This document shows, one piece after another, positions 1 through 64,000 of a stretch of DNA of 64,000 nucleotides. The notes beneath the pieces were generated by a model, which ran no database searches, was not told the origin of the DNA, and saw only the letters and a program-made list of their open reading frames with translations. The stretch lies in sequence record OR449013; one strand, given 5' to 3'. The stretch comes from Escherichia phage Mangalyan. Numbering within the stretch: position 1 is the stretch's first letter; each line of letters begins with the position of its first letter. Position numbers and translations under genes: made by a program.

Positions 1-140
1 ATTCACCTTCATCTTCTAAATAATCCTCATTCATGGAACGAAAAACGAGCTTAACCTTAAACATAGCATTACCTGTAGACCTCGTAAGTTAAAATTGCAT
101 CACATCATATTGCAGATCTTATCAGGTAACACTATTTTTG

Positions 141-329
141 TCAACAGATTCCGGCCTTATCCTTCCTGTCTGCGTATTCTTTAATCGCAACCTCATCTGC
201 ATTAGTGACCAGGTCTTCAAAGTAACTCTCAAGCTCCTCGTCAATGTCAGGAGACCAGCTCTTTTTCCTGTCAGTGTGAATTGCAGACTTGTTGAACTTA
301 TTACAGTTCTTTGCTACCGGGTTGTTCAT
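141..329 (-). CDS. hypothetical small protein (62 aa)
   Basis: ORF with GAGGAG Shine-Dalgarno about 7 nt upstream of ATG; same orientation as leftward block; overlapping + strand ORF 138-332 starts at TTG without RBS. Confidence 0.4.
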   Translation of the reverse strand: MNNPVAKNCNKFNKSAIHTDRKKSWSPDIDEELESYFEDLVTNADEVAIKEYADRKDKAGIC

Positions 330-339
330 TAAGCGCTCC

Positions 340-918
340 TCAGCGTTCGTAGTAGATTTTATTTAACATTACCTCATCTTTTGCAGAAAGAATACCGAGA
401 TATGCATCACCGAATCTACCTGCAACAACCTCTGCATGATACATCACTTCGTTAATATCGTCAAGAGTGATAACTGGATGACCGTATCTCTCTGAGTATT
501 GTCTCAGAGTGCGATGTAGAGAGTCATCATCATAGGCAGACTTTTTAATATCACAAACACGACGAATAGCCTTGATGTCGAAAAACCCTGTACGATACCA
601 ACCAAGAAAAAGGTTTCGTGCAGTGTCAACATCCACATCAATACCATCAAGAACCTTATCTACAAGATAGCTGTCATCCTTTGGACCTGCTTCCTTAGTG
701 CGAATGTAGTTGCCATCTTTTCCAGGTGACAGCTCCTTCTCATCACCAACCTGCATGCCATCATTTGGCGGTGTTAACCACTTATCCGGATGCTTACGAT
801 CACGAGCGTTAGAATGATTACGCTGGAAACCGGGCTTCCACTTGAAAGTTTTCTCCATCTGTTCTTCATTCTGATAACGTTTTGCAATCTTTTCACGGTC
901 ATCTTTGCGTGAACCCAT
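340..918 (-). CDS. hypothetical protein (192 aa)
   Basis: long uninterrupted ORF co-oriented with neighbours; no motif I can name. Confidence 0.5.
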   Translation of the reverse strand: MGSRKDDREKIAKRYQNEEQMEKTFKWKPGFQRNHSNARDRKHPDKWLTPPNDGMQVGDEKELSPGKDGNYIRTKEAGPKDDSYLVDKVLDGIDVDVDTARNLFLGWYRTGFFDIKAIRRVCDIKKSAYDDDSLHRTLRQYSERYGHPVITLDDINEVMYHAEVVAGRFGDAYLGILSAKDEVMLNKIYYER

Positions 919-1423
919 AGCTGCCTCCTCTTCAAGTTATAGAAAAACTCACTGTATCGCTTTGTAACGAGCTTTTCTATCAAACTGGTGCGATTGCATT
1001 ACCTGGTATAGTTTATATAGCTGTGGAGCGATTTAGGGGCCTTCTTGTCAGTTTCCACACATAAACTTCATCCAAGCTCGCGCGGGAGACTCTCAACCGA
1101 CTCCTTACGGCGCTGGCAAGCTTTCGTCGGTGGTCCACATCAGTGCTCGGCCTTTGGCCTGCGCTATAGCTTCGCTCCCACACATGTTAACAGACCTGCA
1201 TGTGTGCACTTCTGTTATTGTGTGCACCAAGGAGGCCCGGCATCTCGCCCCTCGTAGGCGAGTGCCAATGAAGGGCCGACACTGCCCATAGTAAGTAATA
1301 AATTTAAAACATGGTACTTAGGATCTAGTATATTCTACATAAGTTAAGTATATGTACTTAGTACCATAAGTACTAGATCTTTTATTTTTTTATTATTTAG
1401 TTATTTTAGTTATATTCTTTATG

Positions 1424-1532
1424 TGTCCGTATCACGGACAGTTAGTGTCCGTATTACGGGCAGATGTGTCCGCGTGACGGACAGTAGTGTCCGTATCACG
1501 GACAGTTAATAGTATCCGTTCCATGGCGAACA
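1424..1532. repeat. array of 17-bp palindromes TGTCCGTATCACGGACA (4 good copies plus 1 degenerate), 21-22 bp centre to centre
   Basis: read directly: copies at 1424-1440, 1446-1462, 1467-1483, 1488-1504, degenerate 1513-1532; each is a 7-bp inverted repeat around a 3-bp spacer. Confidence 0.85.
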
Positions 1533-1579
1533 TAAAACATACGAATCCTTATAGTATAGATATTTAAGTTTTTACTGGT

Positions 1580-1930
1580 CTAACCAGTTGTTGACATCCG
1601 AATAACTTCTTCTGGTGGCAAAACTTTGGAAAATGTGCATCTTTTACCTCTCCCTTGTGTGGATGTTTCAACCACTCCTGCACATTCTAAAGTTTTAACG
1701 CACGCTGCTGCTTTTGTTTTCTTTATCCCAACATCTGCTGCAATTTTCCTTGTGCTTGGTGTGAAGCGTGAATTTCCTCCAAGCTTATACCAGTTGTGCA
1801 GGTAGCAGTATACGATCTTGTCATACAAGTCAAGAACAACAACCTCCCCAGTTGTGTCATTCAAAACTTTTGACATAGATAGTATTTCAAGGGGGACTTT
1901 AAGATATAGCAGCTTATCCCCATCTTTCAT
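1580..1930 (-). CDS. hypothetical protein, possible helix-turn-helix DNA-binding protein
   Basis: 116-aa ORF; segment RKIAADVGIKKTKAAACVKTLECAGVV looks like an HTH region; gene ends beside the palindrome array. Confidence 0.45.
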   Translation of the reverse strand: MKDGDKLLYLKVPLEILSMSKVLNDTTGEVVVLDLYDKIVYCYLHNWYKLGGNSRFTPSTRKIAADVGIKKTKAAACVKTLECAGVVETSTQGRGKRCTFSKVLPPEEVIRMSTTG

Positions 1931-1977
1931 ATCTCCTGATTCTCCTTGTGTGGCAATTTTCTTTAAAATAGCAGGGA

Positions 1978-2532
1978 TTACTCCCTACTGTCAATATCAA
2001 AACTCATTGCAATACGGTATGCCTCCTCTAATGGTAAGAGTCTCCCCCACACATCCCAACCGACATCAAGCTGCCTGCCAAACAACTGTTGTGTGGTTCC
2101 GTGAGCATGACCGAACAGTTGGACTGATCCGTGAGGCTTTCTGTTCCACTTTGCAAACTGGTAATGGCTCATACAGATCAAATTCTTGTTGTGGCGAAGC
2201 TCGTAATAATCTACAACCTCATGACCGAACTCTTTCATAATTCTGACAGTCGTCCTTGTGTCATGGTTGCCACGAACAAGAATAATATGTCCGTTCAACA
2301 TATTTAGAATATCTGGAAGTAAGTTGTTGATATTCTTATCATTAGTGCACGCAATATCTCCCAAGTGGAACACAGTGTCTGCAGGTGACACAACAGAGTT
2401 CCACTTGGCGATGATTCCCGCATTCATACTGTCAAGATTGTGATCATACTGAGATCTGTGTTTTTGACATGAATCAAACTCCATGACCCGCTGATGGAGA
2501 AAGTGTGTGTCGCTTGTTACAAAGTATTTCAT
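1978..2532 (-). CDS. calcineurin-like metallophosphoesterase (candidate polynucleotide 3'-phosphatase or Ser/Thr phosphatase)
   Basis: motifs SDTHF (D-x-H), HLGDIA (GD), RGNHD (GNHD), GHAHG; start placed at internal ATG 2530-2532 (MKYF) with GAGGA RBS, directly after the stop of the upstream kinase ORF. Confidence 0.85.
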   Translation of the reverse strand: MKYFVTSDTHFLHQRVMEFDSCQKHRSQYDHNLDSMNAGIIAKWNSVVSPADTVFHLGDIACTNDKNINNLLPDILNMLNGHIILVRGNHDTRTTVRIMKEFGHEVVDYYELRHNKNLICMSHYQFAKWNRKPHGSVQLFGHAHGTTQQLFGRQLDVGWDVWGRLLPLEEAYRIAMSFDIDSRE

Positions 2533-2539
2533 ACATTCC

Positions 2540-2950
2540 TCATTTAAGTTTAATGCAGTTTTTAAGCTGGCGTTCCATACGATCCACAACCTTGTCTGGA
2601 ACATCATGAATGCTTTTATTACCGTGGCGGTTTTCAACCACGATCACGGTATAACTATACCCATGACTGATTGCCATGTCAACATATTCCTGCACATGTT
2701 TTTCTTTTGTAAACGTATTACTTACCACGATACGGTCGTATCCCATACGCATCATATCTTCTACGTTATCTTTGCACCATTTTGCTGCGAGTGTTACTTT
2801 ACTTGCATCCCAGTTGTAATTGCCGTCATCGTCATACCAGAACATGTCGTTCTCAAAATGTGGATACAGACCCTCTAAAGATAGCGCATTTGCCAGTGTT
2901 GATTTGCCAGACCCTGGTAGACCACGCACGATATATAGCATTTTAGACAT
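2540..2950 (-). CDS. P-loop kinase, polynucleotide 5'-kinase-like
   Basis: Walker A GLPGSGKST near N-terminus; start placed at ATG 2948-2950 (MSKMLYIV) preceded by GGAGGG; immediately upstream of the phosphoesterase gene. Confidence 0.65.
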   Translation of the reverse strand: MSKMLYIVRGLPGSGKSTLANALSLEGLYPHFENDMFWYDDDGNYNWDASKVTLAAKWCKDNVEDMMRMGYDRIVVSNTFTKEKHVQEYVDMAISHGYSYTVIVVENRHGNKSIHDVPDKVVDRMERQLKNCIKLK

Positions 2951-3010
2951 AGTGACCCTCCGTTTTAATTTCAACGGTAGTATACCTGACTGTTTTGTTA
3001 ATTTCAAGTG

Positions 3011-3040
3011 TTGACACTAGGTTATTTGTGTGGCAGGATA
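3011..3040 (+). promoter_or_regulatory. candidate sigma70-like promoter in divergent control region
   Basis: TTGACA at 3011-3016; -10 element poor; sits between divergent kinase and RNA ligase genes. Confidence 0.3.
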
Positions 3041-3050
3041 GACTGACAAA

Positions 3051-3986
3051 ATGACAAATGAGGAACGTATAATGAAGTATTTTAATGCAGACGACCTAGT
3101 TGACAAAGGTCTTGTAACCAGTAGGTATTACCCAGATCTCGGGCTAAAGATCTATAAATATGCCAGAAAAGTATTCTACAACAATCTGTGGCATTTGTCT
3201 CCGCGTTTACTGGAGTGCCGAGGTATTGTTGTTGGCAATGAGGGGAATGTTGTGGCATGGCCTTTCACAAAAGTATTCAACTTAGGAGAAAACTCCACCA
3301 ACCTACCGGACAGTAAACTTGTTACTGCGGTAGAGAAAAAGAACGGATTCCTCGGTGTGGTATCATCTCATAAAGGTGACCTATTGTTCTCAACAACCGG
3401 GTCTCTTGATTCTCCATATTGTAACCTTGCAAAGGAAACCATCCAAGAGCAATGTGGTAATTTAGATCTTATCAAGAAGGTTATGGGCAATGAAAACATG
3501 ACATTCATGTTTGAAATTTGTCACCCTTCAGATCCGCATATTGTTCAAGAAGACCATGGCGCATATTTGATAGGTTGCAGATATAATGATTCTGGAATAA
3601 TGCTACCAGAAGCAGCTTTAGATGGGATTGCCAAATACCTTGGTGCAAAACGTCCTCACACTGTGCGTGAAATTCCGTTCAGCTATGCAAAAGAGTTAGC
3701 TGCAGAAACAAGAGGTGAAGGATATATGATTCGTAAGCCTTACTACCCTTATGATCTGCAGTTGAAGATCAAGTCTCCATACTATCTGGCACGAAAGGCC
3801 GTAATGAGGGGTAAAGCTTGGAAGATTTGGGATGATGATATCTTTAAACGTGTTGACGAAGAGTTTTACGGCATGGTAAACTTCATTCGTAACAACTACA
3901 CAGAGGATGTATGGAACTGCCTCCTGGAGCAGGAACGCCGTGAGATACTTGACTGCTATTTCCACAACGAGGACTATATGCAATGA
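3051..3986 (+). CDS. rnlA: RNA ligase, Rnl1 family (T4 gp63-like)
   Basis: nucleotidyltransferase motif I K-x-N-G (VEKKNGFLG, Lys about residue 96); blocks LECRGIV and KVFNLGEN match the N-terminal region of T4 RNA ligase 1 as I recall it. Confidence 0.8.
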   Translation: MTNEERIMKYFNADDLVDKGLVTSRYYPDLGLKIYKYARKVFYNNLWHLSPRLLECRGIVVGNEGNVVAWPFTKVFNLGENSTNLPDSKLVTAVEKKNGFLGVVSSHKGDLLFSTTGSLDSPYCNLAKETIQEQCGNLDLIKKVMGNENMTFMFEICHPSDPHIVQEDHGAYLIGCRYNDSGIMLPEAALDGIAKYLGAKRPHTVREIPFSYAKELAAETRGEGYMIRKPYYPYDLQLKIKSPYYLARKAVMRGKAWKIWDDDIFKRVDEEFYGMVNFIRNNYTEDVWNCLLEQERREILDCYFHNEDYMQ

Positions 3987-4333
3987 AGAAGTTGATTGTG
4001 TGGCTGGATGACTTGAGAGATCCGTCAAATTACGGGCTCCAAGACGCTGTTTGGCTAAAGAATTCCTCCGAGTTTATAGATTTTATTAACGATAATAGAA
4101 AGCTCTACAGACGCGTTTCTGAGTGGCACATGGACAACGACCTTGGAGAGTTGTTCGAAGGGTACGATTGCCTATCTATGTTGGAGGAAAAATTTGTATT
4201 TGGTAAGCCCCCTGTAGTTGACAACGTGAAGATTTTCGTGCATACTTCTAACCCATCAGCGGCTCGTAAATTCATGCTTGCAGCTGACTCGTTTAAAAAG
4301 TTTGGAATAGAGATTAAACAAAACATCTACTGA
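3983..4333 (+). CDS. hypothetical protein (116 aa)
   Basis: ORF overlapping stop of rnl by 4 nt (translational coupling); no motif recognised. Confidence 0.55.
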   Translation: MKKLIVWLDDLRDPSNYGLQDAVWLKNSSEFIDFINDNRKLYRRVSEWHMDNDLGELFEGYDCLSMLEEKFVFGKPPVVDNVKIFVHTSNPSAARKFMLAADSFKKFGIEIKQNIY

Positions 4334-4341
4334 GGACACTT

Positions 4342-5103
4342 ATGCGACGACTGATTATTATCTCCGGTGCTGGTTTGAGCGCTGAATCTGGTATTCCCAC
4401 TTTCCGATCTGGTAGCACTGCAATGTGGGAGAATTTCAGCATCGATGAGGTGTGCAACATCCACACCTTTGCCAAGAACTACTACAAGGTGCATGACTTT
4501 TACAATGCACGTCGTGTAGCTCTAGGCGGTGTTGAGCCTAACCTTGCACATCTTCGGATCGCTGAGTGGTATTCCCGCTGGTCTGGTCGTGTGATCAACC
4601 TTACCACCAATGTAGATGATTTGCTGGAGCGTGCTGGTGTAAAACATGAAGATATTTTACATGTTCACGGGTATTTGCCAGAAATAGTCTATGAGGACGA
4701 TGAAGGAAGTGACGTCATTAAGGACATTGGATACTCTGAGGTAGATGCAGGAAAGTATACCTGGGTTAAACCTAATGTGGTGTTCTTCGGAGAAGTAGCT
4801 CCGAAGTATACAGACATGTATGACCTGTTGACTTCTCTTACAAGCAATGATATGGTTATCCTTGTAGGGTGTTCCAACACAGTTATCAATTTTAACTGGG
4901 AGCTATTCCCTGCCTGCAATAAGGGCACCAAACTGCTGATCGTTAACAAATACGACTCACAGCATCTAGAGGAGAATGGCATTTCACGTAGTGATATTTA
5001 CCAGTACGAGGATCGCGGCATCCCGGTTTGGTTTAACGGGGCGGTTGACGCTTTCTCTGATAAAACATTCATTGAGACCGTAGAAAACTTTATGGAACTT
5101 TAA
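4342..5103 (+). CDS. Sir2-family protein (NAD-dependent deacylase / ADP-ribosyltransferase fold)
   Basis: canonical Sir2 NAD-binding motif GAGLSAESGIPTFR at residues 9-22, TTNVDDL, HVHGYL (catalytic His), VVFFGE; no zinc-ribbon cysteines. Confidence 0.8.
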   Translation: MRRLIIISGAGLSAESGIPTFRSGSTAMWENFSIDEVCNIHTFAKNYYKVHDFYNARRVALGGVEPNLAHLRIAEWYSRWSGRVINLTTNVDDLLERAGVKHEDILHVHGYLPEIVYEDDEGSDVIKDIGYSEVDAGKYTWVKPNVVFFGEVAPKYTDMYDLLTSLTSNDMVILVGCSNTVINFNWELFPACNKGTKLLIVNKYDSQHLEENGISRSDIYQYEDRGIPVWFNGAVDAFSDKTFIETVENFMEL

Positions 5104-5116
5104 AAGGAGACCTTTA

Positions 5117-5830
5117 ATGCTGAATACTAAACTGATCGACAACCTGGAAAAACTGTCTCAGCCTGAAAACTACCTTTGGTCTGCCAACTGGGTGGAAAAC
5201 TGGAACCGTGTGGCAGCTAAAGTGAAAAAATCATACACACCATTCGAATTACAGCTTAGCTTCATTGAGGAAGAGTTCAATGAGGTTTTGGAAGAGCTGG
5301 AGAAAGGTGATGGTGGAGATCACCTGCTAAAAGAGGCCTGCGATCTTCACGTTGTCACAAGTTATGCCGCTTATCTTGTTAATGATAATCACGAAAAGTG
5401 GTCAAACCTGTTTGATAATCCACGAGGTCTTAAGTTCAAGATCGGTGAGTTCTATGATACACTGATCGCTGCGAAAAACACATCCAAGCAAAGAGCGTCA
5501 GCTTACCGCTTAGCGGAGTTGTCAACAGCTTTGCTGTTCCAGCTTCGCGGCGATGTGTGTGGGATGATGCGGAAGGTTCTCAAATCTAATGACAGCAAGT
5601 TTGCACGGATCAACCATCTACGATATTCTCACGGTGCCAGTGCAGATATGTCTACTGAATTGCTCATAGAGTTAGAGATTGAAGATCTTGAGCGTCGTTT
5701 TGGTGGTCGCTACGAAGGTTTCGTTGCTAAAGAGGAGTTCTACAACGGTAATAAAGTTATTATATTCCTTGACAGTAAAGGTAAGATTATGAAGCCTTCG
5801 AGCTTCAAGGATGTAACAGAGTATATTTAA
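5117..5830 (+). CDS. MazG-like nucleotide pyrophosphohydrolase (tentative)
   Basis: acidic cluster EEEFNEVLEELEKGDGGDHLLKEACDLHVV resembles the all-alpha NTP-PPase E-x2-E ... E-x2-D metal-binding pattern; 237 aa. Confidence 0.45.
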   Translation: MLNTKLIDNLEKLSQPENYLWSANWVENWNRVAAKVKKSYTPFELQLSFIEEEFNEVLEELEKGDGGDHLLKEACDLHVVTSYAAYLVNDNHEKWSNLFDNPRGLKFKIGEFYDTLIAAKNTSKQRASAYRLAELSTALLFQLRGDVCGMMRKVLKSNDSKFARINHLRYSHGASADMSTELLIELEIEDLERRFGGRYEGFVAKEEFYNGNKVIIFLDSKGKIMKPSSFKDVTEYI

Positions 5831-5836
5831 CAACAT

Positions 5837-5860
5837 AGCCGGGATTACCCGGCTTTACTT
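5837..5860 (+). terminator. rho-independent terminator
   Basis: stem AGCCGGG / CCCGGCT with 4-nt loop followed by T-rich tract. Confidence 0.6.
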
Positions 5861-5892
5861 ATTATGGAAAGTATGCAGTGAGGTAGTTAGTT

Positions 5893-6201
5893 ATGTACAA
5901 GCATTCCAGAGATCTTGAAAAAGATGCTGTGTTTGGCGACCAGATGAAGGAGCTGATCAAACTTATAGGTAGAATGGAAGATAAGTTTGACACTAAAATC
6001 TACATCGATAGCAAGATCTTCAACCACAAAATATGGACAAATGTGTGTGTTGGGCTACATGGTGATAAAGATATTGTAAATTTGGTTGTAATAAAGTTCA
6101 TAGTGTGGCAGAATAGGACTATACGTTATTCCGATCCACACTTACTTGTTTATCCTATAAAAGACCTACTACAGAAGGAGGACTGCAATGCCGTTATTTA
6201 A
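5893..6201 (+). CDS. hypothetical protein (102 aa)
   Basis: ORF after terminator with GAGG-containing leader. Confidence 0.5.
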   Translation: MYKHSRDLEKDAVFGDQMKELIKLIGRMEDKFDTKIYIDSKIFNHKIWTNVCVGLHGDKDIVNLVVIKFIVWQNRTIRYSDPHLLVYPIKDLLQKEDCNAVI

Positions 6202-6457
6202 TCTTGCTAAACCTGTAGAAGCACACCAGTTTGATGGAAGCTCTTCATCAGTATCTGATCTGCAACGGTGGATTGATACAGGTGTGTTTACATCGTCACC
6301 TGTTCGGACCAGAGATATTCGTCGCATGTGTGAGCTTGTTGAGCCGTTTGGTAACCTTGTCCTGTACCAGGGAGATTGGCTAGTTGACTTTATGGGAGAC
6401 TGGTTGGTAATGAGTAAAGAAGAGATGTTTAAAATTTTTAAGGAAGAGGCCGAGTAA
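6188..6457 (+). CDS. hypothetical protein (89 aa)
   Basis: ORF with GAAGGAGG upstream; overlaps neighbours by a few nt. Confidence 0.5.
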   Translation: MPLFNLAKPVEAHQFDGSSSSVSDLQRWIDTGVFTSSPVRTRDIRRMCELVEPFGNLVLYQGDWLVDFMGDWLVMSKEEMFKIFKEEAE

Positions 6458-7740
6458 TGCATCAAATCAAAACAACACTGTACGCACTGAACAAAGATGG
6501 CAGCTACCAACAGTGGAAAGTATTCACTGATGGCGAAAAGGTTATCGTAGAGTTTGGCAAGCTTGACGGTAAATTGCAGTACAAAGAGACGGTATGCACA
6601 CCTAAGAACGTAGGTCGTGCCAATGAGACTACAGCTGAGCAACAGGCCGAGCTTGAGGCTATCAGCAAGTGGGAAAAACAAGTCCGTCTGGGGTATGTTG
6701 AAAACATGGAAGATTGCGAGCAGGGTGTTGATCTTTTACCCATGCTGGTGCATGACTACCTGAAGCGTGGCAAGGCACTTAAACTACCTTGCTGGATCTT
6801 GCGTAAGTTAGATGGCCTTCGTCTGCTTGTTGTTTTCCAAAATGGTGAGCCTAAATTTATTTCCCGTGGTAATAAGTCCTACCCTATTCAAGGAAAGCTT
6901 TTAGAGCAACTTCGTTCTTTCCATTCTACCACTGGGATTAAACAACTTGATGGGGAACTATACATTCATGGTCTTCCTTTGCAGAAAATAGTGTCTCTTG
7001 CTAAACGGTGGCGCACACAGGAAGAGATTCAGGCCGAGATCGATAAAGACTATGAGGCAGATAAAAAACGCCGTCATGCCGCAATTAAGTCCGGCTTATC
7101 AACATACAAAAACTTCAACAAGGTAGATATTCCTGTCGATGTTGAGCCTGTTCGTGATGATTTGCGTTACGGTGGGTACTGTAGCTACGATCTGGAGTAT
7201 CACATTTTTGATATTCCTAGCGACAAGGTGTGGTGGGATCCCGAAACAGAGTCTGGACGCTGCAAGGATCTTATGGATGCAGAGGATACCGTTACCACTC
7301 TGATGCTTGACCATATCAAGGTTGTTGACGCAGAGCTTGCGTACACAGTTGATCATTGCGAAGAATCTGTTGGTATATTCATGTCCGAAGGATATGAAGG
7401 TACCATTATGCGTAACTTCTGTGGTAAATATGAGTACGGTCAGAGAACATCTGAAGCATTGAAATGGAAAAAGTTCAACGACGCAGAGGTGAAAGTTATT
7501 GACGTTGAGAAAGATAAGAATGATGAAGGTGTTCTTATCTGTGTTGACAAGGAAGGTATTGTTGTTAAAATGAAGATGAAAGGTACGCACGAGGAGCGTA
7601 GCTATGACAGAATGCAGGAAATGATCGGCAAGTTTGTCACCTTCAAATATCAAGCAAGGACAGAAGACAACAACTACCAATTCCCTGTCGGTATCTGCGT
7701 CCGAAATGTTAACCCAGACACTTGGGAGGTGCTGGAATAA
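6457..7740 (+). CDS. ATP-dependent polynucleotide ligase (probably DNA ligase)
   Basis: motif I KxDG (LRKLDGLR), EGTIMR (motif IV-like), LKWKKF (motif V K-x-K); 427 aa. Confidence 0.7.
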   Translation: MHQIKTTLYALNKDGSYQQWKVFTDGEKVIVEFGKLDGKLQYKETVCTPKNVGRANETTAEQQAELEAISKWEKQVRLGYVENMEDCEQGVDLLPMLVHDYLKRGKALKLPCWILRKLDGLRLLVVFQNGEPKFISRGNKSYPIQGKLLEQLRSFHSTTGIKQLDGELYIHGLPLQKIVSLAKRWRTQEEIQAEIDKDYEADKKRRHAAIKSGLSTYKNFNKVDIPVDVEPVRDDLRYGGYCSYDLEYHIFDIPSDKVWWDPETESGRCKDLMDAEDTVTTLMLDHIKVVDAELAYTVDHCEESVGIFMSEGYEGTIMRNFCGKYEYGQRTSEALKWKKFNDAEVKVIDVEKDKNDEGVLICVDKEGIVVKMKMKGTHEERSYDRMQEMIGKFVTFKYQARTEDNNYQFPVGICVRNVNPDTWEVLE

Positions 7741-7882
7741 TTTAGGTATGTTTAGTAGCCAATTGAATAAGTGTTTTCAATTTGCACCTACATATGCCCT
7801 GATGTATGAACTGTGCAACCTAGCCACACCACACAGTGGTGCTGATCGGGGCTCGTTATGAGTGAACTGGAGAGTATGAAAA

Positions 7883-8353
7883 ATGAAACTTGATAAAAAT
7901 GTTCAACGAAAGGCTTTCTTGGATATGATCGCATATTCGGAAGGCACAGATAATGGTAGACAACCTACCAAGGATCGGGGATACGATGTCATAGTCGGAG
8001 GCAAGCTGTTCAGCGATTACAGCAAGCATCCCGGTGTTTACGTTAAGCTAAATGCTAAACTTACCTCCTCCGCTGCTGGGCGTTACCAGGTTTTGGAGAA
8101 GTTTGCTAAACACTACATGGAACAGTTAGGATTGCCAGATTTTGGCCCTGCCAGTCAGGACAAGATTGCGTTGCAACTGATCCGTGAGTGCAAGGCTCTC
8201 GCCGACATTGACGAAGGGCGTATCCACGAGGCTATCCATAAATGCCGTTCCCGCTGGGCTTCGTTGCCTGGTGCTGGATATGGTCAGCATGAACAGAAGA
8301 TTGAGAAGTTGATCGAGGTGTTTAAAAAGGCAGGCGGTGTTGTCCTTGATTGA
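7883..8353 (+). CDS. endolysin, lambda R-type lytic transglycosylase
   Basis: near-colinear with lambda R as recalled: QRKAFLDM, SEGTDNGRQ, GYDVIVGG, AGRYQ, WASLPGAGYGQ; catalytic Glu in SEGT. Confidence 0.9.
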   Translation: MKLDKNVQRKAFLDMIAYSEGTDNGRQPTKDRGYDVIVGGKLFSDYSKHPGVYVKLNAKLTSSAAGRYQVLEKFAKHYMEQLGLPDFGPASQDKIALQLIRECKALADIDEGRIHEAIHKCRSRWASLPGAGYGQHEQKIEKLIEVFKKAGGVVLD

Positions 8354-8416
8354 TCATTGACATAACCACACGGACGTGGTATTGTTACCTCATAAAATGT
8401 TTAGGAGGGTTTAACC

Positions 8417-8623
8417 ATGAAAGACTTTCTGTTGGCAATTTTGTTCATGGCAGCATGTCTGGCCTGTGGTGTCGTGTTTGCAGGTGAAACAGCGTATCTT
8501 GTCGATGTATATCGGGACAATGGTAAACGTATTTGCCTTTATGAGACAAGTCAAGGTGAGCTCTACGAGCTTGTGAAACAAGGCGAGGCTGGATCTTGTC
8601 CTCGCACCCATTTCTTTGAGTGA
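8417..8623 (+). CDS. small membrane-anchored or secreted protein (68 aa), possible lysis accessory
   Basis: N-terminal hydrophobic stretch FLLAILFMAACLACGVVFAG; directly downstream of endolysin. Confidence 0.45.
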   Translation: MKDFLLAILFMAACLACGVVFAGETAYLVDVYRDNGKRICLYETSQGELYELVKQGEAGSCPRTHFFE

Positions 8624-8632
8624 GGAGAATAC

Positions 8633-9097
8633 GTGGAAGACGGACGTTTAATGAAGTCTGAACGCAGGCTTATTGTGCAACTGATCCCAGAAACAGCTTG
8701 GTATAATAACCTCCGAAACGCTGTGAAGAAGAGTGAGTGGGATAAGATCCGCAAGAAGTGCTATAGAGAAGCCAACTACACCTGTGAGGTGTGCGGCGGT
8801 AAAGGCAGCAAACACCCAGTGGAGTGTCATGAACTTTACACTTTCGAAGAGGGAGTGATCCGGCTTGTCGGACTGATAGCGTTGTGCCCAGATTGTCACA
8901 CATCGGTGCATCCTGGGTTAGCAAATATCCGTGGAAAGTATGCTCAGGCAGTTAGTCAGTTAGCTAAGGTGAATAAGATCACCAAGGGTATGGCAGAGGC
9001 CTATTACCGAGACTGCTTTGCAGAGTGGCGTGAGCTTAGTAAAGTTCCAGAATGGAAGACTGACTTTTCGTGGATAGAGGGTTACCTTGATGGCTAA
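8633..9097 (+). CDS. HNH-type nuclease
   Basis: CEVCGG ... HPVECHE ... CPDCH zinc-finger / HNH pattern; GTG start 5 nt after GAGGAG. Confidence 0.6.
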   Translation: MEDGRLMKSERRLIVQLIPETAWYNNLRNAVKKSEWDKIRKKCYREANYTCEVCGGKGSKHPVECHELYTFEEGVIRLVGLIALCPDCHTSVHPGLANIRGKYAQAVSQLAKVNKITKGMAEAYYRDCFAEWRELSKVPEWKTDFSWIEGYLDG

Positions 9098-9380
9098 GAA
9101 ACCTGTAAAAGAGAAATTCGATAAGACAGCTTTTGTATTCGATACACCTCTGGACGATATCATCAGAGGTATGCAAGCCTTGTATCGGAAGGCTGAATCT
9201 GAGCAGTTGTCTGAATCAGAACTTTACTGGCTTGGTTGGTGGGAGTTAAACCTGCCTAAAGCTGAAAGTTCTTGTCTGAGAACTGTTAAAACGTGCGCCC
9301 AAGAAAACGCTGCACTTGGAATCTACCACAAAAGGAAAAGATCAACAAAAAGCTCTCCAAGAAAGACTAAAAAGTCTTGA
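9087..9380 (+). CDS. hypothetical protein (97 aa), basic C-terminus
   Basis: ORF overlapping upstream stop. Confidence 0.45.
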   Translation: MMAKKPVKEKFDKTAFVFDTPLDDIIRGMQALYRKAESEQLSESELYWLGWWELNLPKAESSCLRTVKTCAQENAALGIYHKRKRSTKSSPRKTKKS

Positions 9381-9406
9381 CAAAAGTGTTATTAATCTGA
9401 TATTAT
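9377..9406 (+). promoter_or_regulatory. sigma70-like promoter
   Basis: TTGACA 9377-9382, 17-18 bp spacer, ATATTA/TATTAT at 9400-9406. Confidence 0.6.
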
Positions 9407-9439
9407 CGGTCAGATATCTATAAACTAGGAGAACTAGAT

Positions 9440-9748
9440 ATGCTTAAAATTTTTATTATTGAAGATAAAGATATTGTCCAGTTGTATGCAAACGAGAATC
9501 ATAAAGGTATGATTCTGAAGAAGGCAAGCAACCTTCATGAAAACACAATTCAACCTGGCGATGTAATTAAGATCTGTGGTTATATGATACCAGACTCCTT
9601 GATGAAAATAACCCACCACTGGGGGTCTAATCCGTTCCTTTTTGAAAAGTATTGGGATGTTGAGTCACTTATTGCAGAGAGTGATGATGCATTCCATTAC
9701 AGCATCCAACCATCTTGCAGAATAACTAACAGGAGGGTCTTTGAGTAG
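9440..9748 (+). CDS. hypothetical protein (102 aa)
   Basis: ATG 9 nt after AGGAGAA. Confidence 0.5.
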   Translation: MLKIFIIEDKDIVQLYANENHKGMILKKASNLHENTIQPGDVIKICGYMIPDSLMKITHHWGSNPFLFEKYWDVESLIAESDDAFHYSIQPSCRITNRRVFE

Positions 9749-10880
9749 AGAATATCCACTTATTGAGTCCATAGATTGTCTGGCTGATCTTCTTGAACCT
9801 GACGCTATAGTTTATTATGACTTCGATCAGGTTGCATATCAAGCTGCAGCAAGTTGTGAAAAAAGGACAATTGAGGTAACACACAAAGCCTCCGGACGTA
9901 AGAAGATGTTTAAAACACGAACAGAGTTCTGGGGGCGGCAGAAGAACACCGTTGGTGGTTGGTTAAAAGCTGAGAATACCAACCGTGAAGCTGCATGTAA
10001 AAAGGCTGGCAAGGAGTTTATTCCGTGGACACGAGAAGATTTCGATGTCTTGGATATCCAAACCCCAGATCCTGTAGAGAACTGCTTGCACACAATTAAG
10101 TGTAAAGCTAATGCAGTCCTTAATTATCTCGGTATTCCGGAAGATCGGTGCGTTGGGGTGCTGGGAGGCACAGGTAACTTCAGACTAGATCTCCCAATGC
10201 CGGAAAGATATAAAGCCAACCGTAACAATACTCTTCGACCACTGCTGCTTGGAGATGCAAGGCAGTATCTCCAAAAGCAGTATAATGCTCAAGTGATCAA
10301 CGGTATCGAGGCTGACGACTGGTTAGCTATCCAGCAATTTGAAGGTTGGAACCACTACCAAAAAACAGGTAAGTTCAACAAGTTTATTATCTCTATTGAT
10401 AAGGACCAAAGAACACTACCGGGGCTTGTGTTCGATCCCATGCGAAATGATAAGGGAGATTTTGTAAGGGAAACCCCTATGCTGATCGATAACGGTATGG
10501 GTAACATCTTCATGAAGCCTAATGGAGAGGTTGGTGGTTACGGAATGCTGTTCTTCGGATACCAAATGCTGTGTGGTGACTCTGCTGACAACATCAAGCC
10601 GTATCAAGGACTTATCGGTAAGGGTAAGTTCGGGGATGCCTCAGCATTCTACCTACTGTCTCAGTGCAGCACTCCAAAGGAGATGTGGGCGGCTATTATT
10701 GATCAGTACAAGAAGTGGTTCCCGAAAGGTGTTGTTAAGTATACTGACTTCAATGGTATTGATCGTAGAATTTCCGTAGGTCAGTGGATGAGTATAATTT
10801 TTGACTGTTTGTATATGAAGCGAACATTCAATGATCGAACAAAACTTGTTAACGTTCTTAGAAATGTTGGAGCAATTTGA
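9741..10880 (+). CDS. 5'-3' exonuclease, T7 gp6-like (FEN/PIN fold)
   Basis: blocks ERYKANRNN, FIISIDKDQRTLP, GIEADDWLA, CGDSADNIKPYQGLIG parallel T7 gene 6 exonuclease and T5 FEN motifs as recalled. Confidence 0.75.
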   Translation: MSREYPLIESIDCLADLLEPDAIVYYDFDQVAYQAAASCEKRTIEVTHKASGRKKMFKTRTEFWGRQKNTVGGWLKAENTNREAACKKAGKEFIPWTREDFDVLDIQTPDPVENCLHTIKCKANAVLNYLGIPEDRCVGVLGGTGNFRLDLPMPERYKANRNNTLRPLLLGDARQYLQKQYNAQVINGIEADDWLAIQQFEGWNHYQKTGKFNKFIISIDKDQRTLPGLVFDPMRNDKGDFVRETPMLIDNGMGNIFMKPNGEVGGYGMLFFGYQMLCGDSADNIKPYQGLIGKGKFGDASAFYLLSQCSTPKEMWAAIIDQYKKWFPKGVVKYTDFNGIDRRISVGQWMSIIFDCLYMKRTFNDRTKLVNVLRNVGAI

Positions 10881-11212
10881 TGACTAAAAATTCTGTAGAT
10901 AATGCAATTATGGAAGCTGTTTTTGAGGATGATCATACAACAGGGACCATTAAAACAAAAAATACATTTATTGTTGCCACAGGTATGTGGCGGTTGTATG
11001 AAGATGACACTATTTCATACATCCTGTACACAGATGATTACGCAGATGACCGTGTATGGTCTGCTGTTTTAAAAGAGGATTGTGAGTTGATTGAGGGCGA
11101 GCGGTTATGCATGTTCACCAGTGTGGAAACAGATGTTAAGCTTTGCTCTCTCGTCTTGTTCAAAGATAAGGCTTATGCTCCTGATGAAGGAGAGGAGGAT
11201 GAGGAAGCATGA
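10877..11212 (+). CDS. hypothetical protein (111 aa), acidic C-terminus
   Basis: ORF overlapping upstream stop by 4 nt. Confidence 0.5.
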   Translation: MMTKNSVDNAIMEAVFEDDHTTGTIKTKNTFIVATGMWRLYEDDTISYILYTDDYADDRVWSAVLKEDCELIEGERLCMFTSVETDVKLCSLVLFKDKAYAPDEGEEDEEA

Positions 11213-11838
11213 GAGAGCGTCTATTATCCATAGACCAGTCGTTGACACACACAGCTTGCGTTGTATGGGACGATGGAAAGCCTGTTCATAAGGTTGTGTT
11301 ACGAACTCAAAGCTCATCTGCAAAAGAGAAGAAACCAGGGACGGTTTCTTTTGCAACAGCTGCTGAGCGTATTGACTGGATCTGCAAACAGGTCAGATAT
11401 TATATCCACACGCATCACGTTGACACCGTGGTTATGGAAGGGCTTTCCTTTGGATCACGCGGGGATGCCACACGTGAACTGGCTGGGTTGTTTTACGGTC
11501 TTGAAATTATGCTTTGGGATGCCTTAGCTGATTGTGAAAATGACGGCCTGTTTAAGGTCCACACAGTGACACCAACAACTGCCAAAAAGTTTGCTCGTAG
11601 TCATCTTCCTGAAGAACTTGCTTTTGAGGAGAAGAAAAAGCTTGACAAAAAGACAGGTAAAGAGCATACTGTGAAGAAACCTGTTACAATGGATAAAAAG
11701 TTGATGGTTAAGGCCTGCGAAGTATCTGAACCTGGGTTCCTAGACGGGATCAATTTGGTACAAGGTAAGGCCGATCTCGCAGATGCTTATTGGATAGGCA
11801 GGGCTCATCTGGAGGGATTATCGCAAAGCGTAAAATAA
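11209..11838 (+). CDS. RuvC-like Holliday junction resolvase (tentative)
   Basis: N-terminal LLSIDQSL (catalytic Asp position), VVMEGLSFG, ADAYWIG acidic residues in RuvC-like order. Confidence 0.55.
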   Translation: MRERLLSIDQSLTHTACVVWDDGKPVHKVVLRTQSSSAKEKKPGTVSFATAAERIDWICKQVRYYIHTHHVDTVVMEGLSFGSRGDATRELAGLFYGLEIMLWDALADCENDGLFKVHTVTPTTAKKFARSHLPEELAFEEKKKLDKKTGKEHTVKKPVTMDKKLMVKACEVSEPGFLDGINLVQGKADLADAYWIGRAHLEGLSQSVK

Positions 11839-12395
11839 GAAAGAAAGCTGTCAAAGCCCCAGTTCATAACGGGTGGTTAAAAGATTCTAAGGACATAGCC
11901 AACTTTCGAAAAGAATTGTCAGAGGAGCAGGATGGTCTTGATCCGATCTTGTGCGAGCCACTTCGTAAGCCTTGTTTAGATCATGATCATCTGACTGGTC
12001 GTTGCAGGGGTGTTTTGTCTCAATGCACTAATACCTTTGAGGGGTATGTGCTTAAATACTGGATGAAATACTGTAACGAGTATACAGATTGCAGTTTATC
12101 AGAGGCGTTGCGCCGGATGGCTGACTATTTGGAGAAAGACTACAGCGACTTCCCGCTCCACAAAAACTACAGAGATGATATGACAAAGTTCTTGAGGAGA
12201 TGCTCTAAAGCTACGATTATTGCACGAGCAGAATCAGATCTCAATCTTGTCATTAATCCAGAGTGCACCAAGCATGAGGCTATTGAGCTCTACATGCAGG
12301 AGTTTATAAAGAAAACTGAGGAGAGAGATTTCTATGGGGATGAAAAAGGTATTCAATCCTTGCGACTCAGTCCTGATCAGGATGAAATACCGTAA
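11790..12395 (+). CDS. endonuclease VII-like (T4 gp49 family) resolvase
   Basis: LCEPL ... CLDHDHLTGRCRGVLSQCTN matches the DHDH / Cys-cluster core of recombination endonuclease VII; start uncertain (overlaps upstream gene by 49 nt). Confidence 0.65.
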   Translation: MDRQGSSGGIIAKRKIRKKAVKAPVHNGWLKDSKDIANFRKELSEEQDGLDPILCEPLRKPCLDHDHLTGRCRGVLSQCTNTFEGYVLKYWMKYCNEYTDCSLSEALRRMADYLEKDYSDFPLHKNYRDDMTKFLRRCSKATIIARAESDLNLVINPECTKHEAIELYMQEFIKKTEERDFYGDEKGIQSLRLSPDQDEIP

Positions 12396-12555
12396 CTGGA
12401 AAGGTGTTGTTGCAGATCGCTGCGTTACTGAGCCTAATTTATGGTTTGGCTCTACAGAGTATCATAAAGAAGAGCAGTGGTTGATGCGTGCCTTCGATGT
12501 AGACAAGGGCGAATATCGTGACTTCGCTTTAAAAGACATTCTTCAGTTTTACTAA
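12334..12555 (+). CDS. hypothetical protein (73 aa)
   Basis: ORF with GAGGAGAGAG leader; overlaps 3' end of endo VII-like ORF. Confidence 0.4.
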   Translation: MGMKKVFNPCDSVLIRMKYRNWKGVVADRCVTEPNLWFGSTEYHKEEQWLMRAFDVDKGEYRDFALKDILQFY

Positions 12556-12567
12556 GGAATCTTAACG

Positions 12568-13551
12568 ATGATGACAAAGTTAACTCTTGAGCAAATTTTA
12601 ACACTAAAGCAACAAGGATACACTAATAGACAAATTGCTCGTGAATTTTTAGGCCGTGAGTCACGTGAGAGCTGGATCCGACTACAGCTTAAACGTGCAC
12701 AAGAGAATATGTCAGAGATTGTAGGAGAAGCAACGGAGCGCTTCCTTGAAGAGCACAAAGGTGCTAAAGTTTGGGTGTATGATACAGAGACATCCCCAAC
12801 AAACGGCTGGTTCTTTGGGCACTATAAGACCAACATTCAAACCTGTGGTATTGAAGTTATGCCCTATATGCTAACTTTCGCAGGTAAGTGGTTAGACAGC
12901 TCTAGTGTGGTTGACTGCGCTCTTCCAGATTACAAAATGTGGGATGAGGATATTCACAATGATCTCGAATTGATTCAGGATTTGTGGTATTATCTGGATA
13001 AATGCGATGTCGCAGTAGCCCACAATTCAGGTTTTGACTGCGGGTGGGCCAACCAACGATTTGCATTTCACGGGTTGCCTCCAACAAGCCCCTACAAAGA
13101 GGTTGACACCCTTAAAATGATCAAGAAGGCATTCCGTTTGAATGCAAACACTTTAGAGTATGCATGCAAATACTTCCAACTGGCCCGACAGAAACTGATT
13201 GACCACACATTTGAAATGTGGATCAAGTGTGTCCATGGCGATCTTGAGGCATTTAAACAGATGCGGGAGTATAATGTTGGTGATATCCTGTCTCTGGAAG
13301 GCTTGTATTTGCTGGCTCGCCCGTTTGCTAAGCAGCACCCAAACATGTCATTGTACTACCAGGACGAGGAGCCAAAGGTTCGTTGCCCACGCTGTGGTGG
13401 AGAACACCTTCACGAGGAAGAAGCTTTGGCGTATACTCAGCTGAGTGCATTTAAAACATACCGCTGCGAAGGTTGTGGATCTGTTGTTCGTGATCGTAAC
13501 AACATCCGTACCAGAGAAGAGATGAAAAACACCCTGATTCAGATAATCTAA
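12568..13551 (+). CDS. DEDD-type 3'-5' exonuclease with N-terminal HTH and C-terminal zinc ribbon
   Basis: Exo I VWVYDTETSP, Exo II HNSGFDCGW, Exo III YNVGDILSLEGLY; N-terminal LKQQGYTNRQIAREF; C-terminal CPRCGG ... CEGCG. Confidence 0.65.
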   Translation: MMTKLTLEQILTLKQQGYTNRQIAREFLGRESRESWIRLQLKRAQENMSEIVGEATERFLEEHKGAKVWVYDTETSPTNGWFFGHYKTNIQTCGIEVMPYMLTFAGKWLDSSSVVDCALPDYKMWDEDIHNDLELIQDLWYYLDKCDVAVAHNSGFDCGWANQRFAFHGLPPTSPYKEVDTLKMIKKAFRLNANTLEYACKYFQLARQKLIDHTFEMWIKCVHGDLEAFKQMREYNVGDILSLEGLYLLARPFAKQHPNMSLYYQDEEPKVRCPRCGGEHLHEEEALAYTQLSAFKTYRCEGCGSVVRDRNNIRTREEMKNTLIQII

Positions 13552-13557
13552 CAAGTA

Positions 13558-13587
13558 GAGGGAGGCTTGCGCCTCCCTTTTCCTTTT
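13558..13587 (+). terminator. rho-independent terminator
   Basis: stem GGGAGGC / GCCTCCC, loop TTGC, then TTTTCCTTTT. Confidence 0.55.
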
Positions 13588-13596
13588 GGAGGCACT

Positions 13597-14415
13597 TTGA
13601 GCAAGAAAGAGTCTAACGACAAGTATTACACAAACCCAGGGTATGCAGAATATCTTGTTGGTAAAGTAAAAGATAAGTATGGGAATTGTGCATACGTTGA
13701 GCCTTCTGCTGGAAGAGGTTCTTTTTCAAAACTATTTTCAGAGATACTGTCGTACGATTTAGTACCAGATCCTGAATTTGAAGGACCAACACCGTGCATT
13801 CAGGCAAACTTCTTGGAGATGCACCCCAAGGCAGATGTCTTCATAGGTAACCCACCATTTGGCAAGAATTCATCTTTAGCTTGCAAATTCTTTAACCATT
13901 GTGCATCATTGCTAGAGCTTGGCGGGGCTATAGCCTTCATCTTGCCACGGACATTTGAAAAAATATTTTTTTCAAACAAACTGGACATGTCTATGCACCT
14001 TGTCTACAGCGAAAGGTGCCCTAAGAACTCGTTTTTACTTAATGGCAAACCTTATGACGTGCCATGTGTTTTCCAAATTTGGGAGAAAAAGGCGTGCAAT
14101 AGGGATCCTGTAGAGATTGGAGAGAATAAGTTATTTTCTTTTAGCACACCGGATGACTACGACTTCTGTGTAAGACGTGTTGGGTATAACGCTGGAAAAG
14201 TATTGGGTGATGATGATCCAAAATCTGAAGAATCTACATATTTCATAAAATCTTTAGTTGACGGTGTTGACAGAGTGTTTGCTGAATGCTATTCTTCTTT
14301 TCAAGAAGAAGCAGGTAAGACTGCTGGAATGAAGAGTATAGGCAAGAAAGAACTACAATACATTTTGGAGACCCGGTATGATCAAAAGCATAGACTTGAC
14401 CAAAGAACTTGCTGA
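13597..14415 (+). CDS. N6-adenine DNA methyltransferase, gamma class (TaqI/Eco57I-like catalytic domain)
   Basis: KYYTNPGYAEYLV, motif I VEPSAGRGSF, motif IV FIGNPPFG; ORF-track start 13567 is a TTG inside the terminator hairpin, so TTG 13597 (4 nt after GGAGG) is preferred but uncertain. Confidence 0.75.
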   Translation: MSKKESNDKYYTNPGYAEYLVGKVKDKYGNCAYVEPSAGRGSFSKLFSEILSYDLVPDPEFEGPTPCIQANFLEMHPKADVFIGNPPFGKNSSLACKFFNHCASLLELGGAIAFILPRTFEKIFFSNKLDMSMHLVYSERCPKNSFLLNGKPYDVPCVFQIWEKKACNRDPVEIGENKLFSFSTPDDYDFCVRRVGYNAGKVLGDDDPKSEESTYFIKSLVDGVDRVFAECYSSFQEEAGKTAGMKSIGKKELQYILETRYDQKHRLDQRTC

Positions 14416-14836
14416 TGCAAAAGCTTTTGGTGAGACAGCGGTACAAAGAGGCCAGGCTATGGGACTGGCACTACCTTTCGTCTTAAAAGAGCACTTTACA
14501 GATTTTCAACTTATCAAGGGTGATAAGGGAATTCTTATCCTGGAGCATAAGTTGAGTAAGAAACGCTATAAAGTTGTTTTTAATTCTAAAGCTCCAACAA
14601 AACTGGGATTCAGAACTTACAATCTTAACCCATCCTACACTAAGGGTGTAGGAAGAGTAGAACAACAGCATTTCAGTGCTAGAGCTTCTTTAGCCCCCTT
14701 GATGCTAAATTTTTCAGGGGTGGCTTTAGGATACCTTGACAAGAAAAGAGTTCTTCATGTCCGTTTCACAGACTTTGTAACGCTTTTAGCTAACAATGAG
14801 GTAGATGAAAAGGGACGTGTAAAAACAAACTTCTAA
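14378..14836 (+). CDS. hypothetical protein (152 aa)
   Basis: ORF overlapping 3' end of methyltransferase gene. Confidence 0.45.
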   Translation: MIKSIDLTKELADAKAFGETAVQRGQAMGLALPFVLKEHFTDFQLIKGDKGILILEHKLSKKRYKVVFNSKAPTKLGFRTYNLNPSYTKGVGRVEQQHFSARASLAPLMLNFSGVALGYLDKKRVLHVRFTDFVTLLANNEVDEKGRVKTNF

Positions 14837-14863
14837 TAACGCATAGTATGATTGGAGACCGCA

Positions 14864-15055
14864 ATGACACTAAAGTTAACAGTTCCAGACAGCTTTTCAG
14901 AAAACTTTATCCCAGAAATGATGGATAAGATGCGATCATTGCTTGATCAGATTGAAGAGGCTGTTTGGGAAGACGATGCTGTAGTGGCTAACGAGCTGGT
15001 AGATAAGTGTAAAAGTATTATTGATGCAGTTGAAGAATACCACGGAGGTTTTTGA
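14864..15055 (+). CDS. hypothetical protein (63 aa), acidic
   Basis: ATG 14864 after GGAGACC; ORF-track TTG 14852 less likely. Confidence 0.45.
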   Translation: MTLKLTVPDSFSENFIPEMMDKMRSLLDQIEEAVWEDDAVVANELVDKCKSIIDAVEEYHGGF

Positions 15056-15669
15056 TGGATATTATTGTTCTTAACGCCCCACCTAGTAGTGGTAAGGATC
15101 ACATTGCAGATCTCTTGTTGGAAGCTATTCCTAACTCACACCATCGTGAGGTTAAGGAGATGCTCTTCAGCGTGGCAATTAAGGCAGCTGGTGTAACTCC
15201 TCAACTCTGGAATGCACTTTATGACCGCCACTACAAAGAAGAGCCTTGCCCTTTCTTAATGATAGACGGTAAGCATGTTTCTCCGCGAGAGTGGATGATC
15301 CATTGTAGTGAAAATCTGATTAAACCTATCTTTGGTGAAGATGCTTTCGGTAAGGCCGCAGTCACATCCTTGAAGAAAGATTTCCCTAAAGGTAAAGGGG
15401 TTGTTGTTTACTCCGATGGTGGATTCAAAGAGGAGCTGGCATGCCTTAGTGAGTACGCATACAGCACAGGTGGAGATCTGTTGTTGTTCCGTATTCACCG
15501 TGTCGGATATGACTGGGGAAATGATTCCAGAACCTATCTAAGTCTGGAAAAGAACGGAATAAAAGGGATTGAGTTCGATGTTGTAAACCCTGAAGGTGCA
15601 CCTTGGGAGTGTGCATCGGAGATTGTGTGCAAGTATATTGATGCTAAAGAGGCCCAAGAAGAATGTTAA
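15052..15669 (+). CDS. P-loop kinase, deoxynucleoside monophosphate kinase-like (tentative)
   Basis: N-terminal Walker A-like LNAPPSSGKD as in T4 gp1-type dNMP kinases; sits among nucleotide-metabolism genes. Confidence 0.45.
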   Translation: MMDIIVLNAPPSSGKDHIADLLLEAIPNSHHREVKEMLFSVAIKAAGVTPQLWNALYDRHYKEEPCPFLMIDGKHVSPREWMIHCSENLIKPIFGEDAFGKAAVTSLKKDFPKGKGVVVYSDGGFKEELACLSEYAYSTGGDLLLFRIHRVGYDWGNDSRTYLSLEKNGIKGIEFDVVNPEGAPWECASEIVCKYIDAKEAQEEC

Positions 15670-16256
15670 TCGGAATTGATGTAGATTTGACACTGGTAGA
15701 TTCAGGAACAGCATGGTGGGAGTGGTTGGAGCGTTTGTATGGTCCAGCCAGTAAGACAGTCGCTAAACCTTCTAATGGACTGATGTATTACGATCTGTCA
15801 AAGTATTGGCCTGATCGCCCCAAAGAAAACATCATAGGGCCTTTTGATTTCTGGAGTGACCCATTCCTCTACGACTTTCTTAAGCCTGAAGAGGGGGCTA
15901 TTGAGGTTATGAAAGATTTGGTGGCTCGTGGTCACAAGCTTGCATTTATCTCGGTATGCAAGAAAGGTCACCTTGCATCTAAATCAAGGTTCTTAAAGCG
16001 TTGGACCAGTGATTTTATGGATCTGGACGATCACACCCAGGGTCACGGCTTCTACGCCACACATTTCAAAGGAAATGTGGCTGTAGATGTTATAATTGAC
16101 GACAGGCATGAATACCTTAACCAATTCGCTTCACGACCTGAAGTTATTAAAATCCTAAAAGATACGCCTTATGAGCAATTCGAGGAGTTAAAGGTCAGTG
16201 TTGACTATACCGCCAATAGCTGGTATAAAATAGGAAAGTTTTTAGAAGGTATTTGA
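15663..16256 (+). CDS. HAD-superfamily hydrolase, probable nucleotidase
   Basis: motif I IGIDVDLTLVDS (DxDxT), late VIIDDR acidic motif. Confidence 0.6.
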   Translation: MLIGIDVDLTLVDSGTAWWEWLERLYGPASKTVAKPSNGLMYYDLSKYWPDRPKENIIGPFDFWSDPFLYDFLKPEEGAIEVMKDLVARGHKLAFISVCKKGHLASKSRFLKRWTSDFMDLDDHTQGHGFYATHFKGNVAVDVIIDDRHEYLNQFASRPEVIKILKDTPYEQFEELKVSVDYTANSWYKIGKFLEGI

Positions 16257-16257
16257 A

Positions 16258-16458
16258 ATGGGCAGATGTTCTAAAGGTGGCGATCCTGTAGTCAGATACG
16301 GTGACTGGCTGGAGGTATATGATCTGGGAGGTAAGCTAGTGTATGCCTCCAGGATCACCCAAGACATGTGCTCTGATATGTTTAACAGATACCTTGCATT
16401 TAAGGCCAACATAAACCCAGACGAAATTTCCAAAATTAAAACAAGGAGAGCTAAATAA
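16258..16458 (+). CDS. hypothetical protein (66 aa)
   Basis: ORF tightly packed between neighbours. Confidence 0.45.
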   Translation: MGRCSKGGDPVVRYGDWLEVYDLGGKLVYASRITQDMCSDMFNRYLAFKANINPDEISKIKTRRAK

Positions 16459-17441
16459 TGCTAAAACTGTGCACTGCAAAGATCATTGCTGACAGCATTT
16501 CCGAGAAAGGTAAGCGTATCACCACTTTTGAGCTAGAGTATCCTCGAATTATTCACTCAGAGCTTATGACGCACCGAGTGTTCAGCCGAAACGCCATGTC
16601 TTCCCGTGCAGTTCCTGTCGGCAAGATGCTGCAGCAGATTGTGGAGAATCCGGCAATGCCAGTTCGCTTCGGTGTAAATAAGCGAGGTATGGAAGATGGT
16701 GGAGAACACGATCAAAAGATCCGTGTAGAGTACACTGACATGGAGCTAACCCCTGAAGAGTTTTGGAAAGAAGCTGCAAAAAACGCCGCTTGGCATGCAG
16801 AGAAGTTCGCCCTTGCTGGTTACCATAAACAAGTATGTAACCGCTTAGTGGAGCCGTTTCAGCGCATGAAAACAGTTGTAACAAGCACAGAGTGGAATAA
16901 TTTTTTCCATCTCCGTTGCTGGCACGATGCGGATCCTACGATTCAGATGTTGGCTAATTGTATGTGGGAAGCTCTTGTGAATAGCACTCCTGAAATCCTT
17001 AAACCATGGCAATGGCACACTCCATATGTAGAGCACGTTTATTTGGACGGAGAGTTTAACTACGCTGTACGTGACACAGAAGGAAAGCTCTGCATTCTCG
17101 ATACTAAAGAAGCTCTGTCTATCAGTGCTAGTTGCTGTGCACAAGTATCTTATCGAAATATTGACAGCACGTTTGAAAAGGCAGACAGTGTGGCTAAAAA
17201 ATTGATTGGTGGGGATCGTATCCATGCAAGCCCTTACGAGCACCAGGCAACACCTATGGATCACGATAACGCAATGGAACGTTTAAACTACTACCTGTCT
17301 TCATGTGAAATCACACAAGACAGCTGTGTTTGGCAGGAAGGTGTAACCCATCAAGACCGTGATGGTAAATTCTGGTCTGCCAACTTTTGTGGGTGGGTTC
17401 AGCACAGACAACTGCTTAATAACCACTTCGTGAAAGGTTAA
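16458..17441 (+). CDS. thyX: flavin-dependent thymidylate synthase ThyX
   Basis: ThyX signature R-H-R-x7-S in ELMTHRVFSRNAMSSRAVP; 327 aa. Confidence 0.85.
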   Translation: MLKLCTAKIIADSISEKGKRITTFELEYPRIIHSELMTHRVFSRNAMSSRAVPVGKMLQQIVENPAMPVRFGVNKRGMEDGGEHDQKIRVEYTDMELTPEEFWKEAAKNAAWHAEKFALAGYHKQVCNRLVEPFQRMKTVVTSTEWNNFFHLRCWHDADPTIQMLANCMWEALVNSTPEILKPWQWHTPYVEHVYLDGEFNYAVRDTEGKLCILDTKEALSISASCCAQVSYRNIDSTFEKADSVAKKLIGGDRIHASPYEHQATPMDHDNAMERLNYYLSSCEITQDSCVWQEGVTHQDRDGKFWSANFCGWVQHRQLLNNHFVKG

Positions 17442-17470
17442 TCCTATCACAGCGATAGGTAACTTTTGTG

Positions 17471-17499
17471 TTGACTAATAGTATCAGATAATCTATAAT
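17471..17499 (+). promoter_or_regulatory. strong sigma70-like promoter
   Basis: TTGACT 17471-17476, 17-bp spacer, TATAAT 17494-17499. Confidence 0.7.
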
Positions 17500-17527
17500 A
17501 ATGGCTCACTTTGTTGGTGAGCCAGAA

Positions 17528-18001
17528 ATGGAGACAGATATGAGTAATGTTATGATTCCTAAAAAGACATTTATTTCAGTTACTTTAGATTTCCTAGCTA
17601 CCGTCCCTGGGTTTAACGTTCGCACACGAAACGGTCTCCGAGCTGCACTCTTTGCCGTAGGGTTTGATTTAAAAAGTATTGATGTTCTTCGTGGAAAAAA
17701 CGTTCGATGCAAAAATAAGCCAACACATTATCGAAAGGCAGATGTATTTGCTGGTGTTATGCGTGCAGACTTTAGATACCCGCAAATGTATAACGGTGTA
17801 GATATTTTAGATGTGGATAAAGCACCTGGTGAGGCAATGCTTGTTCAAGATCTCCCGTATGATATCCCAGTAGAGGATCGTGTTAATGTAAGAAAGTATA
17901 CAAAACAATCTGAAAAGGCTGAAGATATTCATATTGTTGATGAACCTTTCAATTTTGAAGATCTGCATCGCCTGGAAAAATTATTCGGTATTGAAAGCTA
18001 A
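17528..18001 (+). CDS. hypothetical protein (about 157 aa)
   Basis: ATG 17528 six nt after GGTGAG; ORF-track ATG 17501 lies next to the -10 hexamer, upstream of the likely transcription start. Confidence 0.5.
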   Translation: METDMSNVMIPKKTFISVTLDFLATVPGFNVRTRNGLRAALFAVGFDLKSIDVLRGKNVRCKNKPTHYRKADVFAGVMRADFRYPQMYNGVDILDVDKAPGEAMLVQDLPYDIPVEDRVNVRKYTKQSEKAEDIHIVDEPFNFEDLHRLEKLFGIES

Positions 18002-18011
18002 GGTGGTGAAG

Positions 18012-18242
18012 ATGAGCCATAACTCCAAGTGGAAGGATCTTGGTTTTGCAAGTCGGGCAGAGTATGTTGGTTGGCTTTGGTTCAACGGCCTGACAAACGA
18101 TATTAAAATGTATGATGATGTTTATTATGACGAGTATACAGGTAAAATTATAAATATCTCTGTAGAAGAGGATACCTTTATCCAGCAAGATACTGATACC
18201 TGCCTTGATAAATACGTTAATGAAGTGGAGGAAGCAAATTGA
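18012..18242 (+). CDS. hypothetical protein (76 aa)
   Basis: ATG 18012 after AGGTGGTGAAG; ORF-track start 17934 would overlap upstream gene. Confidence 0.45.
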   Translation: MSHNSKWKDLGFASRAEYVGWLWFNGLTNDIKMYDDVYYDEYTGKIINISVEEDTFIQQDTDTCLDKYVNEVEEAN

Positions 18243-20554
18243 TCACCAAGGTAATTAAAAGCAACGGATGTGAGGTAGCATTCGATCCAGAACGTTTAAA
18301 TAAGGCAGCTATTTTCGGTGACGACGGTAACGGCAATTGGTCACATATTGCACTGGATGCATACAAACGACTGTATGATGGATGTACAACCAAAGAAGTT
18401 AACCAAGCTATCATAGACTCCTGTGTTAGCCGTAAAGACGAAGCACATTCCCGTATGGCTGGTCGTGTTCTTATTGGTCAGATTTATAAAGAGGCTTTTG
18501 GAGGGTTTACAAAGATCCCTTCCTTACCATCATTTTACAATACCATGGTTGAGAAAGGGTATTGGGAGGATATGGGCTATAGCTTTACCGAGCTAAACAC
18601 TTTAGACGCTGTTATTGACCACAGTAAAGATCTCGGTTATGGCTATGCAGTCCTTAAACAGTTTCGCGACAAATACGGGATCAAGGATACTCTTAAAGAC
18701 ACCTTGTTTGAATCTCCCCAGATGATGTTTATGGGGATAGCAATGGCTGTCATGAAGAATATGCCGAAAGAACGTCGTATCAACGATGTTGTAAAATTAT
18801 ACACTTATCTGTCCGACTTAAAGATCAATGCCCCGACACCGTACTTAAACGGGCTGCGCACAGGTAAGACAGGGTATGCATCTTGTTGTGTAATAAAAGC
18901 TGACGATACAGCAAAATCTATTGGTGTGGCACGTGAAGTTGCGTACACAATGACGGTTAACCAAGCAGGTATCGGCTACTATTTATCATCAAGATCTGCA
19001 GGCGATGGTGTTCGTGGTAACACTATTAAACACATGGGTAAGATTCCATATTATCGAGGTATTGATGCTGGGGTTAAGGAGAACAGACAACAATCACGTG
19101 GCGGTTCTGCAACAGTATCATTTCTTGCACTAGACCCGCAGATTGATGAGCTAATCCGTTTGAGAAACCCTATGACTGTTGCTTCAAAAAGAATCAACAC
19201 CATGGACTACTCCATCGGTATTAATAGGTCGTTTATCAACCGTGTGGCTAAGAATTTGGATTGGATGCTTGTTTCTTATAAGCACGCGCCTCAACTGCAT
19301 GAGGGTATCTTCACCATGTCTATGGAGGAGTTTGATGCAGAGGTTGATCGTATTGCTAAAGATGACAGTATTCCTAAAACATGGATCCGGGCCAGAGATC
19401 TTGCTGTTGAACTGATCACGCAGCGTACTGAGGTGGGAAGGCTGTATGTATACTGGACAGATGAGATGAATAGACATACACCTTTTAAAGATGTGATCTA
19501 TTCAAGTAACCTGTGTGCAGAAATAGCCCTCCCGACAAAAGGCTATTCAGATATGCGTAATATCTTCAAGTACGATGCTGATGATGGAGAGGTTGCATTG
19601 TGCTTCCTGTCATCTCTTGTAGCTGGGAGGGTTACTCCAGAGGAGTATGAGGATGTTGCATACTATACGGTGCTTATGATTGACAATGTTATGGAAATCA
19701 TGACATATCCGTATGAAAATATGGAAAGCACAGTTAAAAAACGCAGATCCATCGGGGTTGGCCTTACCAATGTTGCACATTTTATTGCCAGCCACAAGGT
19801 TACTTACGGATCTCCTGAAAGTAAACAGCTCGTTCACGATCTTGCAGAACTTCACAGCTACAGCTTGCATAAGGCAAGTTTACGGTTGGCAAAAGAGCGT
19901 GGTGTCTGCGAGTGGATGCATAAAACAAAATATCCAGAAGGTTGGTTACCAATCGACACCTATAACAAAGAGGTCGATAGCGTGGTGAAAGATCCTTCTC
20001 TTAAACAGGATTGGGAAGGGTTACGTAAAGAAATCATTGAAAATGGTGGGCTACGTAATAGCGTTCTTGAAGCATATATGCCTAATGAAAGCTCTTCGCT
20101 GGCAACAAACACCACTAACGGGGTCTATCCTGTCCGTGAGCACATTATCTTTAAAAAGTCGCCACAAGGGCAGGTGCTGTTTATCGTTCCTGACTATGAT
20201 GAGTTGAAAGAGTATTACACTTCGGCTTGGGACGTTGATACTAACGACATGATCGATATGTATGCTGTGATTCAAAAATTCACAGGTCAGGCAATCAGCG
20301 CGGATTTGTACATAGACTACACCAAGTTGAAAGATGGTAAAATTTCAATGAAGGAGCAGCTAGGGTACCTTATCCGTGCCACTAAATTCGGAATGAAGAC
20401 ATGGTATTATTTAAACTCTAGGGTTGGTGCTGGCGACTCCTTGGCAGAGGAACTTCATGCCAAGAAACAGGCTGAAGATGAAACCAGAAAGAACTATCCT
20501 TTGAATGCAGATAGTTCAGTTGAAGATCAGTATTGCGAAAGTTGTGCACTATAA
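18239..20554 (+). CDS. nrdA: ribonucleotide reductase class I large subunit NrdA
   Basis: N-terminal ATP-cone (VIKSNGCEVAFDPERL), active-site NLCAEIALPT, C-terminal CESCAL cysteine pair; 771 aa. Confidence 0.9.
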   Translation: MITKVIKSNGCEVAFDPERLNKAAIFGDDGNGNWSHIALDAYKRLYDGCTTKEVNQAIIDSCVSRKDEAHSRMAGRVLIGQIYKEAFGGFTKIPSLPSFYNTMVEKGYWEDMGYSFTELNTLDAVIDHSKDLGYGYAVLKQFRDKYGIKDTLKDTLFESPQMMFMGIAMAVMKNMPKERRINDVVKLYTYLSDLKINAPTPYLNGLRTGKTGYASCCVIKADDTAKSIGVAREVAYTMTVNQAGIGYYLSSRSAGDGVRGNTIKHMGKIPYYRGIDAGVKENRQQSRGGSATVSFLALDPQIDELIRLRNPMTVASKRINTMDYSIGINRSFINRVAKNLDWMLVSYKHAPQLHEGIFTMSMEEFDAEVDRIAKDDSIPKTWIRARDLAVELITQRTEVGRLYVYWTDEMNRHTPFKDVIYSSNLCAEIALPTKGYSDMRNIFKYDADDGEVALCFLSSLVAGRVTPEEYEDVAYYTVLMIDNVMEIMTYPYENMESTVKKRRSIGVGLTNVAHFIASHKVTYGSPESKQLVHDLAELHSYSLHKASLRLAKERGVCEWMHKTKYPEGWLPIDTYNKEVDSVVKDPSLKQDWEGLRKEIIENGGLRNSVLEAYMPNESSSLATNTTNGVYPVREHIIFKKSPQGQVLFIVPDYDELKEYYTSAWDVDTNDMIDMYAVIQKFTGQAISADLYIDYTKLKDGKISMKEQLGYLIRATKFGMKTWYYLNSRVGAGDSLAEELHAKKQAEDETRKNYPLNADSSVEDQYCESCAL

Positions 20555-20560
20555 TTTTAA

Positions 20561-20582
20561 AGGGGCTTCGGCCCCATTTTAG
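20561..20582 (+). terminator. rho-independent terminator / attenuator between nrdA and nrdB
   Basis: GGGGC TTCG GCCCC hairpin followed by ATTTT. Confidence 0.6.
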
Positions 20583-20593
20583 AGGTTAGAATA

Positions 20594-21682
20594 ATGGCTG
20601 TATTTAATGCTGAGAACACCGCTCATAAAACTGGTGACTATCCGCTGTTTCTAGGACAGCAAATGGGTATGTACGACTCTATCAACAAAAAATATCCACA
20701 ACTGTTTGAACTATACAAAAAACAAAAAGAACAAGACTGGGCAGAGGATGAAGTGGATTTGTCGCAATCTATTTCAGATTTTGTAACATGCTCAAAGTCA
20801 ACTTATGACGTGATGGTGCAGACCTTGATGTGGCAATGGGAGGCTGATAGCGTTGCGGCAAGATCTATCATTTGTCTGTTTTCACCATTTATCACCAATA
20901 GTGAGCTTTTCACTCTATTGATGAAACAGTCAGAGATTGAAGTTCTTCACGCACTAACTTACTCAGAGATTGTTAGACAATGCCTCCCCAATGCCCGTGA
21001 GATTATAGAAGAGATTCAGGAAAACCAAAACGTTCTGAGCAGATCCGGCGTTATTGTCAAATACATGCAAGAGCTTGAGGTTATTGGTGCAAAATACCGA
21101 CTGGATCCTTCTAGTGTTGAAGAAGATGTTGTGCGGAAATGCATTCTTAGAGCGCTTTTTGCACTTTTAGCTCTGGAAAGTATTGAGTTTATTGCAAGTT
21201 TTGCATGCACTTTCGCAGTAGCTGAGCAGGGTATCTTTGTTCAGGTGGCGCAGCTTGTTCAAAAAATCATGCTTGACGAAATGCTACATTCGAAAGGTGA
21301 TTTTGCCATCATTGATATCCTGCTTAATGATCCCGCATGGGAGAAAAGCTTCCTTGAGATAAAAGGGGAGTTAAAAGAGATTCTTGATGAAGTACGAACC
21401 AAAGAGTACGGTTGGAGTGACTATATTTTCAGCGAAGGAAGAGCGATTATAGGTCTTAACTCACCGTTGCTTAAAGAATGGGTTGACTATAACTGCTCAC
21501 CGATTTATGATTACTACGACATCGACAAAGACTTTGTGCCGCCAACAAAGGACCCTCTACCGTTTATGCAGGTGTGGATGAAACCTTCATTGCAACAGAC
21601 GGCGAACCAAGAAATGTCGAACACTGACTACCGCGTCAACACAACTGTTAACGACGCTGAAGAAGAAATTTGGGAGTTTTAA
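20594..21682 (+). CDS. nrdB: ribonucleotide reductase class I small subunit NrdB
   Basis: SFACTFAVAE block as in E. coli NrdB (SFACSFAFAE), acidic C-terminal tail; follows nrdA. Confidence 0.85.
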   Translation: MAVFNAENTAHKTGDYPLFLGQQMGMYDSINKKYPQLFELYKKQKEQDWAEDEVDLSQSISDFVTCSKSTYDVMVQTLMWQWEADSVAARSIICLFSPFITNSELFTLLMKQSEIEVLHALTYSEIVRQCLPNAREIIEEIQENQNVLSRSGVIVKYMQELEVIGAKYRLDPSSVEEDVVRKCILRALFALLALESIEFIASFACTFAVAEQGIFVQVAQLVQKIMLDEMLHSKGDFAIIDILLNDPAWEKSFLEIKGELKEILDEVRTKEYGWSDYIFSEGRAIIGLNSPLLKEWVDYNCSPIYDYYDIDKDFVPPTKDPLPFMQVWMKPSLQQTANQEMSNTDYRVNTTVNDAEEEIWEF

Positions 21683-21685
21683 TAC

Positions 21686-21964
21686 ATGAGCTGTGAAAAA
21701 TCTTTTTTCTTTATTATTTACGGTAAAGATAACTGCCCACATTGTGTAAGAGCAAAAGAATTTGCAGTCAGTAAGGGTCTGCCTTTTGTATATAAGACAC
21801 TTGGCGAGGGTTACACAAAAGAAGAGCTTATTGAGAAGTGCAGTCCAATCGTACCCAGAACGTTGCCGCAGATCTTCTTAGAAAGTAATCTTGAAAGTGT
21901 CCATATAGGCGGTGCCGACGATTTCATCTCTTTTGTTAAGAATGGTTTTGGAGAGAAAAAGTGA
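21686..21964 (+). CDS. glutaredoxin-like redoxin (RNR electron donor)
   Basis: CPHC active-site motif near N-terminus; 92 aa; between nrdB and nrdD. Confidence 0.75.
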   Translation: MSCEKSFFFIIYGKDNCPHCVRAKEFAVSKGLPFVYKTLGEGYTKEELIEKCSPIVPRTLPQIFLESNLESVHIGGADDFISFVKNGFGEKK

Positions 21965-22821
21965 AAGTTGTAAAACGGGACGGTAGAGAAGAGGTCTATA
22001 ACGGAATTAAGGTGATCAAGGCGGCAGAGTCCGCCTTACTTGAGTCTGGACATACTGAAGAAGAAGCTTACCGGATCGCCTGCGCGGTTAATGAAGTTGT
22101 TGCTAACACTCTACCAACCGACCAGTGCACGATCTCTGTAAAAAATATCCATATCCTTGTTGAAGACGCTCTTATGGATATGGGTTTAAAATGTGCAGCC
22201 AGAGAATACATCCAGTATAGGCAGACAAGAGATAATAATAGAGAGGCAGGTGGAAAACTGCTTGCAGATATTAGTGGCTTCTTGGATCGCACTTGTGATG
22301 AATTTACAAAAGAAAACGCAAATAAGCCTACCAATCATGTACACACTCATCGTGACCTGCTTGCAGGCATCCTTAGCAAACACCTTGCATCAACACAGAT
22401 CCTGCCAGACCGTGTCTCAGAAGAGCACAATAGAGGCTTCATCCATGTGCATGATCTTGACTACTTGATCAGTCCGTTAACAAACTGTTGTTTGGTAAAT
22501 TATCCAGATATGTTGGAAAACGGATTCAACATTGGTAACGCCCATGTCAGTAAGCCGAAGTCAATAGGGGTTGCAACAACAATCCTTAGCCAAATCTCTA
22601 GTGCAGTAGCTAGTGCTCAATATGGTGGTCAGACTATGAGCCATATTGATCATTATCTGGCACAGTATGCTGAAGCGACCTATGAGAAGAACCTTAAATT
22701 TTGCCAGGAACATTGGTTGCCAGATGCTGAGACTGTTGCAATGCAAATGACAGATAAAGACGTATTTGACAGCATGCAGACTTTGCTCTATCAAATCAAT
22801 ACGTTAACTTCTGTCAACGGT
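21961..22821 (+). CDS. nrdD: anaerobic ribonucleotide reductase NrdD, exon 1
   Basis: GTG start overlapping upstream stop; ATP-cone MKVVKRDGREEVYN; reading frame hits TAA at 22822 exactly where a P1 helix and intron core begin. Confidence 0.8.
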
Positions 22822-23618
22822 TAACAAACTGGCCGTTGTAAAACTCTCCTAACCTCATAAGAGGGGTCGGTAAATCCGGCTAACGGGGAACGCTAAGGCG
22901 AAAGCTATGCCAATCCCGTGACTAGTTCTTACAGGAGTTGGAACGGTTGTAACGACTAACGAAAGGCAGAGATGCTTGACAAACATTTCTGAACCAAGTA
23001 GTGTAGGGGTTAGTTGAAATACTAACTTCGAAATGGAGAGGCTCTATGAAAAAGATCATTCTTAATGGTGAAGAATCAAACTATGTGATTGATGAGGTTG
23101 GAAACGTATACGGAAAACGTGGAATGCTACACCCAATATTGTGGGGAGGTTATGGAAAAGGTAAAAAGCATGTTAAACGCCGTTATATGTACTCTTTCAA
23201 CCACAAAGGTAAAAAGATTCGAATCCAAACCTCAAGGATTGTTGCCTTGTATTGTTTGCCGGATGTCCCAGAAGACCCTGAAAACTGGGAAGTGAATCAT
23301 AAAGATGGCAATACATTGAATGATCATCCGTCTAACCTAGAGTGGGTTTTGCCGGAAGATAATAAGAGACATGCTTTCCGAACAGGACTTTGTCCAGGTA
23401 AGTGCTATAGGAAAGTGCAGGCATACAAAGGGAAAACCTTGGTGGGTGAATATCCTTCACTCTATGCCTGTGCAAAAGCCTTAAATTTGAACGTAGGTAA
23501 CGTTCATAGGGCTATCGAAGGAAATGCCGAAGGTAAGCATCTCACAATAAAGGGTTATTATCTTATTGAAGTAGAGTAAGAGATAGTCTGGCCCTGTGGA
23601 AACACAGGGAGGAGACAG
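22822..23618 (+). mobile_element. group I intron (IA-like) interrupting nrdD, carrying an HNH homing endonuclease ORF
   Basis: P1: exon CAACGGU (22815-22821) pairs perfectly with intron GCCGUUG (22832-22838), U-G at splice site; core-like AACGGGGAAC and CAATCCCGTG; omega G at 23618 restores frame ...SVNG|QTPFITLSLGLDTS. Confidence 0.8.
23046..23579 (+). CDS. HNH homing endonuclease (intron-encoded)
   Basis: HNH_3-like EVNHKDGNTLNDHPSNLEWVLPEDNKRHA; strong RBS GGAGAGG before ATG; located inside the intron. Confidence 0.75.
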   Translation: MKKIILNGEESNYVIDEVGNVYGKRGMLHPILWGGYGKGKKHVKRRYMYSFNHKGKKIRIQTSRIVALYCLPDVPEDPENWEVNHKDGNTLNDHPSNLEWVLPEDNKRHAFRTGLCPGKCYRKVQAYKGKTLVGEYPSLYACAKALNLNVGNVHRAIEGNAEGKHLTIKGYYLIEVE

Positions 23619-24881
23619 CAGACTCCATTCATCACATTGAGTTTAGGACTGGATACCTCGGTCTTTGGTAGAATGATTACCAAAAACTACTTGAAAGTCC
23701 ACAAAATGGGTCTTGGTGAAGAACGTATTACACCTGTATTCCCTAAAGTGCTGTTCTTCCTGGAAGAGGGTGTTAACATGAACCCTGGGGATCCTAACTA
23801 TGATTTGAAACGATTAGCTCTGGAATGCTGTGCAGAACGTATCTACCCTGACTTCGTATCTGTACCACTAAATAGAAAAGTGACAGGCTCGACAGATGGC
23901 AAAGTAACGAGCATGGGTTGCCGGAGTTTTCTTAGCAAATATAATGACTTGGAAACAGGTGAGGAAAAATACCTTGGCAGATTCAACTTGGGTGTTGTTA
24001 GCCTTAACCTGCCAATGATTGCGGCAAAAGCTAAGACGGAAGGTGTTGATTTCTTTGCAGTTCTTGACGAATACTTGGATCTTGCATACGAGGCTCACCT
24101 TGTAAGGGTTAACCGTCTAAAAGGAACAAAGGCAGGGCAGAACCCCATCATGTGGTGTGAAGGCGCTCTTGCTCGCCTGGATCCTGAAGAAAGTATTGAT
24201 AAACTCTTCTATGACGGGTACGCTTCCATCAGCATTGGGTATATTGGTGTGTATGAAACCTGTCAGATTTTGGGCAGAGAGGGTGACAAGGCTTTAGCTC
24301 TTGGAATCCTTCAGCACATGAGAGATGCTTGTGAGCGATACAAGAAGGAAAGTAGACTAGCGTTTAGCTTGTACGGCACCCCTTCTGAGAGTCTATGCTA
24401 TAAAGCTGCAACCTGTCTGGATCGTGAATATCCTGAAGTGTTGAAGCACGAGCATGAATATCTCACCAACAGTTTCCATCAGCCAGTATGGATCAATAGC
24501 TCTCCTTTTGATAAGTGGGCGTATGAGGAAGGTTTTGCTATGATCTCCTCTGGTGGCAACATCGGATATGTAGAGACACCGAATCTGAAAAACAACTTAG
24601 ATGCTTTAGAGGCTCTTGTTGACTTCGGGTATAAACACATTATGTATTTTGGTATTAACCAACCTGTGGATAAATGTCTCAAGTGTGGTTTCTCTGGGGA
24701 GTTCAGTGCAACAGCTAAAGGCTTTGTATGCCCAGAGTGTGGAAACCATGAAGAGGGAACGATCAGTGTGATCAGACGTGTGTCTGGATACCTTTCCAGT
24801 CCTAACTCCCGTCCTTATAATAAAGGTAAGCAAGCGGAAGTTATCGAGCGAGTTAAGCACTATGGAAGTTGTAGTTGCTGA
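23619..24881 (+). CDS. nrdD: anaerobic ribonucleotide reductase NrdD, exon 2
   Basis: glycyl-radical motif RRVSGYL near C-terminus, zinc ribbon CLKCG ... CPECG; frame open from 23580; 5' boundary set by inferred 3' splice site. Confidence 0.8.
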   Translation, partial: QTPFITLSLGLDTSVFGRMITKNYLKVHKMGLGEERITPVFPKVLFFLEEGVNMNPGDPNYDLKRLALECCAERIYPDFVSVPLNRKVTGSTDGKVTSMGCRSFLSKYNDLETGEEKYLGRFNLGVVSLNLPMIAAKAKTEGVDFFAVLDEYLDLAYEAHLVRVNRLKGTKAGQNPIMWCEGALARLDPEESIDKLFYDGYASISIGYIGVYETCQILGREGDKALALGILQHMRDACERYKKESRLAFSLYGTPSESLCYKAATCLDREYPEVLKHEHEYLTNSFHQPVWINSSPFDKWAYEEGFAMISSGGNIGYVETPNLKNNLDALEALVDFGYKHIMYFGINQPVDKCLKCGFSGEFSATAKGFVCPECGNHEEGTISVIRRVSGYLSSPNSRPYNKGKQAEVIERVKHYGSCSC

Positions 24882-24945
24882 TACTTGACAAAAGCCACAA
24901 GGATGTGGCACCATACAGATGTTTAGGGAAGTTAGGAAACAAGAG

Positions 24946-26079
24946 ATGGCTAAATTATCGACAGAAGAGTTTATAGAGAAGGCGAAAATCATTCACGGTT
25001 ATAAATACAATTACAAGAAAACAGTGTACGTGGATTGCTATGCGAAGGTTTGCATTACCTGTCAAATCCATGGAGATTTTATGCAAGCACCTTGTCAACA
25101 CTTGCAAGGTCGTGGTTGTCCTTTTTGTGCAAAACTTTCTCGTGCTACAAAGTGTAATAAAGGTCTTAAATTTGTAGAAAGAGCCAAAGAAATCCATGGA
25201 GATAACTATGACTACTCTCTCGTATACTACAAGACTTGCAAAGATAAAGTAGAAATAATCTGCAATACTTGTGGAAATCACTTTACACAGACACCTGACA
25301 ATCATATAAATTTGAAAAGAGGTTGTCCAGTTTGCAAGGGGTCAAGAATCTCACAAAGCAAAACCAAACCTCATGAAAAGTGGGTTGAGGACATAGAGAA
25401 GAAAAATACTTATATTGAAATATTAGAAGAGATCACCACTGGGTGGAATAAAGTATTATGTCGTTGCAAAGTTTGCAACCACGAATGGTCAGCTACGCCT
25501 GTTATCCTTAAGCGTGGTCACGGCTGCCCCGGATGTGGCGGATCTATGAAAAAGACCACTGAAGAGTTTATCCAGGACGCTGTGGCTATCCACGGGAACA
25601 AGTATGATTACTCTAAAGTGAGGTATGTGAATTCACACATCAAGGTTACAATTGTTTGCACAGATCATGGAGATTTCTGTCAATCCCCTACCCAGCATTT
25701 AGGAGGGGGAGGGTGTCCTAAATGCACCAAAAGAGGATTTTTATCCCACGATTGTGGTAAACTTTACATTATGGTTGATGATCCGGAAGTGCCTACATTT
25801 ATGAAAATAGGTGTCAGTCATAATGAAAGTAAGCGAAGAGACCAGATACTTAAAAGTGCACAAAGATCTGGAGCTGGTATCTGCGATCTGTACATAGTGA
25901 AAACGTTGGAAGGATCAACTGAAAACATGCTGGCTGTAGAAAAATCTATGCACAAAGCCTTCAGTAAATATAAAATAAACTTCCCTGTAAAATTTGATGG
26001 TAGCACCGAATTCTTCTACTACAGGCCTGAGGTGTTCAGCACAGTGGAAGCAGCGTACAAAGAGATCTGCGGTAAATGA
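24946..26079 (+). CDS. GIY-YIG-like (T5orf172-type) domain protein with four N-terminal zinc-ribbon repeats; putative free-standing homing endonuclease
   Basis: four repeats of H-G-x-x-Y-x-Y ... I-x-C ... HG-x-F ... GCP-x-C; C-terminal LYIMVDDPEVPTFMKIGVS ... RR ... E resembles GIY-(10)-YIG spacing. Confidence 0.6.
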   Translation: MAKLSTEEFIEKAKIIHGYKYNYKKTVYVDCYAKVCITCQIHGDFMQAPCQHLQGRGCPFCAKLSRATKCNKGLKFVERAKEIHGDNYDYSLVYYKTCKDKVEIICNTCGNHFTQTPDNHINLKRGCPVCKGSRISQSKTKPHEKWVEDIEKKNTYIEILEEITTGWNKVLCRCKVCNHEWSATPVILKRGHGCPGCGGSMKKTTEEFIQDAVAIHGNKYDYSKVRYVNSHIKVTIVCTDHGDFCQSPTQHLGGGGCPKCTKRGFLSHDCGKLYIMVDDPEVPTFMKIGVSHNESKRRDQILKSAQRSGAGICDLYIVKTLEGSTENMLAVEKSMHKAFSKYKINFPVKFDGSTEFFYYRPEVFSTVEAAYKEICGK

Positions 26080-26131
26080 TCGTAGAAAGATACACATATC
26101 TTAAACATGCTATAAACTAAGGAGGTACAGT

Positions 26132-26248
26132 ATGTCTACAGGCATTTATAAAATTTGCAAGTGTGGTTGTCGTTGCAATCTTCGTTGGTGCAAGGCACTG
26201 GACGATTTTATTTGGCATTGTCCTGAATGCGATGCAGAGTACTTATAA
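26132..26248 (+). CDS. small Cys-rich protein (38 aa), zinc-ribbon-like
   Basis: below ORF-track cutoff; ATG 8 nt after TAAGGAGGT; MSTGIYKICKCGCRCNLRWCKALDDFIWHCPECDAEYL. Confidence 0.55.
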   Translation: MSTGIYKICKCGCRCNLRWCKALDDFIWHCPECDAEYL

Positions 26249-26263
26249 GCATAAGGGGTCGAA

Positions 26264-26368
26264 ATGCGGAAATCTATCAAGAAAATCAAGATAAAATTGT
26301 TAGCACTGAAGCGTAAGTATAAAAAGTTATACGGCTTCATCAAATGGACTTTTATAAGTTTATCTTGA
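26264..26368 (+). CDS. small basic protein (34 aa)
   Basis: below ORF-track cutoff; ATG after AAGGGG; Lys-rich. Confidence 0.35.
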   Translation: MRKSIKKIKIKLLALKRKYKKLYGFIKWTFISLS

Positions 26369-26399
26369 ATAGAAGCACACCACAGAAGAGAGGTTCCTT

Positions 26400-26636
26400 A
26401 TGGTAGGTGTCTGTGTAAAAGCTAACAGATGGTTTACATTCGGCAAGGATTACGAAATTATCTTTCATTCGGACAGAGCCACAACAGTAGAAAGCGATGA
26501 TGGGTGCTACTGGTTCGTTAGTTACCAGGGTGATGGGTATTATAGATCTACTGATTCCAGAGGGGAAGAAGCTGTTTTCTTAGATAGAGCTTATTGTGGG
26601 CCTGAATATCCCTACCTCAAAGAGGGTAAGGAATGA
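26400..26636 (+). CDS. hypothetical protein (78 aa)
   Basis: ATG after AGAGAGG; overlaps nrdG start by 4 nt. Confidence 0.5.
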   Translation: MVGVCVKANRWFTFGKDYEIIFHSDRATTVESDDGCYWFVSYQGDGYYRSTDSRGEEAVFLDRAYCGPEYPYLKEGKE

Positions 26637-27106
26637 ATGTTGTTAATATTATAGAGTGTAGCATGGTTGACGGCCCAGGCATTAGGACAACGGTGTTCTG
26701 TTCTGGTTGTCCACATCACTGCGTTGGTTGCCAAAACAAAAGTGTTTGGTCACCCGCTAAAGGGGAACCGTTAACAAATGACACAATTGAGAGTATACTT
26801 CACTCTATAGAGCCGAAACATATTACTGGCGTTACATTATGCGGTGGCGAACCTTTAGCGCCTTACAATATCGATGGTATGTACTCGATCATTCTCGCTA
26901 TCCGTGAACGCTTCGGCAACACAAAAACTATCTGGGTGTACACAGGGTATTTGTTTGAAGAAGTCCCAGGTTATATTAAAGATAGTGTCGATTACATTAT
27001 GGATGGTAAGTACGAAAAAGATAACCCCACCAAAAAACCATTCAGAGGTAGTGATAACCAAAGAATGTTTAAAAAAGTATCAGGCGGTTGGGTTCAGGTA
27101 GACTAG
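26633..27106 (+). CDS. nrdG: anaerobic ribonucleotide reductase activating protein NrdG (radical SAM)
   Basis: Cys cluster FCSGCPHHCVGCQN (C-x3-C-x2-C) near N-terminus, GGEP motif; 157 aa. Confidence 0.85.
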   Translation: MNVVNIIECSMVDGPGIRTTVFCSGCPHHCVGCQNKSVWSPAKGEPLTNDTIESILHSIEPKHITGVTLCGGEPLAPYNIDGMYSIILAIRERFGNTKTIWVYTGYLFEEVPGYIKDSVDYIMDGKYEKDNPTKKPFRGSDNQRMFKKVSGGWVQVD

Positions 27107-27109
27107 CTG

Positions 27110-27139
27110 TTGACAAAGCTTTGTTTAGATAGGTATAAT
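27110..27139 (+). promoter_or_regulatory. sigma70-like promoter
   Basis: TTGACA 27110-27115, 18-bp spacer, TATAAT 27134-27139. Confidence 0.65.
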
Positions 27140-27170
27140 TATCGTAAAATGAAAGCAGAGGAGGTGCCAA

Positions 27171-27284
27171 ATGGCTAAAAAAGCCTTGAAGAAGGCGTAC
27201 AAAAAAGAAATTGCGCTTGAGCTCAAGAAAAAACACAAGCGTGAAAAGAAACATCATGAGGATGAAGAGGAGCTGCAACAGTGA
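27171..27284 (+). CDS. small basic protein (37 aa)
   Basis: below ORF-track cutoff; ATG 7 nt after GAGGAGG; Lys-rich then acidic tail. Confidence 0.5.
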   Translation: MAKKALKKAYKKEIALELKKKHKREKKHHEDEEELQQ

Positions 27285-27631
27285 CACAAGAACGTATCGA
27301 TTTGGCTAATAAGTTTGTAGATCTCATTTTGCCACGGTTAGTTACTCAACATGCAGACGCTATTTCTACTAATCTTGATGGCTTACGCCTAATGCTGAAT
27401 CGCACAGATGACCCTCGCATTCGGGCTGATTTAGAAGCCTCTGCCAACAAACTGGAAAAGTTCTTGCAAGTAGATACGCAAGAAGCCTTACACAAGATTA
27501 TGGTGGAAGGTTTCTCTAAAGAATTTACCATTAAAGAGCTTAAGGAGCTGATCCACCAAGAAGAGATGAATATCCGAGTTCAGGCTGTTGCAAGCAGCAT
27601 GGAAGCGGCTATTGAAAAACTGTTGCAGTAA
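27281..27631 (+). CDS. hypothetical protein (116 aa)
   Basis: GTG start overlapping upstream stop. Confidence 0.45.
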   Translation: MTQERIDLANKFVDLILPRLVTQHADAISTNLDGLRLMLNRTDDPRIRADLEASANKLEKFLQVDTQEALHKIMVEGFSKEFTIKELKELIHQEEMNIRVQAVASSMEAAIEKLLQ

Positions 27632-27669
27632 AAGTACTTGGCACATCTCAATCTGAAAGGAGTCCCAAC

Positions 27670-28458
27670 ATGGGTCGAGCTAAAGAAACAAAACGCATGC
27701 GTGATGAAGCTAGAGAGGCTCGCAAATCTGATCGCCTGCGCAAGGCTGCTGAGAAATTTGCTGACGAAAGAGAGCACACCGCTCCAGCTCTCCGACCAAT
27801 GAATAAGAAGCAGCAAAAGTATCTTGATTATCTAGGGTCACGTAAGATTATCATTGTAAACGGTGTGTTTGGATCCGGTAAGACATTCATGGCATCTGCA
27901 TATGCAGGTGATCTTCTGCGTAAGAACGAGATTGATAAGATCATTGTTGCACGTCCTTACGTTCAGACAGGAAAGACTTCAGGATTTAAACCTGGAAATG
28001 CAATGCAGAAACTGTGGCCCTATCTTCGAAGCATGATGGACACGATTTGTCGTCGTGTTGGCAAAGGTGCTTTTGCCGCAATGCTGGGAGACGGTCAGAA
28101 CAGTCGTATCGAGATTTGTGAAGTTGAAAGCATTCGTGGTCGTAGTTTCGATGAGCGATGCTTTGTCCTGATTGACGAGGCACAGCAAACTAACCCTGAA
28201 GAAATGTTGTCAATTATCACAAGGATCTCTGATCAGGCCACCCTTGTAATCATGGGCGATAATAGCCAACGTGACATCCCTGGTAAATCTGGACTTGCAT
28301 GGGTGACGGATTTCTTTACTCGTCATCCAGATCCTGAGGTTGGAATGATCAGCTTTGATAGTCCAGACGATGTCGTTCGTTCCGGATTGGGTCGTCAGAT
28401 TGCACTCAATCTTATTGAGGATCGTGCAAATCATATTTGGACCCCTGTTTCCGAGTAA
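27670..28458 (+). CDS. phoH: PhoH-like ATPase
   Basis: Walker A GVFGSGKT, Walker B-like VLIDEAQ, PhoH-type GDNSQRD; 262 aa. Confidence 0.85.
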   Translation: MGRAKETKRMRDEAREARKSDRLRKAAEKFADEREHTAPALRPMNKKQQKYLDYLGSRKIIIVNGVFGSGKTFMASAYAGDLLRKNEIDKIIVARPYVQTGKTSGFKPGNAMQKLWPYLRSMMDTICRRVGKGAFAAMLGDGQNSRIEICEVESIRGRSFDERCFVLIDEAQQTNPEEMLSIITRISDQATLVIMGDNSQRDIPGKSGLAWVTDFFTRHPDPEVGMISFDSPDDVVRSGLGRQIALNLIEDRANHIWTPVSE

Positions 28459-28502
28459 CACAGAAGGGTGGTTATTCCACCCTTAGATATCTAAAACAGT
28501 TG

Positions 28503-28531
28503 TTGACAAACAGGTAAGCTTTAGATATTAT
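28503..28531 (+). promoter_or_regulatory. sigma70-like promoter
   Basis: TTGACA 28503-28508, 17-bp spacer, TATTAT 28526-28531; preceded by hairpin GGGTGG-TTATTCC-ACCC at 28467-28483. Confidence 0.65.
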
Positions 28532-28556
28532 TATCGGACAAGGAGAAGGAGATAGT

Positions 28557-28868
28557 ATGGCTACAGTACAAGAGAAACTGAATAAAATATACTGCCTGTT
28601 TGTCTATAACGGCGAGACAATTCTGGCATATAAAGGATCCAAGAATGTATGGATCAAGGACAGTGGTGGTAATATAATCAACTTAGCGTTGCTACGTGAG
28701 CGCCGACACAGATTCTTTATCGAGTCTCGGATTATTGAAAGCAGCACCTGCTACAGAACAGGCGATAAAGTAATTGTTGACAATGATACGTGGTATGTGG
28801 TAGACTGGCAATCACTGAGCTGTGATGCTTCTGACAATCGTAAGTACTCTATAGTGATTGCTAAATAA
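28557..28868 (+). CDS. hypothetical protein (103 aa)
   Basis: ATG after AAGGAGAAGGAG. Confidence 0.55.
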   Translation: MATVQEKLNKIYCLFVYNGETILAYKGSKNVWIKDSGGNIINLALLRERRHRFFIESRIIESSTCYRTGDKVIVDNDTWYVVDWQSLSCDASDNRKYSIVIAK

Positions 28869-28928
28869 AGGTAAATGTGAATCAGGTTTAAATAAATAGC
28901 TTTCAACTTCCAATATTAAGGATCTCTC

Positions 28929-29978
28929 ATGAATTTAACACCTCGCAGCACCATGGTACACGGCATGAAAGAAAAACAGAACGGTTTCGAACCTATGAGT
29001 AATAAAATGTTTGGTATGCCGGGGGGTATTATGGAAACATATAGCTACCCAACACCTGTTGTTGACCACGTTCTTTATATCGACGATTTGGAAGACTTAC
29101 AAGATCATATGTCTCGTCTGCAGACGATCCGTATGGCTCAGCCGGAAGAAAGCATTCGGGTGATCATCAATAGCCCAGGGGGCTGCGTGCACATTGCAAT
29201 GGCTTATTTGCAGGCATTCCGCGAGTCTCAGGCAAGCGTTGTTGCACACGCTGAAGGGATGTGCTGCTCGGCAGGAACAATCTTATGGCTGGGCTGCAAA
29301 GAACGAACTGTGGCTCCGGACACAGAATTTATGTTCCACTACTATCAAGGTGGCACCTATGGTAACGGTGTGAACATGAATACCCAGATCAACTACTGGA
29401 AGAAACGTTTTGAACGCCTGATCGAAAAATACTACGGTGGGGTGTTAACAGAAGATGAGATCGCATCCATCACAGCTGGCGGTGAAGTGTGGTTAGATGG
29501 AGAAGAACTGGCATCTAGAACTGGTGCTATCATTCTGGACGATGAAAACATTCAGCGCATTCAGAATGGACAGAAACCGAAAAAGCTTTTGGCAAAAAGT
29601 GATGAAGAAGGTGTGCTAGGCGAAGCAGGCCTGCCAGAGATTCACCAATGCACATCTCTGGACGAGCTGGTTCATGCTGTTGAGTCTGCAAAAGCAAATG
29701 GTATGAAAGATGATGTTCACACTGTGTTCCTGAATCTGCAGATGGAAAGTGGCGAGACCGTCCGGATCGCCCTGGGTGAAATTACTTCAGAAGATCTGCA
29801 GCGATTCTCTGTCGTCGAACTTCAGGATATTCTGTCTCAATTGAAGACTACTCTGAACGGCGGTGAAGAGGTTAAGGTGAAAGACAAGACCCGCAAGCGT
29901 CTGATGGACAATATCATTAAAACAGCAAAAGAGCTCAATGAAAAAATCCTGGGTGCAGGAATTGTCGAAGAAGCTTAA
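28929..29978 (+). CDS. ClpP-like serine peptidase (S14 fold) with C-terminal extension
   Basis: IRVIINSPGG, GMCCSAGT (Ser in G-x-S-x-G-like context), FMFHYYQ (His) in ClpP order; 349 aa. Confidence 0.65.
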   Translation: MNLTPRSTMVHGMKEKQNGFEPMSNKMFGMPGGIMETYSYPTPVVDHVLYIDDLEDLQDHMSRLQTIRMAQPEESIRVIINSPGGCVHIAMAYLQAFRESQASVVAHAEGMCCSAGTILWLGCKERTVAPDTEFMFHYYQGGTYGNGVNMNTQINYWKKRFERLIEKYYGGVLTEDEIASITAGGEVWLDGEELASRTGAIILDDENIQRIQNGQKPKKLLAKSDEEGVLGEAGLPEIHQCTSLDELVHAVESAKANGMKDDVHTVFLNLQMESGETVRIALGEITSEDLQRFSVVELQDILSQLKTTLNGGEEVKVKDKTRKRLMDNIIKTAKELNEKILGAGIVEEA

Positions 29979-29991
29979 ACATTAATTCTAA

Positions 29992-30014
29992 AGCCCTCTT
30001 CGGAGGGCTTTTAT
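29992..30014 (+). terminator. rho-independent terminator
   Basis: AGCCCTC TTCG GAGGGCT followed by TTTTA. Confidence 0.65.
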
Positions 30015-30029
30015 GATCTGGAGATTTGC

Positions 30030-30563
30030 ATGACTTGTGCTAGAAAACCTGATGAACAACGTAACGCCTACGATGAGTATGTGACACCGGAGTGGTGTGC
30101 AGAAGGGCTGTATGACCTTATTCCGTTCCCAGAAGACTGGACCTACTTAGAGCCTTGCAGGAATAGTGCCTCAGGTGTGTTCTACTCCCGTATGCCGTTA
30201 GGATCTGCATGGGGAGAAATACAAGAAGGTGTTGACTATCTGAATACAGAATACAACCATGTTGACTGTATTATCACCAACCCACCATACAGCCTGGCTC
30301 GTGAGTTTGTAGACAAGGCGTTGAAAGATGCTGACGTAGTTATTATGCTTTTGCGTCTTAATTTTCTGGAAAGCAAAGCCAGATTTGAATGGTGGCTTGA
30401 TAATGCACCTACTACTGTGATCACAATATCTAAGCGTCCATCATTTCAATCAAACGGCAGAACTGACGGGCAAGCATATGCATATTTTGTGTGGGATAAG
30501 AAAAACCGTTTAGACTTGCCGCCGTTTATGTGGTTGGCACCCCCAGAGGTAGACCTGAAATGA
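30030..30563 (+). CDS. short gamma-class methyltransferase catalytic domain (NPPY motif)
   Basis: YVTPEW, LEPCRNSASG (motif I-like), IITNPPYS (motif IV); only 177 aa, no obvious target-recognition domain. Confidence 0.6.
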   Translation: MTCARKPDEQRNAYDEYVTPEWCAEGLYDLIPFPEDWTYLEPCRNSASGVFYSRMPLGSAWGEIQEGVDYLNTEYNHVDCIITNPPYSLAREFVDKALKDADVVIMLLRLNFLESKARFEWWLDNAPTTVITISKRPSFQSNGRTDGQAYAYFVWDKKNRLDLPPFMWLAPPEVDLK

Positions 30564-30844
30564 AAATGAGTGCTAAGGACAAATTACACCAGCTAGCGCT
30601 AAAACGCCCTGTAACGCTCCCTGACGAGCTTAACTCCATTTATGATGCGATTGTAGGGGAGATACAAAATAAAGCGTTAGCAGGCTTTCTGGGGTGCGGA
30701 TTTTCGATAAATCTACCCTCGCATCTCTCAGATTACTTCCCGCACATTGTTGGAGATTTAAGGGCAGGAGGTCTGCAGGTAGATGTTGTTGGCATCTCCC
30801 CAGAGAAAAATAATACGGTTGCCTACTTGACAGTAACCTGGTAG
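30560..30844 (+). CDS. hypothetical protein (about 94 aa)
   Basis: ATG 30560 overlaps stop of methyltransferase ORF (ATGA), GAGG upstream. Confidence 0.45.
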   Translation: MKMSAKDKLHQLALKRPVTLPDELNSIYDAIVGEIQNKALAGFLGCGFSINLPSHLSDYFPHIVGDLRAGGLQVDVVGISPEKNNTVAYLTVTW

Positions 30845-30880
30845 TTGTGTATTGTTGTTTTCAACAAGAGGGGGTCATTT

Positions 30881-31120
30881 ATGTACAAGTCATTTTCAAT
30901 CTACTCAAGACAGGCGAAACACTACACAGAGATCCTGATCACTCAGAAAAAATCTGTGGAAGGTGAGTGGGAATATCACCATAAAATGTTGCGTCCAGAC
31001 TGGGTTTTTGATAGACTTATTGCTATGATCCCTCTCGGAGAAGTATACCCTCTGACAGCCCATCGCGATGCTTGGGATTTAATTGATTACATAGATTCAT
31101 TTAAGGAGCCTAGATTATGA
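30881..31120 (+). CDS. hypothetical protein (79 aa)
   Basis: ATG after AGAGGGGG. Confidence 0.5.
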   Translation: MYKSFSIYSRQAKHYTEILITQKKSVEGEWEYHHKMLRPDWVFDRLIAMIPLGEVYPLTAHRDAWDLIDYIDSFKEPRL

Positions 31121-31515
31121 AGATTGAGATTACTAAAGAAGGTAAGAAAGTGTCCGGCAACTATGCAACAGTAATTCGGGATTTAATGTTTGAAGCCACC
31201 AAGATCGGTACATCTAAAGTTGGTCAAACTGTTAGTGTGAAAAGTAATATCTCCACAGGAGAGAAGGTATTCATTGTGGTCAAAGGGCAGGATCCCGTGG
31301 AAGGAACAGTGGGCCGAGGTGGCTACCTGTGCATTTCTGAAGAGCCGCGTATGTTAGTGGCTGACGCTACTATGGGTGGGAAACGTGTGTGCGAGGCGGA
31401 TGAGGTAATGATTATCCAACCTGTTGATCCAGATGACCCAGCAACTTGGGTGGTAGGAAATGAAATCTTCTCTTTAGAAGAGTTATCCTTCCCAGCACCG
31501 CGCTCTGTTCAGTAA
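31117..31515 (+). CDS. small acidic protein (132 aa), MKIEI-type family
   Basis: starts MKIEIT; AAGGAG RBS; overlaps upstream stop. Confidence 0.55.
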   Translation: MKIEITKEGKKVSGNYATVIRDLMFEATKIGTSKVGQTVSVKSNISTGEKVFIVVKGQDPVEGTVGRGGYLCISEEPRMLVADATMGGKRVCEADEVMIIQPVDPDDPATWVVGNEIFSLEELSFPAPRSVQ

Positions 31516-31554
31516 TAATTTATCTTACCAGGGACGGTAGAAGCAGGAGGTAGC

Positions 31555-31788
31555 ATGAAAGTTAAATTTCTTACAGATTTAGGGTACCCTTCCTTGGTTG
31601 ACTGCGTTGGTAAAATTGTGGAAGCAAAACGGCTATCTGCAAACGAGAATGTTGTCCTGGTTAAGGGAAAGGATTTACTAGCTGCAGGTGCAGAGTCTGG
31701 CAGGATCTCTCCTGACTATACATATTACCTATCTTTAAGTAATCTGCCAGAACGAGGCGGCAAAGGCCTTGAAGTTGTGGAGGAGTGA
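31555..31788 (+). CDS. small protein, paralogue family A (77 aa)
   Basis: MKVKFL ... VLVKGKDLLAAGAESG shared with 35212, 35429, 37304. Confidence 0.6.
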   Translation: MKVKFLTDLGYPSLVDCVGKIVEAKRLSANENVVLVKGKDLLAAGAESGRISPDYTYYLSLSNLPERGGKGLEVVEE

Positions 31789-31793
31789 CAGGT

Positions 31794-32318
31794 ATGCTTC
31801 TTATTAACTGGGAAGACCTCTATGGGGACAAAGACCCTGTTGCGTTTGTTGATCGTAGATGGAGATATACTGAAGAACAACTGGCTGCAAAAAATTTAAC
31901 TGCGAAACGCAGAAAGATTATCCAGTGCAAGTACAAATACGCACAGTTTGCTGCAAAAGTGTCTCCACAAATCGAGAGCTTTGTACTTAAATTGTATGAC
32001 GAGTATCTCAAATTCAAATTGGATTTTGTGCAGGTATACCGTGCACAGGTACGCCCAGATACCAGCATTTGCAGATGGAAGGTTGTTTGTGACGGTAAAG
32101 CTTTGCCGATCAGCTTGACAATTGAGCAGCGTTGGGGGTATCATGAGTGTGGTCTGTATGAGACTTGGGATGTCATTGTAGATCCTGCTAAGTACCTGAA
32201 CACAGAGGAGCTGGAATATATCAATAAGGTTATTCTAGATATGTTTTTCAACTACACCCGTGAAAACTCTGAGAAAGAACGAGATAATTTTCTTGACACC
32301 ATCAGCAACCATCTGTAG
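31794..32318 (+). CDS. hypothetical protein (174 aa)
   Basis: ATG 31794 nine nt after GGAGGA. Confidence 0.5.
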   Translation: MLLINWEDLYGDKDPVAFVDRRWRYTEEQLAAKNLTAKRRKIIQCKYKYAQFAAKVSPQIESFVLKLYDEYLKFKLDFVQVYRAQVRPDTSICRWKVVCDGKALPISLTIEQRWGYHECGLYETWDVIVDPAKYLNTEELEYINKVILDMFFNYTRENSEKERDNFLDTISNHL

Positions 32319-32348
32319 TATATAATTTAACCTACAAAGAGAGGACTA

Positions 32349-32585
32349 ATGAGTATAGATGTTGCGCTAATAGGTTACCTGGTAATAGCCGTTATAACGG
32401 CAGTATTCTTGACAGGTGTATGCATCGTGTCCACACGAAGGGTGAAGTTTGATGATTTTATCACTATCATCACTGCTGCACCTTTTTGGCCTGTTGTTAT
32501 CTTCATCGTGATAATGTGCCTGGTGGATTACTACAAGAATACCCGTAAGGAGAAAAAGGAGAGTAGGGATGGAGACTGCACCTAA
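32349..32585 (+). CDS. small membrane protein (78 aa, two hydrophobic segments)
   Basis: hydrophobic IGYLVIAVITAVFLTGVCIV and FWPVVIFIVIMCLV. Confidence 0.5.
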   Translation: MSIDVALIGYLVIAVITAVFLTGVCIVSTRRVKFDDFITIITAAPFWPVVIFIVIMCLVDYYKNTRKEKKESRDGDCT

Positions 32586-32804
32586 AACTGTTTATACTGT
32601 TCTTAAAGAGATTGCGTTCTACGCAGATCTTAGCCAGGCACCTTTATGGGAAAAGAGCATGTATTTAAAATGGTGCATTAATTTAGGGAGATCTTCCAGT
32701 GTTTCAAGCCATGTTTATTGAAATGCTATCTGGGGTATTGTTACTGGTAACCATCTTAGGTGGTGCAGTTCTGATGTATAACTATCTTGAAAAAGGAGAC
32801 AGCA

Positions 32805-32990
32805 ATGGTAAAAAATAAATCTTTAGAGCAGGCTGAAAACCTTCTCCACGAGCTGGTAAAGGAGTGGAAAGTTGAATACTCAGATTTTAATGCAAGAGAG
32901 GGGGAAGATTATTGGCCTACGGAGCGCTCAGAGGGAGAGTGGTATCAAGATTTCATAGAATGGTTATATCAGACGTGTGATGAGGGGTGA
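32805..32990 (+). CDS. hypothetical protein (61 aa)
   Basis: ATG 32805 after AAAGGAGAC. Confidence 0.45.
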   Translation: MVKNKSLEQAENLLHELVKEWKVEYSDFNAREGEDYWPTERSEGEWYQDFIEWLYQTCDEG

Positions 32991-32992
32991 CG

Positions 32993-33448
32993 ATGTTTGT
33001 TAAATATGTAAAAACGTGCCTCAACAACCTTGGTAGAGAGCATTGGTACACCTTGCTTGAAAAAGGAGAAATTTTAACAAAATCTGGAAAGATAACTTTG
33101 ATACCCTTGGATGATAAAGACCCGTCACTACTTGTCATAGATGATTACGTTACAGGTGTGTCGTACGAGGTCTCTGTGGAGAGGTTAATACGCAGATCTG
33201 GAGGGCCTTATGACCGAAGAGAGTATGTTTTCGATTCTGTTACAGAGAAGGAGGATCCGTCTCTAATGTTTAGGATGGTAATCAGGGATATGAAATCATC
33301 TATAAATAGGATCGTAAAGGACATTAAAGAGCCTTTTAGGGTAAAAGTTAAGAAGTTTTTTGATTCTAAGATTAACATACTCGCCGTTGTACTAGGCGTA
33401 ATTCAACTTCTGTTAATTTTGCACTATCTTGAACTGTTGTTCAAGTAG
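32993..33448 (+). CDS. hypothetical protein with C-terminal membrane anchor
   Basis: ATG after GAGGGG; C-terminal ILAVVLGVIQLLLILHYL. Confidence 0.45.
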   Translation: MFVKYVKTCLNNLGREHWYTLLEKGEILTKSGKITLIPLDDKDPSLLVIDDYVTGVSYEVSVERLIRRSGGPYDRREYVFDSVTEKEDPSLMFRMVIRDMKSSINRIVKDIKEPFRVKVKKFFDSKINILAVVLGVIQLLLILHYLELLFK

Positions 33449-33508
33449 TGTGCAACAAGGCACAAAGGAGGTGCCATGATTAAATAAACTAAGAAAGAGG
33501 TAGAGAGA

Positions 33509-33856
33509 ATGCCAAAGATTAAGTCGGTATTAATGTGGGCAGCTGTTGTAGCTTTTGTAGGATACTGGACTTGGGAAACTGAATTAAAAGATATCGGATA
33601 TACCAGTCTTGAGAGCAAGGCATGCATTGGCATAACCGATGCATTCAGGCAAAATGCTATGGATCACGAATGTGTTGATGCAGATATAGATGAGAAACTG
33701 TCTAAGGACAAGGATTTTTACCATGGTCATGCCTTGCTTGATAGTGGTGACACTGTGGAATTCTGGTCGTGGTTCCGTGAAGATGGAACAATAAAGACAG
33801 CAGTAAAGATTTCCAACAAAGAGTTAATGCTGTTGCAGCAGAAGGAGGTGCAATGA
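33509..33856 (+). CDS. hypothetical protein with N-terminal signal/anchor (115 aa)
   Basis: AGAAAGAGG RBS; N-terminal VLMWAAVVAFVGYW. Confidence 0.5.
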   Translation: MPKIKSVLMWAAVVAFVGYWTWETELKDIGYTSLESKACIGITDAFRQNAMDHECVDADIDEKLSKDKDFYHGHALLDSGDTVEFWSWFREDGTIKTAVKISNKELMLLQQKEVQ

Positions 33857-34140
33857 TTTGGATATCCTACACTGATGGCACCATGCTGTATACCGCAGGT
33901 ACTAGGTATGAAGTTCAGGAGGACGATAAAAAATTTATCGTAAAAACATTTGACAAGGACGACAACCTTTTGCTAGAGTTAACTTACAAAGTTGGAGAGG
34001 TATCCAATATCCAGCTGGATTGCGGTCATAAAGATAATCCACTCAAAAAACCTGGGATAGGCAAGGCTTCAGAAGAACGTTTGTCTCGTGTTGCAGAAAG
34101 CGTTTCTCCCCAAAAATCTAAGAAGAGGATTAGAAAATGA
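33853..34140 (+). CDS. hypothetical protein (95 aa)
   Basis: AAGGAGG RBS, overlaps upstream stop. Confidence 0.5.
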   Translation: MIWISYTDGTMLYTAGTRYEVQEDDKKFIVKTFDKDDNLLLELTYKVGEVSNIQLDCGHKDNPLKKPGIGKASEERLSRVAESVSPQKSKKRIRK

Positions 34141-34337
34141 GTGACAAAATTCTTAAATTTAATACCTACTATGAGAATGATTTGAACGATCTGTATTATA
34201 TAGTGCGTAGCGAAAACCCAAATGTAGTACTGTTTTGTCGAGAACCTTTCAAAAAAGAGGAGATTGAATCTACCATGAATGTGGATCAGATTTCACACCT
34301 GCTGCTCCTTGGATCATTAAAAGAGGCTGTATTCTAA
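34137..34337 (+). CDS. hypothetical protein (66 aa)
   Basis: overlaps upstream stop by 4 nt. Confidence 0.45.
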   Translation: MSDKILKFNTYYENDLNDLYYIVRSENPNVVLFCREPFKKEEIESTMNVDQISHLLLLGSLKEAVF

Positions 34338-34356
34338 ACCAGGGTGGAGGGTTTTT

Positions 34357-34542
34357 ATGAAGCACTACTGTCTGTCTGGTAGAATGGGTGCAGATTGTGA
34401 TTGGGTTTTCTTGAAACTTGTCAGTATTCGAGAGTTCATTCCAGAGGAAGAGCAAGAAAGCGAGCTGATGTCATGGATCAACCATTACGGTAACACTTTT
34501 AGGCATGTTAAGGTGGAAGAGTTGCCAAGCGAGGCTGATTGA
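34357..34542 (+). CDS. hypothetical protein (61 aa)
   Basis: ATG after GGGTGGAGGG. Confidence 0.45.
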   Translation: MKHYCLSGRMGADCDWVFLKLVSIREFIPEEEQESELMSWINHYGNTFRHVKVEELPSEAD

Positions 34543-34544
34543 CT

Positions 34545-34634
34545 ATGATTGCATCAATATTAACGTTTATGGGTGGCGTGGCATTCGGATTCATTGTTTG
34601 CCTGTTTATAGTGATTATGTCTATGCGAGGCTGA
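34545..34634 (+). CDS. hydrophobic mini-protein (29 aa, single TM)
   Basis: below ORF-track cutoff; MIASILTFMGGVAFGFIVCLFIVIMSMRG; packed between neighbours. Confidence 0.35.
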   Translation: MIASILTFMGGVAFGFIVCLFIVIMSMRG

Positions 34635-34637
34635 ATT

Positions 34638-34931
34638 ATGAAACTTTTTGAGTGGTTTAAAAAGTTTAAATATAAAGCTGTAGCCATCGTGCCGTGGTCC
34701 ATTCAGTGGGTGGACGATGAGGGATTACCAATTCCAGGTGATAAAGACACGGGATACTGGATCATGCTTGAGAACGGGTTCGGTAAACGGAAATATTCCT
34801 GCACGGATACCTCAGGAGCATCTTTTAGGAGAATTCCTGGGTATAAATGTATGATTGTGTGGAAGATGTCTGGTGTACCTCCGGCTAATGCACAATATCT
34901 TACTACCAATCCAACCACAGAAGAGGACTAG
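34638..34931 (+). CDS. hypothetical protein (97 aa)
   Basis: ORF in packed array. Confidence 0.45.
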   Translation: MKLFEWFKKFKYKAVAIVPWSIQWVDDEGLPIPGDKDTGYWIMLENGFGKRKYSCTDTSGASFRRIPGYKCMIVWKMSGVPPANAQYLTTNPTTEED

Positions 34932-34933
34932 TA

Positions 34934-35215
34934 ATGAAAAAGATTTGCGATACAGATGTGGAGTTCAAGGTGTGTAGTAAGGAGACCTATTGGGAAGTGA
35001 GACAAAAGGTATATTTGTTTGGACTTATCCCATATTGGTCTAAATTCTACTGGGGAGCAGATGAATTAGGGAGATATGCCACCAAAGCTATGGCGCTTAT
35101 AGGTATAGCTGAATATATTGCTGCTAGGGACAGGGCTGGAAAAACCTGCTACTACACTGCTGACGAGATTCGTAACAGTGTTTACGTCCCCCAACCACCT
35201 GAAGGAGACCGTTGA
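34934..35215 (+). CDS. hypothetical protein (93 aa)
   Basis: ATG after AGAGGA. Confidence 0.5.
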   Translation: MKKICDTDVEFKVCSKETYWEVRQKVYLFGLIPYWSKFYWGADELGRYATKAMALIGIAEYIAARDRAGKTCYYTADEIRNSVYVPQPPEGDR

Positions 35216-35439
35216 TGAAAGTTAAAGTTTTAGATTCAAGCTTCTATATTGGTCAGGAGCCTTTAGTGGGTAAAGTGTTTACCGCTGTCCCTAACGAAGA
35301 TTACCCTGACCTTTTAAAAATAAAGGGTGCAGATCTTATTGCCGCTGGTGCATCTCAGGACTGCTTTGACAGCCAGTGGACCTACAACTTTGCCCTAGGT
35401 GAGGATGTGGAGATAATGGAGGACGATCATGAAGGTTAA
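35212..35439 (+). CDS. small protein, paralogue family A (75 aa)
   Basis: MMKVKVLDSSFYIGQEPLVGKV ... LKIKGADLIAAGASQD. Confidence 0.6.
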   Translation: MMKVKVLDSSFYIGQEPLVGKVFTAVPNEDYPDLLKIKGADLIAAGASQDCFDSQWTYNFALGEDVEIMEDDHEG

Positions 35440-35683
35440 AATTCTTGATTCTAACGTCTACTTGGGGCAATCCTTTCTTAAAGGGAAGGTTGTACCTGCG
35501 GTATACTTCGAAGGGTTGCCGTGGGATGATCCTGTGCGGCAACATCACAGTTATGTAGGCCACAACGTGGTGTTTATCTTAGGATCAGACCTGATCACCG
35601 CTGGTGCACCTGAATATTATTTCGGGGAAGAGTCCTATTATGCCTTTGGGGTAGGTTCAGATGCAGATATTGTAGAGCTGTGA
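35429..35683 (+). CDS. small protein, paralogue family A (84 aa)
   Basis: MKVKILDSNVYLGQSFLKGKV ... ILGSDLITAGAPEY. Confidence 0.6.
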   Translation: MKVKILDSNVYLGQSFLKGKVVPAVYFEGLPWDDPVRQHHSYVGHNVVFILGSDLITAGAPEYYFGEESYYAFGVGSDADIVEL

Positions 35684-35695
35684 TGGGTAACCGTT

Positions 35696-36094
35696 GTGAA
35701 AAATAAACTGTTCAAAGTTACAATGAAAATTCGCGGAGCTTGGAGCGTAAAGCAAGGGCGTATTCCGGAATTTGAGAAAGACTTCTACGTAGTCTCCACC
35801 TCGGAGGAGGCTGCATGCTGGCAGGCTGGCTATGCCTATGCAAGAACCTGGTACGAAGGATACCAGACTGGGGGCTATGACGGAGAAATTGTCAGCAAGG
35901 GTGTAGAAGAAATTAATGTGTTGACAAGTGAAAAAGTTTTTGTTATAGTGCATCCAGATTCCAGAGTGAAGCATTACTGGAATGCCAGAACAAAAACTTG
36001 GACACCGTTTGCAGACTCTGCTACACCACTTTTAAACCAAAAAGCTCTTGACTCTGCCCCGAGCTATGGGGTTGTTGAAGAAAAGCTAAACTGA
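35696..36094 (+). CDS. small protein, paralogue family B (132 aa)
   Basis: VHPDSRVKHYWNARTKTWTPFADSATPLL parallels RHPHSNIAYYWDVLNNEWTPDLQKATVLTPFL in 37904-38299. Confidence 0.6.
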   Translation: MKNKLFKVTMKIRGAWSVKQGRIPEFEKDFYVVSTSEEAACWQAGYAYARTWYEGYQTGGYDGEIVSKGVEEINVLTSEKVFVIVHPDSRVKHYWNARTKTWTPFADSATPLLNQKALDSAPSYGVVEEKLN

Positions 36095-36111
36095 AACAGT
36101 GAGGTGTCACT

Positions 36112-36402
36112 ATGATGGATTTAATTCTAAATATTGATAACGCAGAAGAGGTTAAAGACGATGGTGTAACAAGCATGGACCAACCATGCCCTGCCAAGAT
36201 TGACTCAAAATGGACATATAAGTTTGACGGAGAGATCTCTGCAAATGATGAAAAGGTTGTAGATGCTGCAGCCATTTTGAACGCTCTAGGGTACGACCCT
36301 GTAAATTCTTTGATCAAGGATCCTGTTGAGTTTGCAGAGTATGTTCGAAAAATGGCAGATCTTGCTGTAGATATTTTAAATACTATCGACAACAATCTGT
36401 AA
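36112..36402 (+). CDS. hypothetical acidic protein (96 aa)
   Basis: ATG after GAGGTG. Confidence 0.5.
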   Translation: MMDLILNIDNAEEVKDDGVTSMDQPCPAKIDSKWTYKFDGEISANDEKVVDAAAILNALGYDPVNSLIKDPVEFAEYVRKMADLAVDILNTIDNNL

Positions 36403-36408
36403 AAACTG

Positions 36409-36437
36409 TTGACACAACGCTTCAGCTATAGTATTAT
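36409..36437 (+). promoter_or_regulatory. sigma70-like promoter upstream of hpf homologue
   Basis: TTGACA 36409-36414, 17-bp spacer, TATTAT 36432-36437. Confidence 0.65.
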
Positions 36438-36484
36438 TGTTTTCAAAGAGAGAGTTATTCCCTCTTCTTTAAAAGGAACACGTT

Positions 36485-36802
36485 ATGCAAATTGAGATCA
36501 CTGGCAACGTAGAAATCACCGAAGGTATGGTGTCTTTCATTTCCCACAAAATGTCAAAACTGGAGCGTCTACATCCTTCTGTAAATCATGCACGTGTAAG
36601 TGTAAAAGTTGAAAATGATCACCAGGAAGTTATGGCGTTCATTTTTGACACTTCTGGAAAAGAAGTTATTGCCAAAGCTAAAGGCAGTGATGCTTACGAG
36701 GCAACTGACCGTATGGTAGATGTTGCAGCACGTCAGCTGGCTAAATGCGGTGGAAAGAAAGGTAAAGGGAAAGGAAAAGTAAAGATTGACTTTGGAGAAT
36801 GA
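36485..36802 (+). CDS. hpf: ribosome hibernation promoting factor / RaiA-family protein (HPF homologue)
   Basis: MQIEITGNVEITEGM ... KLERL ... VSVKVE ... GSDAYEATDRMVDVAARQLAK parallels E. coli HPF (MQLNITGNNVEITEAL ... KLARQLTK) over its whole length; Lys/Gly-rich tail. Confidence 0.8.
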   Translation: MQIEITGNVEITEGMVSFISHKMSKLERLHPSVNHARVSVKVENDHQEVMAFIFDTSGKEVIAKAKGSDAYEATDRMVDVAARQLAKCGGKKGKGKGKVKIDFGE

Positions 36803-36939
36803 GGTGCTACAATGGGCGTGATTAAGAAATTAGTCCCAAGTGTATAGATTGCATGCTTTGAAATTATGTTTGCAATCGCAGTTGTAGTTAATGTGTTAGG
36901 TTACGGCTATTAATATCAAATAATTGAGGAGACCTCTAA

Positions 36940-37209
36940 ATGAAAATTAAATTATTCAAAACCGAGCTGGCAGACAAAAACTGTGGACTGGTTGAAGGCA
37001 TGATCGTTGAAGCACAACCAGTGGACTACATGAAGGTAGTTCGTGATGCCTTGGGTGAAGGTTTTGATCTGATGGAACCAGCTCTGCGAGAAGATGTTAT
37101 TGAGATGGCTAAAAAGCACACACCTGAAGGTTTGGTGGTGTTTGTTGCACCTGGTAACGGAGAAGAGTTGATTGTAACCCCTGATGTGTATGAGATTGTA
37201 GAAGAGTAA
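36940..37209 (+). CDS. small acidic protein (89 aa), MKIK-type family
   Basis: GAGGAGAC RBS; starts MKIKLF, ends YEIVEE. Confidence 0.55.
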   Translation: MKIKLFKTELADKNCGLVEGMIVEAQPVDYMKVVRDALGEGFDLMEPALREDVIEMAKKHTPEGLVVFVAPGNGEELIVTPDVYEIVEE

Positions 37210-37303
37210 TCCTGCTCGGATCAGCATACTCCTTCAATAAAAAGAAAAGTTTGTAATTATTTGTGGGAAAGGAGTCCCCATCTCTTGCCAGAGGTGATAC
37301 TAT

Positions 37304-37567
37304 ATGATTATTTATTTTAAAACTTCAGGTGGATACCCTGATTCTCAAAGCTTGATCGGAAAAACGTGCACAGCATACTCACCTCTTGATGAGGAGGTAA
37401 GCGATATCATACGAGATATGTATCGGATTGACCCCCAAGAAGCTTTTGATCAAAACCTTGTATTTGTCAAGGGCTCAGACATGAAGTCTTTGGGAGCATT
37501 TCCTGAAGCAGATGATGATGCCGTTTATTCGTTTATGGCCCCTTTTGAAGCTATGGTTGTTGGGTGA
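37304..37567 (+). CDS. small protein, paralogue family A (87 aa)
   Basis: LIGKTCTAYSP ... VFVKGSDMKSLGAFPE. Confidence 0.55.
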   Translation: MIIYFKTSGGYPDSQSLIGKTCTAYSPLDEEVSDIIRDMYRIDPQEAFDQNLVFVKGSDMKSLGAFPEADDDAVYSFMAPFEAMVVG

Positions 37568-37571
37568 GAAT

Positions 37572-37904
37572 ATGAAAGTACGATTTATTGGTGAAACAAT
37601 TCCTGTGCATCTCCGGTCGCCTGAAGATTCTGCAGATCTTGCATCTCAGAAGGCGAGAGGTTATGATAAGAAAGTAATCTCAACCGATGTAGAACTTGAG
37701 GCTACTAGTTTACCTGACCCTGCTGCATTCTTTAATCATTATGGATACTATTTCAGCAATCTGATGAATATCGGTGAGCTTGTGTTTATTAGTGGTGGAG
37801 AAATTGTCAGCAAGCTTGGCGGCGATCCGGATGTCTTTCATGAAACCTGTCCTTTTGCATTTGTGGTGGGTTCAGATGTGGAAGTTATTGAGGAGGTGCG
37901 GTAA
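37572..37904 (+). CDS. small acidic protein (110 aa), family A-related
   Basis: ATG 37572 after GGGTGAG; MKVRFIGETIP ... FISGGEIVSKLGGDP ... VEVIEEVR. Confidence 0.5.
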   Translation: MKVRFIGETIPVHLRSPEDSADLASQKARGYDKKVISTDVELEATSLPDPAAFFNHYGYYFSNLMNIGELVFISGGEIVSKLGGDPDVFHETCPFAFVVGSDVEVIEEVR

Positions 37905-38299
37905 TGGTAAGCCTATACCGTGTTGAGTATAGCTCAGATACTGTGTACAACGTAAGAAGCAAAGATCGCAGCGACAGAGTGCAAGAAATGTATGTTCTTG
38001 CCGACAGTCAGTTATCTGCAGCGTTCAAGGCAGGGGCTCTTGCATCTCGTTGGAAATTTGAAGGCGGATCTTTCTATGAAGAAACCCTTGAAGATTCTGT
38101 TGTTATTTCTTCTGTAGAGGTTTCAGATGACTACGAAGGGAAAAAGTTCGTAATGCGGCACCCACACAGCAACATTGCGTACTACTGGGATGTTCTGAAC
38201 AACGAGTGGACCCCAGATCTTCAGAAGGCTACTGTGCTAACACCGTTTTTGGCAGATAAGTTCCCACCAGAAGGTAATTTATCCGCACTGTTTCAGTAA
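37904..38299 (+). CDS. small protein, paralogue family B (131 aa)
   Basis: see 35696-36094. Confidence 0.6.
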   Translation: MVSLYRVEYSSDTVYNVRSKDRSDRVQEMYVLADSQLSAAFKAGALASRWKFEGGSFYEETLEDSVVISSVEVSDDYEGKKFVMRHPHSNIAYYWDVLNNEWTPDLQKATVLTPFLADKFPPEGNLSALFQ

Positions 38300-38317
38300 T
38301 TTTCTTGCACACAGGTG

Positions 38318-38346
38318 TTGACAACACCAACCCTGTGTGAAATAAT
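38318..38346 (+). promoter_or_regulatory. sigma70-like promoter
   Basis: TTGACA 38318-38323, 17-bp spacer, AATAAT with upstream TGTGTG. Confidence 0.5.
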
Positions 38347-38375
38347 ACCTTCATCTTAACAAGACAGGAGACTGA

Positions 38376-38636
38376 TTGATGAAGATTAAACTGAAAAACC
38401 TTGAAATGGCAGAGATTCAGGATGGTGTTGATTTCCGCTCTAAAGATGGTGACATCTTAGAGGTAAATCTTCCAACCTACAAGCTGATTAAAGGTTTTGG
38501 CAACGTTCCGGAAGAGGATATTCCAGAAATTCTTATGATGTTGATTCTTGACGGAACTGTGTTTGTAGGTGAAGGTGAGAACGCTATTGCAATCCCAAGC
38601 CATTTTTATGAAGTAGTTGACGAAGAGGTGCTGTAA
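38376..38636 (+). CDS. small acidic protein (86 aa), MKIK-type family
   Basis: AGGAGAC RBS; MMKIKLKNL ... FYEVVDEEVL. Confidence 0.55.
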   Translation: MMKIKLKNLEMAEIQDGVDFRSKDGDILEVNLPTYKLIKGFGNVPEEDIPEILMMLILDGTVFVGEGENAIAIPSHFYEVVDEEVL

Positions 38637-38987
38637 ATGAAAGTAGAAATTACCGGTTTTGATGTGAATGCGGTTCCGGAAGATATTTTATCTAAATTGC
38701 CGGAAGGTTTTGGTAACGGTGTTGTGGTGGACGCTGTTCCTCCTACCAAAGACATTCTGCTGCAGTATGGTGTAGCAGAGGAAGATGTTGATAAAGTTCT
38801 TACAATGATGGCAATCGATCGTGTTGTCGTTGTTAAAGGTCTCGATAATTTTGAGAGTGATCCTCTGATTATTCGTGGAGATGACTACAAAATCATCGAT
38901 AATGAAGGCCAAGAGTTCTATGAGCCTTGTGCAGAAGATATTCTTAACTTATTACTGGAAGCAGGCACCGAAGAGGAGGACGAATAA
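38637..38987 (+). CDS. small acidic protein (116 aa), MKVEI-type
   Basis: ATG one nt after upstream stop; ends EEEDE. Confidence 0.55.
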   Translation: MKVEITGFDVNAVPEDILSKLPEGFGNGVVVDAVPPTKDILLQYGVAEEDVDKVLTMMAIDRVVVVKGLDNFESDPLIIRGDDYKIIDNEGQEFYEPCAEDILNLLLEAGTEEEDE

Positions 38988-39316
38988 TGAAGATTGACCC
39001 GTTACTGAAGGCTCGTGCAGAAAAAGCGTACACCATTAAGCTGACCAACCTAGTTCCTACTTGTCATCCAGATGTAGGTTGGCCCGAAGGTTTGGTGGAA
39101 GGAACTGTAACAGCTGCATACCTTCCTAACATCAAATACCTCATGGAGATCTTAGAGATGGATGAGGAAACTGCAGAACAGTTCCAGTTGGATATGAAAC
39201 AGAGTGGGACTCTGGTTATTCACGGGTGGTATAATACTAAAGATGCAGAAGACCCTCTGGTAACTTCTAATCTGGCATATGAAATCTTAGGGCCTTTGAA
39301 CCTGGAGGAAGACTAA
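38987..39316 (+). CDS. small acidic protein (109 aa)
   Basis: overlapping stop/start ATAATGA; GAGGAGGA upstream. Confidence 0.55.
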   Translation: MKIDPLLKARAEKAYTIKLTNLVPTCHPDVGWPEGLVEGTVTAAYLPNIKYLMEILEMDEETAEQFQLDMKQSGTLVIHGWYNTKDAEDPLVTSNLAYEILGPLNLEED

Positions 39317-39603
39317 TGAAAGATCTGGTTAAGATTAAGATTAAAGATACCAATGGGGAGCTCAGCCATTTTGGAATTAATGATGGTGACGAGCTGATCG
39401 CACACCTGCCTACCAAGGAGGTTGTAAGCAAAGCAGTTGCCGGAGAAGAAGCTGCAATGCAGGCTGCAGGTGTGGATGAAAACTATGTAGCTATGTGCAT
39501 GTGCCGAGATCAGGTTGTTCTGTATAAAGCGTATAGACCAAACGGAGCCACGGAGTGGCTTGTATTCCGACCCGAAGGATATGAAATCTTAGAGGCACTA
39601 TGA
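39316..39603 (+). CDS. small acidic protein (95 aa)
   Basis: overlapping stop/start; GGAGGAAG upstream; ends YEILEAL. Confidence 0.55.
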   Translation: MKDLVKIKIKDTNGELSHFGINDGDELIAHLPTKEVVSKAVAGEEAAMQAAGVDENYVAMCMCRDQVVLYKAYRPNGATEWLVFRPEGYEILEAL

Positions 39604-39692
39604 TAAATCTTGCCAAGGTTGCAACGGCACTGTTAATTATTTGCTGGTCAGTAACCTTAACACTGTGTCTTGTATTTCAGTGAGGTGCTTGT

Positions 39693-39956
39693 ATGAACAT
39701 CCTGATGTGGGTTGTAGCAGTGGCGTTTGTTGCATGTTTTTGCTGCTGGGTTGCGGTGAGGATTTCTGTAGCTACCCTTCGGAAGTTGGGGTTCTCAGAG
39801 TGGGATATTAATATCCTTTCTTTTCGCAATGAAACAATCTCAGCCGCCCTGCTCTGTAAGAAATTCAAGTGGGAACCTTGCGAGGTCATGAACTATCTAA
39901 GAACGGGAGATATCCCTGAAAGATTTAAAAAAGTTCTTGACGACAAGGATAAATGA
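39693..39956 (+). CDS. small membrane protein (87 aa)
   Basis: AGTGAGGTG RBS; N-terminal ILMWVVAVAFVACFCCWVAV. Confidence 0.5.
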   Translation: MNILMWVVAVAFVACFCCWVAVRISVATLRKLGFSEWDINILSFRNETISAALLCKKFKWEPCEVMNYLRTGDIPERFKKVLDDKDK

Positions 39957-39984
39957 TAGTATAGTGACTAACAAGAGGTGAGGA

Positions 39985-40125
39985 ATGACTGATTTTACTG
40001 AAGCTTTAATGATGGCCTTGTCTGTTTTAGCGCTATCGGTGTGTTTTGGGGCGTTATTCACATCTCTGGTTAAAGTTTTACATACAGTATTATTACCCAA
40101 GGAGCGCAGTAATGACGAAGATTGA
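39985..40125 (+). CDS. hydrophobic mini-protein (46 aa)
   Basis: below cutoff; ATG after AGAGGTGAGGA; ALMMALSVLALSVCFGALF. Confidence 0.4.
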   Translation: MTDFTEALMMALSVLALSVCFGALFTSLVKVLHTVLLPKERSNDED

Positions 40126-40363
40126 CTTAAATGCTGGAGACCATGTTGTTGTCAAATGCATCGGAGATTATCTTGGATTCACAATCGGCAATACTTACGA
40201 GGCGGTAGTGGCGAAGGTTTACCATGATAAAGTCCTCAGTCTTGTATTTGACTGCGATGATGATGGGGATGACCGATACGTCTGTGAGGTGCTGGCACGA
40301 GACGATAGTGAAGACCAGAAATTCCTGGTTATTGAACTGAACGGTATTTTTGTAGAACGTTAA
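40112..40363 (+). CDS. hypothetical protein (83 aa)
   Basis: ATG 40112 after CAAGGAGCG; ORF-track start 40046 less likely. Confidence 0.5.
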   Translation: MTKIDLNAGDHVVVKCIGDYLGFTIGNTYEAVVAKVYHDKVLSLVFDCDDDGDDRYVCEVLARDDSEDQKFLVIELNGIFVER

Positions 40364-40391
40364 TTTAAAACAACATAAGGAGACTCTTACT

Positions 40392-40697
40392 ATGGCTAAA
40401 TCTAAAGTTGAACTGTTCACCTCTCTTCCTTCTGACACTGCAGAGCGTGATCGCCTTCGCAAAACAATCGAAGAACTGGTAGAACTCCAACTTCAGATTA
40501 AAGATCTGAAAGATGCCATTAAGGATATCATTCTCGTTGAGAAGCAGGATCACCTGTATTCTCCTAAATTCATCAAATCTCTGGTGGCTACCGAGTTCGA
40601 TATTCGCTATGAGGCTGAAAAACGTCGAGCTAAAATCGAAGAAGAGGTTGAGCACATGTCCGAGGCAGACATTCTGTTCAAACGCTCTGTAGAATAA
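40392..40697 (+). CDS. hypothetical coiled-coil protein (101 aa)
   Basis: ATG after AAGGAGAC; heptad-like charged sequence. Confidence 0.55.
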   Translation: MAKSKVELFTSLPSDTAERDRLRKTIEELVELQLQIKDLKDAIKDIILVEKQDHLYSPKFIKSLVATEFDIRYEAEKRRAKIEEEVEHMSEADILFKRSVE

Positions 40698-40704
40698 TGA
40701 CAAA

Positions 40705-40730
40705 AAGAGGGGCTTGGGCCCCTCTTTTTA
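40705..40730 (+). terminator. rho-independent terminator
   Basis: GAGGGGC TTGG GCCCCTC followed by TTTTT. Confidence 0.75.
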
Positions 40731-40752
40731 CTATCTATGAAGGAGATTTGAG

Positions 40753-41085
40753 ATGGGTATACCGATCACTGTAAAAGAATTGAATGAACGTGATGCAGGT
40801 GGTCTATGGCCTGCACGAAAAATACGCTGCATCCGTATGAAAGAGAACCTTGAGCATCTTGAGCAACAGAAACGGATTGAGGTTGGTGATATTTTCGAAG
40901 TATTTTATTCTGATCGCCGTAACTGGGAAACCATTCAACCTTCCGGTTTTGTTCTTGCTAAGCTTGACACTGGAGAAGTGATTGTTCCTGGGTTGGATAT
41001 TGTCTTCGAAATTATCCAGGAGTGGGATCCGGACAAGATTAGATACGAAGAGCTATTCGGTGAAGGTATTATCAAACCTGTGTGA
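40753..41085 (+). CDS. hypothetical protein (110 aa)
   Basis: ATG after GAAGGAGA. Confidence 0.55.
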   Translation: MGIPITVKELNERDAGGLWPARKIRCIRMKENLEHLEQQKRIEVGDIFEVFYSDRRNWETIQPSGFVLAKLDTGEVIVPGLDIVFEIIQEWDPDKIRYEELFGEGIIKPV

Positions 41086-41393
41086 GGTGGATTATGTCTA
41101 CAAAGGCGGCTAAATACTCCTACATGCCATCAACCTCTGCAGAGGTAGACTTTAGTTTCGATGTGTTTCCACTGTTTGAGGTGGTTCTGGCATACCCAAC
41201 AATACTATCTACTCCTGAATCACTTGTGCCTGTTAAGTTGCAGAACGCTATGCATTCCATGCACTACAACAACAAATGTAGGCACAGATGGTGTCAGGAC
41301 GAGGAAAAAGATTTGGATAGTTTGAGAGATTTTGACAGTCACCTTTTGACACCTTTCAGCTACTCCAACCTTGATAAGCCTTCGTGGGTATAG
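41082..41393 (+). CDS. hypothetical protein (103 aa)
   Basis: ATG after GAGGTGGA, overlaps upstream stop. Confidence 0.5.
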   Translation: MRWIMSTKAAKYSYMPSTSAEVDFSFDVFPLFEVVLAYPTILSTPESLVPVKLQNAMHSMHYNNKCRHRWCQDEEKDLDSLRDFDSHLLTPFSYSNLDKPSWV

Positions 41394-41417
41394 CAAAATA
41401 TCAAATTTAAGACACCT

Positions 41418-41446
41418 AGGACGCTCTGTGGCGTCCTTTTCTTTAT
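41418..41446 (+). terminator. rho-independent terminator
   Basis: AGGACGC TCTGTG GCGTCCT followed by TTTTCTTT. Confidence 0.7.
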
Positions 41447-41616
41447 CTGGTGCACGATTGCATACCTTGGGCAGTTAATCTCATTACAGAGCGTTTAAGA
41501 GCTCCCTACAAACAACTCCATATTTCGAGCGTAGCGAGAACGCACGTCCGTTTTGACCCAAATCACCATACGCTCGGATTTTAACCAAACCCTCGCGGCG
41601 TTTCTGTTGACACATT

Positions 41617-41645
41617 ACCGATCCAGTGATAGTATCCACACATAG
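41617..41645 (+). promoter_or_regulatory. sigma70-like promoter
   Basis: TTGACA 41617-41622, 17-bp spacer, TAGTAT 41640-41645. Confidence 0.55.
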
Positions 41646-41667
41646 TTTGTAGAATATGGAGTACACA

Positions 41668-41757
41668 ATGAGAACATTGTCCGAAGTTTTAGTGGTGATC
41701 CTGATGATCATTACGTCCATAGCGGCTGTTGCCGGAATACTCACGGGTGGAACATGA
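41668..41757 (+). CDS. hydrophobic mini-protein (29 aa)
   Basis: below cutoff; ATG 8 nt after GGAG; MRTLSEVLVVILMIITSIAAVAGILTGGT. Confidence 0.35.
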   Translation: MRTLSEVLVVILMIITSIAAVAGILTGGT

Positions 41758-41966
41758 TAAACACACATGCATCTGAAGAGACATCCAAAGGAGTGACTAT
41801 ATGTCCCTTGGCTGAGCCAGTGAAAGAGGAAAACTTAGATTCTGAAGATTCTCCATCTTCGCTCCAGGTAGATCCTGAGGCTGATGACCTAACGTGGGAA
41901 GACATCGTAGACATCTGGTTCTCCATTATGCCTGAGCACGAAGAGTTCAGAGGTGGTAGACTATGA
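41754..41966 (+). CDS. hypothetical acidic protein (70 aa)
   Basis: ORF only; weak RBS. Confidence 0.3.
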   Translation: MINTHASEETSKGVTICPLAEPVKEENLDSEDSPSSLQVDPEADDLTWEDIVDIWFSIMPEHEEFRGGRL

Positions 41967-42087
41967 AGCACCGAGCCCACACAGGTTCCTCATGCTAAAG
42001 CATGGCCTGAAGAGGCAAACGTGTATAATTCCTGTGCATTAGAACGTATAAAACCCTGTTCACACTTTCATTCCCAGAGGAGATTTT

Positions 42088-42303
42088 ATGAAGATAGAGA
42101 TATTTGGTGGAGCTGACAACACTCGTGGCCTGATTTACCTTGAATTCGATGAATCATACCTGCCAGAGGTGTTAAATATGGACTCTGTTGCTGAGGCTTT
42201 GGGAGTAAGTCCTAAAGATCTCCACTCTGGTGCTGAGATTGATGGTTGGGAGGAGACCATGAACATCGATTTCAGTGAAGTAGGGGATGAACCACTGGAC
42301 TGA
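42088..42303 (+). CDS. small acidic protein (71 aa), MKIEI-type
   Basis: ATG after CAGAGGAG; last rightward gene. Confidence 0.55.
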   Translation: MKIEIFGGADNTRGLIYLEFDESYLPEVLNMDSVAEALGVSPKDLHSGAEIDGWEETMNIDFSEVGDEPLD

Positions 42304-42430
42304 CACACAATTAGTTGCCCGGCTAAAGTGCTGGGAGCACCCATAACACATCTTTCAACTAAATTTTCTACCACCACAATCACTTACCTCCCACACATGA
42401 CTGTTTGCTTGTTTAGTGAGCAGTCATGCC

Positions 42431-42458
42431 TTGACATTCTTGCCTATCCTGATAAAAT
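42431..42458 (+). promoter_or_regulatory. candidate sigma70-like promoter at entry to ORF-free zone
   Basis: TTGACA 42431-42436, 16-bp spacer, TAAAAT 42453-42458; no ORF downstream. Confidence 0.4.
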
Positions 42459-42654
42459 TAAGTTCTTCTCTTTTCTTTTACCGAGTAATTCGGGTTTTCT
42501 GTTCTCTTCGGTTTGAAGGGGTATGGAGATACACCTGAGTGAACAGGGTGAACAACCGAACCATTGGCTATGGCATTAGCATGGCGAAGCGGACGGGTGA
42601 CGAAAGAGGGGCCGGAGGACACCAGTCACTGCCATATGATATATGGGTGATAAC

Positions 42655-43193
42655 CTGAAGAGTCTGAATAAGTGTTTAAGTACCAGTCAGAGGAAAAGGT
42701 GAATGGTAGCCGAAGGGGGAGGGGGGTTACCTGCTTCTGTAAACATGCATCTGAAATACTACTTTAGATAACCTGAACCTGCCTTTCTGACAAATATTCC
42801 CTATTAAACTTGAATTATTTATAGAAAATACCACAACACCACTTAAGTCTTTGATTTTACACACAAATCTTACAGATATTAAACCTCTCTATTTAACATA
42901 CCTGTAACATATACTATACTCCACCTGTCTGATCAATTTCCCCAACTACATCCCCATATTTTCCCTGTCTGTACTACCCCTGCCCCGCCGGGAGTCCCGT
43001 CATATCTGGCTTTCCAGCAAATATCACACCCACAAATATCATCACCTGAAGAGGGTTTCATCCCATAATACATGCCTTACCTGAAGAGCGCTTCATACAC
43101 CACATAAATTTTTTAATTGACCCCCTCCCCGCCGCCGGAGAGGTTGGCTTTTCCCACACAGACCTGGAGAGTCAGCCAGAAATATCTGAAGAG
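42655..43193. repeat. four dispersed copies of about 15-bp motif CCTGAAGAG(G/C)G(T/C)TTCA
   Basis: CTGAAGAG at about 42655, 43046, 43081, 43186. Confidence 0.7.
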
Positions 43194-43750
43194 GGTCTAG
43201 TTCTGCCCTGTCATAAGCGGTAGCGACTGGAGTGCTGCTAGGCGGACGAAATGGGAATACTTCTCATTCTTATAACAATTCTCAAATATCGAGGCAGTGA
43301 GGCAAATTAATAGGTGAGGCCGTTCACACAGTGGCACAACATTTGCAACCTATCTTGTGGGATTGAATGAGAATACCTATCATTGTGAGAACTGTTATCA
43401 TTACGGGCAATTTAACATAATACCCATTATGCGCACCACTGGCGATACATACAGGGATTGATAACATGGGTTACTGTTTACGCACATAACAATTATATTT
43501 CTTACTATTTGTGTGGGATATAGTTAGCAGCCGATAGATTAGATATTAACCTGCAGACTTCTGACCGTCCAGACGTCTAAACGCCCACACACCAAGGATT
43601 ATACATACACTCCTGAATGTAAACAGGGCCGCAAAAATGCTACCATACAAGCTTGTAAATTTTTCATGCAGCACTTGACAAAGAGGAGAAAAACTTGTCT
43701 GACATAATGTGACCTAACTGACACAACATGACACTTTTACACACCTATTA

Positions 43751-43820
43751 GTTTACACACTGGATTGTTTACATTCCTGATTGTTCACATGCTAACCATT
43801 TACATGATTGACTGTTTACA
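43751..43820. repeat. iteron-like array: five copies of GTTTACA (variants GTTCACA, ATTTACA) at 15-16 bp spacing
   Basis: copies starting about 43751, 43767, 43783, 43798, 43814. Confidence 0.75.
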
Positions 43821-43833
43821 CACCGATAATCAG

Positions 43834-44083
43834 CCATGCCATTCGTTTGCATGACAATAATTATACATGACAATAATCGCACTGATCATAATTAGCATGA
43901 CATAATATAAAAGCAGGGCAACTATTAGCAGATCTATAGTTGCCTTGCTTGTTATGTCATGATTAACTAAATACAAGGCAACTATGATCTGATTAATAGT
44001 TTGCAGACAAACTATCACGGGGGTGATGGTTACTGCTTTTATATTATGTCGCGACTCCGTCGCGCCATGCCATTCGTTTGCAT
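43834..44083. repeat. direct 19-bp repeat CCATGCCATTCGTTTGCAT (two copies) flanking inverted repeats GGCAACTAT / ATAGTTGCC
   Basis: 19-mer at 43834-43852 and 44065-44083; palindrome arms at 43917-43925 / 43936-43944; second related palindrome about 43977-44005. Confidence 0.7.
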
Positions 44084-44697
44084 AGTTGCCTTATTGTTAC
44101 AGATAAAATAATTGTATTGTTAATTATTTCTTATCTTTCTATTAGTCATCTAATGATTTCAGTTAATATAGTAACGTACAGTAAACATTAGACGACTAAA
44201 GATTTCTATGCTTATGGTAACCTAACGTGACAATTCCAGACTGTTTACGAAAAATGTTGACACCTGGGCCGATTTATGTTATGCAGTTTACACGAATAAT
44301 TATTTTATGCAGGTATTGACTATTCCGTTATTCTATGGTTGGAATAAATGCTTAGCAGGCTATAGAATGGCGAGCGTACGTAAATTCTGAGATCTGGCGG
44401 CTATAGTTATACTCGATTTTTCACGTAGAAAACGCTTTTGTAGTTATGTAAGTGTATGACTTATAAAGTTGACAAGCTATTGAATATATGCATCAGGTTA
44501 AATTTTGTGCAAATGCTGCATTACGTGCAATTTTGGAAGGAAAAACGTGTAAAAATGGCCCTGCTACCACACAATGAAAAATTATGCAATAGTTATTTTA
44601 TATGTATGTTTGTACAGTGTGTGGGATTGATGGCTCGTCAATTATTCCACTTGCCAGGTAGGGCCGTTTATGGTAGGGGGAAGAGCAGACAAAAAGA

Positions 44698-44715
44698 AAG
44701 GGGCCTAAGCCCCTT
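44698..44715 (-). terminator. rho-independent terminator for leftward transcripts
   Basis: AAGGGGC CTAA GCCCCTT; on minus strand followed by UCUUUUUGUC. Confidence 0.65.
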
Positions 44716-44733
44716 GATAATTCAGTTAAAAAA

Positions 44734-45153
44734 TTATAATGATTCGTATATTTCAAAAATCCGATTTGCCAGGTCGTTACGGTAGCGGAATTTTTCCTCG
44801 CGTTTGATCATAAGATCTTTATAGCCGTACTCTTTAAGCACTTCATTAACTTTATGGCGGCATACTTTCATATTATCCTGCGCGTCACCAATAAATCTGT
44901 TGCTATGGTGCATGGCTTTAATTTCTTCTTCCAGGACCAGGGCAACTATGCGGACCGGATCAAGCTGATAGGCGGTAACATCCATGCGGCATTGTAGACG
45001 GCTTTTAACGTCTGCCACCGGATATACTGCAACCTCTTCCCCGTCAACATTGACAATAATTAGTTTACCATCGATTTCGAATCCTTTCGCCGCCGGACCG
45101 TGACAAAAAGCGTTATCAAAGCTATATGCCGGATTATTAGATTTAATGTTCAT
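44734..45153 (-). CDS. hypothetical protein (139 aa)
   Basis: ORF followed by terminator. Confidence 0.55.
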   Translation of the reverse strand: MNIKSNNPAYSFDNAFCHGPAAKGFEIDGKLIIVNVDGEEVAVYPVADVKSRLQCRMDVTAYQLDPVRIVALVLEEEIKAMHHSNRFIGDAQDNMKVCRHKVNEVLKEYGYKDLMIKREEKFRYRNDLANRIFEIYESL

Positions 45154-45296
45154 GGTGTTTTTACCTCTTAGTTAATTTTCTTACAACTCCCCTTCAAAAA
45201 AGAATATAGCAAAACTGCCGATCCCTGTCAACCAGGGATAGCATAATTTTTATGTGATCAAGGGGCTTTATTACCCCCTGACCGTAACTTGTTGTA

Positions 45297-45632
45297 TTAT
45301 TTGTTGCTCATCCAGTTTTCCCAAGCTGCCTGATAATCTGCCTCACTGCGGCGGATCTCTTCTTGTTCTTCAAGCCGGATCTCTTCTTCCAGGTACCCCA
45401 GGATATCGGATTTTTTGGTCTGGCGTAGCATCCAGTCATCTTTTTTGCGAGTAAAGATCTTATAAGCTTTCTCGCAAACCTCTTTTTTGCTACCTTTTTG
45501 GACTTCAAGAATTCTGTAGGCCATGTACTGAACTAATTTAAGCTGATCCAGACGTTTCATGATGTTTTCCTCTTTATGCGGTTCGTTTTGATTAGTTGAT
45601 AATACAGCAGTTCGCAGATCAGTCTTTAGCAA
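45297..45632 (-). CDS. hypothetical protein (111 aa)
   Basis: ORF in leftward block. Confidence 0.5.
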   Translation of the reverse strand: MLKTDLRTAVLSTNQNEPHKEENIMKRLDQLKLVQYMAYRILEVQKGSKKEVCEKAYKIFTRKKDDWMLRQTKKSDILGYLEEEIRLEEQEEIRRSEADYQAAWENWMSNK

Positions 45633-45638
45633 TTCATG

Positions 45639-45857
45639 CTATTTACTCACAACGGTGTCGAAAACAAATTTTTCTTTGTTGTCTAAACTCACGTATCCGA
45701 TTCGACCACGCAAGCCGCAAGTAGTGCCGTACTCGTAACCATTAAGGCCTTTAACCTTCCAATCCGTACCCATTAAAACCGCATTATATTCCTGACCAAC
45801 TACAAAAGCGCCCCCAGTCGATTCAATGCAAACAACTTTAATTTTACGGGTTGTCAT
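45639..45857 (-). CDS. hypothetical protein (72 aa)
   Basis: ATG preceded by AAAGAGAGAAAG and upstream GC hairpin. Confidence 0.5.
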   Translation of the reverse strand: MTTRKIKVVCIESTGGAFVVGQEYNAVLMGTDWKVKGLNGYEYGTTCGLRGRIGYVSLDNKEKFVFDTVVSK

Positions 45858-45917
45858 TTTCTTTCTCTCTTTGTGTGGTTCTGATTAGTGGGCCTTTTGG
45901 CCCGTGTCATTATCTTA

Positions 45918-46190
45918 TTACTTACGGCGGCAGAATTCAAGCGTTTTTAATTGATAATCTTCCTCAGCCTGGAGTACAACCGCCTCGATCATTTCGTTGG
46001 CATTGTTGAAGCCATACCCTTTAGCGAACTCATCCGCACCACCTTCGTGATCATGTTCTGCGTTCATCGCTTCCACGAAATGGAATTCAAGATTATTGAG
46101 ATAAGGGCTTGATGTTCCGTCCTCTTTTTCGATGAGATCCCAAATAGCATTAAAACGTGATTCGACTTCTTGATTAATCCAGCTTGACAT
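45918..46190 (-). CDS. hypothetical acidic protein (90 aa)
   Basis: ATG preceded by AGAAGAGAGGAAA and GC hairpin. Confidence 0.5.
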   Translation of the reverse strand: MSSWINQEVESRFNAIWDLIEKEDGTSSPYLNNLEFHFVEAMNAEHDHEGGADEFAKGYGFNNANEMIEAVVLQAEEDYQLKTLEFCRRK

Positions 46191-46401
46191 AATGTTTTCC
46201 TCTCTTCTGGTTGTTGTGTGGGCACTTTTGCCCCTTCAAGATAAATGTTACCCCACCACCTGGCAGATGTCAACGGTTTTTATAGTTCTTATATGACAGG
46301 CAGGCCCGGTGATTGTCTCCACCCGTCGCCAGGTGCCTGCCGTGAAACAAGTATAACAAAAAACAGGACCATTGCAAGCCCTGTTTTGTAGTTTATAAGG
46401 A

Positions 46402-46593
46402 TTATATTTTTTCGCCTATGTAGTCCGGTCGGTTTTTCTCTGTCATGCGCTTGAGCAATTCTTGCATGTTGCTTATGGCTTGCAGTGTATCCCCTTCCAG
46501 GCTTGAATCGACATAATCAGGATCGTCTATGACCTTTCTATGATTATGATAACGCAGTACCGCCAATACCTTTCTAACTTGTTCGATATTCAT
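46402..46593 (-). CDS. hypothetical protein (63 aa)
   Basis: ORF only. Confidence 0.4.
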   Translation of the reverse strand: MNIEQVRKVLAVLRYHNHRKVIDDPDYVDSSLEGDTLQAISNMQELLKRMTEKNRPDYIGEKI

Positions 46594-46607
46594 TTTTTAT
46601 CGCTCTT

Positions 46608-46741
46608 TAAAACAAGGTGCCAACCGTTTCCAATAGATCACTGACCATCAGGACAATACTGATCAGCACATATCTAACCATAAGGGGAAAGAGCGCCAGC
46701 GATCCCGCCACGATCCCCATGGTAATAATTATCTTTCTCAT
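46608..46741 (-). CDS. hydrophobic mini-protein (44 aa)
   Basis: below cutoff; start overlaps stop of upstream gene; MRKIIITMGIVAGSLALFPLMV. Confidence 0.3.
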
Positions 46742-46743
46742 GG

Positions 46744-47028
46744 TTAACGGTTCACGTAAGTTTTCCCGTTTACGGTTATCGGCAGATCCTCCAGGTCTGG
46801 ATCTTCTTTAAGGTCGCGAGCAAGCTCACCGCACCGGATACCCTCGAATCCGTAGTACTCTGTTGTGCCGTCCTTAAAAGTTTTTGCGGCAAGGCATAAC
46901 CGATAAGTAACACCGATTTGATTGACTGCATGAATATCTGTTAGATTAACCTCTTTTGCCAGCTCTTTGGCCATTGCAGGCGCATTAAGTCCAACAACCA
47001 GGGCAACCACTGCGATCATCTTTTTCAT
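46744..47028 (-). CDS. secreted or periplasmic protein (94 aa)
   Basis: N-terminal signal-peptide-like MKKMIAVVALVVGLNAPAMA. Confidence 0.55.
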   Translation of the reverse strand: MKKMIAVVALVVGLNAPAMAKELAKEVNLTDIHAVNQIGVTYRLCLAAKTFKDGTTEYYGFEGIRCGELARDLKEDPDLEDLPITVNGKTYVNR

Positions 47029-47117
47029 TGTGTCTATCCTCTTTCTGCTGCGTTTAAGGCGGTCACCGCCGCCTGTTTATGCTTTGTTAGTTAATGGGGC
47101 GCACGGTATAGATTAAA

Positions 47118-47342
47118 CTATGCTGTACGCTCAACTATAACAACGGCTTGAGGGATCTCACCTTCCACCACTATCAAGGCTTTTTTCTGCGTAATGGATA
47201 TCTTTACCCGTTGCAGCGTGGCGGTGAAGTCTTTCATTTCGTCACGTGGTGTTTTAGTGCAATGCCAGATCTCAGGTTTGCCGATCTGCAAGCCGCGTAA
47301 AAATTCCGTTTTGCCTGTTTTGTTAGTTATCATTTGATTCAC
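47118..47342 (-). CDS. hypothetical protein (74 aa)
   Basis: ORF in leftward block. Confidence 0.45.
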   Translation of the reverse strand: MNQMITNKTGKTEFLRGLQIGKPEIWHCTKTPRDEMKDFTATLQRVKISITQKKALIVVEGEIPQAVVIVERTA

Positions 47343-47347
47343 CTCAA

Positions 47348-47452
47348 CCGATACCGTGGGAAGATAGGATCATGTTAGCCATAGTTGCAACCAATCCAAC
47401 CAATAATGCCAGGCCAACTACTACAACCGTGAAAATTTTTTCTAACATGATT
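47348..47452 (-). CDS. hydrophobic mini-protein (about 34 aa)
   Basis: below cutoff; MLEKIFTVVVVGLALLVGLVATMANMIL; preceded by GC hairpin and GAGGG. Confidence 0.3.
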
Positions 47453-47525
47453 CTACCCTCAGTAATGGCGGGAAGTATTCCCGCGCTATGTAGTACACTT
47501 TACCAGATTGTTGACTGTTGTCAAA

Positions 47526-47750
47526 CTAATTTTTACAAGGGATCAGTAAACTTCTTGCTACTGCTTCACGTAGTCCTTGACTTTTTATCAGATCTATTGT
47601 TGCAGGATGGCAAGTAAAAGCCTTTGACCATTTTTGATCCCCTGGTTTACGGGCAAAAATGTAAACTTCCCCGTCGATTTCATCCCAACGAGTATTGCTT
47701 GTTAGTTTTTTAAGCGCCATGATGATTTCTCTTTTAGTTGTGAGCGGCAC
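47526..47750 (-). CDS. hypothetical protein (about 64-74 aa)
   Basis: ORF; alternative internal start MALKKL. Confidence 0.4.
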   Translation of the reverse strand: MPLTTKREIIMALKKLTSNTRWDEIDGEVYIFARKPGDQKWSKAFTCHPATIDLIKSQGLREAVARSLLIPCKN

Positions 47751-47808
47751 TATTGCCGCCCTATATGATAAACTATACCAGAATAAAAAACAGTGTCAAG
47801 CTATTTTA

Positions 47809-48048
47809 TCACATTCCAACCATCGCGGCACGGATCGCCGTAGTGCTGTACTTGAAGCCGTCCGGGGTCTTATCTTGTCCGGTTAGCTCCAGAAAAAGCA
47901 TCATATCCCGCGCCGCATCATTACGATTAGCATTAGCGTTAATAAAGCCTTGGGCCAACCGGTACAATGACTCATCGTTATTAATCCAAAGGCTTACATT
48001 CCAATGAGTTTTGTTTTTGTAACCGTTATAACCTTTATTGCTTTTCAT
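47809..48048 (-). CDS. hypothetical protein (79 aa)
   Basis: ATG preceded by AAAGAAGAGG. Confidence 0.5.
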   Translation of the reverse strand: MKSNKGYNGYKNKTHWNVSLWINNDESLYRLAQGFINANANRNDAARDMMLFLELTGQDKTPDGFKYSTTAIRAAMVGM

Positions 48049-48394
48049 GGTGTTTACCTCTTCTTTGTTCCGGGTGGAGGATCATTCTACCACCTTATGT
48101 ATTATGCTTTGTTAGATGGTTGTTTGTTGCCAAACTATTTTAACGATAATCATCATATGCTTTATTTACCTGGCGAATATAACATTCAAAAGCCAGATCA
48201 ATAGATTTATATTCACGGATATACTCACCATAGGAAACCACATACATTTCTATAGCTTCCTCATATGCGAGGAGAATAGAATCTAAGCCTACGATCTCAG
48301 TTTTTGCAATAATAGCCATGATTTTTATCCTCTTTGTGGTTGGTGGGGCTTGTTGCCCCCTTTGATTTATATACTACAGTTTTATATGGTCATG

Positions 48395-48628
48395 TCAACA
48401 CTTTTCAAAAAATTTTTCTGCCGTGATATTCTTCCCGGTAGGGTTCGCTACTTTCAAAATTTTATCATGCACTGGACGCCCAAAAGAATAAGATCCGTAT
48501 ACAGTAAACCAATAATCTCCGTCAGGCTGTACTATTACCGCCGCATATGGTACGCCTTTTTCGTTTTTGCTGACAAAATAGATCACATTACCATTAATAG
48601 CCTCAGCGCGTTTAATTTGTTCCATCAT
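48395..48628 (-). CDS. hypothetical protein (77 aa)
   Basis: ATG preceded by AAAGAGAGG and GC hairpin. Confidence 0.5.
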   Translation of the reverse strand: MMEQIKRAEAINGNVIYFVSKNEKGVPYAAVIVQPDGDYWFTVYGSYSFGRPVHDKILKVANPTGKNITAEKFFEKC

Positions 48629-48695
48629 GATGATTTGCCTCTCTTTATTTTTTTTATGATTTTATGCTGTAGGGGCCTTTTCGGCCCCGCCAGGT

Positions 48696-48980
48696 TTATT
48701 TATTGATAGCGTGCAGCGGGAAAGCTACGCCAGGTTGATAGATAACCTTTACAACCTCATCAGGACAAAAGAAATTGCAGAACTCACCGCAATAGGCCTC
48801 ATCCTCTTTTAATTCTTCATCAACATACTCAAAAAAGTAGTCGATGCTTGGATAATCCTGGCCGGGATTATAGTCGACCATCGTTAATAATAACTCTTGA
48901 TCATTCCGTAAGATATGCATACCCGCTTTTAAGTATTTTGCTTCCATTTCTACTGCATCGCCAGCGGTAACAATAGCCAT
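48696..48980 (-). CDS. hypothetical protein (94 aa)
   Basis: ATG preceded by ATAGGAG and GC hairpin. Confidence 0.5.
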   Translation of the reverse strand: MAIVTAGDAVEMEAKYLKAGMHILRNDQELLLTMVDYNPGQDYPSIDYFFEYVDEELKEDEAYCGEFCNFFCPDEVVKVIYQPGVAFPLHAINK

Positions 48981-49203
48981 GGTTTTAACTCCTATCTATC
49001 CGGTTAATGATTTGGGGCCGCCCCCTGATGCGTCCTATTATCCATATTGTGGGGCTTGATGCAAGTACTTCTTTAAAAATTTTTTAAGCGCCTTGGGGCC
49101 GCTGTAACGCTAAAATAATAAAGACCATGCAACCGCATAGCCTTAATGTGATTATATCGCTGCAGGCCCTGCTAGGGGCCTTATTTTGCATCATTTACCG
49201 GAA

Positions 49204-49512
49204 CTATACAGAGAAAACATCGTTCACAATAGCGATCACAATGCCGCCCACCTTGTCACGGTCAACAATGCACAAATCACCATAGATCATGTGGTAGTCT
49301 GGATGATCTTTCACAGAATAGTCAATAAGCGTTTTCTTGTCGTCCAGCTTCGTAACTTCCATTCTCATAACGATATGAGAATCATCAAAGGCATTATTCC
49401 GAAAAATCATAGCCTGGCCGCCAGGGCACCCGGTGATCTCCACTTCCACACCATCTACGATCTGACCATCAAAGAAATAAAGATTATTAGCCTGGATAAA
49501 CATGCCTATCAC
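49204..49512 (-). CDS. hypothetical protein (102 aa)
   Basis: ATG preceded by AAGGAG. Confidence 0.5.
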   Translation of the reverse strand: MIGMFIQANNLYFFDGQIVDGVEVEITGCPGGQAMIFRNNAFDDSHIVMRMEVTKLDDKKTLIDYSVKDHPDYHMIYGDLCIVDRDKVGGIVIAIVNDVFSV

Positions 49513-49549
49513 TCCTTGTTAACTGCGTGGTATTTTAACAGGGTTTAAA

Positions 49550-49598
49550 TTTACTTTATTGATGGCCTTGGAGTCAAGGCCATCTAAAAATAAATTTT
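49550..49598 (-). promoter_or_regulatory. conserved about 46-bp element (copy 1 of 3): hairpin GATGGCC-N10-GGCCATC with TTGACT in loop, leftward promoter-like
   Basis: near-identical copies at 53291-53337 and 53912-53957; on minus strand reads TTGACT, 18-bp spacer, TAAATT. Confidence 0.5.
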
Positions 49599-49797
49599 AC
49601 AGGCCTACAATCTCTTTAATTCGTTTTACTGCTGCCTCAGCGCCTTGAGGGTAAAAATTATGGTAACCAATCACGCGAGTGATACTAATCGCCGTTTGAT
49701 GATCTTCATAATCACCTTTAAAGATTTCTTGACCGTCAATCAGCACGGCAATTTTTTCTTCTTTTTTGAAGTTAATAACGCGGATATTGTTGCTCAT
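49597..49797 (-). CDS. hypothetical protein (66 aa)
   Basis: ATG preceded by GAAAGGAGAAAC and 5' GC hairpin 49829-49843. Confidence 0.5.
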   Translation of the reverse strand: MSNNIRVINFKKEEKIAVLIDGQEIFKGDYEDHQTAISITRVIGYHNFYPQGAEAAVKRIKEIVGL

Positions 49798-49851
49798 TTT
49801 GTTTCTCCTTTCTGGTTTTTGTGGTGGTGGGGATTAGCTCCCCGTTGATTG

Positions 49852-49881
49852 TTATTATCCACATTCCGGACCGGATTGCAA
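49852..49881 (-). promoter_or_regulatory. leftward sigma70-like promoter followed by 5'-proximal GC hairpin
   Basis: minus-strand TTGCAA (49876-49881), 17-bp spacer, ATAATA (about 49853-49858); hairpin GGGGA-TTAGC-TCCCC at 49829-49843. Confidence 0.45.
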
Positions 49882-49928
49882 CACCCCGGAAGAATTTTTT
49901 TTTTTTTAAAGATAGGCCCCCATGATCG

Positions 49929-50048
49929 GGGGCCGTTCTTAGTTACTTACAGCGATAAAGTACATCCCTACGCCTAGCAATATTTCAAGGGCGATAATCT
50001 CAAGCCATACCATAACGCGGCGCACCTTATCGGTGCGGGGCTTATCCT
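49929..50048 (-). CDS. hydrophobic mini-protein (39 aa)
   Basis: below cutoff; GGGGGAG RBS; MTPKDKPRTDKVRRVMVWLEIIALEILLGVGMYFIAVSN. Confidence 0.35.
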
Positions 50049-50224
50049 TGGGTGTCATCGTCTCCCCCTTCCCTTCTGGTAGTAGTGACGTGGTTTACAA
50101 TGGCCCCCAGGAGTATTATCACCACGCACATTACAAGAAAAATTATCTCTGTCGTTGTTCGATCCATTGTTATAAAATTCCTTAAGATCAGGCCTGAAAA
50201 TAAAGCTTTCATTATTGAATCCAT
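50042..50224 (-). CDS. small membrane protein (up to 60 aa)
   Basis: ORF with hydrophobic core IIFLVMCVVIILLGAIV; start uncertain. Confidence 0.3.
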   Translation of the reverse strand: MDSIMKALFSGLILRNFITMDRTTTEIIFLVMCVVIILLGAIVNHVTTTRREGGDDDTQG

Positions 50225-50277
50225 CCCGCCAGGCGGCTGGCCTCAAATCTTCACTAAATGGATTAATTAACGTGGTA

Positions 50278-50682
50278 TTATTTAAACGGCTGGCCCACAT
50301 ATTTTCTATTCCTCTCAAATAAGCGATCCGCCTCAGTTAAACAAATCTCATGGGCGTGATCTCTGGTTTTAGCTTCATCGAAAACCTGTTGTGCAAGGCT
50401 GCAACGTAGGGAGACTGGAAGATCACTATAATAGGCGTTGACAAACGTTTGAGCGTCGTACAGGTCGGAAAATACTTTACCCTTTCTATTATTCCCCTTG
50501 TCAACAATTGCAAGGATAACCAATACAATAGTTGCAACCACCCCCAGGAAAATAGATATAATAAACCATAAAAAGGCGGATCTTCCCATCTTGCCAGCGA
50601 TCCAGGCGTTAAACAAGGCAACCAATACAGCCAAAATAATAAATTCCATTCTATGTACCTCTTTTACAGTTCTGATTAACAA
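50278..50682 (-). CDS. membrane protein (134 aa, two TM segments)
   Basis: FIILAVLVALFNAWIAG and FLWFIISIFLGVVATIVLVILAIV. Confidence 0.55.
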   Translation of the reverse strand: MLIRTVKEVHRMEFIILAVLVALFNAWIAGKMGRSAFLWFIISIFLGVVATIVLVILAIVDKGNNRKGKVFSDLYDAQTFVNAYYSDLPVSLRCSLAQQVFDEAKTRDHAHEICLTEADRLFERNRKYVGQPFK

Positions 50683-50713
50683 TAAGGCGGCAAATATGCC
50701 GCCTGTTACCTGA

Positions 50714-51094
50714 TTAAAAATTATCGCCGTAAATCTTTCCGCTTTCTACCCATACCACCACGCGAGGCATACTATCCCACACGTCTTGTTTTAGATTGAG
50801 CGCGTGCAATTCTTCGGTGGTGCTCATACCGGGCACGGGCTGATTGTATACTGCAAAACGACCGCCTGCATAATCATAGGCCAGGGTTAAATCACACTGG
50901 ATCATCTTTTTGATCATGGCATTAAGCATGGCGTTAGCCGCATATTGGTCACGTTTTAAAGGCAACTCTTTGATTAGTTTGCGATAGTTTTCGATATGGT
51001 CGCACACTGTTTCACGCGGAAGATCTTTCATATCCTCGCGAAAGGTAACCAGGTTAAACATAACGGTGTCAATAGCCTTGGTAGTGTTTTTCAT
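50714..51094 (-). CDS. hypothetical protein (126 aa)
   Basis: ATG preceded by AAAGAGGATAAAATC, 5' hairpin 51119-51139 and promoter. Confidence 0.55.
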   Translation of the reverse strand: MKNTTKAIDTVMFNLVTFREDMKDLPRETVCDHIENYRKLIKELPLKRDQYAANAMLNAMIKKMIQCDLTLAYDYAGGRFAVYNQPVPGMSTTEELHALNLKQDVWDSMPRVVVWVESGKIYGDNF

Positions 51095-51148
51095 GATTTT
51101 ATCCTCTTTGTTTTGTGTGGGGGCAAACGTCTTGCCCCCTTGAGTTTT

Positions 51149-51176
51149 AATATAGCAGGTTTTTAGGTTATTGCAA
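51149..51176 (-). promoter_or_regulatory. leftward sigma70-like promoter followed by 5'-proximal GC hairpin
   Basis: minus-strand TTGCAA (51171-51176), 16-bp spacer, TATATT (51149-51154); hairpin GGGGGC-N9-GCCCCC at 51119-51139. Confidence 0.5.
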
Positions 51177-51184
51177 CACTTTAT

Positions 51185-51808
51185 TTATGAAAAAGTCATC
51201 TCGCCATATTCATCCACATCAAACCGCCAATCATTGGCCTCGATAAGGCCGATCAGGTTTTCGGTAGTGAATTGTTCAAGATAGGCCCCCTCCAGGTCTA
51301 CGTAAACCTTGCGGGATAGCTCCCGTACCGTCTCGGTGATCAGCTCTTCCAGGTCTTCCACTTTGTTTTCTTGTTTGGCGGTCAGATCTAGCCAGGTGGT
51401 ATCAATGTATCCGCTTACAGTGTTTTCATGGCTGTAATGGCTGTACTTGTCGCGTTCAACACTGGCCGATAACTCGCCATCGTGCATTGTGCCGAACAAG
51501 TGACGAATTGATCGGAACTTGGTCAGGGCCTTGACTTTACGCAAGAATTTTTCTAAGTCTACATTTTCAGCACTAATCGATGCGCCATCGCCTTGACACC
51601 AAAAGCCGGACCAATGTACTTCGGTATCTTCAAGGCCGTACTCTGGAAAAACTTGTTCTTTATAGTATTCAATTACATTTTCTGCAAAAAAGTTATCCCC
51701 GCTGTGTTCTTCTCTTTCGCGTACCATTTCAATGGCTTTTTCTTTTTGTTCGTCGGTCAGCACGTCGAAAGATAAATTGTAACCTGTGGTAATGTTAACG
51801 GTGGTCAT
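51185..51808 (-). CDS. hypothetical protein (207 aa)
   Basis: ATG preceded by AACAGGAGAAAA; contains HWSGFWCQGDGASI block that I cannot assign. Confidence 0.55.
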   Translation of the reverse strand: MTTVNITTGYNLSFDVLTDEQKEKAIEMVREREEHSGDNFFAENVIEYYKEQVFPEYGLEDTEVHWSGFWCQGDGASISAENVDLEKFLRKVKALTKFRSIRHLFGTMHDGELSASVERDKYSHYSHENTVSGYIDTTWLDLTAKQENKVEDLEELITETVRELSRKVYVDLEGAYLEQFTTENLIGLIEANDWRFDVDEYGEMTFS

Positions 51809-51865
51809 GATATTTTCTCCTGTTTTCTTTGTTAGTGGCGGGAAGTTTTCCCGCCTATGTTTTTA

Positions 51866-51893
51866 ATTATACTTATCAAGATTTACTTGTCAA
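51866..51893 (-). promoter_or_regulatory. leftward sigma70-like promoter
   Basis: minus-strand TTGACA (51888-51893), 16-bp spacer, TATAAT (51866-51871). Confidence 0.6.
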
Positions 51894-52143
51894 CACTATT
51901 TTTTAAATTATTGTGGCGCAAAATGTTTAAAATCTCCTCAACGTCATCAACACGGCGGCAATTTTTAAACGCTACCAATTGCCCCAAGATTTTAATTACT
52001 GGGCGGCCTTGCCAGTGACCTTGAAGAAAGCGCGCTTTAACTTTATCGGTGGAACTATCACGCCACCAAATAGCCTTGTTGTTGCAGTAGTAAAAATTAT
52101 TCAGGATAACATCAACCTTATCAAAATTTTTTAATTTACGCAT
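51883..52143 (-). CDS. hypothetical protein (86 aa)
   Basis: ATG preceded by AAAGGAGTAAACGCC. Confidence 0.5.
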   Translation of the reverse strand: MRKLKNFDKVDVILNNFYYCNNKAIWWRDSSTDKVKARFLQGHWQGRPVIKILGQLVAFKNCRRVDDVEEILNILRHNNLKNSVDK

Positions 52144-52175
52144 GGCGTTTACTCCTTTCTCTCTTTGATGTGGTT

Positions 52176-52203
52176 AGTATAGCTAACCTGTTTAAGATGT
52201 CAA
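52176..52203 (-). promoter_or_regulatory. leftward sigma70-like promoter
   Basis: minus-strand TTGACA (52198-52203), 16-bp spacer, TATACT (52176-52181). Confidence 0.55.
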
Positions 52204-52386
52204 GCTTTAAATAAAATCACTGTCAATAATATTTTTAACGCCATAAAACGGTCCTGGGCGATGTTTTCAGGTTAAAGGGGGCGATTTTGCATAGGTGGGG
52301 GCCTTTTTGGCGCTTACAGGGCCAACCAGGGGCGCTATTCGTAGGATAGAAACAAAAAGCCCCGCACAATGGCGGGGCGTTGGTTG

Positions 52387-52584
52387 TTATTTGTCTTTAT
52401 GGCGGTACCGTTCCGCCTGTCGTTCACGTTCCAAAAGTAGGCTGGGCAATTTACGATCATAATGATTGCGCCAGATCTTCCCAAACCTTTTTGGCTTATT
52501 CAGTTTATTGTTACGCTGGCGGCGTTCCGGCAGCTCTTCGGAATCATGAGGGCGCTTTACAATTTTCTCGAAATTAATTTTCAT
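52387..52584 (-). CDS. hypothetical basic protein (65 aa)
   Basis: ORF overlapping upstream stop. Confidence 0.45.
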   Translation of the reverse strand: MKINFEKIVKRPHDSEELPERRQRNNKLNKPKRFGKIWRNHYDRKLPSLLLERERQAERYRHKDK

Positions 52585-52991
52585 ATATTCCCCCCCTTGC
52601 TAACTTCAATATTGGCCTGAATGGCCCGGATACGGCGCTTTATAACTTCCTGATCTGTGTGATCGTATCCCCAAAAGTCCACAATTTTTGCGCCCCCCGC
52701 CTCCAGGCGGTATAGTGTTTCCTGCATTTTGTAAGCCGGGATCGGTCGCGGTGTTACTTGGTCACCTTCTTTATTTTTATACTTTATAATATAATCTTCG
52801 TTATCGTTAAATGTCCAAAATGGATATTCTGCAAGGGCGGTACTTCCTCTTTCCTTTTTATCCTGGATCTTGTTTACAATTAAAGCCGTAGCAATAGCGC
52901 CAATAATAAAACTAGCCCCGCTAATCATGTACTTTCTCCTTTCATTGTATTGATAAACTATCTTTATAGATGGCCCTGCAACCAGGACCAC
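52581..52991 (-). CDS. hypothetical protein with N-terminal TM anchor (136 aa)
   Basis: ISGASFIIGAIATALIV hydrophobic segment. Confidence 0.5.
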   Translation of the reverse strand: MVLVAGPSIKIVYQYNERRKYMISGASFIIGAIATALIVNKIQDKKERGSTALAEYPFWTFNDNEDYIIKYKNKEGDQVTPRPIPAYKMQETLYRLEAGGAKIVDFWGYDHTDQEVIKRRIRAIQANIEVSKGGNI

Positions 52992-53002
52992 CGAAAAAAT
53001 AA

Positions 53003-53248
53003 CTATTTCACAATGCCTACAAAACAGATTCCGCCTTCACCTATATAGGCAATATCGGTAATTTTATAATTTGTCAAGATCCGCGTGTTCAGCTCATTAA
53101 TAAAATCGGTCATCGCGTTGGTGTAGTTGTCTTCCGTATCTAAGGCATAATCCCAGGTGTAAACCTTTTTACGTCCGAAGCCTTTTACCATGATACGGGC
53201 GCTTTTGGTGTTGGTAGGGGCATAATATTTGGTGATTAGTGCTGCCAT
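53003..53248 (-). CDS. hypothetical protein (81 aa)
   Basis: ATG preceded by ATAGGAG. Confidence 0.5.
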   Translation of the reverse strand: MAALITKYYAPTNTKSARIMVKGFGRKKVYTWDYALDTEDNYTNAMTDFINELNTRILTNYKITDIAYIGEGGICFVGIVK

Positions 53249-53290
53249 GGTTTTAACTCCTATGCATTAGTTCAGTGTTAACAGTATAAA

Positions 53291-53337
53291 GTTTACTTTA
53301 TTGATGGCCCTGGTGTCAAGGCCATCTAAAAATAAAT
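53291..53337 (-). promoter_or_regulatory. conserved about 46-bp element (copy 2 of 3)
   Basis: TTTACTTTATTGATGGCCCTGGTGTCAAGGCCATCTAAAAATAAA; minus strand TTGACA, 18-bp spacer, TAAACT. Confidence 0.5.
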
Positions 53338-53679
53338 TTACTCGTTTTCTTCCAGTTCTGCAAGCTCTTCTTTCACTTCTTCCAGCTCTGTCTGCAATTC
53401 TTGGTACTCTTCATCGTCCTCAATATCCAGGCTGTCGATGTAGTCGCTAAATCCGCAGCGGTAAGCGATAGGATCTAACTCCTTGAGGATACGCGACGGA
53501 AGAAAAGAAATGTTTCCGATCATAATTTCGCCATAGATCTCGTCTAGCCATTCATCATAGTTTTCGTCGTACTTGTCCTCGTCGATTTCAAAGTTATCGA
53601 TCTTGTTCTCAAGGTCTGCGATCTGTTTTTTCAGCGCGGCGATCTGAATAGCTTTTTCTGCGGCGGTCATAGTAGTCAT
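53338..53679 (-). CDS. hypothetical acidic coiled-coil protein (113 aa)
   Basis: ATG preceded by AAAGGAGAAAACACC. Confidence 0.5.
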   Translation of the reverse strand: MTTMTAAEKAIQIAALKKQIADLENKIDNFEIDEDKYDENYDEWLDEIYGEIMIGNISFLPSRILKELDPIAYRCGFSDYIDSLDIEDDEEYQELQTELEEVKEELAELEENE

Positions 53680-53729
53680 GGTGTTTTCTCCTTTTTGTGT
53701 TTTGGGAAGTTTTCCCGTTTACGTGTTTA

Positions 53730-53757
53730 AGTATACCGATTTGGGTTAGCTTGTCAA
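53730..53757 (-). promoter_or_regulatory. leftward sigma70-like promoter
   Basis: minus-strand TTGACA (53752-53757), 16-bp spacer, TATACT (53730-53735). Confidence 0.55.
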
Positions 53758-53911
53758 TTAAAAATTTAAGAAAAATTTTGCAAAACTGTTGGCGCTACCC
53801 ATCAACATTTGCGCCAGGATGTACCCAATGATGCAAACGATGATGGTTACCTTTGTGTGCTGGCGTGTAGTGCTCATCTTTAAGCCTCCTTTTCCGCTCA
53901 ACTGTGGTTAG

Positions 53912-53957
53912 TTTACTTTATTGATGGCCCTGGAGTCAAGGCCATCTAAAAATAAAC
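53912..53957 (-). promoter_or_regulatory. conserved about 46-bp element (copy 3 of 3)
   Basis: TTTACTTTATTGATGGCCCTGGAGTCAAGGCCATCTAAAAATAAA. Confidence 0.5.
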
Positions 53958-54353
53958 TCAATAAGTTTTTAGTACTTTCCCGTCCAATCTGTCAAGCTGG
54001 ATCTCGATAGCTGCAGAAAACCTATTGTAAACCACATCGCCCAGGGAGTCCAGCCAATCTATGACGTTATATACCTGCTCTTTATTCTTGCAAGTCCGGA
54101 TCCGTTTCATTACGTAAGACGGATCAATATTAGCGCTCTCGTTGTTGTGGTCCTGCGCCTGGCCTGCTGCGCTAATTATAGATTTTACAACCACCTGAAA
54201 GGGCTTTAAGGTGCCTTTTGCGTTCATCTCACGCGCTTTTGCGGCGCGGTTGTTATATGTTACACAACGGCGGCAAATGTTGACCAAATGCATATCAATA
54301 ATTTTTTCATCGTTTGCCAGTTCGTTCATGATGCGGCGTACGTTCTTATTCAT
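53958..54353 (-). CDS. hypothetical protein (131 aa)
   Basis: ATG preceded by AAAGGAAAAAGATC and GC hairpin. Confidence 0.5.
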   Translation of the reverse strand: MNKNVRRIMNELANDEKIIDMHLVNICRRCVTYNNRAAKAREMNAKGTLKPFQVVVKSIISAAGQAQDHNNESANIDPSYVMKRIRTCKNKEQVYNVIDWLDSLGDVVYNRFSAAIEIQLDRLDGKVLKTY

Positions 54354-54435
54354 GATCTTTTTCCTTTGTGCTGGCGGGAAACATTCCCGCCTTTTGTGTC
54401 TAGTTTACTTAAATTTTGCAGCGTGTCAATGATTT

Positions 54436-54834
54436 TTATTCGTGGGCGCATGTTACAATGTGTTTTTTATAGCCCAGGTGGTCAGCAAGTGCCGACAAAA
54501 ACTCTTCTTCGTAGATCCAGCCGTCGGCAGTGATCCCCATAGCATTTAATGCGCTCTCAAGTGCTGCGTTAGCTTTATCGTAACCGTGACCGCTCGCCTT
54601 GCCGCCAGTATAACCGTACTTATTGTTCTTGTTGTCGTGAATCCAAAACACGCAGTAGTGAGTGTTCCCGCTGGCGGCGGCATAATACCGGATCTCAGCT
54701 ACTTCGTGCAAATTATTGTCATCGTCCAGGCCCACCAGATTATAAGCCTTGTAAAATCCACGATCACGGCGGCAGTTCTTGACATCAGAAAAAGAAAAGT
54801 CCGCATTATCAAAATTAAAGGTAGTGGTTTTCAT
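54436..54834 (-). CDS. hypothetical protein (132 aa)
   Basis: ATG preceded by AAGAGGATAAAATC. Confidence 0.5.
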   Translation of the reverse strand: MKTTTFNFDNADFSFSDVKNCRRDRGFYKAYNLVGLDDDNNLHEVAEIRYYAAASGNTHYCVFWIHDNKNNKYGYTGGKASGHGYDKANAALESALNAMGITADGWIYEEEFLSALADHLGYKKHIVTCAHE

Positions 54835-54898
54835 GATTTTATCCTCTTAGTGTCTTTTGTGCTTTTAGTGTATTTGGTGTCTGACTATATGTCAATAC

Positions 54899-55096
54899 TT
54901 ATTTTTTATTAAACCAGTGGTTGATCTGGCCTTTTGTCAGGGCGCAACGATTAAGCTGTTGCCGGGTATAGCTCTGACCGCGACGGAATTTATAAAGGCC
55001 TTGCCCGTTGTTGATGGTTACGTCCACCTGGCAAACCATTTGATCGGTGACGGCCTGGCGAGTGTTGCGACGTACTTTAATTCCGTAGGCGTTCAT
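54899..55096 (-). CDS. hypothetical basic protein (65 aa)
   Basis: ATG preceded by AGAGAGGATAAAAAATC. Confidence 0.45.
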   Translation of the reverse strand: MNAYGIKVRRNTRQAVTDQMVCQVDVTINNGQGLYKFRRGQSYTRQQLNRCALTKGQINHWFNKK

Positions 55097-55465
55097 GATT
55101 TTTTATCCTCTCTGTTAATTAGTGTGGTGTTGTTCACCTTGCGAGGATAAGAATAACAGAACTATCCGAGCTGTCAACCATTAGTTAGAATTATTTTTTG
55201 GGCAGAATTCTCCAGCCGCCGCCCCTGCCAGGTTAACCATCATTTTTTCGTACTCTTCTTTATGTTCCAACGCTCCCGCCATAGCCTTTTCAACCAGGGC
55301 GATAACTTCAGCGGCATTGATCGCTACATTTTCCAGGGGATTATATTACTTTTCATTTTTGTACCTCTTCTGTAGCTGCTTACTTTATAGCGTGGACCTG
55401 CCAGGCTGGCCCCGCCAGGTTGCAACGGTTAGCGCATCAGGTTAGAATTTTTTTTTTGAAAAGTG

Positions 55466-55494
55466 TTGACAGCGGCCCCGCCAGGTGGCACAAT
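55466..55494 (+). promoter_or_regulatory. candidate rightward promoter driving tandem structured units
   Basis: TTGACA 55466-55471, 17-bp spacer, CACAAT; GC-rich spacer GGCCCCGCCAGGTGG. Confidence 0.4.
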
Positions 55495-55510
55495 ATACCT
55501 ATCGAAAGGA

Positions 55511-55735
55511 CGGCAGGCACCGGTGACGGGGGAGACAACCACCGGGGATGGGCGCTGCATAAAATGAGAACGGTTATCATTATCATTTAAAAATTTATGC
55601 AAAAAGTCCTTGCTTTCTTTGTCCTGTGTGATACTATAATAACAAGCCGGGGCAACAGGGGCCGGGAGACAATCACCGGGGGTGCCCGTTATTCTGCAAA
55701 CGAGAATGATTATCATTCAAAATTCTAAATGAGAA
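55511..55735 (+). ncRNA. two tandem about 85-nt related units (candidate small structured RNAs or regulatory elements)
   Basis: unit A about 55511-55600 and unit B about 55649-55735 share GGGAGACAAYCACCGGGG and GAGAAYGRTTATCATT; second unit preceded by TATAAT 55635-55640; no ORF with RBS. Confidence 0.3.
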
Positions 55736-55899
55736 CTCCTCGCATTTAATAAATTTAATTAGCATGCTAATTACCCTCCGTAACAATTTCCTATAAAACA
55801 GTATCCCATAAAATATTCCCATATAGAAATTTTAAAAATCCATTTCTGAAAACGAAAAATCGATTTCGTCCCCAAAAATTTCAGGTCGAGATCCGGAAC

Positions 55900-56025
55900 G
55901 ATTTCCAGAAAATCCGATTTAGAAAACGAAAAACAGATCGAGTACTGAGAAATTTATCGAGAAAAATTTTCAGAAAATCCAAGCCATGAAATGAAAAGTA
56001 GATCGAGTACTGGAAAAATTGTACC
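55900..56025. repeat. tandem about 65-bp AT-rich direct repeat (two units) within a larger repeat-rich spacer
   Basis: AGATCGAGTACTG at about 55935 and 56000; CAGAAAATCC at about 55908 and 55971; GAAAACGAAAAA at about 55849 and 55922. Confidence 0.7.
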
Positions 56026-56319
56026 GCAACCCACTGATAGTGATGGGTTTTCCGTCATAAATCACTAAGAGTGAGTGGAGAAAGGTATGGTGGAGAGGTG
56101 TGTATGTGTGGGAAATATGGAACGGTGATCTCGAGTATGGTGCAAACGGCTAGATAGATTGGCACAATTTTCCGCGCTTGTGTTGAAAAAATCCATTTTA
56201 GTTTTCGATCCATTTTCTGATTTTCTAAGAATTTTAAAATATCTATGTGTTCAAAATATCAGGAGAAAATACATTTTAGAAATTCCCCTGATTTCTGGCA
56301 ACTTGGCAATTTAAAAATA

Positions 56320-56652
56320 TCAGGTGCCCAGTTTGTTCTTTCCTTTATATAAACGCAAGGGTATAGTTTTTGTAACAGTCCACCTTCCCACACCTTCCCA
56401 GTTCCAGTTGTAGGCATGGTACCCGGTTACGCATGCACTGCTAGAGTGGTCATAGGCATAAGAGAACGCTATACGCACCAAATGGAACCAGTCTTTCCAC
56501 GGTTGTGGTCCGTAAGCTTTTCTCCAACACCGACACAAACTAAATGTCTCAAGAATAGGCAGGATAACAAATCCATACACCGCCACCAGAATAGCCAGCG
56601 CAATGATTGTCAGGAATACATACCCTGCAGTTGAAACGATGATCTCTGTCAT
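56320..56652 (-). CDS. membrane protein (110 aa)
   Basis: N-terminal YVFLTIIALAILVAVYGFVILPIL. Confidence 0.5.
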   Translation of the reverse strand: MTEIIVSTAGYVFLTIIALAILVAVYGFVILPILETFSLCRCWRKAYGPQPWKDWFHLVRIAFSYAYDHSSSACVTGYHAYNWNWEGVGRWTVTKTIPLRLYKGKNKLGT

Positions 56653-56852
56653 TTGTCGTCCCCTTTCTTACGGATATAGATGTGAGAGCCTGCCTGTATA
56701 TAAATTTCTCGACCATCTTCTGCAAAGATATGAAATACACGATCACCTTCATACTCGATACGTGATATCTTCATAATGGTCTTTCCACCTGGGATGCGGA
56801 TCTCGTCCCCCACAGCGATGTTCCATGCAGATTTAAGCTTAAACATCTGCAC
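56649..56852 (-). CDS. hypothetical protein (67 aa)
   Basis: ORF overlapping neighbours by 4 nt. Confidence 0.5.
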   Translation of the reverse strand: MQMFKLKSAWNIAVGDEIRIPGGKTIMKISRIEYEGDRVFHIFAEDGREIYIQAGSHIYIRKKGDDK

Positions 56853-57084
56853 CCTCCTTTGGGAACTTAAACTCTGGCATAGCCATATACGCTACAACAG
56901 GGTTGTGATCAAAGTAGAACTGACCGTTAATTATCCCGGTTTTACTCACATAGTTACCAGATCCTGCAAGAACAACCTCGCAAGCTCCGAAATCTACATT
57001 GCCATCCTCATCAGCCATGGCTACGATATACTTTCCAAGAGGCATGTTTTTAACGCCATCTACAAATGTCCACTCTGTGTTCAT
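56839..57084 (-). CDS. hypothetical protein (81 aa)
   Basis: ORF in packed array. Confidence 0.5.
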   Translation of the reverse strand: MNTEWTFVDGVKNMPLGKYIVAMADEDGNVDFGACEVVLAGSGNYVSKTGIINGQFYFDHNPVVAYMAMPEFKFPKEGADV

Positions 57085-57093
57085 ACTTTACCC

Positions 57094-57426
57094 TTAAGGT
57101 AGCCAGTAAACAATCTCGCCTTTCAGCTTCATGTCGTTTCCAACATAAATTTCCCAGCCATCCATCTTAGCAACTGTAGGCCCAAAGTCATCCGCACCCC
57201 TTACCTCTTTCCAGGTCCCGTAGTCAGGTTGCCAGATATAGAATCCACCCTCTTTATCCCATGCTCCGTACACTACGTTTAACAGGTTTCCCATTGCAAC
57301 AATGGTGGGCCGTGGGAATAATACATCTACAGATGCGCCACAATTTCTGGTATCTTTTAAGTTGCAATCCCAAAAGATGTCTGCCAGTGTGGCGGCGATA
57401 GCTTTACGTCTTTCCAATGTTACCAT
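57094..57426 (-). CDS. hypothetical protein (110 aa)
   Basis: ORF in packed array. Confidence 0.5.
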   Translation of the reverse strand: MVTLERRKAIAATLADIFWDCNLKDTRNCGASVDVLFPRPTIVAMGNLLNVVYGAWDKEGGFYIWQPDYGTWKEVRGADDFGPTVAKMDGWEIYVGNDMKLKGEIVYWLP

Positions 57427-57433
57427 ATCATAC

Positions 57434-57625
57434 TCACTTGTTGTTAATAAGTTCTAAAACTTTCTGTCTTACTTTGTCAAGGTCTGTGGATTCAAAAACT
57501 GTACGGTATCCCCAACTTTGCCCATAGGAGTGACTGCAATCCCCGTAGCACCATTGCTCAATTTGATAGTATTCAAGGAACGGGTGCTGTCTAACTATGA
57601 TACCATCTCGGTTAAAAATTACCAT
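57434..57625 (-). CDS. hypothetical protein (63 aa)
   Basis: ORF in packed array. Confidence 0.45.
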   Translation of the reverse strand: MVIFNRDGIIVRQHPFLEYYQIEQWCYGDCSHSYGQSWGYRTVFESTDLDKVRQKVLELINNK

Positions 57626-57688
57626 AATACATCGCTCTCTGTTAGTTTATGCGTATATTATACACTGCAGTTTTCAGATGTCAACCTC

Positions 57689-57940
57689 TTACAGATTGCT
57701 CCAGTACAATCGGCATTTACATTTTGGGCAATGAGGTTCTTTTATATAATAACCATCAGTCTTTGGAACACTTTTTGGTGCAGTTTTAAGATTGTACCTG
57801 GTAAAACATCGGAAGCAGGTTACCTCTCCCACCTGTTGATCGTTGATCCACTCACCAGAGTAAAGTTCTTTCTTGTTTCTCATAATTCTCTCCCAAATCA
57901 TCTGCAATCTTATACCAAAATCTCCAGCCAGAAAGCACAC
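57689..57940 (-). CDS. hypothetical zinc-ribbon protein (83 aa)
   Basis: CFRCF ... CPKCKC cysteine pairs; start uncertain. Confidence 0.4.
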   Translation of the reverse strand: MCFLAGDFGIRLQMIWERIMRNKKELYSGEWINDQQVGEVTCFRCFTRYNLKTAPKSVPKTDGYYIKEPHCPKCKCRLYWSNL

Positions 57941-58115
57941 GGGAACACTTTGAGGATTGAATCTTTACTTGGCTCGGAAGTTCTTTTTCCGTATGATAGG
58001 TAGAAATACCCTCCTGCAGATTCGAATATAGCTCCTTCGGTTGTATCTACCACAGCAAGAATTAAGATTTTAGTCTCCACAGTGCTCTCCTCTCTTAGTT
58101 GTTGTGGAAACTATA

Positions 58116-58631
58116 TCACCTCAGAAGATGGTCGTCAACACTTTTGTACTCTACTACAACCACATCAATATCTGTGGTTGCAAGATTAATTACATCTTCT
58201 ACATGTTCCCACTTTAGACCTCCAATACCGCATCCGATTTTAGGAATGTAGAACGGCAATGACATACCTTTGAATACCTCGTTGACTCGCTCAAAACCTT
58301 TCATGATTGAGAAGTATTCAGCATTGGGCCCTGGGTAGAACTGGGTATACAGGTTGATTCCATATACGACCCTGGCCTTGGCAAAATGCTCCCAACAAGA
58401 AAACATACCCAGCTTGTCTAGATTACCATAAGCAGTCTCTTTGTCGGCTGCCAGTGCTTGAGGGAACTCACGGGCAATATCTTTCGCTATACCTGCACCC
58501 ATTGTGTGAAAGCAGTTACAACCGTGGATCATGTGGCCTGACCCTTTCTTGAAAATGGAGATTAGATCTCCCTTTACAGTATCAATAATCACGGTATTCC
58601 AGCTCCTCTTCTGCAATTTCCAAAAACTCAT
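58116..58631 (-). CDS. macro-domain protein (ADP-ribose binding / processing)
   Basis: GDLISIF ... IHGCNCFHTMGAGIAKDI and IPKIGCGIGGLKWEHV match macro-domain N-x6-GxG-I-A and G-x-G-G loops; start placed at internal ATG 58631 to limit overlap. Confidence 0.65.
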   Translation of the reverse strand: MSFWKLQKRSWNTVIIDTVKGDLISIFKKGSGHMIHGCNCFHTMGAGIAKDIAREFPQALAADKETAYGNLDKLGMFSCWEHFAKARVVYGINLYTQFYPGPNAEYFSIMKGFERVNEVFKGMSLPFYIPKIGCGIGGLKWEHVEDVINLATTDIDVVVVEYKSVDDHLLR

Positions 58632-59007
58632 CCCAACCCTGTGGCATATTTGAGTTGCCGAAGTGGCTTTCGTAGTAGAGATTTTTACCACTTGGAAGGT
58701 AGAAATCTGTTACCTCATAGAATCCACAATCGTCGCACTCACCTTCTTCAAACTTGGCCTCAACCTTAATACCGAGGAAGGTGAAAAGTTTATGGATATC
58801 TTCAGTTTCGAACTCCCAGTGAATGTTGTTTTCCGCATCGGTGTAGAACTGGATCAGCAGACCATTGTCCAGTTTACCAAAATACTCTGTGAAGTAACTT
58901 CCTTCCCAGAAATCTTTATGACAAATAATATCCATGCGTTTGCCCATAATAATGGTGTGAGCGTTTTGGGCATCGTCACGAATCAGTTTTGGCATTTCAT
59001 AGGTCAT
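58582..59007 (-). CDS. hypothetical acidic protein (141 aa)
   Basis: ORF; ATG preceded by GGAGAAC. Confidence 0.5.
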   Translation of the reverse strand: MTYEMPKLIRDDAQNAHTIIMGKRMDIICHKDFWEGSYFTEYFGKLDNGLLIQFYTDAENNIHWEFETEDIHKLFTFLGIKVEAKFEEGECDDCGFYEVTDFYLPSGKNLYYESHFGNSNMPQGWDEFLEIAEEELEYRDY

Positions 59008-59075
59008 CTTAGTTCTCCGGGTTCAACAGGTGGTGGCGCTATAGGAAGATCATAAAACATGGCTATCACATCCTC

Positions 59076-59273
59076 TTACACAGGAATTGCTTCAAATAGA
59101 CCGTTATCTATACCGTCCTTCAGATAGAGATTATATTCTATGTCGGTATCTGTATAAAGGGCAGCATCCAGCATTCTATCTGTGAGTCCATCCATCGGGT
59201 GGAGAAACCACCACCCACGCCAGTCAAAGTAACAGCCTGGTGCATCTTCTCTTACACGGATTCGATAAATCAT
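59076..59273 (-). CDS. hypothetical protein (65 aa)
   Basis: ATG preceded by AGGAGG. Confidence 0.5.
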   Translation of the reverse strand: MIYRIRVREDAPGCYFDWRGWWFLHPMDGLTDRMLDAALYTDTDIEYNLYLKDGIDNGLFEAIPV

Positions 59274-59368
59274 GGGCAGTGGCCTCCTGTTAGTTATACA
59301 TCCCAGTTTTCTTCGTTCATCACGTCCTCCCGTCTATGAAGTTATAATTGCACACCTTTCAACCTGTG

Positions 59369-59785
59369 TCAACAGAAAACTTCAACAAACTCTTCCACAG
59401 TTTTAATGTCGTGGGAAAAAGGTTTACGGCTATAACGGGCAATAGCACTATCAACCACCGCTCGGTACTCAAGATCTTCAGAGTATTTCATGAAGCATTG
59501 CAGTGTTTCTGGACAGATAGCTAGATAGCTCCACCACCCTTCATCAGATTGATAGTCAAAGCCCATGCTCTCCAACCATGAAGCATATACGCCTGCACCT
59601 TCCAGCCAGTGAGTATTTTCATCCAGAAACTTGTTAACAGACATGTGAGCTTCTAAGCACTTGTCCAGCTCTTTTCCGTTAACCAGCCACGCACTAACTG
59701 TGGCGCATCCAAGGTCTACAGATTGAGTTGACAGGTTGTATTGGTCATAGTTCTCAGGTTTAACAATGATATCTTCTAATGTCAT
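59369..59785 (-). CDS. hypothetical protein (138 aa)
   Basis: ATG preceded by AAGGAGATC. Confidence 0.5.
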   Translation of the reverse strand: MTLEDIIVKPENYDQYNLSTQSVDLGCATVSAWLVNGKELDKCLEAHMSVNKFLDENTHWLEGAGVYASWLESMGFDYQSDEGWWSYLAICPETLQCFMKYSEDLEYRAVVDSAIARYSRKPFSHDIKTVEEFVEVFC

Positions 59786-59847
59786 TTTTCAGATCTCCTT
59801 ATACAAAAATGCCCCACCCTTTCGGGCAGGGCTATGTTAGTTAGGTG

Positions 59848-60471
59848 CTAAAAGTATTCATAGAGGTATCCATCGGGGGCTGGAATTTTTTCATGAATGT
59901 AGTAATCAACACATATTCCGGTTTCTCTTCTACAAGAATTGTGGGATACCCATTCTTTAAGAACGTTTCCATTCATGTCCAGCCTTCTTACATTTTTACA
60001 CCGTCTACCGCTGGTGCTTCTATGCAACAGAATATCCTCCGTCTGCTTGTCTTTATTTTCTCCCCAGGTCGTTAAACGGATATTATCAAAAGAGTACCCT
60101 TTGAAATCATCTATCCTGTCACAAGAAGGCTTTTTCCTTTTGTCGTATCCGCTGGCTACCCACTGATCATACAACTCTTTGTAACCGTTCAGGTATAGCC
60201 ACTCCTTAAACTCTTTTTTGGTGTAAGTCGGAGGAGGGTGGCCTCTTTGCTTGCTGTTGCACTTTTGAGCCTTGTACAGCACGCGTATTACACCTTTTTC
60301 TGAAGAGTCGTGGGAAAACCTGTCAGCCTCCCTGCTGGCCTTCTTGCAACACTCTTTGCACTTATTAAGATGACCGTCAGACATCTTTGGGTGTTTGTAG
60401 AACTCGGAGAGGTTTTTCACCTCTCCGCACTTGATGCACCTCTTACAATGCGTGGATTCTGCTTTTTCCAT
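59848..60471 (-). CDS. HNH-type homing endonuclease-like protein (free-standing)
   Basis: N-terminal zinc ribbon CKRCIKCG ... CKEC and [28 protein letters not shown]-like core; start placed at MEKAE (ATG 60471); overlaps 3' end of upstream gene. Confidence 0.55.
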
Positions 60472-61714
60472 ATTGCAAACCCACCGGAGCGAAAGGTATG
60501 TCATCACAGAAGTCATACTGTGCTGGATTCTGATCCATCGGGTCATCTTCCTCGTCATTTACAGGAGGAGCGTCTACAGTGTTTTGCTGTGGAGCTGCTT
60601 CCTGTTTGGCAGCTTGAGGTTCTTGATGGTCAGTGGACCCAGCACCGTTCTTGATCCAATCGTACAACGGCTCAGCCAGATTAGTCAAGACATCTTTTGC
60701 TTCTGCAGTAATTGCCGCTGCAAAATCATCAACTTTCGTTTTCTTGTCAATACGGCGACAAGCGTTCAACACCGCATTGCCGACACTGGCACCTACTTCA
60801 TCTTCAGTTCGGTTGGTGGCTTGAGCATACTCTTTCTTAAGCTCGATGGTGACTACGTGCAGTGTTTTAGCCACGCCTAGTGGGTCGTCTACCTTAAACC
60901 CACGATCCAGGATGATCTGCAACGCATTGATGCTATGCCCCGTCTCCACACCAATAGGGTCGTAAGAGGATTTACGCTTGCCACCAGGGCCTTGAGTGCC
61001 GTTCTCTGCCTTAGGTGGGTAGGCTTTGAAACCACTGATAATGTTTCCGGTGTCTTTGTCCACAATGGCTGCAACACGACCGCCTACCACCAGGTCTTTA
61101 AGCTGCTCATCAGTTACAACCATAGCACCTTCGCCAATCTTGTGGTCATTTACAGTAACCACGTTGCCAACAATCTGAGTCACATCACCATAGATGCGTA
61201 AAACGTCCTGATTGGCATTCTGCTGAGGTTTCTGCTTCTGGCCTTGTGATTGTGCACCTTGTTGCTGTTTTTGCTGCTGAGTCGCTGCTGGAGCCTCTCC
61301 TGCGCCCAGCTTAACCATCTTAGCCAGTGAGCCTTTGTAGTAGGTCTTACCGTTATGCTCGTTTGCCTTCAAAGGGATATTTACGATCCATCCTGGCGTT
61401 ACGGTTTCCCACTTGTCATCAATCTTAACAGAGACAGAGTCTTGATGACCCGGTTTAAGCAGTTTATCACCCATGCTGATCCAGACTTCTTCACCACCTT
61501 GAAGCAGGTTATCAGAGGAATCCAGTTCAGAAATCAGTAAAGAGATGGTGTGGCTGGACTCAATTTTCTTACCTTGCCACACAGTGGTTTTAATACCTGT
61601 TGTAGGATCAGCACCTTTGATAGGCTTGATGCTGACGCGTTTAATCATGCCGTGAGCCAGTAAAACAGTTTCACGCGGATTCATCGGGTTAGCGAATTGT
61701 TGAATAACGCTCAT
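60443..61714 (-). CDS. hypothetical protein with Gln-rich linker and SSB-like acidic motif DFCDDIPF (possible ssDNA-binding protein)
   Basis: 423 aa; low-complexity [22 protein letters not shown]; DDIPF (the conserved SSB C-terminal tip) lies 15 codons before the stop. Confidence 0.5.
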
Positions 61715-62079
61715 TATTTGTCTCCTTGTTCTTCGTTAGTGTTTGCCGTGTGTGCAAACCCTGCTTGAATTAATTTGTCCTGAACTTGAGCCAACAGGCC
61801 CATTGCAAAACTTGTGGTCCCAGAGAGGGCCATCAGCATATCTCGTTGTTGAGCTACCCAACCTAAGGCATAGTCCAAACGACGATATTTTTCTTCTTCA
61901 CGCAGAGCCTGAAATAATTGTTCAGCCTCCGGTTGTTGTGTGAGCTCCTGAAGTCTTCCCATGAAAGAAGAAAGCACTAGCAAAAGAGACACTTGATCTT
62001 TACTTAACCCTAAGAAAAATTCTTGAGGTTGTTCTTGCTCGTTCATCGCAACCGACGCTTGATCGTTCATTTGTTCCAT
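61714..62079 (-). CDS. hypothetical protein (121 aa)
   Basis: ATG preceded by ATCGGAGATTCC; overlaps downstream start. Confidence 0.5.
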   Translation of the reverse strand: MEQMNDQASVAMNEQEQPQEFFLGLSKDQVSLLLVLSSFMGRLQELTQQPEAEQLFQALREEEKYRRLDYALGWVAQQRDMLMALSGTTSFAMGLLAQVQDKLIQAGFAHTANTNEEQGDK

Positions 62080-62162
62080 TATGGAATCTCCGATTTTATT
62101 TGAACAACATAGAAGGAGACACTATTTTAGCATCCCCTTCTGTAAATTACAATAGGTATTTG

Positions 62163-62408
62163 TTAGCCAATCACTTCGAAAGTTCCCCAATTCCCGTCCA
62201 GCAGGCAGGTGATCGGATCCCCATCGTCGTCAAAGATTTCAAAGTTTTCAGCATCCAGGATGTGGCCCTCGAACACAATACTTTCGTCGCCACCACCAGA
62301 AATAACAGCGTATTCCTTACCTTGAGTCAAGTTTTGACACCCTTTGCCACCAAAACCTACTTCAACACAACGTACTTTCTGTCCTGCGCGAGCAACTACT
62401 TCAGTCAT
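62163..62408 (-). CDS. hypothetical protein (81 aa)
   Basis: ATG preceded by TCAGGAGACC. Confidence 0.5.
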   Translation of the reverse strand: MTEVVARAGQKVRCVEVGFGGKGCQNLTQGKEYAVISGGGDESIVFEGHILDAENFEIFDDDGDPITCLLDGNWGTFEVIG

Positions 62409-62425
62409 CTTAAGGTCTCCTGATA

Positions 62426-62746
62426 TTAATCGTCAAGTTCAAAATAGATTTTAACAGCTTCATCAAAGATTGGAATCCCGATGTTGTTAATAAGCTGCCA
62501 AACTACCATATCTTTACCTGGGTCGGGGAGAATGTCAACCTTTCTCCATGCGCTGTATATCCAGTTCGGACCACCTTCTGCACTAACTGGCAGATTTTCA
62601 CCAGCCTCCTGCAGATACTTATACAGCAAAAGATATTCTGGATACTCTAGAACACTGTCCTCTGTAGTATATAGCAGTTCACGGTATACTTTTAAGAACC
62701 CTGCGGGGGTGATGTTTTCAGTCTTCATTTGCTGCTTCTCCTGCAT
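62426..62746 (-). CDS. hypothetical protein (106 aa)
   Basis: ATG preceded by AGGAGAAGCAGC. Confidence 0.5.
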   Translation of the reverse strand: MQEKQQMKTENITPAGFLKVYRELLYTTEDSVLEYPEYLLLYKYLQEAGENLPVSAEGGPNWIYSAWRKVDILPDPGKDMVVWQLINNIGIPIFDEAVKIYFELDD

Positions 62747-63110
62747 TCATCAGATCTGCCATAGCGTCACCCACGAAGAGAACAACCACATCGTTGACAG
62801 CGTCAGCATCATCTTTGTTGACGTTGCTGAATTTAGGACACACAGCAATGATCATATAGACACCGTTACCAACTTGAACTGTCCGTGTGGTGCACATCAT
62901 GGCGGTATTTGTGCCTTCTTTGAAGGCGAAGCCTTGAAGACGCTCCTCTAAAGTGTTACCGGTAGATTTCAGAAGCGCCAGCTCGTCCAAGGCATAGATG
63001 ATATCTCCGGAAGTTAGTGTTGCCTTGCCATCAGACACCATAATCACTCCATCAGCACCATCAAACTTAGAGGCTTCAAAGATATCGATATCCCAAATAT
63101 TTTTCATCAC
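62718..63110 (-). CDS. hypothetical protein (130 aa)
   Basis: ATG preceded by GAGGAAGCG. Confidence 0.5.
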   Translation of the reverse strand: MMKNIWDIDIFEASKFDGADGVIMVSDGKATLTSGDIIYALDELALLKSTGNTLEERLQGFAFKEGTNTAMMCTTRTVQVGNGVYMIIAVCPKFSNVNKDDADAVNDVVVLFVGDAMADLMNAGEAANED

Positions 63111-63439
63111 GCTTCCTCATCATCTAAGTAATCATCAAGAGAGGTGAAGATTTCACCGAAGTATTCTAAGATTTCTAGCTCACGTGTGGTGCAGCAAACA
63201 TAATCGCCTTGGTCGTCCTTAATAGTGGCCTCTTTACCCAGAATATCTACTTCAAGTTCATCGTTCAACAGGACGGCCCCTGTGTAAACTTTGTCAGCTG
63301 TGCAGTCCCGAAAAGCAGAGTCCTTCTCCAGATAGTCTGGCTTAACCTTGGCTTTAATTCGTTGATATTGTTTGGTCATTGCTGTGGTCCCCTTTCGTTT
63401 TGATAGGGCCATTATAGTAGGCCCTATGACTGTTGTCAA
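63107..63439 (-). CDS. small protein, tandem paralogue family C (110 aa)
   Basis: KPDYLEKDSAFRDCT ... DDQGDYVCCT parallels KPECVENDRAFKDCT ... DDEGDSVWCT of 63443-63697. Confidence 0.55.
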   Translation of the reverse strand: MTTVIGPTIMALSKRKGTTAMTKQYQRIKAKVKPDYLEKDSAFRDCTADKVYTGAVLLNDELEVDILGKEATIKDDQGDYVCCTTRELEILEYFGEIFTSLDDYLDDEEA

Positions 63440-63442
63440 GCA

Positions 63443-63697
63443 TTAATGTTCAGGTTTTACAAAAACTACTTCATTAACAGTGCACCAGACAGAGTCTCCT
63501 TCATCATCTTTAAAGGTAAGGCACTGTGCTGAGTTTTCCAACTCATCAAGCTCTTCCTGTGATAGAGGAGCTCCTTCTTCCAGAAGGGCTTTTACCAAAG
63601 GGTTCTCACAAAACTCTGCTTCATAAATTGCACCGATTGTGCAATCTTTAAAAGCTCGGTCATTTTCAACGCATTCTGGCTTCAGAGTAATTTTCAT
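63443..63697 (-). CDS. small protein, tandem paralogue family C (84 aa)
   Basis: see 63107-63439; ATG preceded by AAGGAGACCGC. Confidence 0.55.
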   Translation of the reverse strand: MKITLKPECVENDRAFKDCTIGAIYEAEFCENPLVKALLEEGAPLSQEELDELENSAQCLTFKDDEGDSVWCTVNEVVFVKPEH

Positions 63698-63797
63698 CTT
63701 AGCGGTCTCCTTAAGTGTTAAACAATCAACGCTCTGTTTGTGTGAAGCATCTTATATCTAATCTTACTTCCTGTCAACGACTATTTTCGATCATCCA

Positions 63798-64000
63798 CTA
63801 AGGATCAAGATAAGTTTGTTGACTTTTTGCCCACTGACAAACTTCATTGTACATCTGAACCTCGTTGTCCGTCAATTCACGAATAGGTTCATCTATACCC
63901 TCATTTTTATGGTAATCCCATTCTGCGTCTATCTCCCACAGCCATGACTTGTTGTCACCACGCTTACGCACACAGAAATCACCAGGGCGGCCTGCCAGTG
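63798..64000 (-). CDS. hypothetical protein, 3' portion only (gene start lies beyond window edge)
   Basis: frame open from window edge to TAA at about 63798; not in ORF track because its start is outside the window. Confidence 0.35.
   Translation of the reverse strand, partial: LAGRPGDFCVRKRGDNKSWLWEIDAEWDYHKNEGIDEPIRELTDNEVQMYNEVCQWAKSQQTYLDP

Follow-up and report, generated by a model that had tools for sequence, protein, structure and literature searches.

What is a peptidase with the motifs of ClpP doing among the nucleotide-metabolism genes of an rV5-like myophage? A gene for such a protein lies in the window, a stretch of 64,000 nucleotides from Escherichia phage Mangalyan (sequence record OR449013), whose DNA is that of a Vequintavirus (rV5-like myophage). 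An initial annotation, made from the letters of the sequence, had called the product ClpP-like and had suggested that it might be a stand-alone protease acting on host proteins rather than a prohead protease. The explanation we prefer, to which we assign a probability of about 0.6, is that the gene encodes an accessory, phage-lineage serine peptidase of the ClpP fold, with a predicted Ser114-His137-Glu186 triad, and that this peptidase is not the capsid-maturation enzyme.

The gene is in itself an ordinary object and already known: it is annotated, catalogued in PHROG and present in over a hundred coliphage genomes. The 3-kb region around it had matches in 122 phage records, with identities of 90-99%, and nearly all of these came from Escherichia rV5-like myophages (Vequintavirus), including MiataMamis (98.4%), LL12 (98.2%) and rV5 (96.0%). 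The protease gene alone matched 118 phage records at 90-98% nucleotide identity, and at the protein level the identity to annotated products in rV5-like phages was 96-99.7%. Its orthologs include ORF122 of rV5, bas56_0173 and bas54_0171. ORF122 has carried the label "ClpP ATP-dependent protease subunit" in the rV5 record (DQ832317) since 2006, while the BASEL annotations use "ClpP-like protease". We regard the gene as annotated and catalogued because of these labels and because phrog_5410 matched the protein over its full length, C-terminal domain included (E=7e-155; residues 24-345 against positions 4-322 of the 323 in the profile). In the literature on phage-encoded ClpP, on ICP1 gp211 and on Vequintavirus transcriptomics, no functional study was found, and the text of the rV5 paper does not discuss ORF122.

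The gene lies between a PhoH gene and a methyltransferase gene, as the initial annotation had said, with one small ORF intervening on the PhoH side (Table 1). A homolog of this 103-aa ORF was found in the matching block of Seunavirus GAP31 (31% identity, E=7e-9). The predicted promoter that precedes the small ORF and the protease gene corresponds to the annotated rV5 promoter "P121", and the two genes are probably co-transcribed.

Table 1. Coordinates in the window of the protease gene, its predicted parts and its neighbors.
Feature	Position	Strand	Description
PhoH-like P-loop ATPase gene	27670..28458	+	Pfam PhoH 3.6e-47; recurrent upstream neighbor of ClpP-related genes in several large phages
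Sigma-70-like promoter	28503..28531	+	TTGACA, 17-nt spacer, TATTAT; 11/12 matches; consensus match only
Small conserved ORF, 103 aa	28557..28868	+	phrog_5456; rV5 ORF121; between PhoH and protease genes
ClpP-like protease ORF	28929..29978	+	349 aa plus stop; ATG start; AAGGA 9 nt upstream
N-terminal region, residues 1-44	28929..29060	+	predicted disordered; located where ClpP has its axial loop, not alignable to it
ClpP-fold peptidase domain, residues 45-205	29061..29543	+	PF00574, AF2 model, Foldseek
Ser114 codon	29268..29270	+	predicted nucleophile; aligned with E. coli ClpP Ser97
His137 codon	29337..29339	+	predicted general base; aligned with E. coli ClpP His122
Glu186 codon	29484..29486	+	predicted third triad member; at ClpP Asp171 position
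C-terminal extension, residues 206-349	29544..29975	+	variable acidic linker, then compact domain
Methyltransferase-like gene	30030-30563		phrog_799 8e-67

Membership in the ClpP fold was well supported. A search for the S14 family, proposed in the initial annotation, placed the protein above the gathering score of Pfam CLP_protease (PF00574; residues 59-168, E=1.4e-12, 48.3 bits against 20.2), in addition to the full-length PHROG match. An AlphaFold model built from the family alignment had a pLDDT of about 90 over residues 45-215. The 50 Foldseek matches listed from the PDB were all ClpP (probability 1.0, target TM 0.63-0.71, about 20% identity). In the predicted model, the ClpP fold runs out at about residue 200-215, and a long helix (residues 147-169) lies where ClpP has its handle. 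The ClpP-like motifs occur in the order described earlier, INSPGG at residues 80-85, G110-M-C-C-S114-A-G116 and HYYQ at residues 137-140. All of them are present, but the nucleophile region is G-x-C-C-S-A-G, one residue longer than the G-x-C-S-A-G first reported.

For the catalytic triad, two positions were in register and the third varied. Ser114 and His137 were invariant in 24 full-length homologs, and the corresponding Ser and His were universal across about 85 ClpP-related phage ORFs aligned with hmmalign. In the latter set, position 186 was mostly Asp or Glu; among the 24 full-length homologs, those of Vequintavirus had Glu there, and most of the remainder, including the Seunavirus-like ones, had Gln. 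The assignment of Glu186 to the Asp171 position comes from HMMER alignments to solved ClpP structures, because a mafft pairwise alignment with E. coli ClpP misaligns everything past His137. The Arg-Asp pair at this position in ClpP, a ring-ring sensor, is Gly-Glu or Gly-Gln in this family. Alignment of the triad residues, on which the first description depended, thus held for Ser and His, while the third member is Glu here and Gln in some relatives. Because Gln occupies this position in many full-length relatives, catalytic competence may differ across the family. The presence of Glu or Gln in place of the conserved Asp would also agree with a ClpP-fold protein that has lost catalysis and serves some structural or regulatory purpose, such as that of a decoy for host proteolysis or an inhibitor of it. 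We judge such a role highly improbable: Ser and His are invariant both in the family and in its sister family, as are the surrounding GxxCSAGT and MFHxYQGG motifs, and dN/dS is lowest in the peptidase domain.

Cellular ClpP (MEROPS S14; E. coli, PDB 1TYF/6WR2) and the phage protein share the fold, the INSPGG oxyanion region, Ser, His and a helix at the handle position. They differ in the surface at which Clp ATPases dock. In E. coli ClpP, the ADEP/IGF-loop pocket includes Val44, Leu48, Phe49, Glu51, Ala52, Phe82, Arg22 and Leu23, and further pocket residues are Val28, Phe30, Tyr60, Tyr62, Ile90, Met92, Leu114 and Leu189 (10.1101/2023.03.01.530711). In the phage protein, Tyr60 corresponds to Arg77, Tyr62 to Ile79, Phe82 to Glu99, Ile90 to His107, Met92 to Glu109, Phe112 to Thr127 and Leu114 to Ala129 (A or S in the family), and Leu48, Phe49, Glu51 and Ala52 fall within a deletion of five residues, located in the helix from which L48 and F49 come. 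This mapping is secure, since there are no indels between INSPGG and the nucleophile and the Pro-to-His spacing is identical; a second, independent hmmalign alignment gave the same correspondence. The residues that replace the pocket were invariant in 24 of 24 homologs, and the aromatic pocket set was missing from every phage lineage examined by hmmalign. Judged by sequence, the hydrophobic apical pocket that receives the IGF/LGF loops of ClpX, ClpA or ClpC is absent from the phage protein. Further differences from cellular ClpP are the change of Asp171 to Glu or Gln, the change of the preceding Arg to Gly, an axial-loop sequence that could not be aligned, and an added C-terminal domain of 145 aa.

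Profile scores gave a similar picture. The cellular ClpP model TIGR00493 (clpP) scored 33.9 bits against a cutoff of 308.6, and the NCBIfam NF models of ClpP scored 22-40 bits against cutoffs of 228-361. The best NCBIfam match was NF045542, "head maturation protease, ClpP-related", with 61.2 bits, also below its cutoff (120). Beyond the protein's own clade, the PHROG matches were to head-maturation proteases, for example phrog_1684 at 5e-23. On these scores, we place the protein closer in evolution to the maturation proteases of phages than to ClpP of the cellular type.

These results bear on the possibility that the gene encodes a bona fide ClpP subunit, whose tetradecamers would dock host ClpX or ClpA, or which would mix with host ClpP, and so redirect host ATP-dependent proteolysis. 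The fold, the aligned Ser and His, the handle-length helix and the Pfam score above gathering are all what such a subunit would have. However, invariant Arg, Glu, His, Glu and Thr stand where ClpP has five of its hydrophobic pocket residues, and four more pocket positions are in the deletion; TIGR00493 and all the NCBIfam ClpP models are far under their cutoffs and are outscored by the models of phage head-maturation proteases; and the Arg-Asp pair is Gly-Glu or Gly-Gln. We therefore consider a bona fide ClpP subunit very unlikely. Canonical docking to host ClpX or ClpA is likewise unlikely, judged from the sequence alignment, and a non-canonical contact with a host unfoldase may occur. As the ATPase docking site is absent, the standard label "ATP-dependent Clp protease proteolytic subunit" is probably misleading. 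The earlier term "ClpP-like" is apt for the fold and for Ser and His only, as there is no conservation of the residues that mark a ClpP as dependent on Clp ATPases.

The affinity to maturation proteases raises the question of whether the gene serves the head. The phage ClpP-related head-maturation proteases (NF045542; phrog_1684, phrog_94 and phrog_133, including protease-capsid fusions) share with the protein a phage origin and a ClpP-fold Ser/His core. In contrast to them, the protein scores below the NF045542 cutoff and is encoded outside the head module, among nucleotide-metabolism genes, and its ortholog is not essential. Queries for terminase, portal, protease, scaffold, decoration, capsid and sheath found no head genes across the 64-kb window by tblastn. 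In the near-identical genome of AlexBoehm, the head module occupies 2.3-6.8 kb and consists of portal, a 139-aa protease, scaffold, decoration and major capsid protein. The distance from the head-module protease to the ClpP-like gene, counted round the genome ends, is about 31 kb, so that the placement of the gene outside a capsid-assembly cluster, proposed from the window, stands. The head-module protease belongs to Pfam Peptidase_S78_2 (XkdF type; 8.7e-18, 65 bits against a cutoff of 24). This second serine protease of the same genome (bas56_0005 / bas54_0006) is of an unrelated fold family, is encoded between portal and scaffold, and is a candidate for the capsid-maturation enzyme.

Published data on dispensability agree with this division. 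In a HIDEN-SEQ transposon study of phage Bas54 (10.1101/2025.11.20.689424, Extended Data Table 8), the ClpP-like protease gene bas54_0171 was hit at 28 of 44 TA sites (64% saturation) and was classed as Intermediate, whereas the S78 prohead protease bas54_0006 was hit at 1 of 24 and was classed as Essential. Its head-module neighbors were also Essential: portal (bas54_0005, 0/84), scaffold (bas54_0007, 0/51) and major capsid protein (bas54_0009, 0/47). The 103-aa ORF (25/27) and PhoH (30/32) were non-essential. In a competition of Bas54 on K-12 and on a clinical strain, the ClpP-like gene showed no difference (log2FC 0.23, p=0.80) (10.1101/2025.11.20.689424). Bas54 is phage MaxBurger, and its ortholog, at published coordinates 105763-106812, is 93.0% identical in nucleotides to the gene in the window; these data concern the Bas54 ortholog and not Mangalyan itself. 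The Intermediate call may reflect a fitness contribution or a requirement for one domain. With an essential S78/XkdF protease of its own in the head module and an ortholog that tolerates insertions, the conclusion that the gene product is not the prohead protease, which the initial annotation had anticipated, is well supported.

A narrower role in morphogenesis has to be weighed separately, namely that of a second morphogenetic protease, which would act not on the major capsid protein but on some other virion component (gp133 or an internal, tail or ejection protein), guided to an assembly intermediate by its C-terminal domain. Outside the clade, the nearest relatives, both in curated families and in PHROG, are head-maturation proteases (NF045542, 61 bits; phrog_1684, 5e-23), and the early/middle block that holds the gene also encodes, 3 kb downstream, the virion protein rV5 gp133. 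Head-maturation proteases commonly carry a targeting or scaffold extension at the C-terminus, as in lambda gpC/Nu3. Against this role, an essential protease is already present in the head module, the ClpP-like gene tolerates disruption, and the homologs in ICP1 and KVP40-like phages lie among replication genes. The ORF122 product was not reported among rV5 virion proteins, although this carries little weight, since proteases frequently exit the head. The C-terminal domain proved unrelated to the phage's own scaffold protein, with an hhalign probability of 0.2. A nested scaffold-like product in the style of lambda C/Nu3 was rejected as well, there being no in-frame start with a Shine-Dalgarno sequence at the domain boundary. 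We regard a second morphogenetic protease as unlikely.

The preferred accessory peptidase has two further regions. In the N-terminal one, the pLDDT was below 50 over residues 1-41, and conserved motifs, FG-MPG and Y-S/T-Y-P, were found, with F28, G29, Y40 and P41 conserved. At the other end, the extension of roughly 150 aa noted in the initial annotation was confirmed as about 135-150 aa past the end of the ClpP fold. Structure prediction, which had been suggested for it, gave with moderate confidence an acidic linker followed by a compact domain (about residues 264-343) of a beta-hairpin and three helices. When a profile of the C-terminal region was searched against 1.84 billion representatives, it retrieved nothing beyond members of the family, fragments and a single spurious repeat protein. 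In BFVD, Foldseek found one match at E<=0.001, to a protein of 303 aa that presumably belongs to the family. The C-terminal domain is thus an orphan restricted to this family. Strong purifying selection acts on each of the three parts of the protein: in comparison with three orthologs, the whole gene had a dN/dS of 0.04-0.065, the peptidase domain 0.02-0.05, the C-terminal domain 0.045-0.08 and the N-terminus 0-0.11.

The sister family is phrog_1827, "ATP-dependent protease" (E=2e-40), which includes ICP1 gp211 and proteins of KVP40-like, Pakpunavirus, Otagovirus and Sugarlandvirus phages. ICP1 gp211 is 35% identical over the peptidase domain. The two families resemble each other in a non-head site among replication and nucleotide genes, in the presence of another prohead protease in the phage (ICP1 has a separate predicted protease, gp125, in its capsid cluster), and in the lack of the aromatic pocket residues. 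They differ in that most phrog_1827 members are 180-240 aa long without the C-terminal domain and have Asp or Glu, mostly Asp, as the third triad residue. ICP1 gp211 does carry an extension, but one unrelated to that of the Mangalyan protein. The set R77-E99-H107-E109-T127 is specific to the long family. ClpP-related genes among replication and nucleotide genes were found in KVP40-like, Pakpunavirus, Otagovirus and Sugarlandvirus phages and in environmental contigs.

The neighboring PhoH gene suggests another type of interaction, in which the protease and the PhoH-like ATPase would form an ATP-dependent protease pair or carry out two steps of one pathway. With a single exception, the Vequintavirinae-like loci examined had PhoH on the same strand as the protease gene and 0.5-2 kb upstream of it, and the same arrangement was seen in ICP1 (gp208 and gp211) and in two large contigs of environmental origin. 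In Otagovirus phiPsa347, the PhoH and ClpP-related genes overlap by 8 bp. An unrelated freshwater siphovirus has XkdF, clpP and phoH together (PMC5964084). This recurrence, and the dispensability of both genes in Bas54, are compatible with such a partnership. However, PhoH was not found within 3.3-8 kb of the gene in Pakpunavirus, KVP40-like and Sugarlandvirus phages, nor in the flanks (up to 8 kb, less on short contigs) of about 55 environmental short-form loci. Linkage to PhoH as a strict rule is thus ruled out, since PhoH is missing from the flanks of most short-form loci. PhoH is not an AAA+ unfoldase and is common in phages that lack this protease, which also argues against a pair. The shared gene order also takes in the genes for nrd, dCMP deaminase and ligase, with variable genes in between, so that inherited synteny of the replication module is a simpler explanation of the adjacency. 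A dedicated partnership with PhoH is highly improbable in our view.

The accessory peptidase of the preferred reading would be made alongside the nucleotide-metabolism (middle) genes, from host-type promoters. Retention of the handle helix suggests that it would assemble into ClpP-like rings. It would act independently of host ClpX and ClpA, as a gated peptidase or together with some other partner, and the lineage-specific C-terminal domain may select substrates or partners. The fitness advantage would be expected under conditions other than growth on E. coli K-12 in rich medium. A far more speculative extension, to which we give very little credence, is that the protease and PhoH, possibly with the 103-aa ORF, would constitute a ClpX-independent module for proteolytic or RNA-protein turnover, with the polar patch (R77, E99, H107, E109 and T127) or the orphan C-terminal domain as the docking surface, and with conditional importance, for example under host defence or nutrient limitation.

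Beyond the label that the gene already carried, the present analysis adds the missing docking-pocket residues for Clp ATPases, the affinity to phage maturation proteases, an orphan but constrained C-terminal domain, and the link to published dispensability data. Many large lytic phages have a second ClpP-fold peptidase among their replication genes, besides a dedicated prohead protease. If host proteins or defence factors are its targets, this peptidase would be a new kind of tool for host takeover or counter-defence.

In the alignment with E. coli ClpP, the hydrophobic pocket on which the ClpX and ClpA loops dock is replaced by polar residues in the ClpP-like protease (28929-29978). Residues 77, 99, 107, 109 and 127, which stand at the pocket positions, are Arg, Glu, His, Glu and Thr, respectively, and are invariant. 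This set was found only in the long (phrog_5410) family. Judged from sequence, it could serve as a novel contact surface or bind a metal.

Among the loci seen, PhoH and ClpP-related genes were most closely linked in Otagovirus phiPsa347, where their overlap suggests translational coupling. In the metabolic block of the window, two sigma-70 promoter matches precede successive small operons, consistent with early or middle transcription of the block by host RNA polymerase. The ortholog of rV5 ORF133 follows the protease gene at a distance of about 3 kb, within this early/metabolic block, although the ORF133 product is among the predominant virion proteins of rV5 (rV5 proteomics paper).

Features located in the window and in phiPsa347
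Feature	Location	Strand	Details
Homing-endonuclease-like ORF, 386 aa	window 24919-26079	+	T5orf172 and DUF4379 zinc-finger repeats; phrog_681, 4e-73
Sigma-70 consensus promoter	window 27110-27139	+	perfect match, 12/12
Sigma-70 consensus promoter	window 28503-28531	+	near-perfect match, 11/12
rV5 ORF133 ortholog, 153 aa	window 32987-33448	+	hydrophobic C-terminal helix
ORF-poor, tRNA-free stretch, ~2.4 kb	window ~42300-44700		at switch of transcription direction and GC skew
Overlapping PhoH and ClpP-related genes	phiPsa347 (L009) 2648-4013		8-bp overlap

The homing-endonuclease-like ORF is flanked on both sides by anaerobic ribonucleotide reductase genes. Genome comparison detected no counterpart of the stretch that holds it (~24910-26120) in the near-identical rV5-like phage AlexBoehm. 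The window and related genomes are otherwise 95-98% identical, yet they differ here; on this comparison, the stretch is a mobile insertion that varies between close relatives.

About 18 unannotated GenBank records within MG065635-MG065674 ("Campylobacter phage C12, C14, C15, A12a..."), labeled as Campylobacter jejuni phages, were 92-97% identical to the E. coli rV5-like region of the window. From this identity the host label looks doubtful, and coliphages carried along in the preparations are possibly its cause.

The region of phage MaxBurger (Bas54) equivalent to the ORF-poor stretch, an intergenic region of about 2 kb, accepted zero transposon insertions in a Tn-seq study (10.1101/2025.11.20.689424). 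This result suggests that non-coding DNA with an essential role, for example an origin or a regulatory region, lies here.

Follow-up and report, generated by a model that had tools for sequence, protein, structure and literature searches.

What would a lytic phage do with a ribosome hibernation factor? The question is raised by a small gene in a 64,000-nucleotide stretch of the genome of Escherichia phage Mangalyan (sequence record OR449013; the whole of this stretch is called the window here), which a sequence-only reading had taken for a homologue of the bacterial proteins HPF and RaiA with its own promoter. The gene is in fact not new. It is the same gene as gp139 / ORF144 of phage rV5 (ABI79209, YP_002003641; 97% protein identity, three amino acid changes), its product and the 'ribosome hibernation factor' of the BASEL phage DrSchubert (Bas50) share 100% of their residues, it is found in about 117 phage records, and the rV5 protein was included among the virus-encoded ribosomal proteins of Mizuno et al. 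2019 (Nat Commun, PMC6375957), who expressed and tested it. Gene, promoter and family assignment all became public with the rV5 genome record, in which ORF144 is labelled 'sigma 54 modulation factor', while the RefSeq product is 'RaiA'. A full-text search of the literature returned no work on its function, expression timing or role in infection beyond Mizuno 2019, and hpf, rmf and raiA are not mentioned in the LL12 host-factor screen. What is added here is the dN/dS analysis, a syntenic clade at 64% identity with a basic tail, a ceiling of 44% on the identity to any cellular relative, the pattern of the contact residues and the lack of a phage RMF.

Family, predicted fold and basic tail

The 105-residue protein matches the Pfam model PF02482 (Ribosomal_S30AE) with E=4.4e-13 and 50.2 bits (gathering cut-off 23.7), over protein residues 3-88 and profile positions 1-83 of 88, and the model TIGR00741 (HPF/YfiA) with 50.0 bits (cut-off 40.9). 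Both scores lie above the curated cut-offs, which bears out the homology to HPF that had been proposed from the letters. The best sequence matches in the PDB are the E. coli HPF chains 2rql, 4v8h and 6h4n (E ~1e-12), which are colinear with the phage protein over residues 1-89 as the sequence-only reading had claimed, and the ORF sequence is exactly as quoted there. The protein also falls into phrog_12469 (E=3e-69). The HPF equivalog NF007780 is the top-scoring model with 57.5 bits, but this is far under its cut-off of 125, and the RaiA equivalog NF007654 gives 20.3 bits against a cut-off of 158. Pairwise identity is 40% to E. coli HPF and 21% to YfiA. Judged by these comparisons, the phage protein belongs to the HPF/RaiA family as a diverged protein of the single-domain ('short') kind, and is closer to HPF than to RaiA. 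The RefSeq name 'RaiA' is therefore imprecise, given the low identity to YfiA, the low score against NF007654 and a tail that is basic and not acidic.

The AlphaFold2 model, a predicted and not a solved structure that was built with 24 homologues and with family members in the alignment, has a mean pLDDT of 79.6, the means of ten-residue blocks being 84-91 for residues 1-80 and 75 for residues 81-90. It has strands at residues 2-7, 33-42, 47-55 and 60-67 and helices at 13-29 and 70-89, which is the beta-alpha-beta-beta-beta-alpha fold of about 90 residues expected of the family. Its top Foldseek match is 6h4n_x, the HPF chain in a 100S ribosome structure from E. coli (89 columns aligned at an rmsd of 1.1 A, with 42% identity); the best 35 PDB matches are all HPF, YfiA or pY chains, and weak matches to dsRBD proteins rank after them.

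The core (residues 1-89) has a pI of 6.05 versus 6.04 for the core of E. coli HPF, and the tail that follows has a pI of 10.0, with six Lys/Arg and two Asp/Glu among its 16 residues. The description of this end as Lys/Gly-rich was accurate (residues 88-100 read CGGKKGKGKGKVK), and the low pLDDT predicts that the tail is disordered. The extension past residue 89 amounts to 16 residues in the phage protein, six in E. coli HPF and 24 in YfiA. Its G/K repeat is kept in the rV5 clade, where the last one to six residues vary and phage Murica has a truncated version, and the divergent clade carries the tail KSKGIDKRTAKWDY, which is another sequence, of similar length and also basic. The coordinates are collected in Table 1.

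Table 1. The hpf locus and other features of the window, in positions of the 64,000-nucleotide stretch
Feature	Position	Strand	Remarks
Sigma-70-type promoter	36409..36437	+	TTGACA-17 nt-TATTAT; equals rV5 P144; 11/12 consensus positions
Possible 7-bp stem-loop	36446..36466	+	AAGAGAG / CCCTCTT, one A.C mismatch here; weak evidence
Shine-Dalgarno-like AAGGA	36473..36477	+	7 nt 5' of ATG; read from sequence
hpf-like ORF	36485-36802	+	ATG start, 105 aa
HPF core domain, residues 1-89	36485..36751	+	Predicted beta-alpha-beta-beta-beta-alpha; Pfam and NCBIfam matches, AlphaFold2 model
Basic Gly/Lys-rich tail, residues 90-105	36752..36802	+	GKKGKGKGKVKIDFGE, then stop codon; pLDDT <50
ORF pair	35212-35439; 35429-35683		40% identical paralogues, both phrog_5009
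ORF pair	37304-37567; 37572-37904		Weaker relatives of the phrog_5009 pair
ORF pair	35696-36094; 37904-38299		132 and 131 aa, both match phrog_7379
Small ORF after hpf	36813-36914		TAG at codon 12
ORF-poor stretch	42620-44450		About 1.8 kb
Sole ORF of at least 50 aa in it	43830-44018	-	
Low-GC stretch	43600-44800		GC 0.35-0.37
Inverted-repeat cluster	43899-44111		Perfect 18-nt arms 43899-43916 / 44033-44050; hairpin 43911-43950

Promoter and neighbourhood of the gene

The promoter lies within the 82-nt gap between the end of the upstream ORF (36402) and the ATG. That the gene has a near-consensus promoter of its own, as had been read from the sequence, is supported by the close match to the consensus, by the -35 hexamer and the preceding AAACTG, which are invariant across 19 orthologous loci including those of the divergent clade with 64% protein identity, and by the rV5 record NC_011041, which annotates P144 at the matching position. 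Moreover, sites with at least 11 of the 12 consensus positions number 18 in the window and 2.2 +/- 1.4 in Markov shuffles (about eightfold enrichment), and these strong sites are co-oriented with the gene blocks, on the + strand until 42.4 kb and on the - strand from 45.2 kb, with one exception among the - strand sites; a loose consensus scan of the region gave 19 sites where 16.4 were expected, which is no enrichment. These sequence features indicate that phage hpf is transcribed by the host sigma-70 RNA polymerase, within a block of small early-type genes. Furthermore, AAGGA or GAGGA is kept at the Shine-Dalgarno site in the aligned rV5-clade orthologues.

For the possible stem-loop between promoter and Shine-Dalgarno site, 95% of the cells are paired in nine rV5-clade sequences and one pair is compensatory in two of them, while the covariation score is equalled by 69 of 500 shuffles. 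The stem-loop is not present in the aligned loci of the divergent clade. A structured 5' UTR element was rejected on account of this weak covariation, a fold of the present copy that is no better than shuffled (z=0.82) and the lack of any Rfam match for the 5' UTR, and the stem-loop was retained only as a weak feature.

The gene had been placed within a cluster of small acidic proteins that may also target translation. The first half of this statement is right, 14 of the 21 other ORFs within 32987-40125 having a pI of 4.0-4.9. The second half found no support: each of the ten neighbours tested lacks a Pfam match and falls into a PHROG of unknown function, and they were dropped as candidate translation factors. 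Blocks of small early-type genes like this one are usual in phages.

Several other details of the surroundings were recorded. Paralogues occur among the neighbours, in that two overlapping ORFs upstream of hpf have a pair of weaker relatives downstream of it, and the two members of phrog_7379 flank the gene. The small ORF directly after hpf encodes a 33-aa hydrophobic peptide, MGVIKKLVPNVEIACFEIMFAI[A/V]...GYGY, in rV5 and DrSchubert, which have GAG where the window has its TAG. Farther downstream, the ORF-poor stretch lies at the junction of the + strand and - strand gene blocks and has no Rfam match; its probable counterpart in rV5 is the reported 'non-coding' region 104013-106618, and it could be a replication origin or terminator region.

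Distribution, selection and natural variants

The window belongs to a Vequintavirus: the DNA of the region is 94-96.5% identical to that of 117 GenBank phage records of this genus (rV5-like lytic E. coli myoviruses), and hpf is present in all 117 records that share the neighbourhood. With E. coli HPF as the tblastn query, 129 of 50,697 phage records were matched, about 117 of which are Vequintavirus. The other 12 or so comprise a few unrelated records including the jumbo phage XaC1, along with short fragments that are unverified and a single bacterial contig, so that, at the tblastn sensitivity used, an HPF is rare in phages outside this genus. In addition, searches of the window and of all 50,697 phage records detected no homologue of RMF. 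A scan of IMG/VR for orthologues gave two loci, and the orthologues were therefore drawn from the GenBank phage records.

Across 14 distinct rV5-clade alleles (91 pairs) the pooled dN/dS is 0.077, pairs with the window allele have dN/dS of 0.05-0.08 at a dS of ~0.24-0.26, and 40 of the 106 codon columns vary synonymously only. This pattern of substitutions argues that phage hpf is under strong purifying selection and is functional in nature; viral ribosomal-protein genes as a whole are under purifying selection on average (PMC6375957).

The gene is also found in a second, Vequintavirus-like lineage, where a protein of 103 aa (P0004) with 64% identity is encoded at the same position, on contigs of 124-137 kb. 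The contigs of this lineage (L002-L005; metagenome contigs of 44-126 kb and a contig of 136.8 kb from an E. coli draft) are colinear with 31.4-42.6 kb of the window, with 68-88% DNA identity in patches, and their 2.5-kb region has no near match among the 50,697 GenBank phage records. One copy lies on the phage-like contig AATLQU010000010, which has the size of a whole phage genome, in the E. coli draft assembly GCA_012894635.1. With an orthologue at the same position in both, the gene predates the split of the two lineages. When 1.84 billion cluster representatives were searched exhaustively with HMMER, 41 proteins came up at E <=0.001, and apart from P0004 the closest cellular relative has at most 44% identity, which points to a long independent evolution of the phage lineage. 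The 'recent transfer from the host' stated in Mizuno 2019 is not supported for this reason. The second-best match of the pass, P0006 (1160 aa, nine matched stretches), is a tandem-repeat protein without an HPF domain and was discarded as spurious. Likewise, a carrier-state or prophage reading was rejected, because 5,426 complete E. coli genomes contain no match to the DNA of the region and the only divergent-clade 'E. coli' protein comes from the ~137-kb phage-like contig.

Some natural variants were observed among the isolates. In YP-6 (OQ376695; L013, 301-618) there is a TAA at codon 4 and the gene is annotated from Met15, in Murica (L016, 301-600) the product is cut to 99 aa inside the Gly/Lys repeat, in APECc02 the protein match covers residues 1-88 only, and in JES2013 (L009, 301) hpf starts with GTG. 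From the early stop in YP-6 and the truncation in Murica, hpf may be dispensable in culture. The final one to six residues differ among isolates (GE, WD, LD, RE, FE), a variation that suggests slippage in the GGNAAR repeat.

The records themselves contain several problems of annotation. Under the name 'Campylobacter phage' (A147, A135, D#, C2 and others; MG0656xx) there are 18 records, labelled as phages of Campylobacter jejuni, that are 94-96.5% identical to the rV5-like coliphages here, and the Campylobacter host labels look doubtful in view of this identity and of D# (MG065647), which is marked UNVERIFIED and classified as Vequintavirus. Two further errors concern the records OR062525, OR062530 and MT884008-10: hpf is called 'ATP-dependent protease La type I' in several Vequintavirus records, and in nomo and ECP32 an unrelated downstream ORF of 89 aa is mislabelled 'sigma 54 modulation factor'. 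Such errors in the annotation of Vequintavirus hpf may propagate.

Ribosome contacts and the possible role of the protein

Beyond family, fold, conservation and promoter, which follow from sequence and comparison, the role of the protein has to be argued from its contact residues and from the published test. For the residue counts, the phage proteins were aligned with 38 bacterial family members and numbered as in E. coli. Both phage lineages keep K23, K26, a basic residue at position 29, E44, D69, Y71, D75, R83 and K87, and the window clade only keeps Q84, E60 and K91, which are His, Val and Ser, respectively, in the divergent lineage. Both lineages have lost R17 (to V; conserved in 28 of the 38 bacterial proteins), K80 (to V/T; K/R in 31 of 38) and K89 (to G/S; 32 of 38), as well as H88 (to C/Y), E51 (to M/S), M70 (to A) and T53 (to F/R). 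H55 corresponds to Phe in the multiple alignment and to Asp in the pairwise one, the loop being ambiguously aligned. Position 29 is R in the window protein and Q in E. coli HPF, the phage has CGGKKGKGKGKVKIDFGE in place of the conserved KHKEK with which helix 2 ends, and a one-residue deletion after G7 in the beta1-alpha1 loop is polymorphic, V18, nomo and Murica reading ITGNNVEIT like E. coli HPF.

Of the eight basic positions that are conserved most strongly, the phage thus keeps five (K23, K26, R/K29, R83, K87) and lacks three (R17, K80, K89). The sequence-only reading had held that loss of the conserved basic ribosome-contacting residues would speak against it, and such loss is present at these three positions and not at the other five. 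The residues of E. coli HPF that touch 16S rRNA from helices 1 and 2 are K23, K26 and Q29, and K80, R83, K87, K89 and K91. The contacts reported for HPF also involve K26 and Q29, T53 and H62, and H55 and E60 (bioRxiv 10.1101/2025.10.07.680626). Dimerisation of S. aureus HPF depends critically on K84 and R87, and binding was lost only in the quadruple mutant K27/R30/K84/R87 (PMC4889938). These four residues correspond to E. coli K26, Q29, K80 and R83 in our alignment check, so that three of the four equivalents are kept in the phage and the equivalent of K84, K80, is lost.

For the published test, E. coli NM522 carried the rV5 gene on pBAD24 and was kept induced with arabinose throughout; the cells were harvested at OD600 = 1 and their ribosomes pelleted through a sucrose cushion containing 500 mM NH4Cl (PMC6375957). 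The crude extract yielded four peptides of rV5 HPF, but neither the 70S nor the 100S fraction yielded any; viral bS21 and bL12, by contrast, were detected in ribosomes. The abundance of 100S was unchanged, the 70S profiles were normal, and the cells grew overnight and to OD 1 during the induction. The authors named growth phase, true loss of binding or dissociation at high salt as reasons for the negative result (PMC6375957). Lack of ribosome association on expression was the other outcome that had been said to count against an HPF, and it was indeed seen after the 500 mM NH4Cl wash, as a negative result that is not decisive. Bacterial HPF and RMF, too, come off ribosomes in high-salt washes.

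Our preferred reading, drawn by analogy and to which we give an even chance of being right, is a reversible, HPF-like parking and protection of idle host ribosomes, bound weakly and held as 70S. If it behaves like HPF and YfiA, its place would be the mRNA/tRNA channel of the 30S subunit, at the head-body interface of non-translating ribosomes, where it would make its contacts via the retained K22, K25 and R28 of helix 1 and R83 and K87 of helix 2, together with the new disordered Lys/Gly tail. Binding in the decoding channel is suggested by the retention of R83, K87, K26 and K23, by the strong constraint and by the expected sensitivity to salt. This binding would be weaker and salt-labile, with the ribosomes held as idle 70S like those of YfiA and not driven to 100S dimers, as may be expected from the loss of R17, K80, K89 and KHKEK and from the lack of a phage RMF. 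In the same way, the loss of K80 and K89, the basic tail, the missing RMF and the absence of an effect on 100S point away from a 100S-promoting factor, and towards either a weaker YfiA-like parking or a competitor. The lack of a rise in 100S and the growth to OD 1 on expression would fit a mild factor that does not promote dimers. The benefit for the phage might be that idle host ribosomes are parked and protected during takeover or in slow-growing hosts, and so remain usable for phage translation. What counts against this preferred reading is that no rV5 peptide was found in the purified 70S and 100S (PMC6375957) and that near-invariant positions are changed in both lineages, among them K80, whose S. 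aureus equivalent matters for dimerisation; the YP-6 and Murica variants also hint that the gene may be dispensable in the laboratory.

The competitor just mentioned was proposed by Mizuno et al. 2019 (PMC6375957) as a decoy against hibernation, and we consider it unlikely, yet worth keeping in mind. Here the phage protein would compete with host HPF or YfiA at the 30S site, or its tail would block the RMF site; it would not support RMF-dependent dimerisation and would be easily released, so that the ribosomes of starved or defence-arrested hosts remain or become available for phage mRNAs. Much of the remodelling would suit such a decoy: K80 (the equivalent of S. aureus K84), K89 and KHKEK, which are tied to dimerisation and tight binding, are lost, the tail is of a length between those of HPF and YfiA, the latter heading to the RMF site, no RMF homologue accompanies the gene in the window or in the 50,697 phage records, and expression brought no increase in 100S and no association that survives the salt wash (PMC6375957). 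However, the sigma-70 promoter looks constitutive and shows no specificity for starved hosts, and 100S is not visibly reduced in the published profiles, though cells at OD 1 hold little 100S (PMC6375957).

Rather doubtful is an exaptation, in which the fold has been kept and the role on the ribosome has gone, the protein now binding a different partner, an RNA or a protein, from the host or the phage. It would account for the missing ribosome association in the sole test (PMC6375957), for a contact surface remodelled in both phage lineages and for the lack of a cellular relative above 44% among the 1.84 billion cluster representatives; besides, the HPF fold resembles dsRNA-binding domains, as in the weak Foldseek matches that follow the HPF ones, and S. 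aureus HPF is reported to have a second, non-ribosomal partner, YwlG (PMC9522360). Against it stand the five of eight basic positions that are kept, among them R83 and K87, whose contacts are with modified 16S nucleotides, and the structural core D69, Y71 and D75 (with Q84 in the window clade), which is kept under strong purifying selection; in addition, the 500 mM NH4Cl wash of the sole test is harsh.

The sequence-only reading had suggested that a phage HPF could silence host ribosomes, and a shut-off of this kind, by which ribosomes are forced into 100S or inactive 70S as a takeover weapon or in a pseudolysogeny-like stall, now seems improbable. The known activity of the family is a block of the A and P sites, and the strong sigma-70 promoter would permit early expression, but a non-selective block would stop phage translation too. 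The growth of E. coli overnight and to OD 1 under continuous induction, with normal 70S and no extra 100S (PMC6375957), argues against strong silencing and a strong shut-off. Moreover, the search for an RMF encoded by a phage, in the window and in the 50,697 phage records, gave nothing, and the 5,426 complete E. coli genomes, in which this region has no match, give no hint of a carrier state. Lastly, a decaying passenger gene without current function is very improbable, because the early stop in YP-6, the truncated tails in Murica and APECc02 and the variable last residues are outweighed by a dN/dS of 0.05-0.08, by the universal presence in ~117 genomes and by the retention of the gene with its promoter in the 64%-identity lineage.

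A bolder proposal, which we offer as a speculation with a low chance of being correct, is that the phage copy is no ordinary hibernation factor: the protein may have been remodelled, with K80, K89 and R17 lost and a basic disordered tail gained, to hold the HPF/YfiA site without RMF-dependent 100S formation. In this way it would undo host hibernation or forestall it, or else it would protect the decoding centre and the 16S rRNA 3' end against nucleases of the host or against defence toxins that target ribosomes. If so, Vequintaviruses could exploit starved or defence-arrested cells. Whatever its role, the gene offers a rare natural handle on the question whether lytic phages manipulate ribosome hibernation in dormant or starving hosts. 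The interest that remains in the gene lies in its genus-wide constraint, its remodelled contact surface, its new basic tail and a sole test that was negative under harsh salt.

Comparison with known systems places the gene as follows. The orthologues in rV5 and other Vequintavirus phages share its position, the P144 promoter and the neighbours, and differ only as alleles within the closely identical flanking DNA. E. coli HPF (YhbH; 2rql, 6h4n, 4v8h), a short HPF as found in Gammaproteobacteria, has the same single domain of ~95-105 aa, the same predicted fold (rmsd 1.1 A) and 40-42% identity. Relative to it, the phage protein keeps K23, K26, E44, E60, D69, Y71, D75, R83, Q84 and K87 and replaces R17, K80, K89, H88, E51, T53, H55 and M70, and where E. 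coli HPF ends in KHKDKLKQH, the phage has the longer disordered Gly/Lys tail instead. The E. coli HPF gene belongs to the rpoN operon, whereas the phage gene is under a phage sigma-70 promoter, and unlike short HPF, the rV5 protein gave no sign of promoting 100S (PMC6375957). With E. coli RaiA/YfiA (protein Y) the phage protein has the family, the fold and a C-terminal extension beyond helix 2 in common, but the YfiA tail is longer and ends acidic, while the phage tail of 16 residues is basic and unrelated in sequence; by analogy, the two may share the outcome of idle 70S without 100S. HPF-family genes also occur in the Xanthomonas jumbo phage XaC1 and the Cronobacter phage GAP32 (Mizuno 2019, PMC6375957) as independent acquisitions. 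In the XaC1 protein K80 is kept, R83 is lost and the tail is long and acidic, and by this different substitution pattern together with the acidic tail the XaC1 copy was acquired separately; phrog_8990 is a separate family. More broadly, the viral bS21 and bL12 are genes of the translation apparatus that, like this hpf, have been captured by large lytic phages.

Follow-up and report, generated by a model that had tools for sequence, protein, structure and literature searches.

A gene-free interval between convergent gene blocks

What does a long stretch of gene-free DNA do at the point where the two transcription blocks of a phage genome converge? The question is raised by Escherichia phage Mangalyan (sequence record OR449013), of which 64,000 nucleotides of one strand (hereafter the window) were analyzed. 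An original prediction had placed a 2.4-kb ORF-free zone at 42304-44733, rich in repeats, and had offered four readings of it: a replication origin or terminus, a packaging (pac/cos) region, or a terminal-repeat junction. The same interval was drawn as an unexplained "non-coding" box in the 2013 rV5 paper. It is matched by 121 phage records, all rV5-like, 96 of which match at least 80% of the region, and the window is, as judged from its sequence, that of a Vequintavirus (rV5-like myophage). Scans of IMG/VR with both flanking proteins recovered three to four loci only.

The boundaries proved accurate, the interval being the gap between the last rightward gene (ending at 42303) and the last leftward gene (ending at 44734):

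42088-42303, plus strand: last gene of the rightward block, 71 aa (PHROG 12108, E = 5e-48)
44715-44698, minus strand: intrinsic terminator of the leftward block (terminator scan)
44734-45153, minus strand: last gene of the leftward block, 139 aa (PHROG 12277, E = 1e-95)

The 71-aa ORF is a real gene, intact in 14 of 14 relatives and with 3, 4 and 21 variable sites at the first, second and third codon positions, respectively. The 139-aa protein is without a Pfam domain, and comparison of the flanking genes with Pfam yielded nothing informative. The leftward terminator is also annotated in the records of EdH4, Gotham, Alma and Murica.

The absence of a credible ORF between these genes was borne out. 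The longest candidates measure 62, 62 and 109 aa; none of the ORFs inside the region matched a PHROG family, and they show no third-position bias. Most are broken in the 14 relatives compared, the 109-aa ORF (within 44211-44697) being intact in none of them; only ORFs within an invariant block remain open, which is trivial. Gene callers likewise placed nothing between the two flanking genes in 10 of 10 independent public assemblies. Conserved protein genes, the observation that would have spoken against the prediction, are found in the interval neither in the 14 relatives nor in these 10 assemblies. Some GenBank records annotate coding sequences in the interval, at positions and on strands that disagree. 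ARAGORN found no tRNA or tmRNA, and searches of Rfam 15 gave no match at the gathering score for the window and chance-level matches only (E up to 10) for the region.

Convergence of transcription is reflected in the 18 near-consensus sigma-70 promoter-like sites of the window, all of which are co-oriented with their own gene block. One of them (42431-42458, plus strand) falls within the "ORF-free" zone, which is thus unlikely to be transcriptionally silent.

A single copy of a probable direct terminal repeat

The best explanation of the interval, to which we assign a probability of about 0.85, is that a Vequintavirus genome has its terminus region (concatemer junction) here, the assembly having merged both identical linear ends. 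The evidence centers on a segment with homology to the record ends of relatives:

43241-43699: 459-bp direct terminal repeat (DTR), collapsed into one copy
43250-43402: TGAGAA/TTCTCA core in four copies, two per orientation (P = 1.7e-4 versus the rest of the window)

Only one copy of the segment exists in the window. In the records of EdH4 and Gotham, an exact 459-bp duplication occupies both ends, and the repeat of EdH4, HdK5 and Gotham is 96.7-98.3% identical to window positions 43241-43699, with the same length, boundaries and flanking genes. At least seven of the records listed (EdH4, Gotham, HdK5, ECP2309, YN3, Pr121LW and ECP2303) start or end exactly at these bases; the records that share these boundaries come from several laboratories. 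Independent isolates therefore have both boundaries in common, as expected of fixed, non-permuted ends, and the exact 459-bp duplication places close relatives among phages with a short DTR (T7-type) terminus. Together, the duplication and the base-exact common ends identify the region as a collapsed terminal-repeat junction; the repeat, which stands at two ends in EdH4 and Gotham, is single in the window because the ends were merged. By homology, position 43241 is the first base of the left end of the virion and position 43699 the last base of its right end, the ends of Mangalyan being assigned by homology only (98% identity). The chromosome would then have a non-coding right arm at 42304-43240 and a non-coding left arm at 43700-44733.

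Among the four readings offered originally, that of a terminal-repeat junction, which is a packaging region too, stands, whereas that of a replication origin does not, as detailed below. The comparison with a physical genome end that the prediction had proposed was run against complete linear records of close relatives, and it returned the 459-bp repeat at both ends. A cos site was rejected on the grounds that the duplication in relatives measures 459 bp, as against an overhang of at most about 20 nt; PhageTerm divides cos from terminal-repeat ends at 20 bp. The terminase gene lies outside the window.

Conservation among relatives starts about 15 bp outside the left boundary of the repeat and stops about 9 bp outside the right one. 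The edges of conservation thus match the edges of the repeat, and indel-rich arrays flank both.

The terminal repeat itself is already known for the genus. Korf et al. 2019 reported terminal redundancies of 458 bp in EdH4 and HdK5, and Dias et al. 2020 described the terminal repeat of vB_EcoM_Gotham, with one specific start sequence for all virions. The two papers (458/459 bp) give the length only, with no tie to the rV5 "non-coding" box and no flanking elements. What appears to be undescribed is a 330-bp block with its promoter, a compound hairpin and the enrichment of the motif TGAGAA-N-TATCATT, elements whose roles we infer below.

TGAGAA-N-TATCATT is the fuller form of the core found within the repeat, where the four copies include a tandem pair, ATGAGAATACCTATCATT / GTGAGAACTGTTATCATT. 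The cores are invariant among relatives, and the central spacers vary. Enrichment of the TGAGAA/TTCTCA core was observed in the repeats of three genera (Vequintavirus; Phapecoctavirus, phage P17; Certrevirus, phage PBES 02). Three more copies of the motif lie at 55564-55746, away from the repeat, and with these it would fit a transcription factor as well as a terminase. The idea that the repeat motif is a Fur box was dropped, since the window has its two best Fur-like sites at 55566 and 55702, outside the repeat.

The right arm and a possible transcript

The right arm, from the end of the rightward block to the repeat, contains five features:

42396-42428: 8-bp inverted repeat, CATGACTG...CAGTCATG, immediately preceding the promoter; may be an operator
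42431-42458, plus strand: near-consensus sigma-70 promoter, TTGACA-16-TAAAAT with TG (11 of 12 positions matched, extended -10)
42400-42730, plus strand: near-invariant 330-bp "block A", starting with the promoter and ending in G5AG6
42731-42803: variable segment with two alleles, the allele of the window occurring in 8 phage records only
42804-43225: moderately conserved non-coding DNA (88-98%) with CCTGAAGAG repeats and two C-rich boxes

The promoter is directed towards the repeat, which lies 780 bp away. Both of its hexamers are invariant in 15 of 15 genomes, with one spacer substitution in each of two genomes, and the inverted repeat, a candidate operator, is invariant in the 15-genome alignment. 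Between the promoter and the hairpin of the left arm, the only plus-strand terminator is an early one at 42481-42493.

Block A is at least 98% identical in all 117 phage records that cover it, at least 99% identical in 99 of 143 matching records and 98.5-99.4% identical in 10 further assemblies; for identity to rV5 it ranks at the 97th percentile of 330-bp windows. The adjoining variable segment has a different sequence in all 14 aligned relatives. In the remainder of the arm, CCTGAAGAG-like copies are found at 43045, 43080, 43163 and 43185 (another is located at 42654), and the final 25 bp or so are indel-rich, with large indels at 43200-43225, right before conservation returns.

These properties raise the possibility that the region serves mainly to produce one or more non-coding RNAs (from block A, perhaps also from the hairpin) with no connection to the chromosome ends, such as an RNA that acts in host takeover or against host defences. 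The conserved near-consensus promoter is one of a set whose members all share the orientation of the genes, the 265 nt or so downstream of it are almost invariant, and a coding signal is absent. However, the RNA predicted from block A (32% G, 17% C) folds no better than shuffled sequences (z = -1.64), no terminator is found at the end of the block, and its variation is too small for covariation to be tested. Block A is without a match in Rfam and in E. coli genomes, and among phages it matched Vequintavirus only. Moreover, GGTGA occurs four times in the block at distances of 49-52 bp, the sole such cluster in 64 kb, and such phased sites suggest protein-bound DNA instead. We therefore consider a main role as non-coding RNA unlikely, although with an appreciable chance of being right, and regard block A as a candidate for a non-coding transcript, for DNA bound by protein at phased sites, or for both. 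A literature search for transcriptome studies of a Vequintavirus came up empty.

The left arm and the question of an origin

To the other side of the repeat, the left arm is made up as follows:

43700-43895: hypervariable short-repeat arrays (TGACAC; GTTTACA with a 16-bp phase; CATGACAATAAT), families D1 and D16
43833-43852, plus strand: 20-bp perfect direct repeat GCCATGCCATTCGTTTGCAT, copy 1 (family D6), kept in relatives
43896-44063: compound hairpin or long imperfect palindrome, from DNA folding and conservation
44064-44083, plus strand: 20-bp direct repeat, copy 2 (family D6)
44085-44210: AT-rich stretch of 126 bp, 24.6% GC
44211-44697: moderately conserved non-coding DNA (84-96%) with weak promoter-like sites

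The arrays adjoin the repeat and vary in copy number and sequence among close relatives, where they take two forms (28-41% or 99.5% identity). The hairpin, of about 155 nt, starts 197 bp past the repeat and is 98-100% identical among relatives; both copies of the 20-bp direct repeat bracket it. Its outer stem pairs 43897-43916 with 44033-44052, two inner hairpins hold GGCAACTAT-N10-ATAGTTGCC, and a small GC hairpin at 44051-44063 follows the outer stem. Folded as DNA it reaches -52.7 kcal/mol, compared with -19.9 +/- 3.2 kcal/mol for shuffled sequences (z = -10.4). A 33-bp insertion in rV5 and phita32 adjoins its apical loop. The density of distinct repeat classes that had been predicted for the interval is thus real, as several classes were found, one of which folds in this way, and three motifs are locally enriched. 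Tandem Repeats Finder detected nothing in the region, which indicates that the repeats are dispersed or phased and do not form arrays of identical units.

Iteron-like repeats, a palindrome and an AT-rich stretch to the right of the repeat could alternatively mark a replication origin, either as the function of the region or as an additional part of it, a reading compatible with terminus function. In a variant of this explanation, the G-rich transcript of block A, ending in G5AG6, would supply an R-loop primer similar to that of ColE1 or of the mitochondrial CSBII. The iteron-like GTTTACA units do keep a 16-bp phase and the palindrome is long; the stretch at 44085-44210 has the composition of an AT-rich unwinding element, and the strong promoter is followed by a transcript with 32% G and 17% C. 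T7 possesses secondary origins at promoters beside its terminal repeats, a precedent in favor of an origin. The iteron-like arrays, however, are the least conserved part of the region and differ in number and sequence among phages with over 90% identity, which sets them apart from initiator-binding sites. DnaA boxes form no cluster (TTWTNCACA occurs 12 times in 64 kb versus 8.6 expected, with two unclustered sites in the region), and the neighboring genes are without an initiator domain in Pfam. Forks departing from the region would run head-on into both gene blocks.

GC skew changes sign at the region, which would suit an origin, but the cumulative skew has its maximum at 41-42 kb and its minimum near 3 kb, and a maximum is the usual signature of a terminus. 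The sign change also falls where transcription reverses, which the rV5 authors noted as well, so that this test is confounded by transcription direction. A peak in cumulative skew is what one would predict for a region in which replication and transcription both run towards the chromosome ends. A replication origin is not supported by these observations, and we regard both variants, taken jointly, as improbable.

Termini of other phages

Features of the terminus region recur outside Vequintavirus. Homologues of the 139-aa gene, 85-90% identical, adjoin the terminus of Phapecoctavirus genomes, and in Mt1B1_P17 such a homologue adjoins an exact 328-bp repeat, on which there is also a literature report. 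Similar to the window, the exact repeat lies in a gene-free stretch with TGAGAA boxes and a ACAATTCYCAAATATC box, and a three-way compound hairpin of the same topology is found about 190 bp after the repeat (z = -9.9). In contrast, the non-coding DNA of Phapecoctavirus cannot be aligned to that of the window by blastn and is without a counterpart of block A.

For the Cronobacter phage PBES 02 (Certrevirus), PhageTerm analysis of raw reads gave a 443-bp repeat at 200-642. This repeat, of similar length, is situated inside a 977-bp non-coding start after which genes end nearby, and it contains four TTCTCA cores; its sequence, however, is GC-rich and unrelated, and a comparable hairpin is absent (z = -2.9). 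A7_1, an unclassified and more distant member of the Vequintavirinae, has a similar gene-free gap, from which both the motif and the hairpin are missing. In Mydovirus and Seunavirus synteny does not extend to this region; no gap follows the conserved 101-aa regulator gene, and the gene order differs.

Among well-studied systems, T7 and T3 share with the window a short exact repeat with fixed ends (160 and 231 bp, respectively). In T7, pausing of RNA polymerase at the concatemer junction starts packaging, and a hairpin region beside the junction is reportedly needed for concatemer processing. Here, an upstream promoter would read into the junction, and a hairpin that may have a comparable role lies beside it. 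The differences are that Mangalyan is a myovirus of about 137 kb, that the promoter is of the host sigma-70 type and not one for a phage RNA polymerase, and that hairpin and promoter lie on opposite sides of a repeat three times longer. As in the window, short-repeat arrays flank the T7 repeat. T5 carries in its terminal repeat a repeat-rich non-coding "injection stop" region, which is tied to two-step DNA injection. The interval in Mangalyan resembles it in being a long gene-free stretch, rich in repeats and palindromes, near the chromosome end of a terminal-repeat phage, but the T5 region lies inside a 10-kb repeat, and two-step injection is not known from rV5-like phages.

Mode of packaging

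If rV5-like phages packaged by a headful (pac) mechanism, the genome would be circularly permuted, the region would be a pac site only, and the 459-bp "repeats" in the databases would reflect conventions of assembly or annotation. The rV5 paper indeed calls the genome "circularly permuted" (no end-mapping is cited there), and in a 2026 paper the PhageTerm call for the Vequintavirus BpE1AUH was headful with partial permutation. The authors of PhageTerm, however, warn of unreliable calls from transposase libraries, and on raw reads the program gave a 443-bp repeat in the related PBES 02. Records from independent laboratories have both boundaries in common to the base, a length of 459 bp does not correspond to the k-mer overlap of an assembler, and Dias et al. 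contrast Gotham with three co-sequenced phages that had no region of doubled coverage. Headful packaging is therefore very improbable. Scarcely credible is a mere spacer or terminator buffer without specific function, as convergent gene blocks on both sides and a terminator at one edge might suggest, in view of two blocks better conserved than the neighboring genes, a hairpin conserved across subfamilies, and database-recorded chromosome ends of relatives that fall inside the region.

A possible mechanism and its implications

For a terminus region with a direct repeat, T7 and T3 suggest the following course. The terminase would recognize the junction in replicated concatemers and cut at two fixed positions; staggered nicks followed by extension would duplicate the repeat, which would consequently be present at both ends of every virion. 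After injection, the repeats might permit recombination or the formation of concatemers. From the anatomy of the region, the cis-acting parts may be the TGAGAA-N-TATCATT boxes, block A and the compound hairpin at 43896-44063, and the promoter of block A would send host RNA polymerase into the junction.

A further-reaching proposal, to which we give rather low odds, is that packaging in rV5-like (and phAPEC8-like) phages is coupled to host transcription via the sigma-70-driven G-rich transcript 42465-42730, with the hairpin and the TGAGAA boxes acting as the signal for recognition or processing by the terminase. The transcript could in this case be a terminus-proximal packaging RNA, form an R-loop, or merely drive RNA polymerase into the junction. 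Such coupling, if true, would represent a T7-style junction adapted to host RNA polymerase in a large myovirus.

Fixed terminal-repeat packaging carries a lower risk of generalized transduction than headful packaging, a point of practical weight for phages that go into therapeutic and biocontrol cocktails and that a number of papers continue to describe as headful. Block A, the hairpin common to another subfamily and the motif are candidate packaging signals of the group, and hence candidates for the pieces needed for packageable vectors or phage engineering. The terminus reading also accounts for the box left blank on the reference rV5 map. Most of the Vequintavirus genomes listed were opened at other, varying positions, for which the DTR shows the correct opening point.

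Terminal repeat and packaging mode

On comparison of database records, the 2430-base interval 42304-44733 is the terminal-repeat junction and packaging region of the phage. Several records start at query position 938 of the interval. The first 459 bases of the Vequintavirus EdH4 record equal its last 459 exactly, and this duplication aligns to window positions 43241-43699; in the Gotham record the same 459 bp is annotated as a repeat_region at both ends, in two identical copies. The comparison with complete genomes that had been proposed for finding a physical end thus located one in relatives. As sole query, the segment was found at 90-98% identity in 119 records, and it lies exactly at the record end in EdH4, Gotham, HdK5, ECP2309, YN3, Pr121LW and ECP2303. 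The window holds one copy, so the assembly behind it had merged the two ends. During packaging the repeat would be duplicated via staggered nicks.

Elements of the interval:
42400-42730, block A, near-invariant non-coding DNA
43241-43699, direct terminal repeat, one collapsed copy
43261, 43279, 43368 and 43386, four copies of a TGAGAA/TTCTCA core in the repeat
43700-43895, hypervariable short-repeat arrays
43896-44063, compound hairpin
44051-44063, small GC hairpin, after the three-way structure of the compound hairpin
44715-44698, minus strand, terminator, detected by terminator scan

The rV5 paper calls the genome 'circularly permuted', with no end-mapping cited there, and a 2026 paper reports that PhageTerm called a further Vequintavirus headful. 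Against headful packaging stand boundaries that are base-identical in independent records, the single specific start sequence reported in the Gotham paper, whose authors set it against three other phages without a region of doubled coverage, and a raw-read PhageTerm result for Cronobacter phage PBES 02. The terminal repeat is already in databases and in two papers, so the central feature is not new; its link to the blank box on the rV5 map appears to be undescribed.

Absence of genes from the interval

Of 121 phage records that matched the interval, 96 did so across 80% of its length or more, with identities of 90-97%. All belong to the genus Vequintavirus, as rV5-like myophages of E. coli, and a more sensitive search gained no further phage group. 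Genes for RNA ligase, DNA ligase, ThyX and ribonucleotide reductase lie in the rightward block of the window, as in rV5. The 2013 rV5 paper drew the interval as a grey box, 'non-coding' and without ORFs; its authors expected terminators acting in both directions between genes 163 and 164 and ascribed a change of GC/AT skew there to transcription direction.

Both ORFs bordering the interval are genuine genes, with matches in the phage protein family database PHROG at E 5e-48 and 1e-95; all 14 relatives keep the left one intact, and its variable sites number 3, 4 and 21 at the three codon positions. Together with the terminator, they bear out the predicted ends of rightward genes at 42303 and leftward genes at 44734. 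Within the interval the longest ORFs encode 62, 62 and 109 aa. A PHROG search of the internal ORFs returned no family match, and codon-position bias was absent in every one. Most are broken in relatives; the sole exceptions lie inside the invariant block, where an open frame is uninformative. CDS annotations here in some GenBank records are mutually inconsistent in place and strand, and gene callers put no gene between the flanking genes in 10 independent public assemblies. The original prediction of a zone with no credible ORF is upheld, and conserved protein genes, which would speak against it, were looked for in the relatives' ORFs and the 10 assemblies and not found. Several distinct repeat classes were present, as predicted, with no tandem array among them (Tandem Repeats Finder). 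Part of the zone is probably transcribed, from a promoter heading block A.

Conservation, block A and promoter-like sites

Conservation was mapped in an alignment of the window with 14 relatives (85-97% identity). After an indel-rich patch at 43200-43225, conservation returns about 15 bp left of 43241, and it stops about 9 bp right of 43699, at the start of the arrays; thus the repeat and a few bases beyond each cut are under constraint, as expected of sequence-specific cutting. By block, 10 further assemblies agreed with this map, at 98.5-99.4% identity in block A, 93.5-99.1% in the repeat and 98.3-100% in the hairpin, while the arrays occurred in two forms (28-41% or 99.5%).

No other part of the region is as well conserved as block A, which has at least 98% identity in all 117 records covering it and at least 99% in 99 of 143 matching records. 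Among 330-bp windows compared with rV5 over 42 kb it ranks at the 97th percentile, as high as the coding DNA that is conserved best. It starts with TTGACA-16-TAAAAT, with TG before the -10. This is the last rightward member of 18 near-consensus sigma-70 sites in the window (score at least 11/12). Ten lie on the plus strand (7544 to 42431) and the other eight on the minus strand (2682 and 45231-63439). Since each is co-oriented with its gene block, these promoter-like sites are likely real; their orientation points to strong dependence of the blocks on host RNA polymerase.

The DNA downstream of the block A promoter is non-coding. Its predicted transcript is rich in G (32%, against 17% C), with a terminator-like hairpin 15 nt past the likely start, and the conserved block terminates in G5AG6. 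On one reading, which is mechanistically plausible, a transcript would run towards the junction. The predicted RNA fold does not go beyond shuffles (z = -1.64), variation is too small for a pairing test, and block A had no Rfam match and no counterpart in E. coli. GGTGA occurs four times in the block, spaced by 49, 50 and 52 bp, the sole such cluster in the window; this phasing would suit protein binding on DNA, and a putative protein-bound recognition site would be the second reading. Just after the block, 42731-42803 exists as two unrelated alleles, that of the window in only eight phage records (e.g. LL12, Pr121LW) and the other in all 14 aligned relatives.

Repeat motif and compound hairpin

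Four copies of the TGAGAA/TTCTCA core lie in the repeat, where its frequency elsewhere in the window would predict 0.27. Two cores make up an 18-bp tandem, ATGAGAATACCTATCATT / GTGAGAACTGTTATCATT, entered as a small repeat_region by some depositors. Relatives keep the cores unchanged and differ in the three central bases, as would be typical of a protein-binding site whose spacer is not contacted.

Single-stranded 43896-44052 is predicted to fold into a three-way structure (-52.7 kcal/mol, with shuffles at -19.9 +/- 3.2; z = -10.4). Its outer stem, 20 bp long and invariant, surrounds two hairpins: a long one, in which two GGCAACTAT-N10-ATAGTTGCC palindromes pair with one another, and AACTATCAC-GGGG-GTGATGGTT. 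The block is 98-100% conserved, and its only large insertion (rV5, phita32) lies beside the apical loop. This insertion, 33 bp (TTAACATCCTCGAGACGAAGGCTATGCCTGAGT) after window position 43951, forms its own small stem and leaves the main stems unbroken. In EdKell, G-to-T at 43928 and T-to-A at 43993 occupy facing positions in the fold, as read from the alignment rather than from a formal covariation test. The Phapecoctavirus phages P17 and phAPEC8 have a predicted structure of the same topology (z = -9.9), including an AACCATC/GATGGTT hairpin and the trailing GC hairpin, 188 bp after the repeat versus 197 bp in the window. Shape and position conserved without alignable sequence are the best evidence that the hairpin works as a structure; it may act as a DNA cruciform, a single-strand hairpin or RNA.

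The sequence just after the right cut (43700), C|TGACATAAT, reappears further on in the form CATGACA(A)TAAT, at 43852, 43868 and 43898. One copy is the 5' arm of the outer stem, with its complement as the 3' arm (44033-44052). In P17, too, the bases that follow the cut, CAACATAT, are similar to the beginning of the hairpin stem.

The analysis shows the repeat with its boundaries in relatives, the lack of genes, the conservation map and a hairpin shared across subfamilies. Block A, the repeat motif and the hairpin appear to be undescribed; we infer their functional roles from sequence and, for the hairpin, from modelled folding, and they offer a modest lead on packaging signals.

Related termini in other genera

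Homologues of the 139-aa product of the right flanking gene are 85-90% identical in Phapecoctavirus and often lie close to record ends. In P17 (Mt1B1_P17) an exact 328-bp terminal duplication adjoins the homologue, and a repeat of the same length was reported for Schickermooser. For PBES 02, a Certrevirus in the same subfamily as Vequintavirus, the PhageTerm paper gave a repeat of 443 bp at 200-642. The first 977 bp of that sequence, which include the repeat, are non-coding, and the genes that come next end near it. The non-coding DNAs of the genera are not alignable by blastn. The TGAGAA/TTCTCA hexamer is enriched in the P17 and PBES 02 repeats (P = 0.026 and 9e-6), and the P17 repeat shares a ACAATTCYCAAATATC box with that of the window, in the same order. 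This supports a terminus design that is common to these genera and old. Relatives at a greater distance differ: Mydovirus and Seunavirus are not syntenic with the window here, and A7_1 has a gap without motif or hairpin.

At the DNA level the 139-aa gene (44734-45153, minus strand) is 83% identical to Phapecoctavirus (1245-1664 and 3501-3920 of the records), and the surrounding DNA does not align between the two genera, which points to exchange between subfamilies or unusually strong constraint. A Pfam search found no domain in its product.

Possible replication origin

The original prediction also listed an origin, a terminus and a pac/cos site beside a terminal-repeat junction. The junction and packaging region stood, whereas an origin is unlikely as the main function and may be a secondary one. 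Phased GTTTACA units, a palindrome, a stretch of 24.6% GC and a promoter whose transcript is rich in G would fit an origin, but the repeats are the least conserved part of the interval, DnaA boxes are not enriched in a window-wide count, and a Pfam search found no initiator domain in neighbouring genes. Moreover, cumulative GC skew is maximal here and minimal near 3 kb, at the transcription divergence, and forks from the interval would run head-on into both gene blocks. The skew minimum coincides with that divergence at about 2600-3100 (minus-strand promoter at 2682, RNA ligase gene start at 3051), which would be the better origin candidate if skew reflects replication at all.

Additional observations

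A second ORF-poor stretch, 55100-56050, lies within the leftward gene block, with two GC-rich hairpin modules, a promoter-like TTGACA-17-CACAAT (TG) on the plus strand (55466-55494) and no match in an Rfam search. It also holds the palindromic box of the terminal repeat:
55564-55581, palindromic box
55700-55717, palindromic box
55729-55746, palindromic box

Nowhere in the window is the E. coli Fur-box consensus matched better than at 55566 (16/19) and 55702 (15/19).

Nineteen 'Campylobacter phage' records (MG0656xx; UNVERIFIED, unannotated), classed under Vequintavirus, are 85-94% identical to the E. coli phage region, and their host label is probably wrong.
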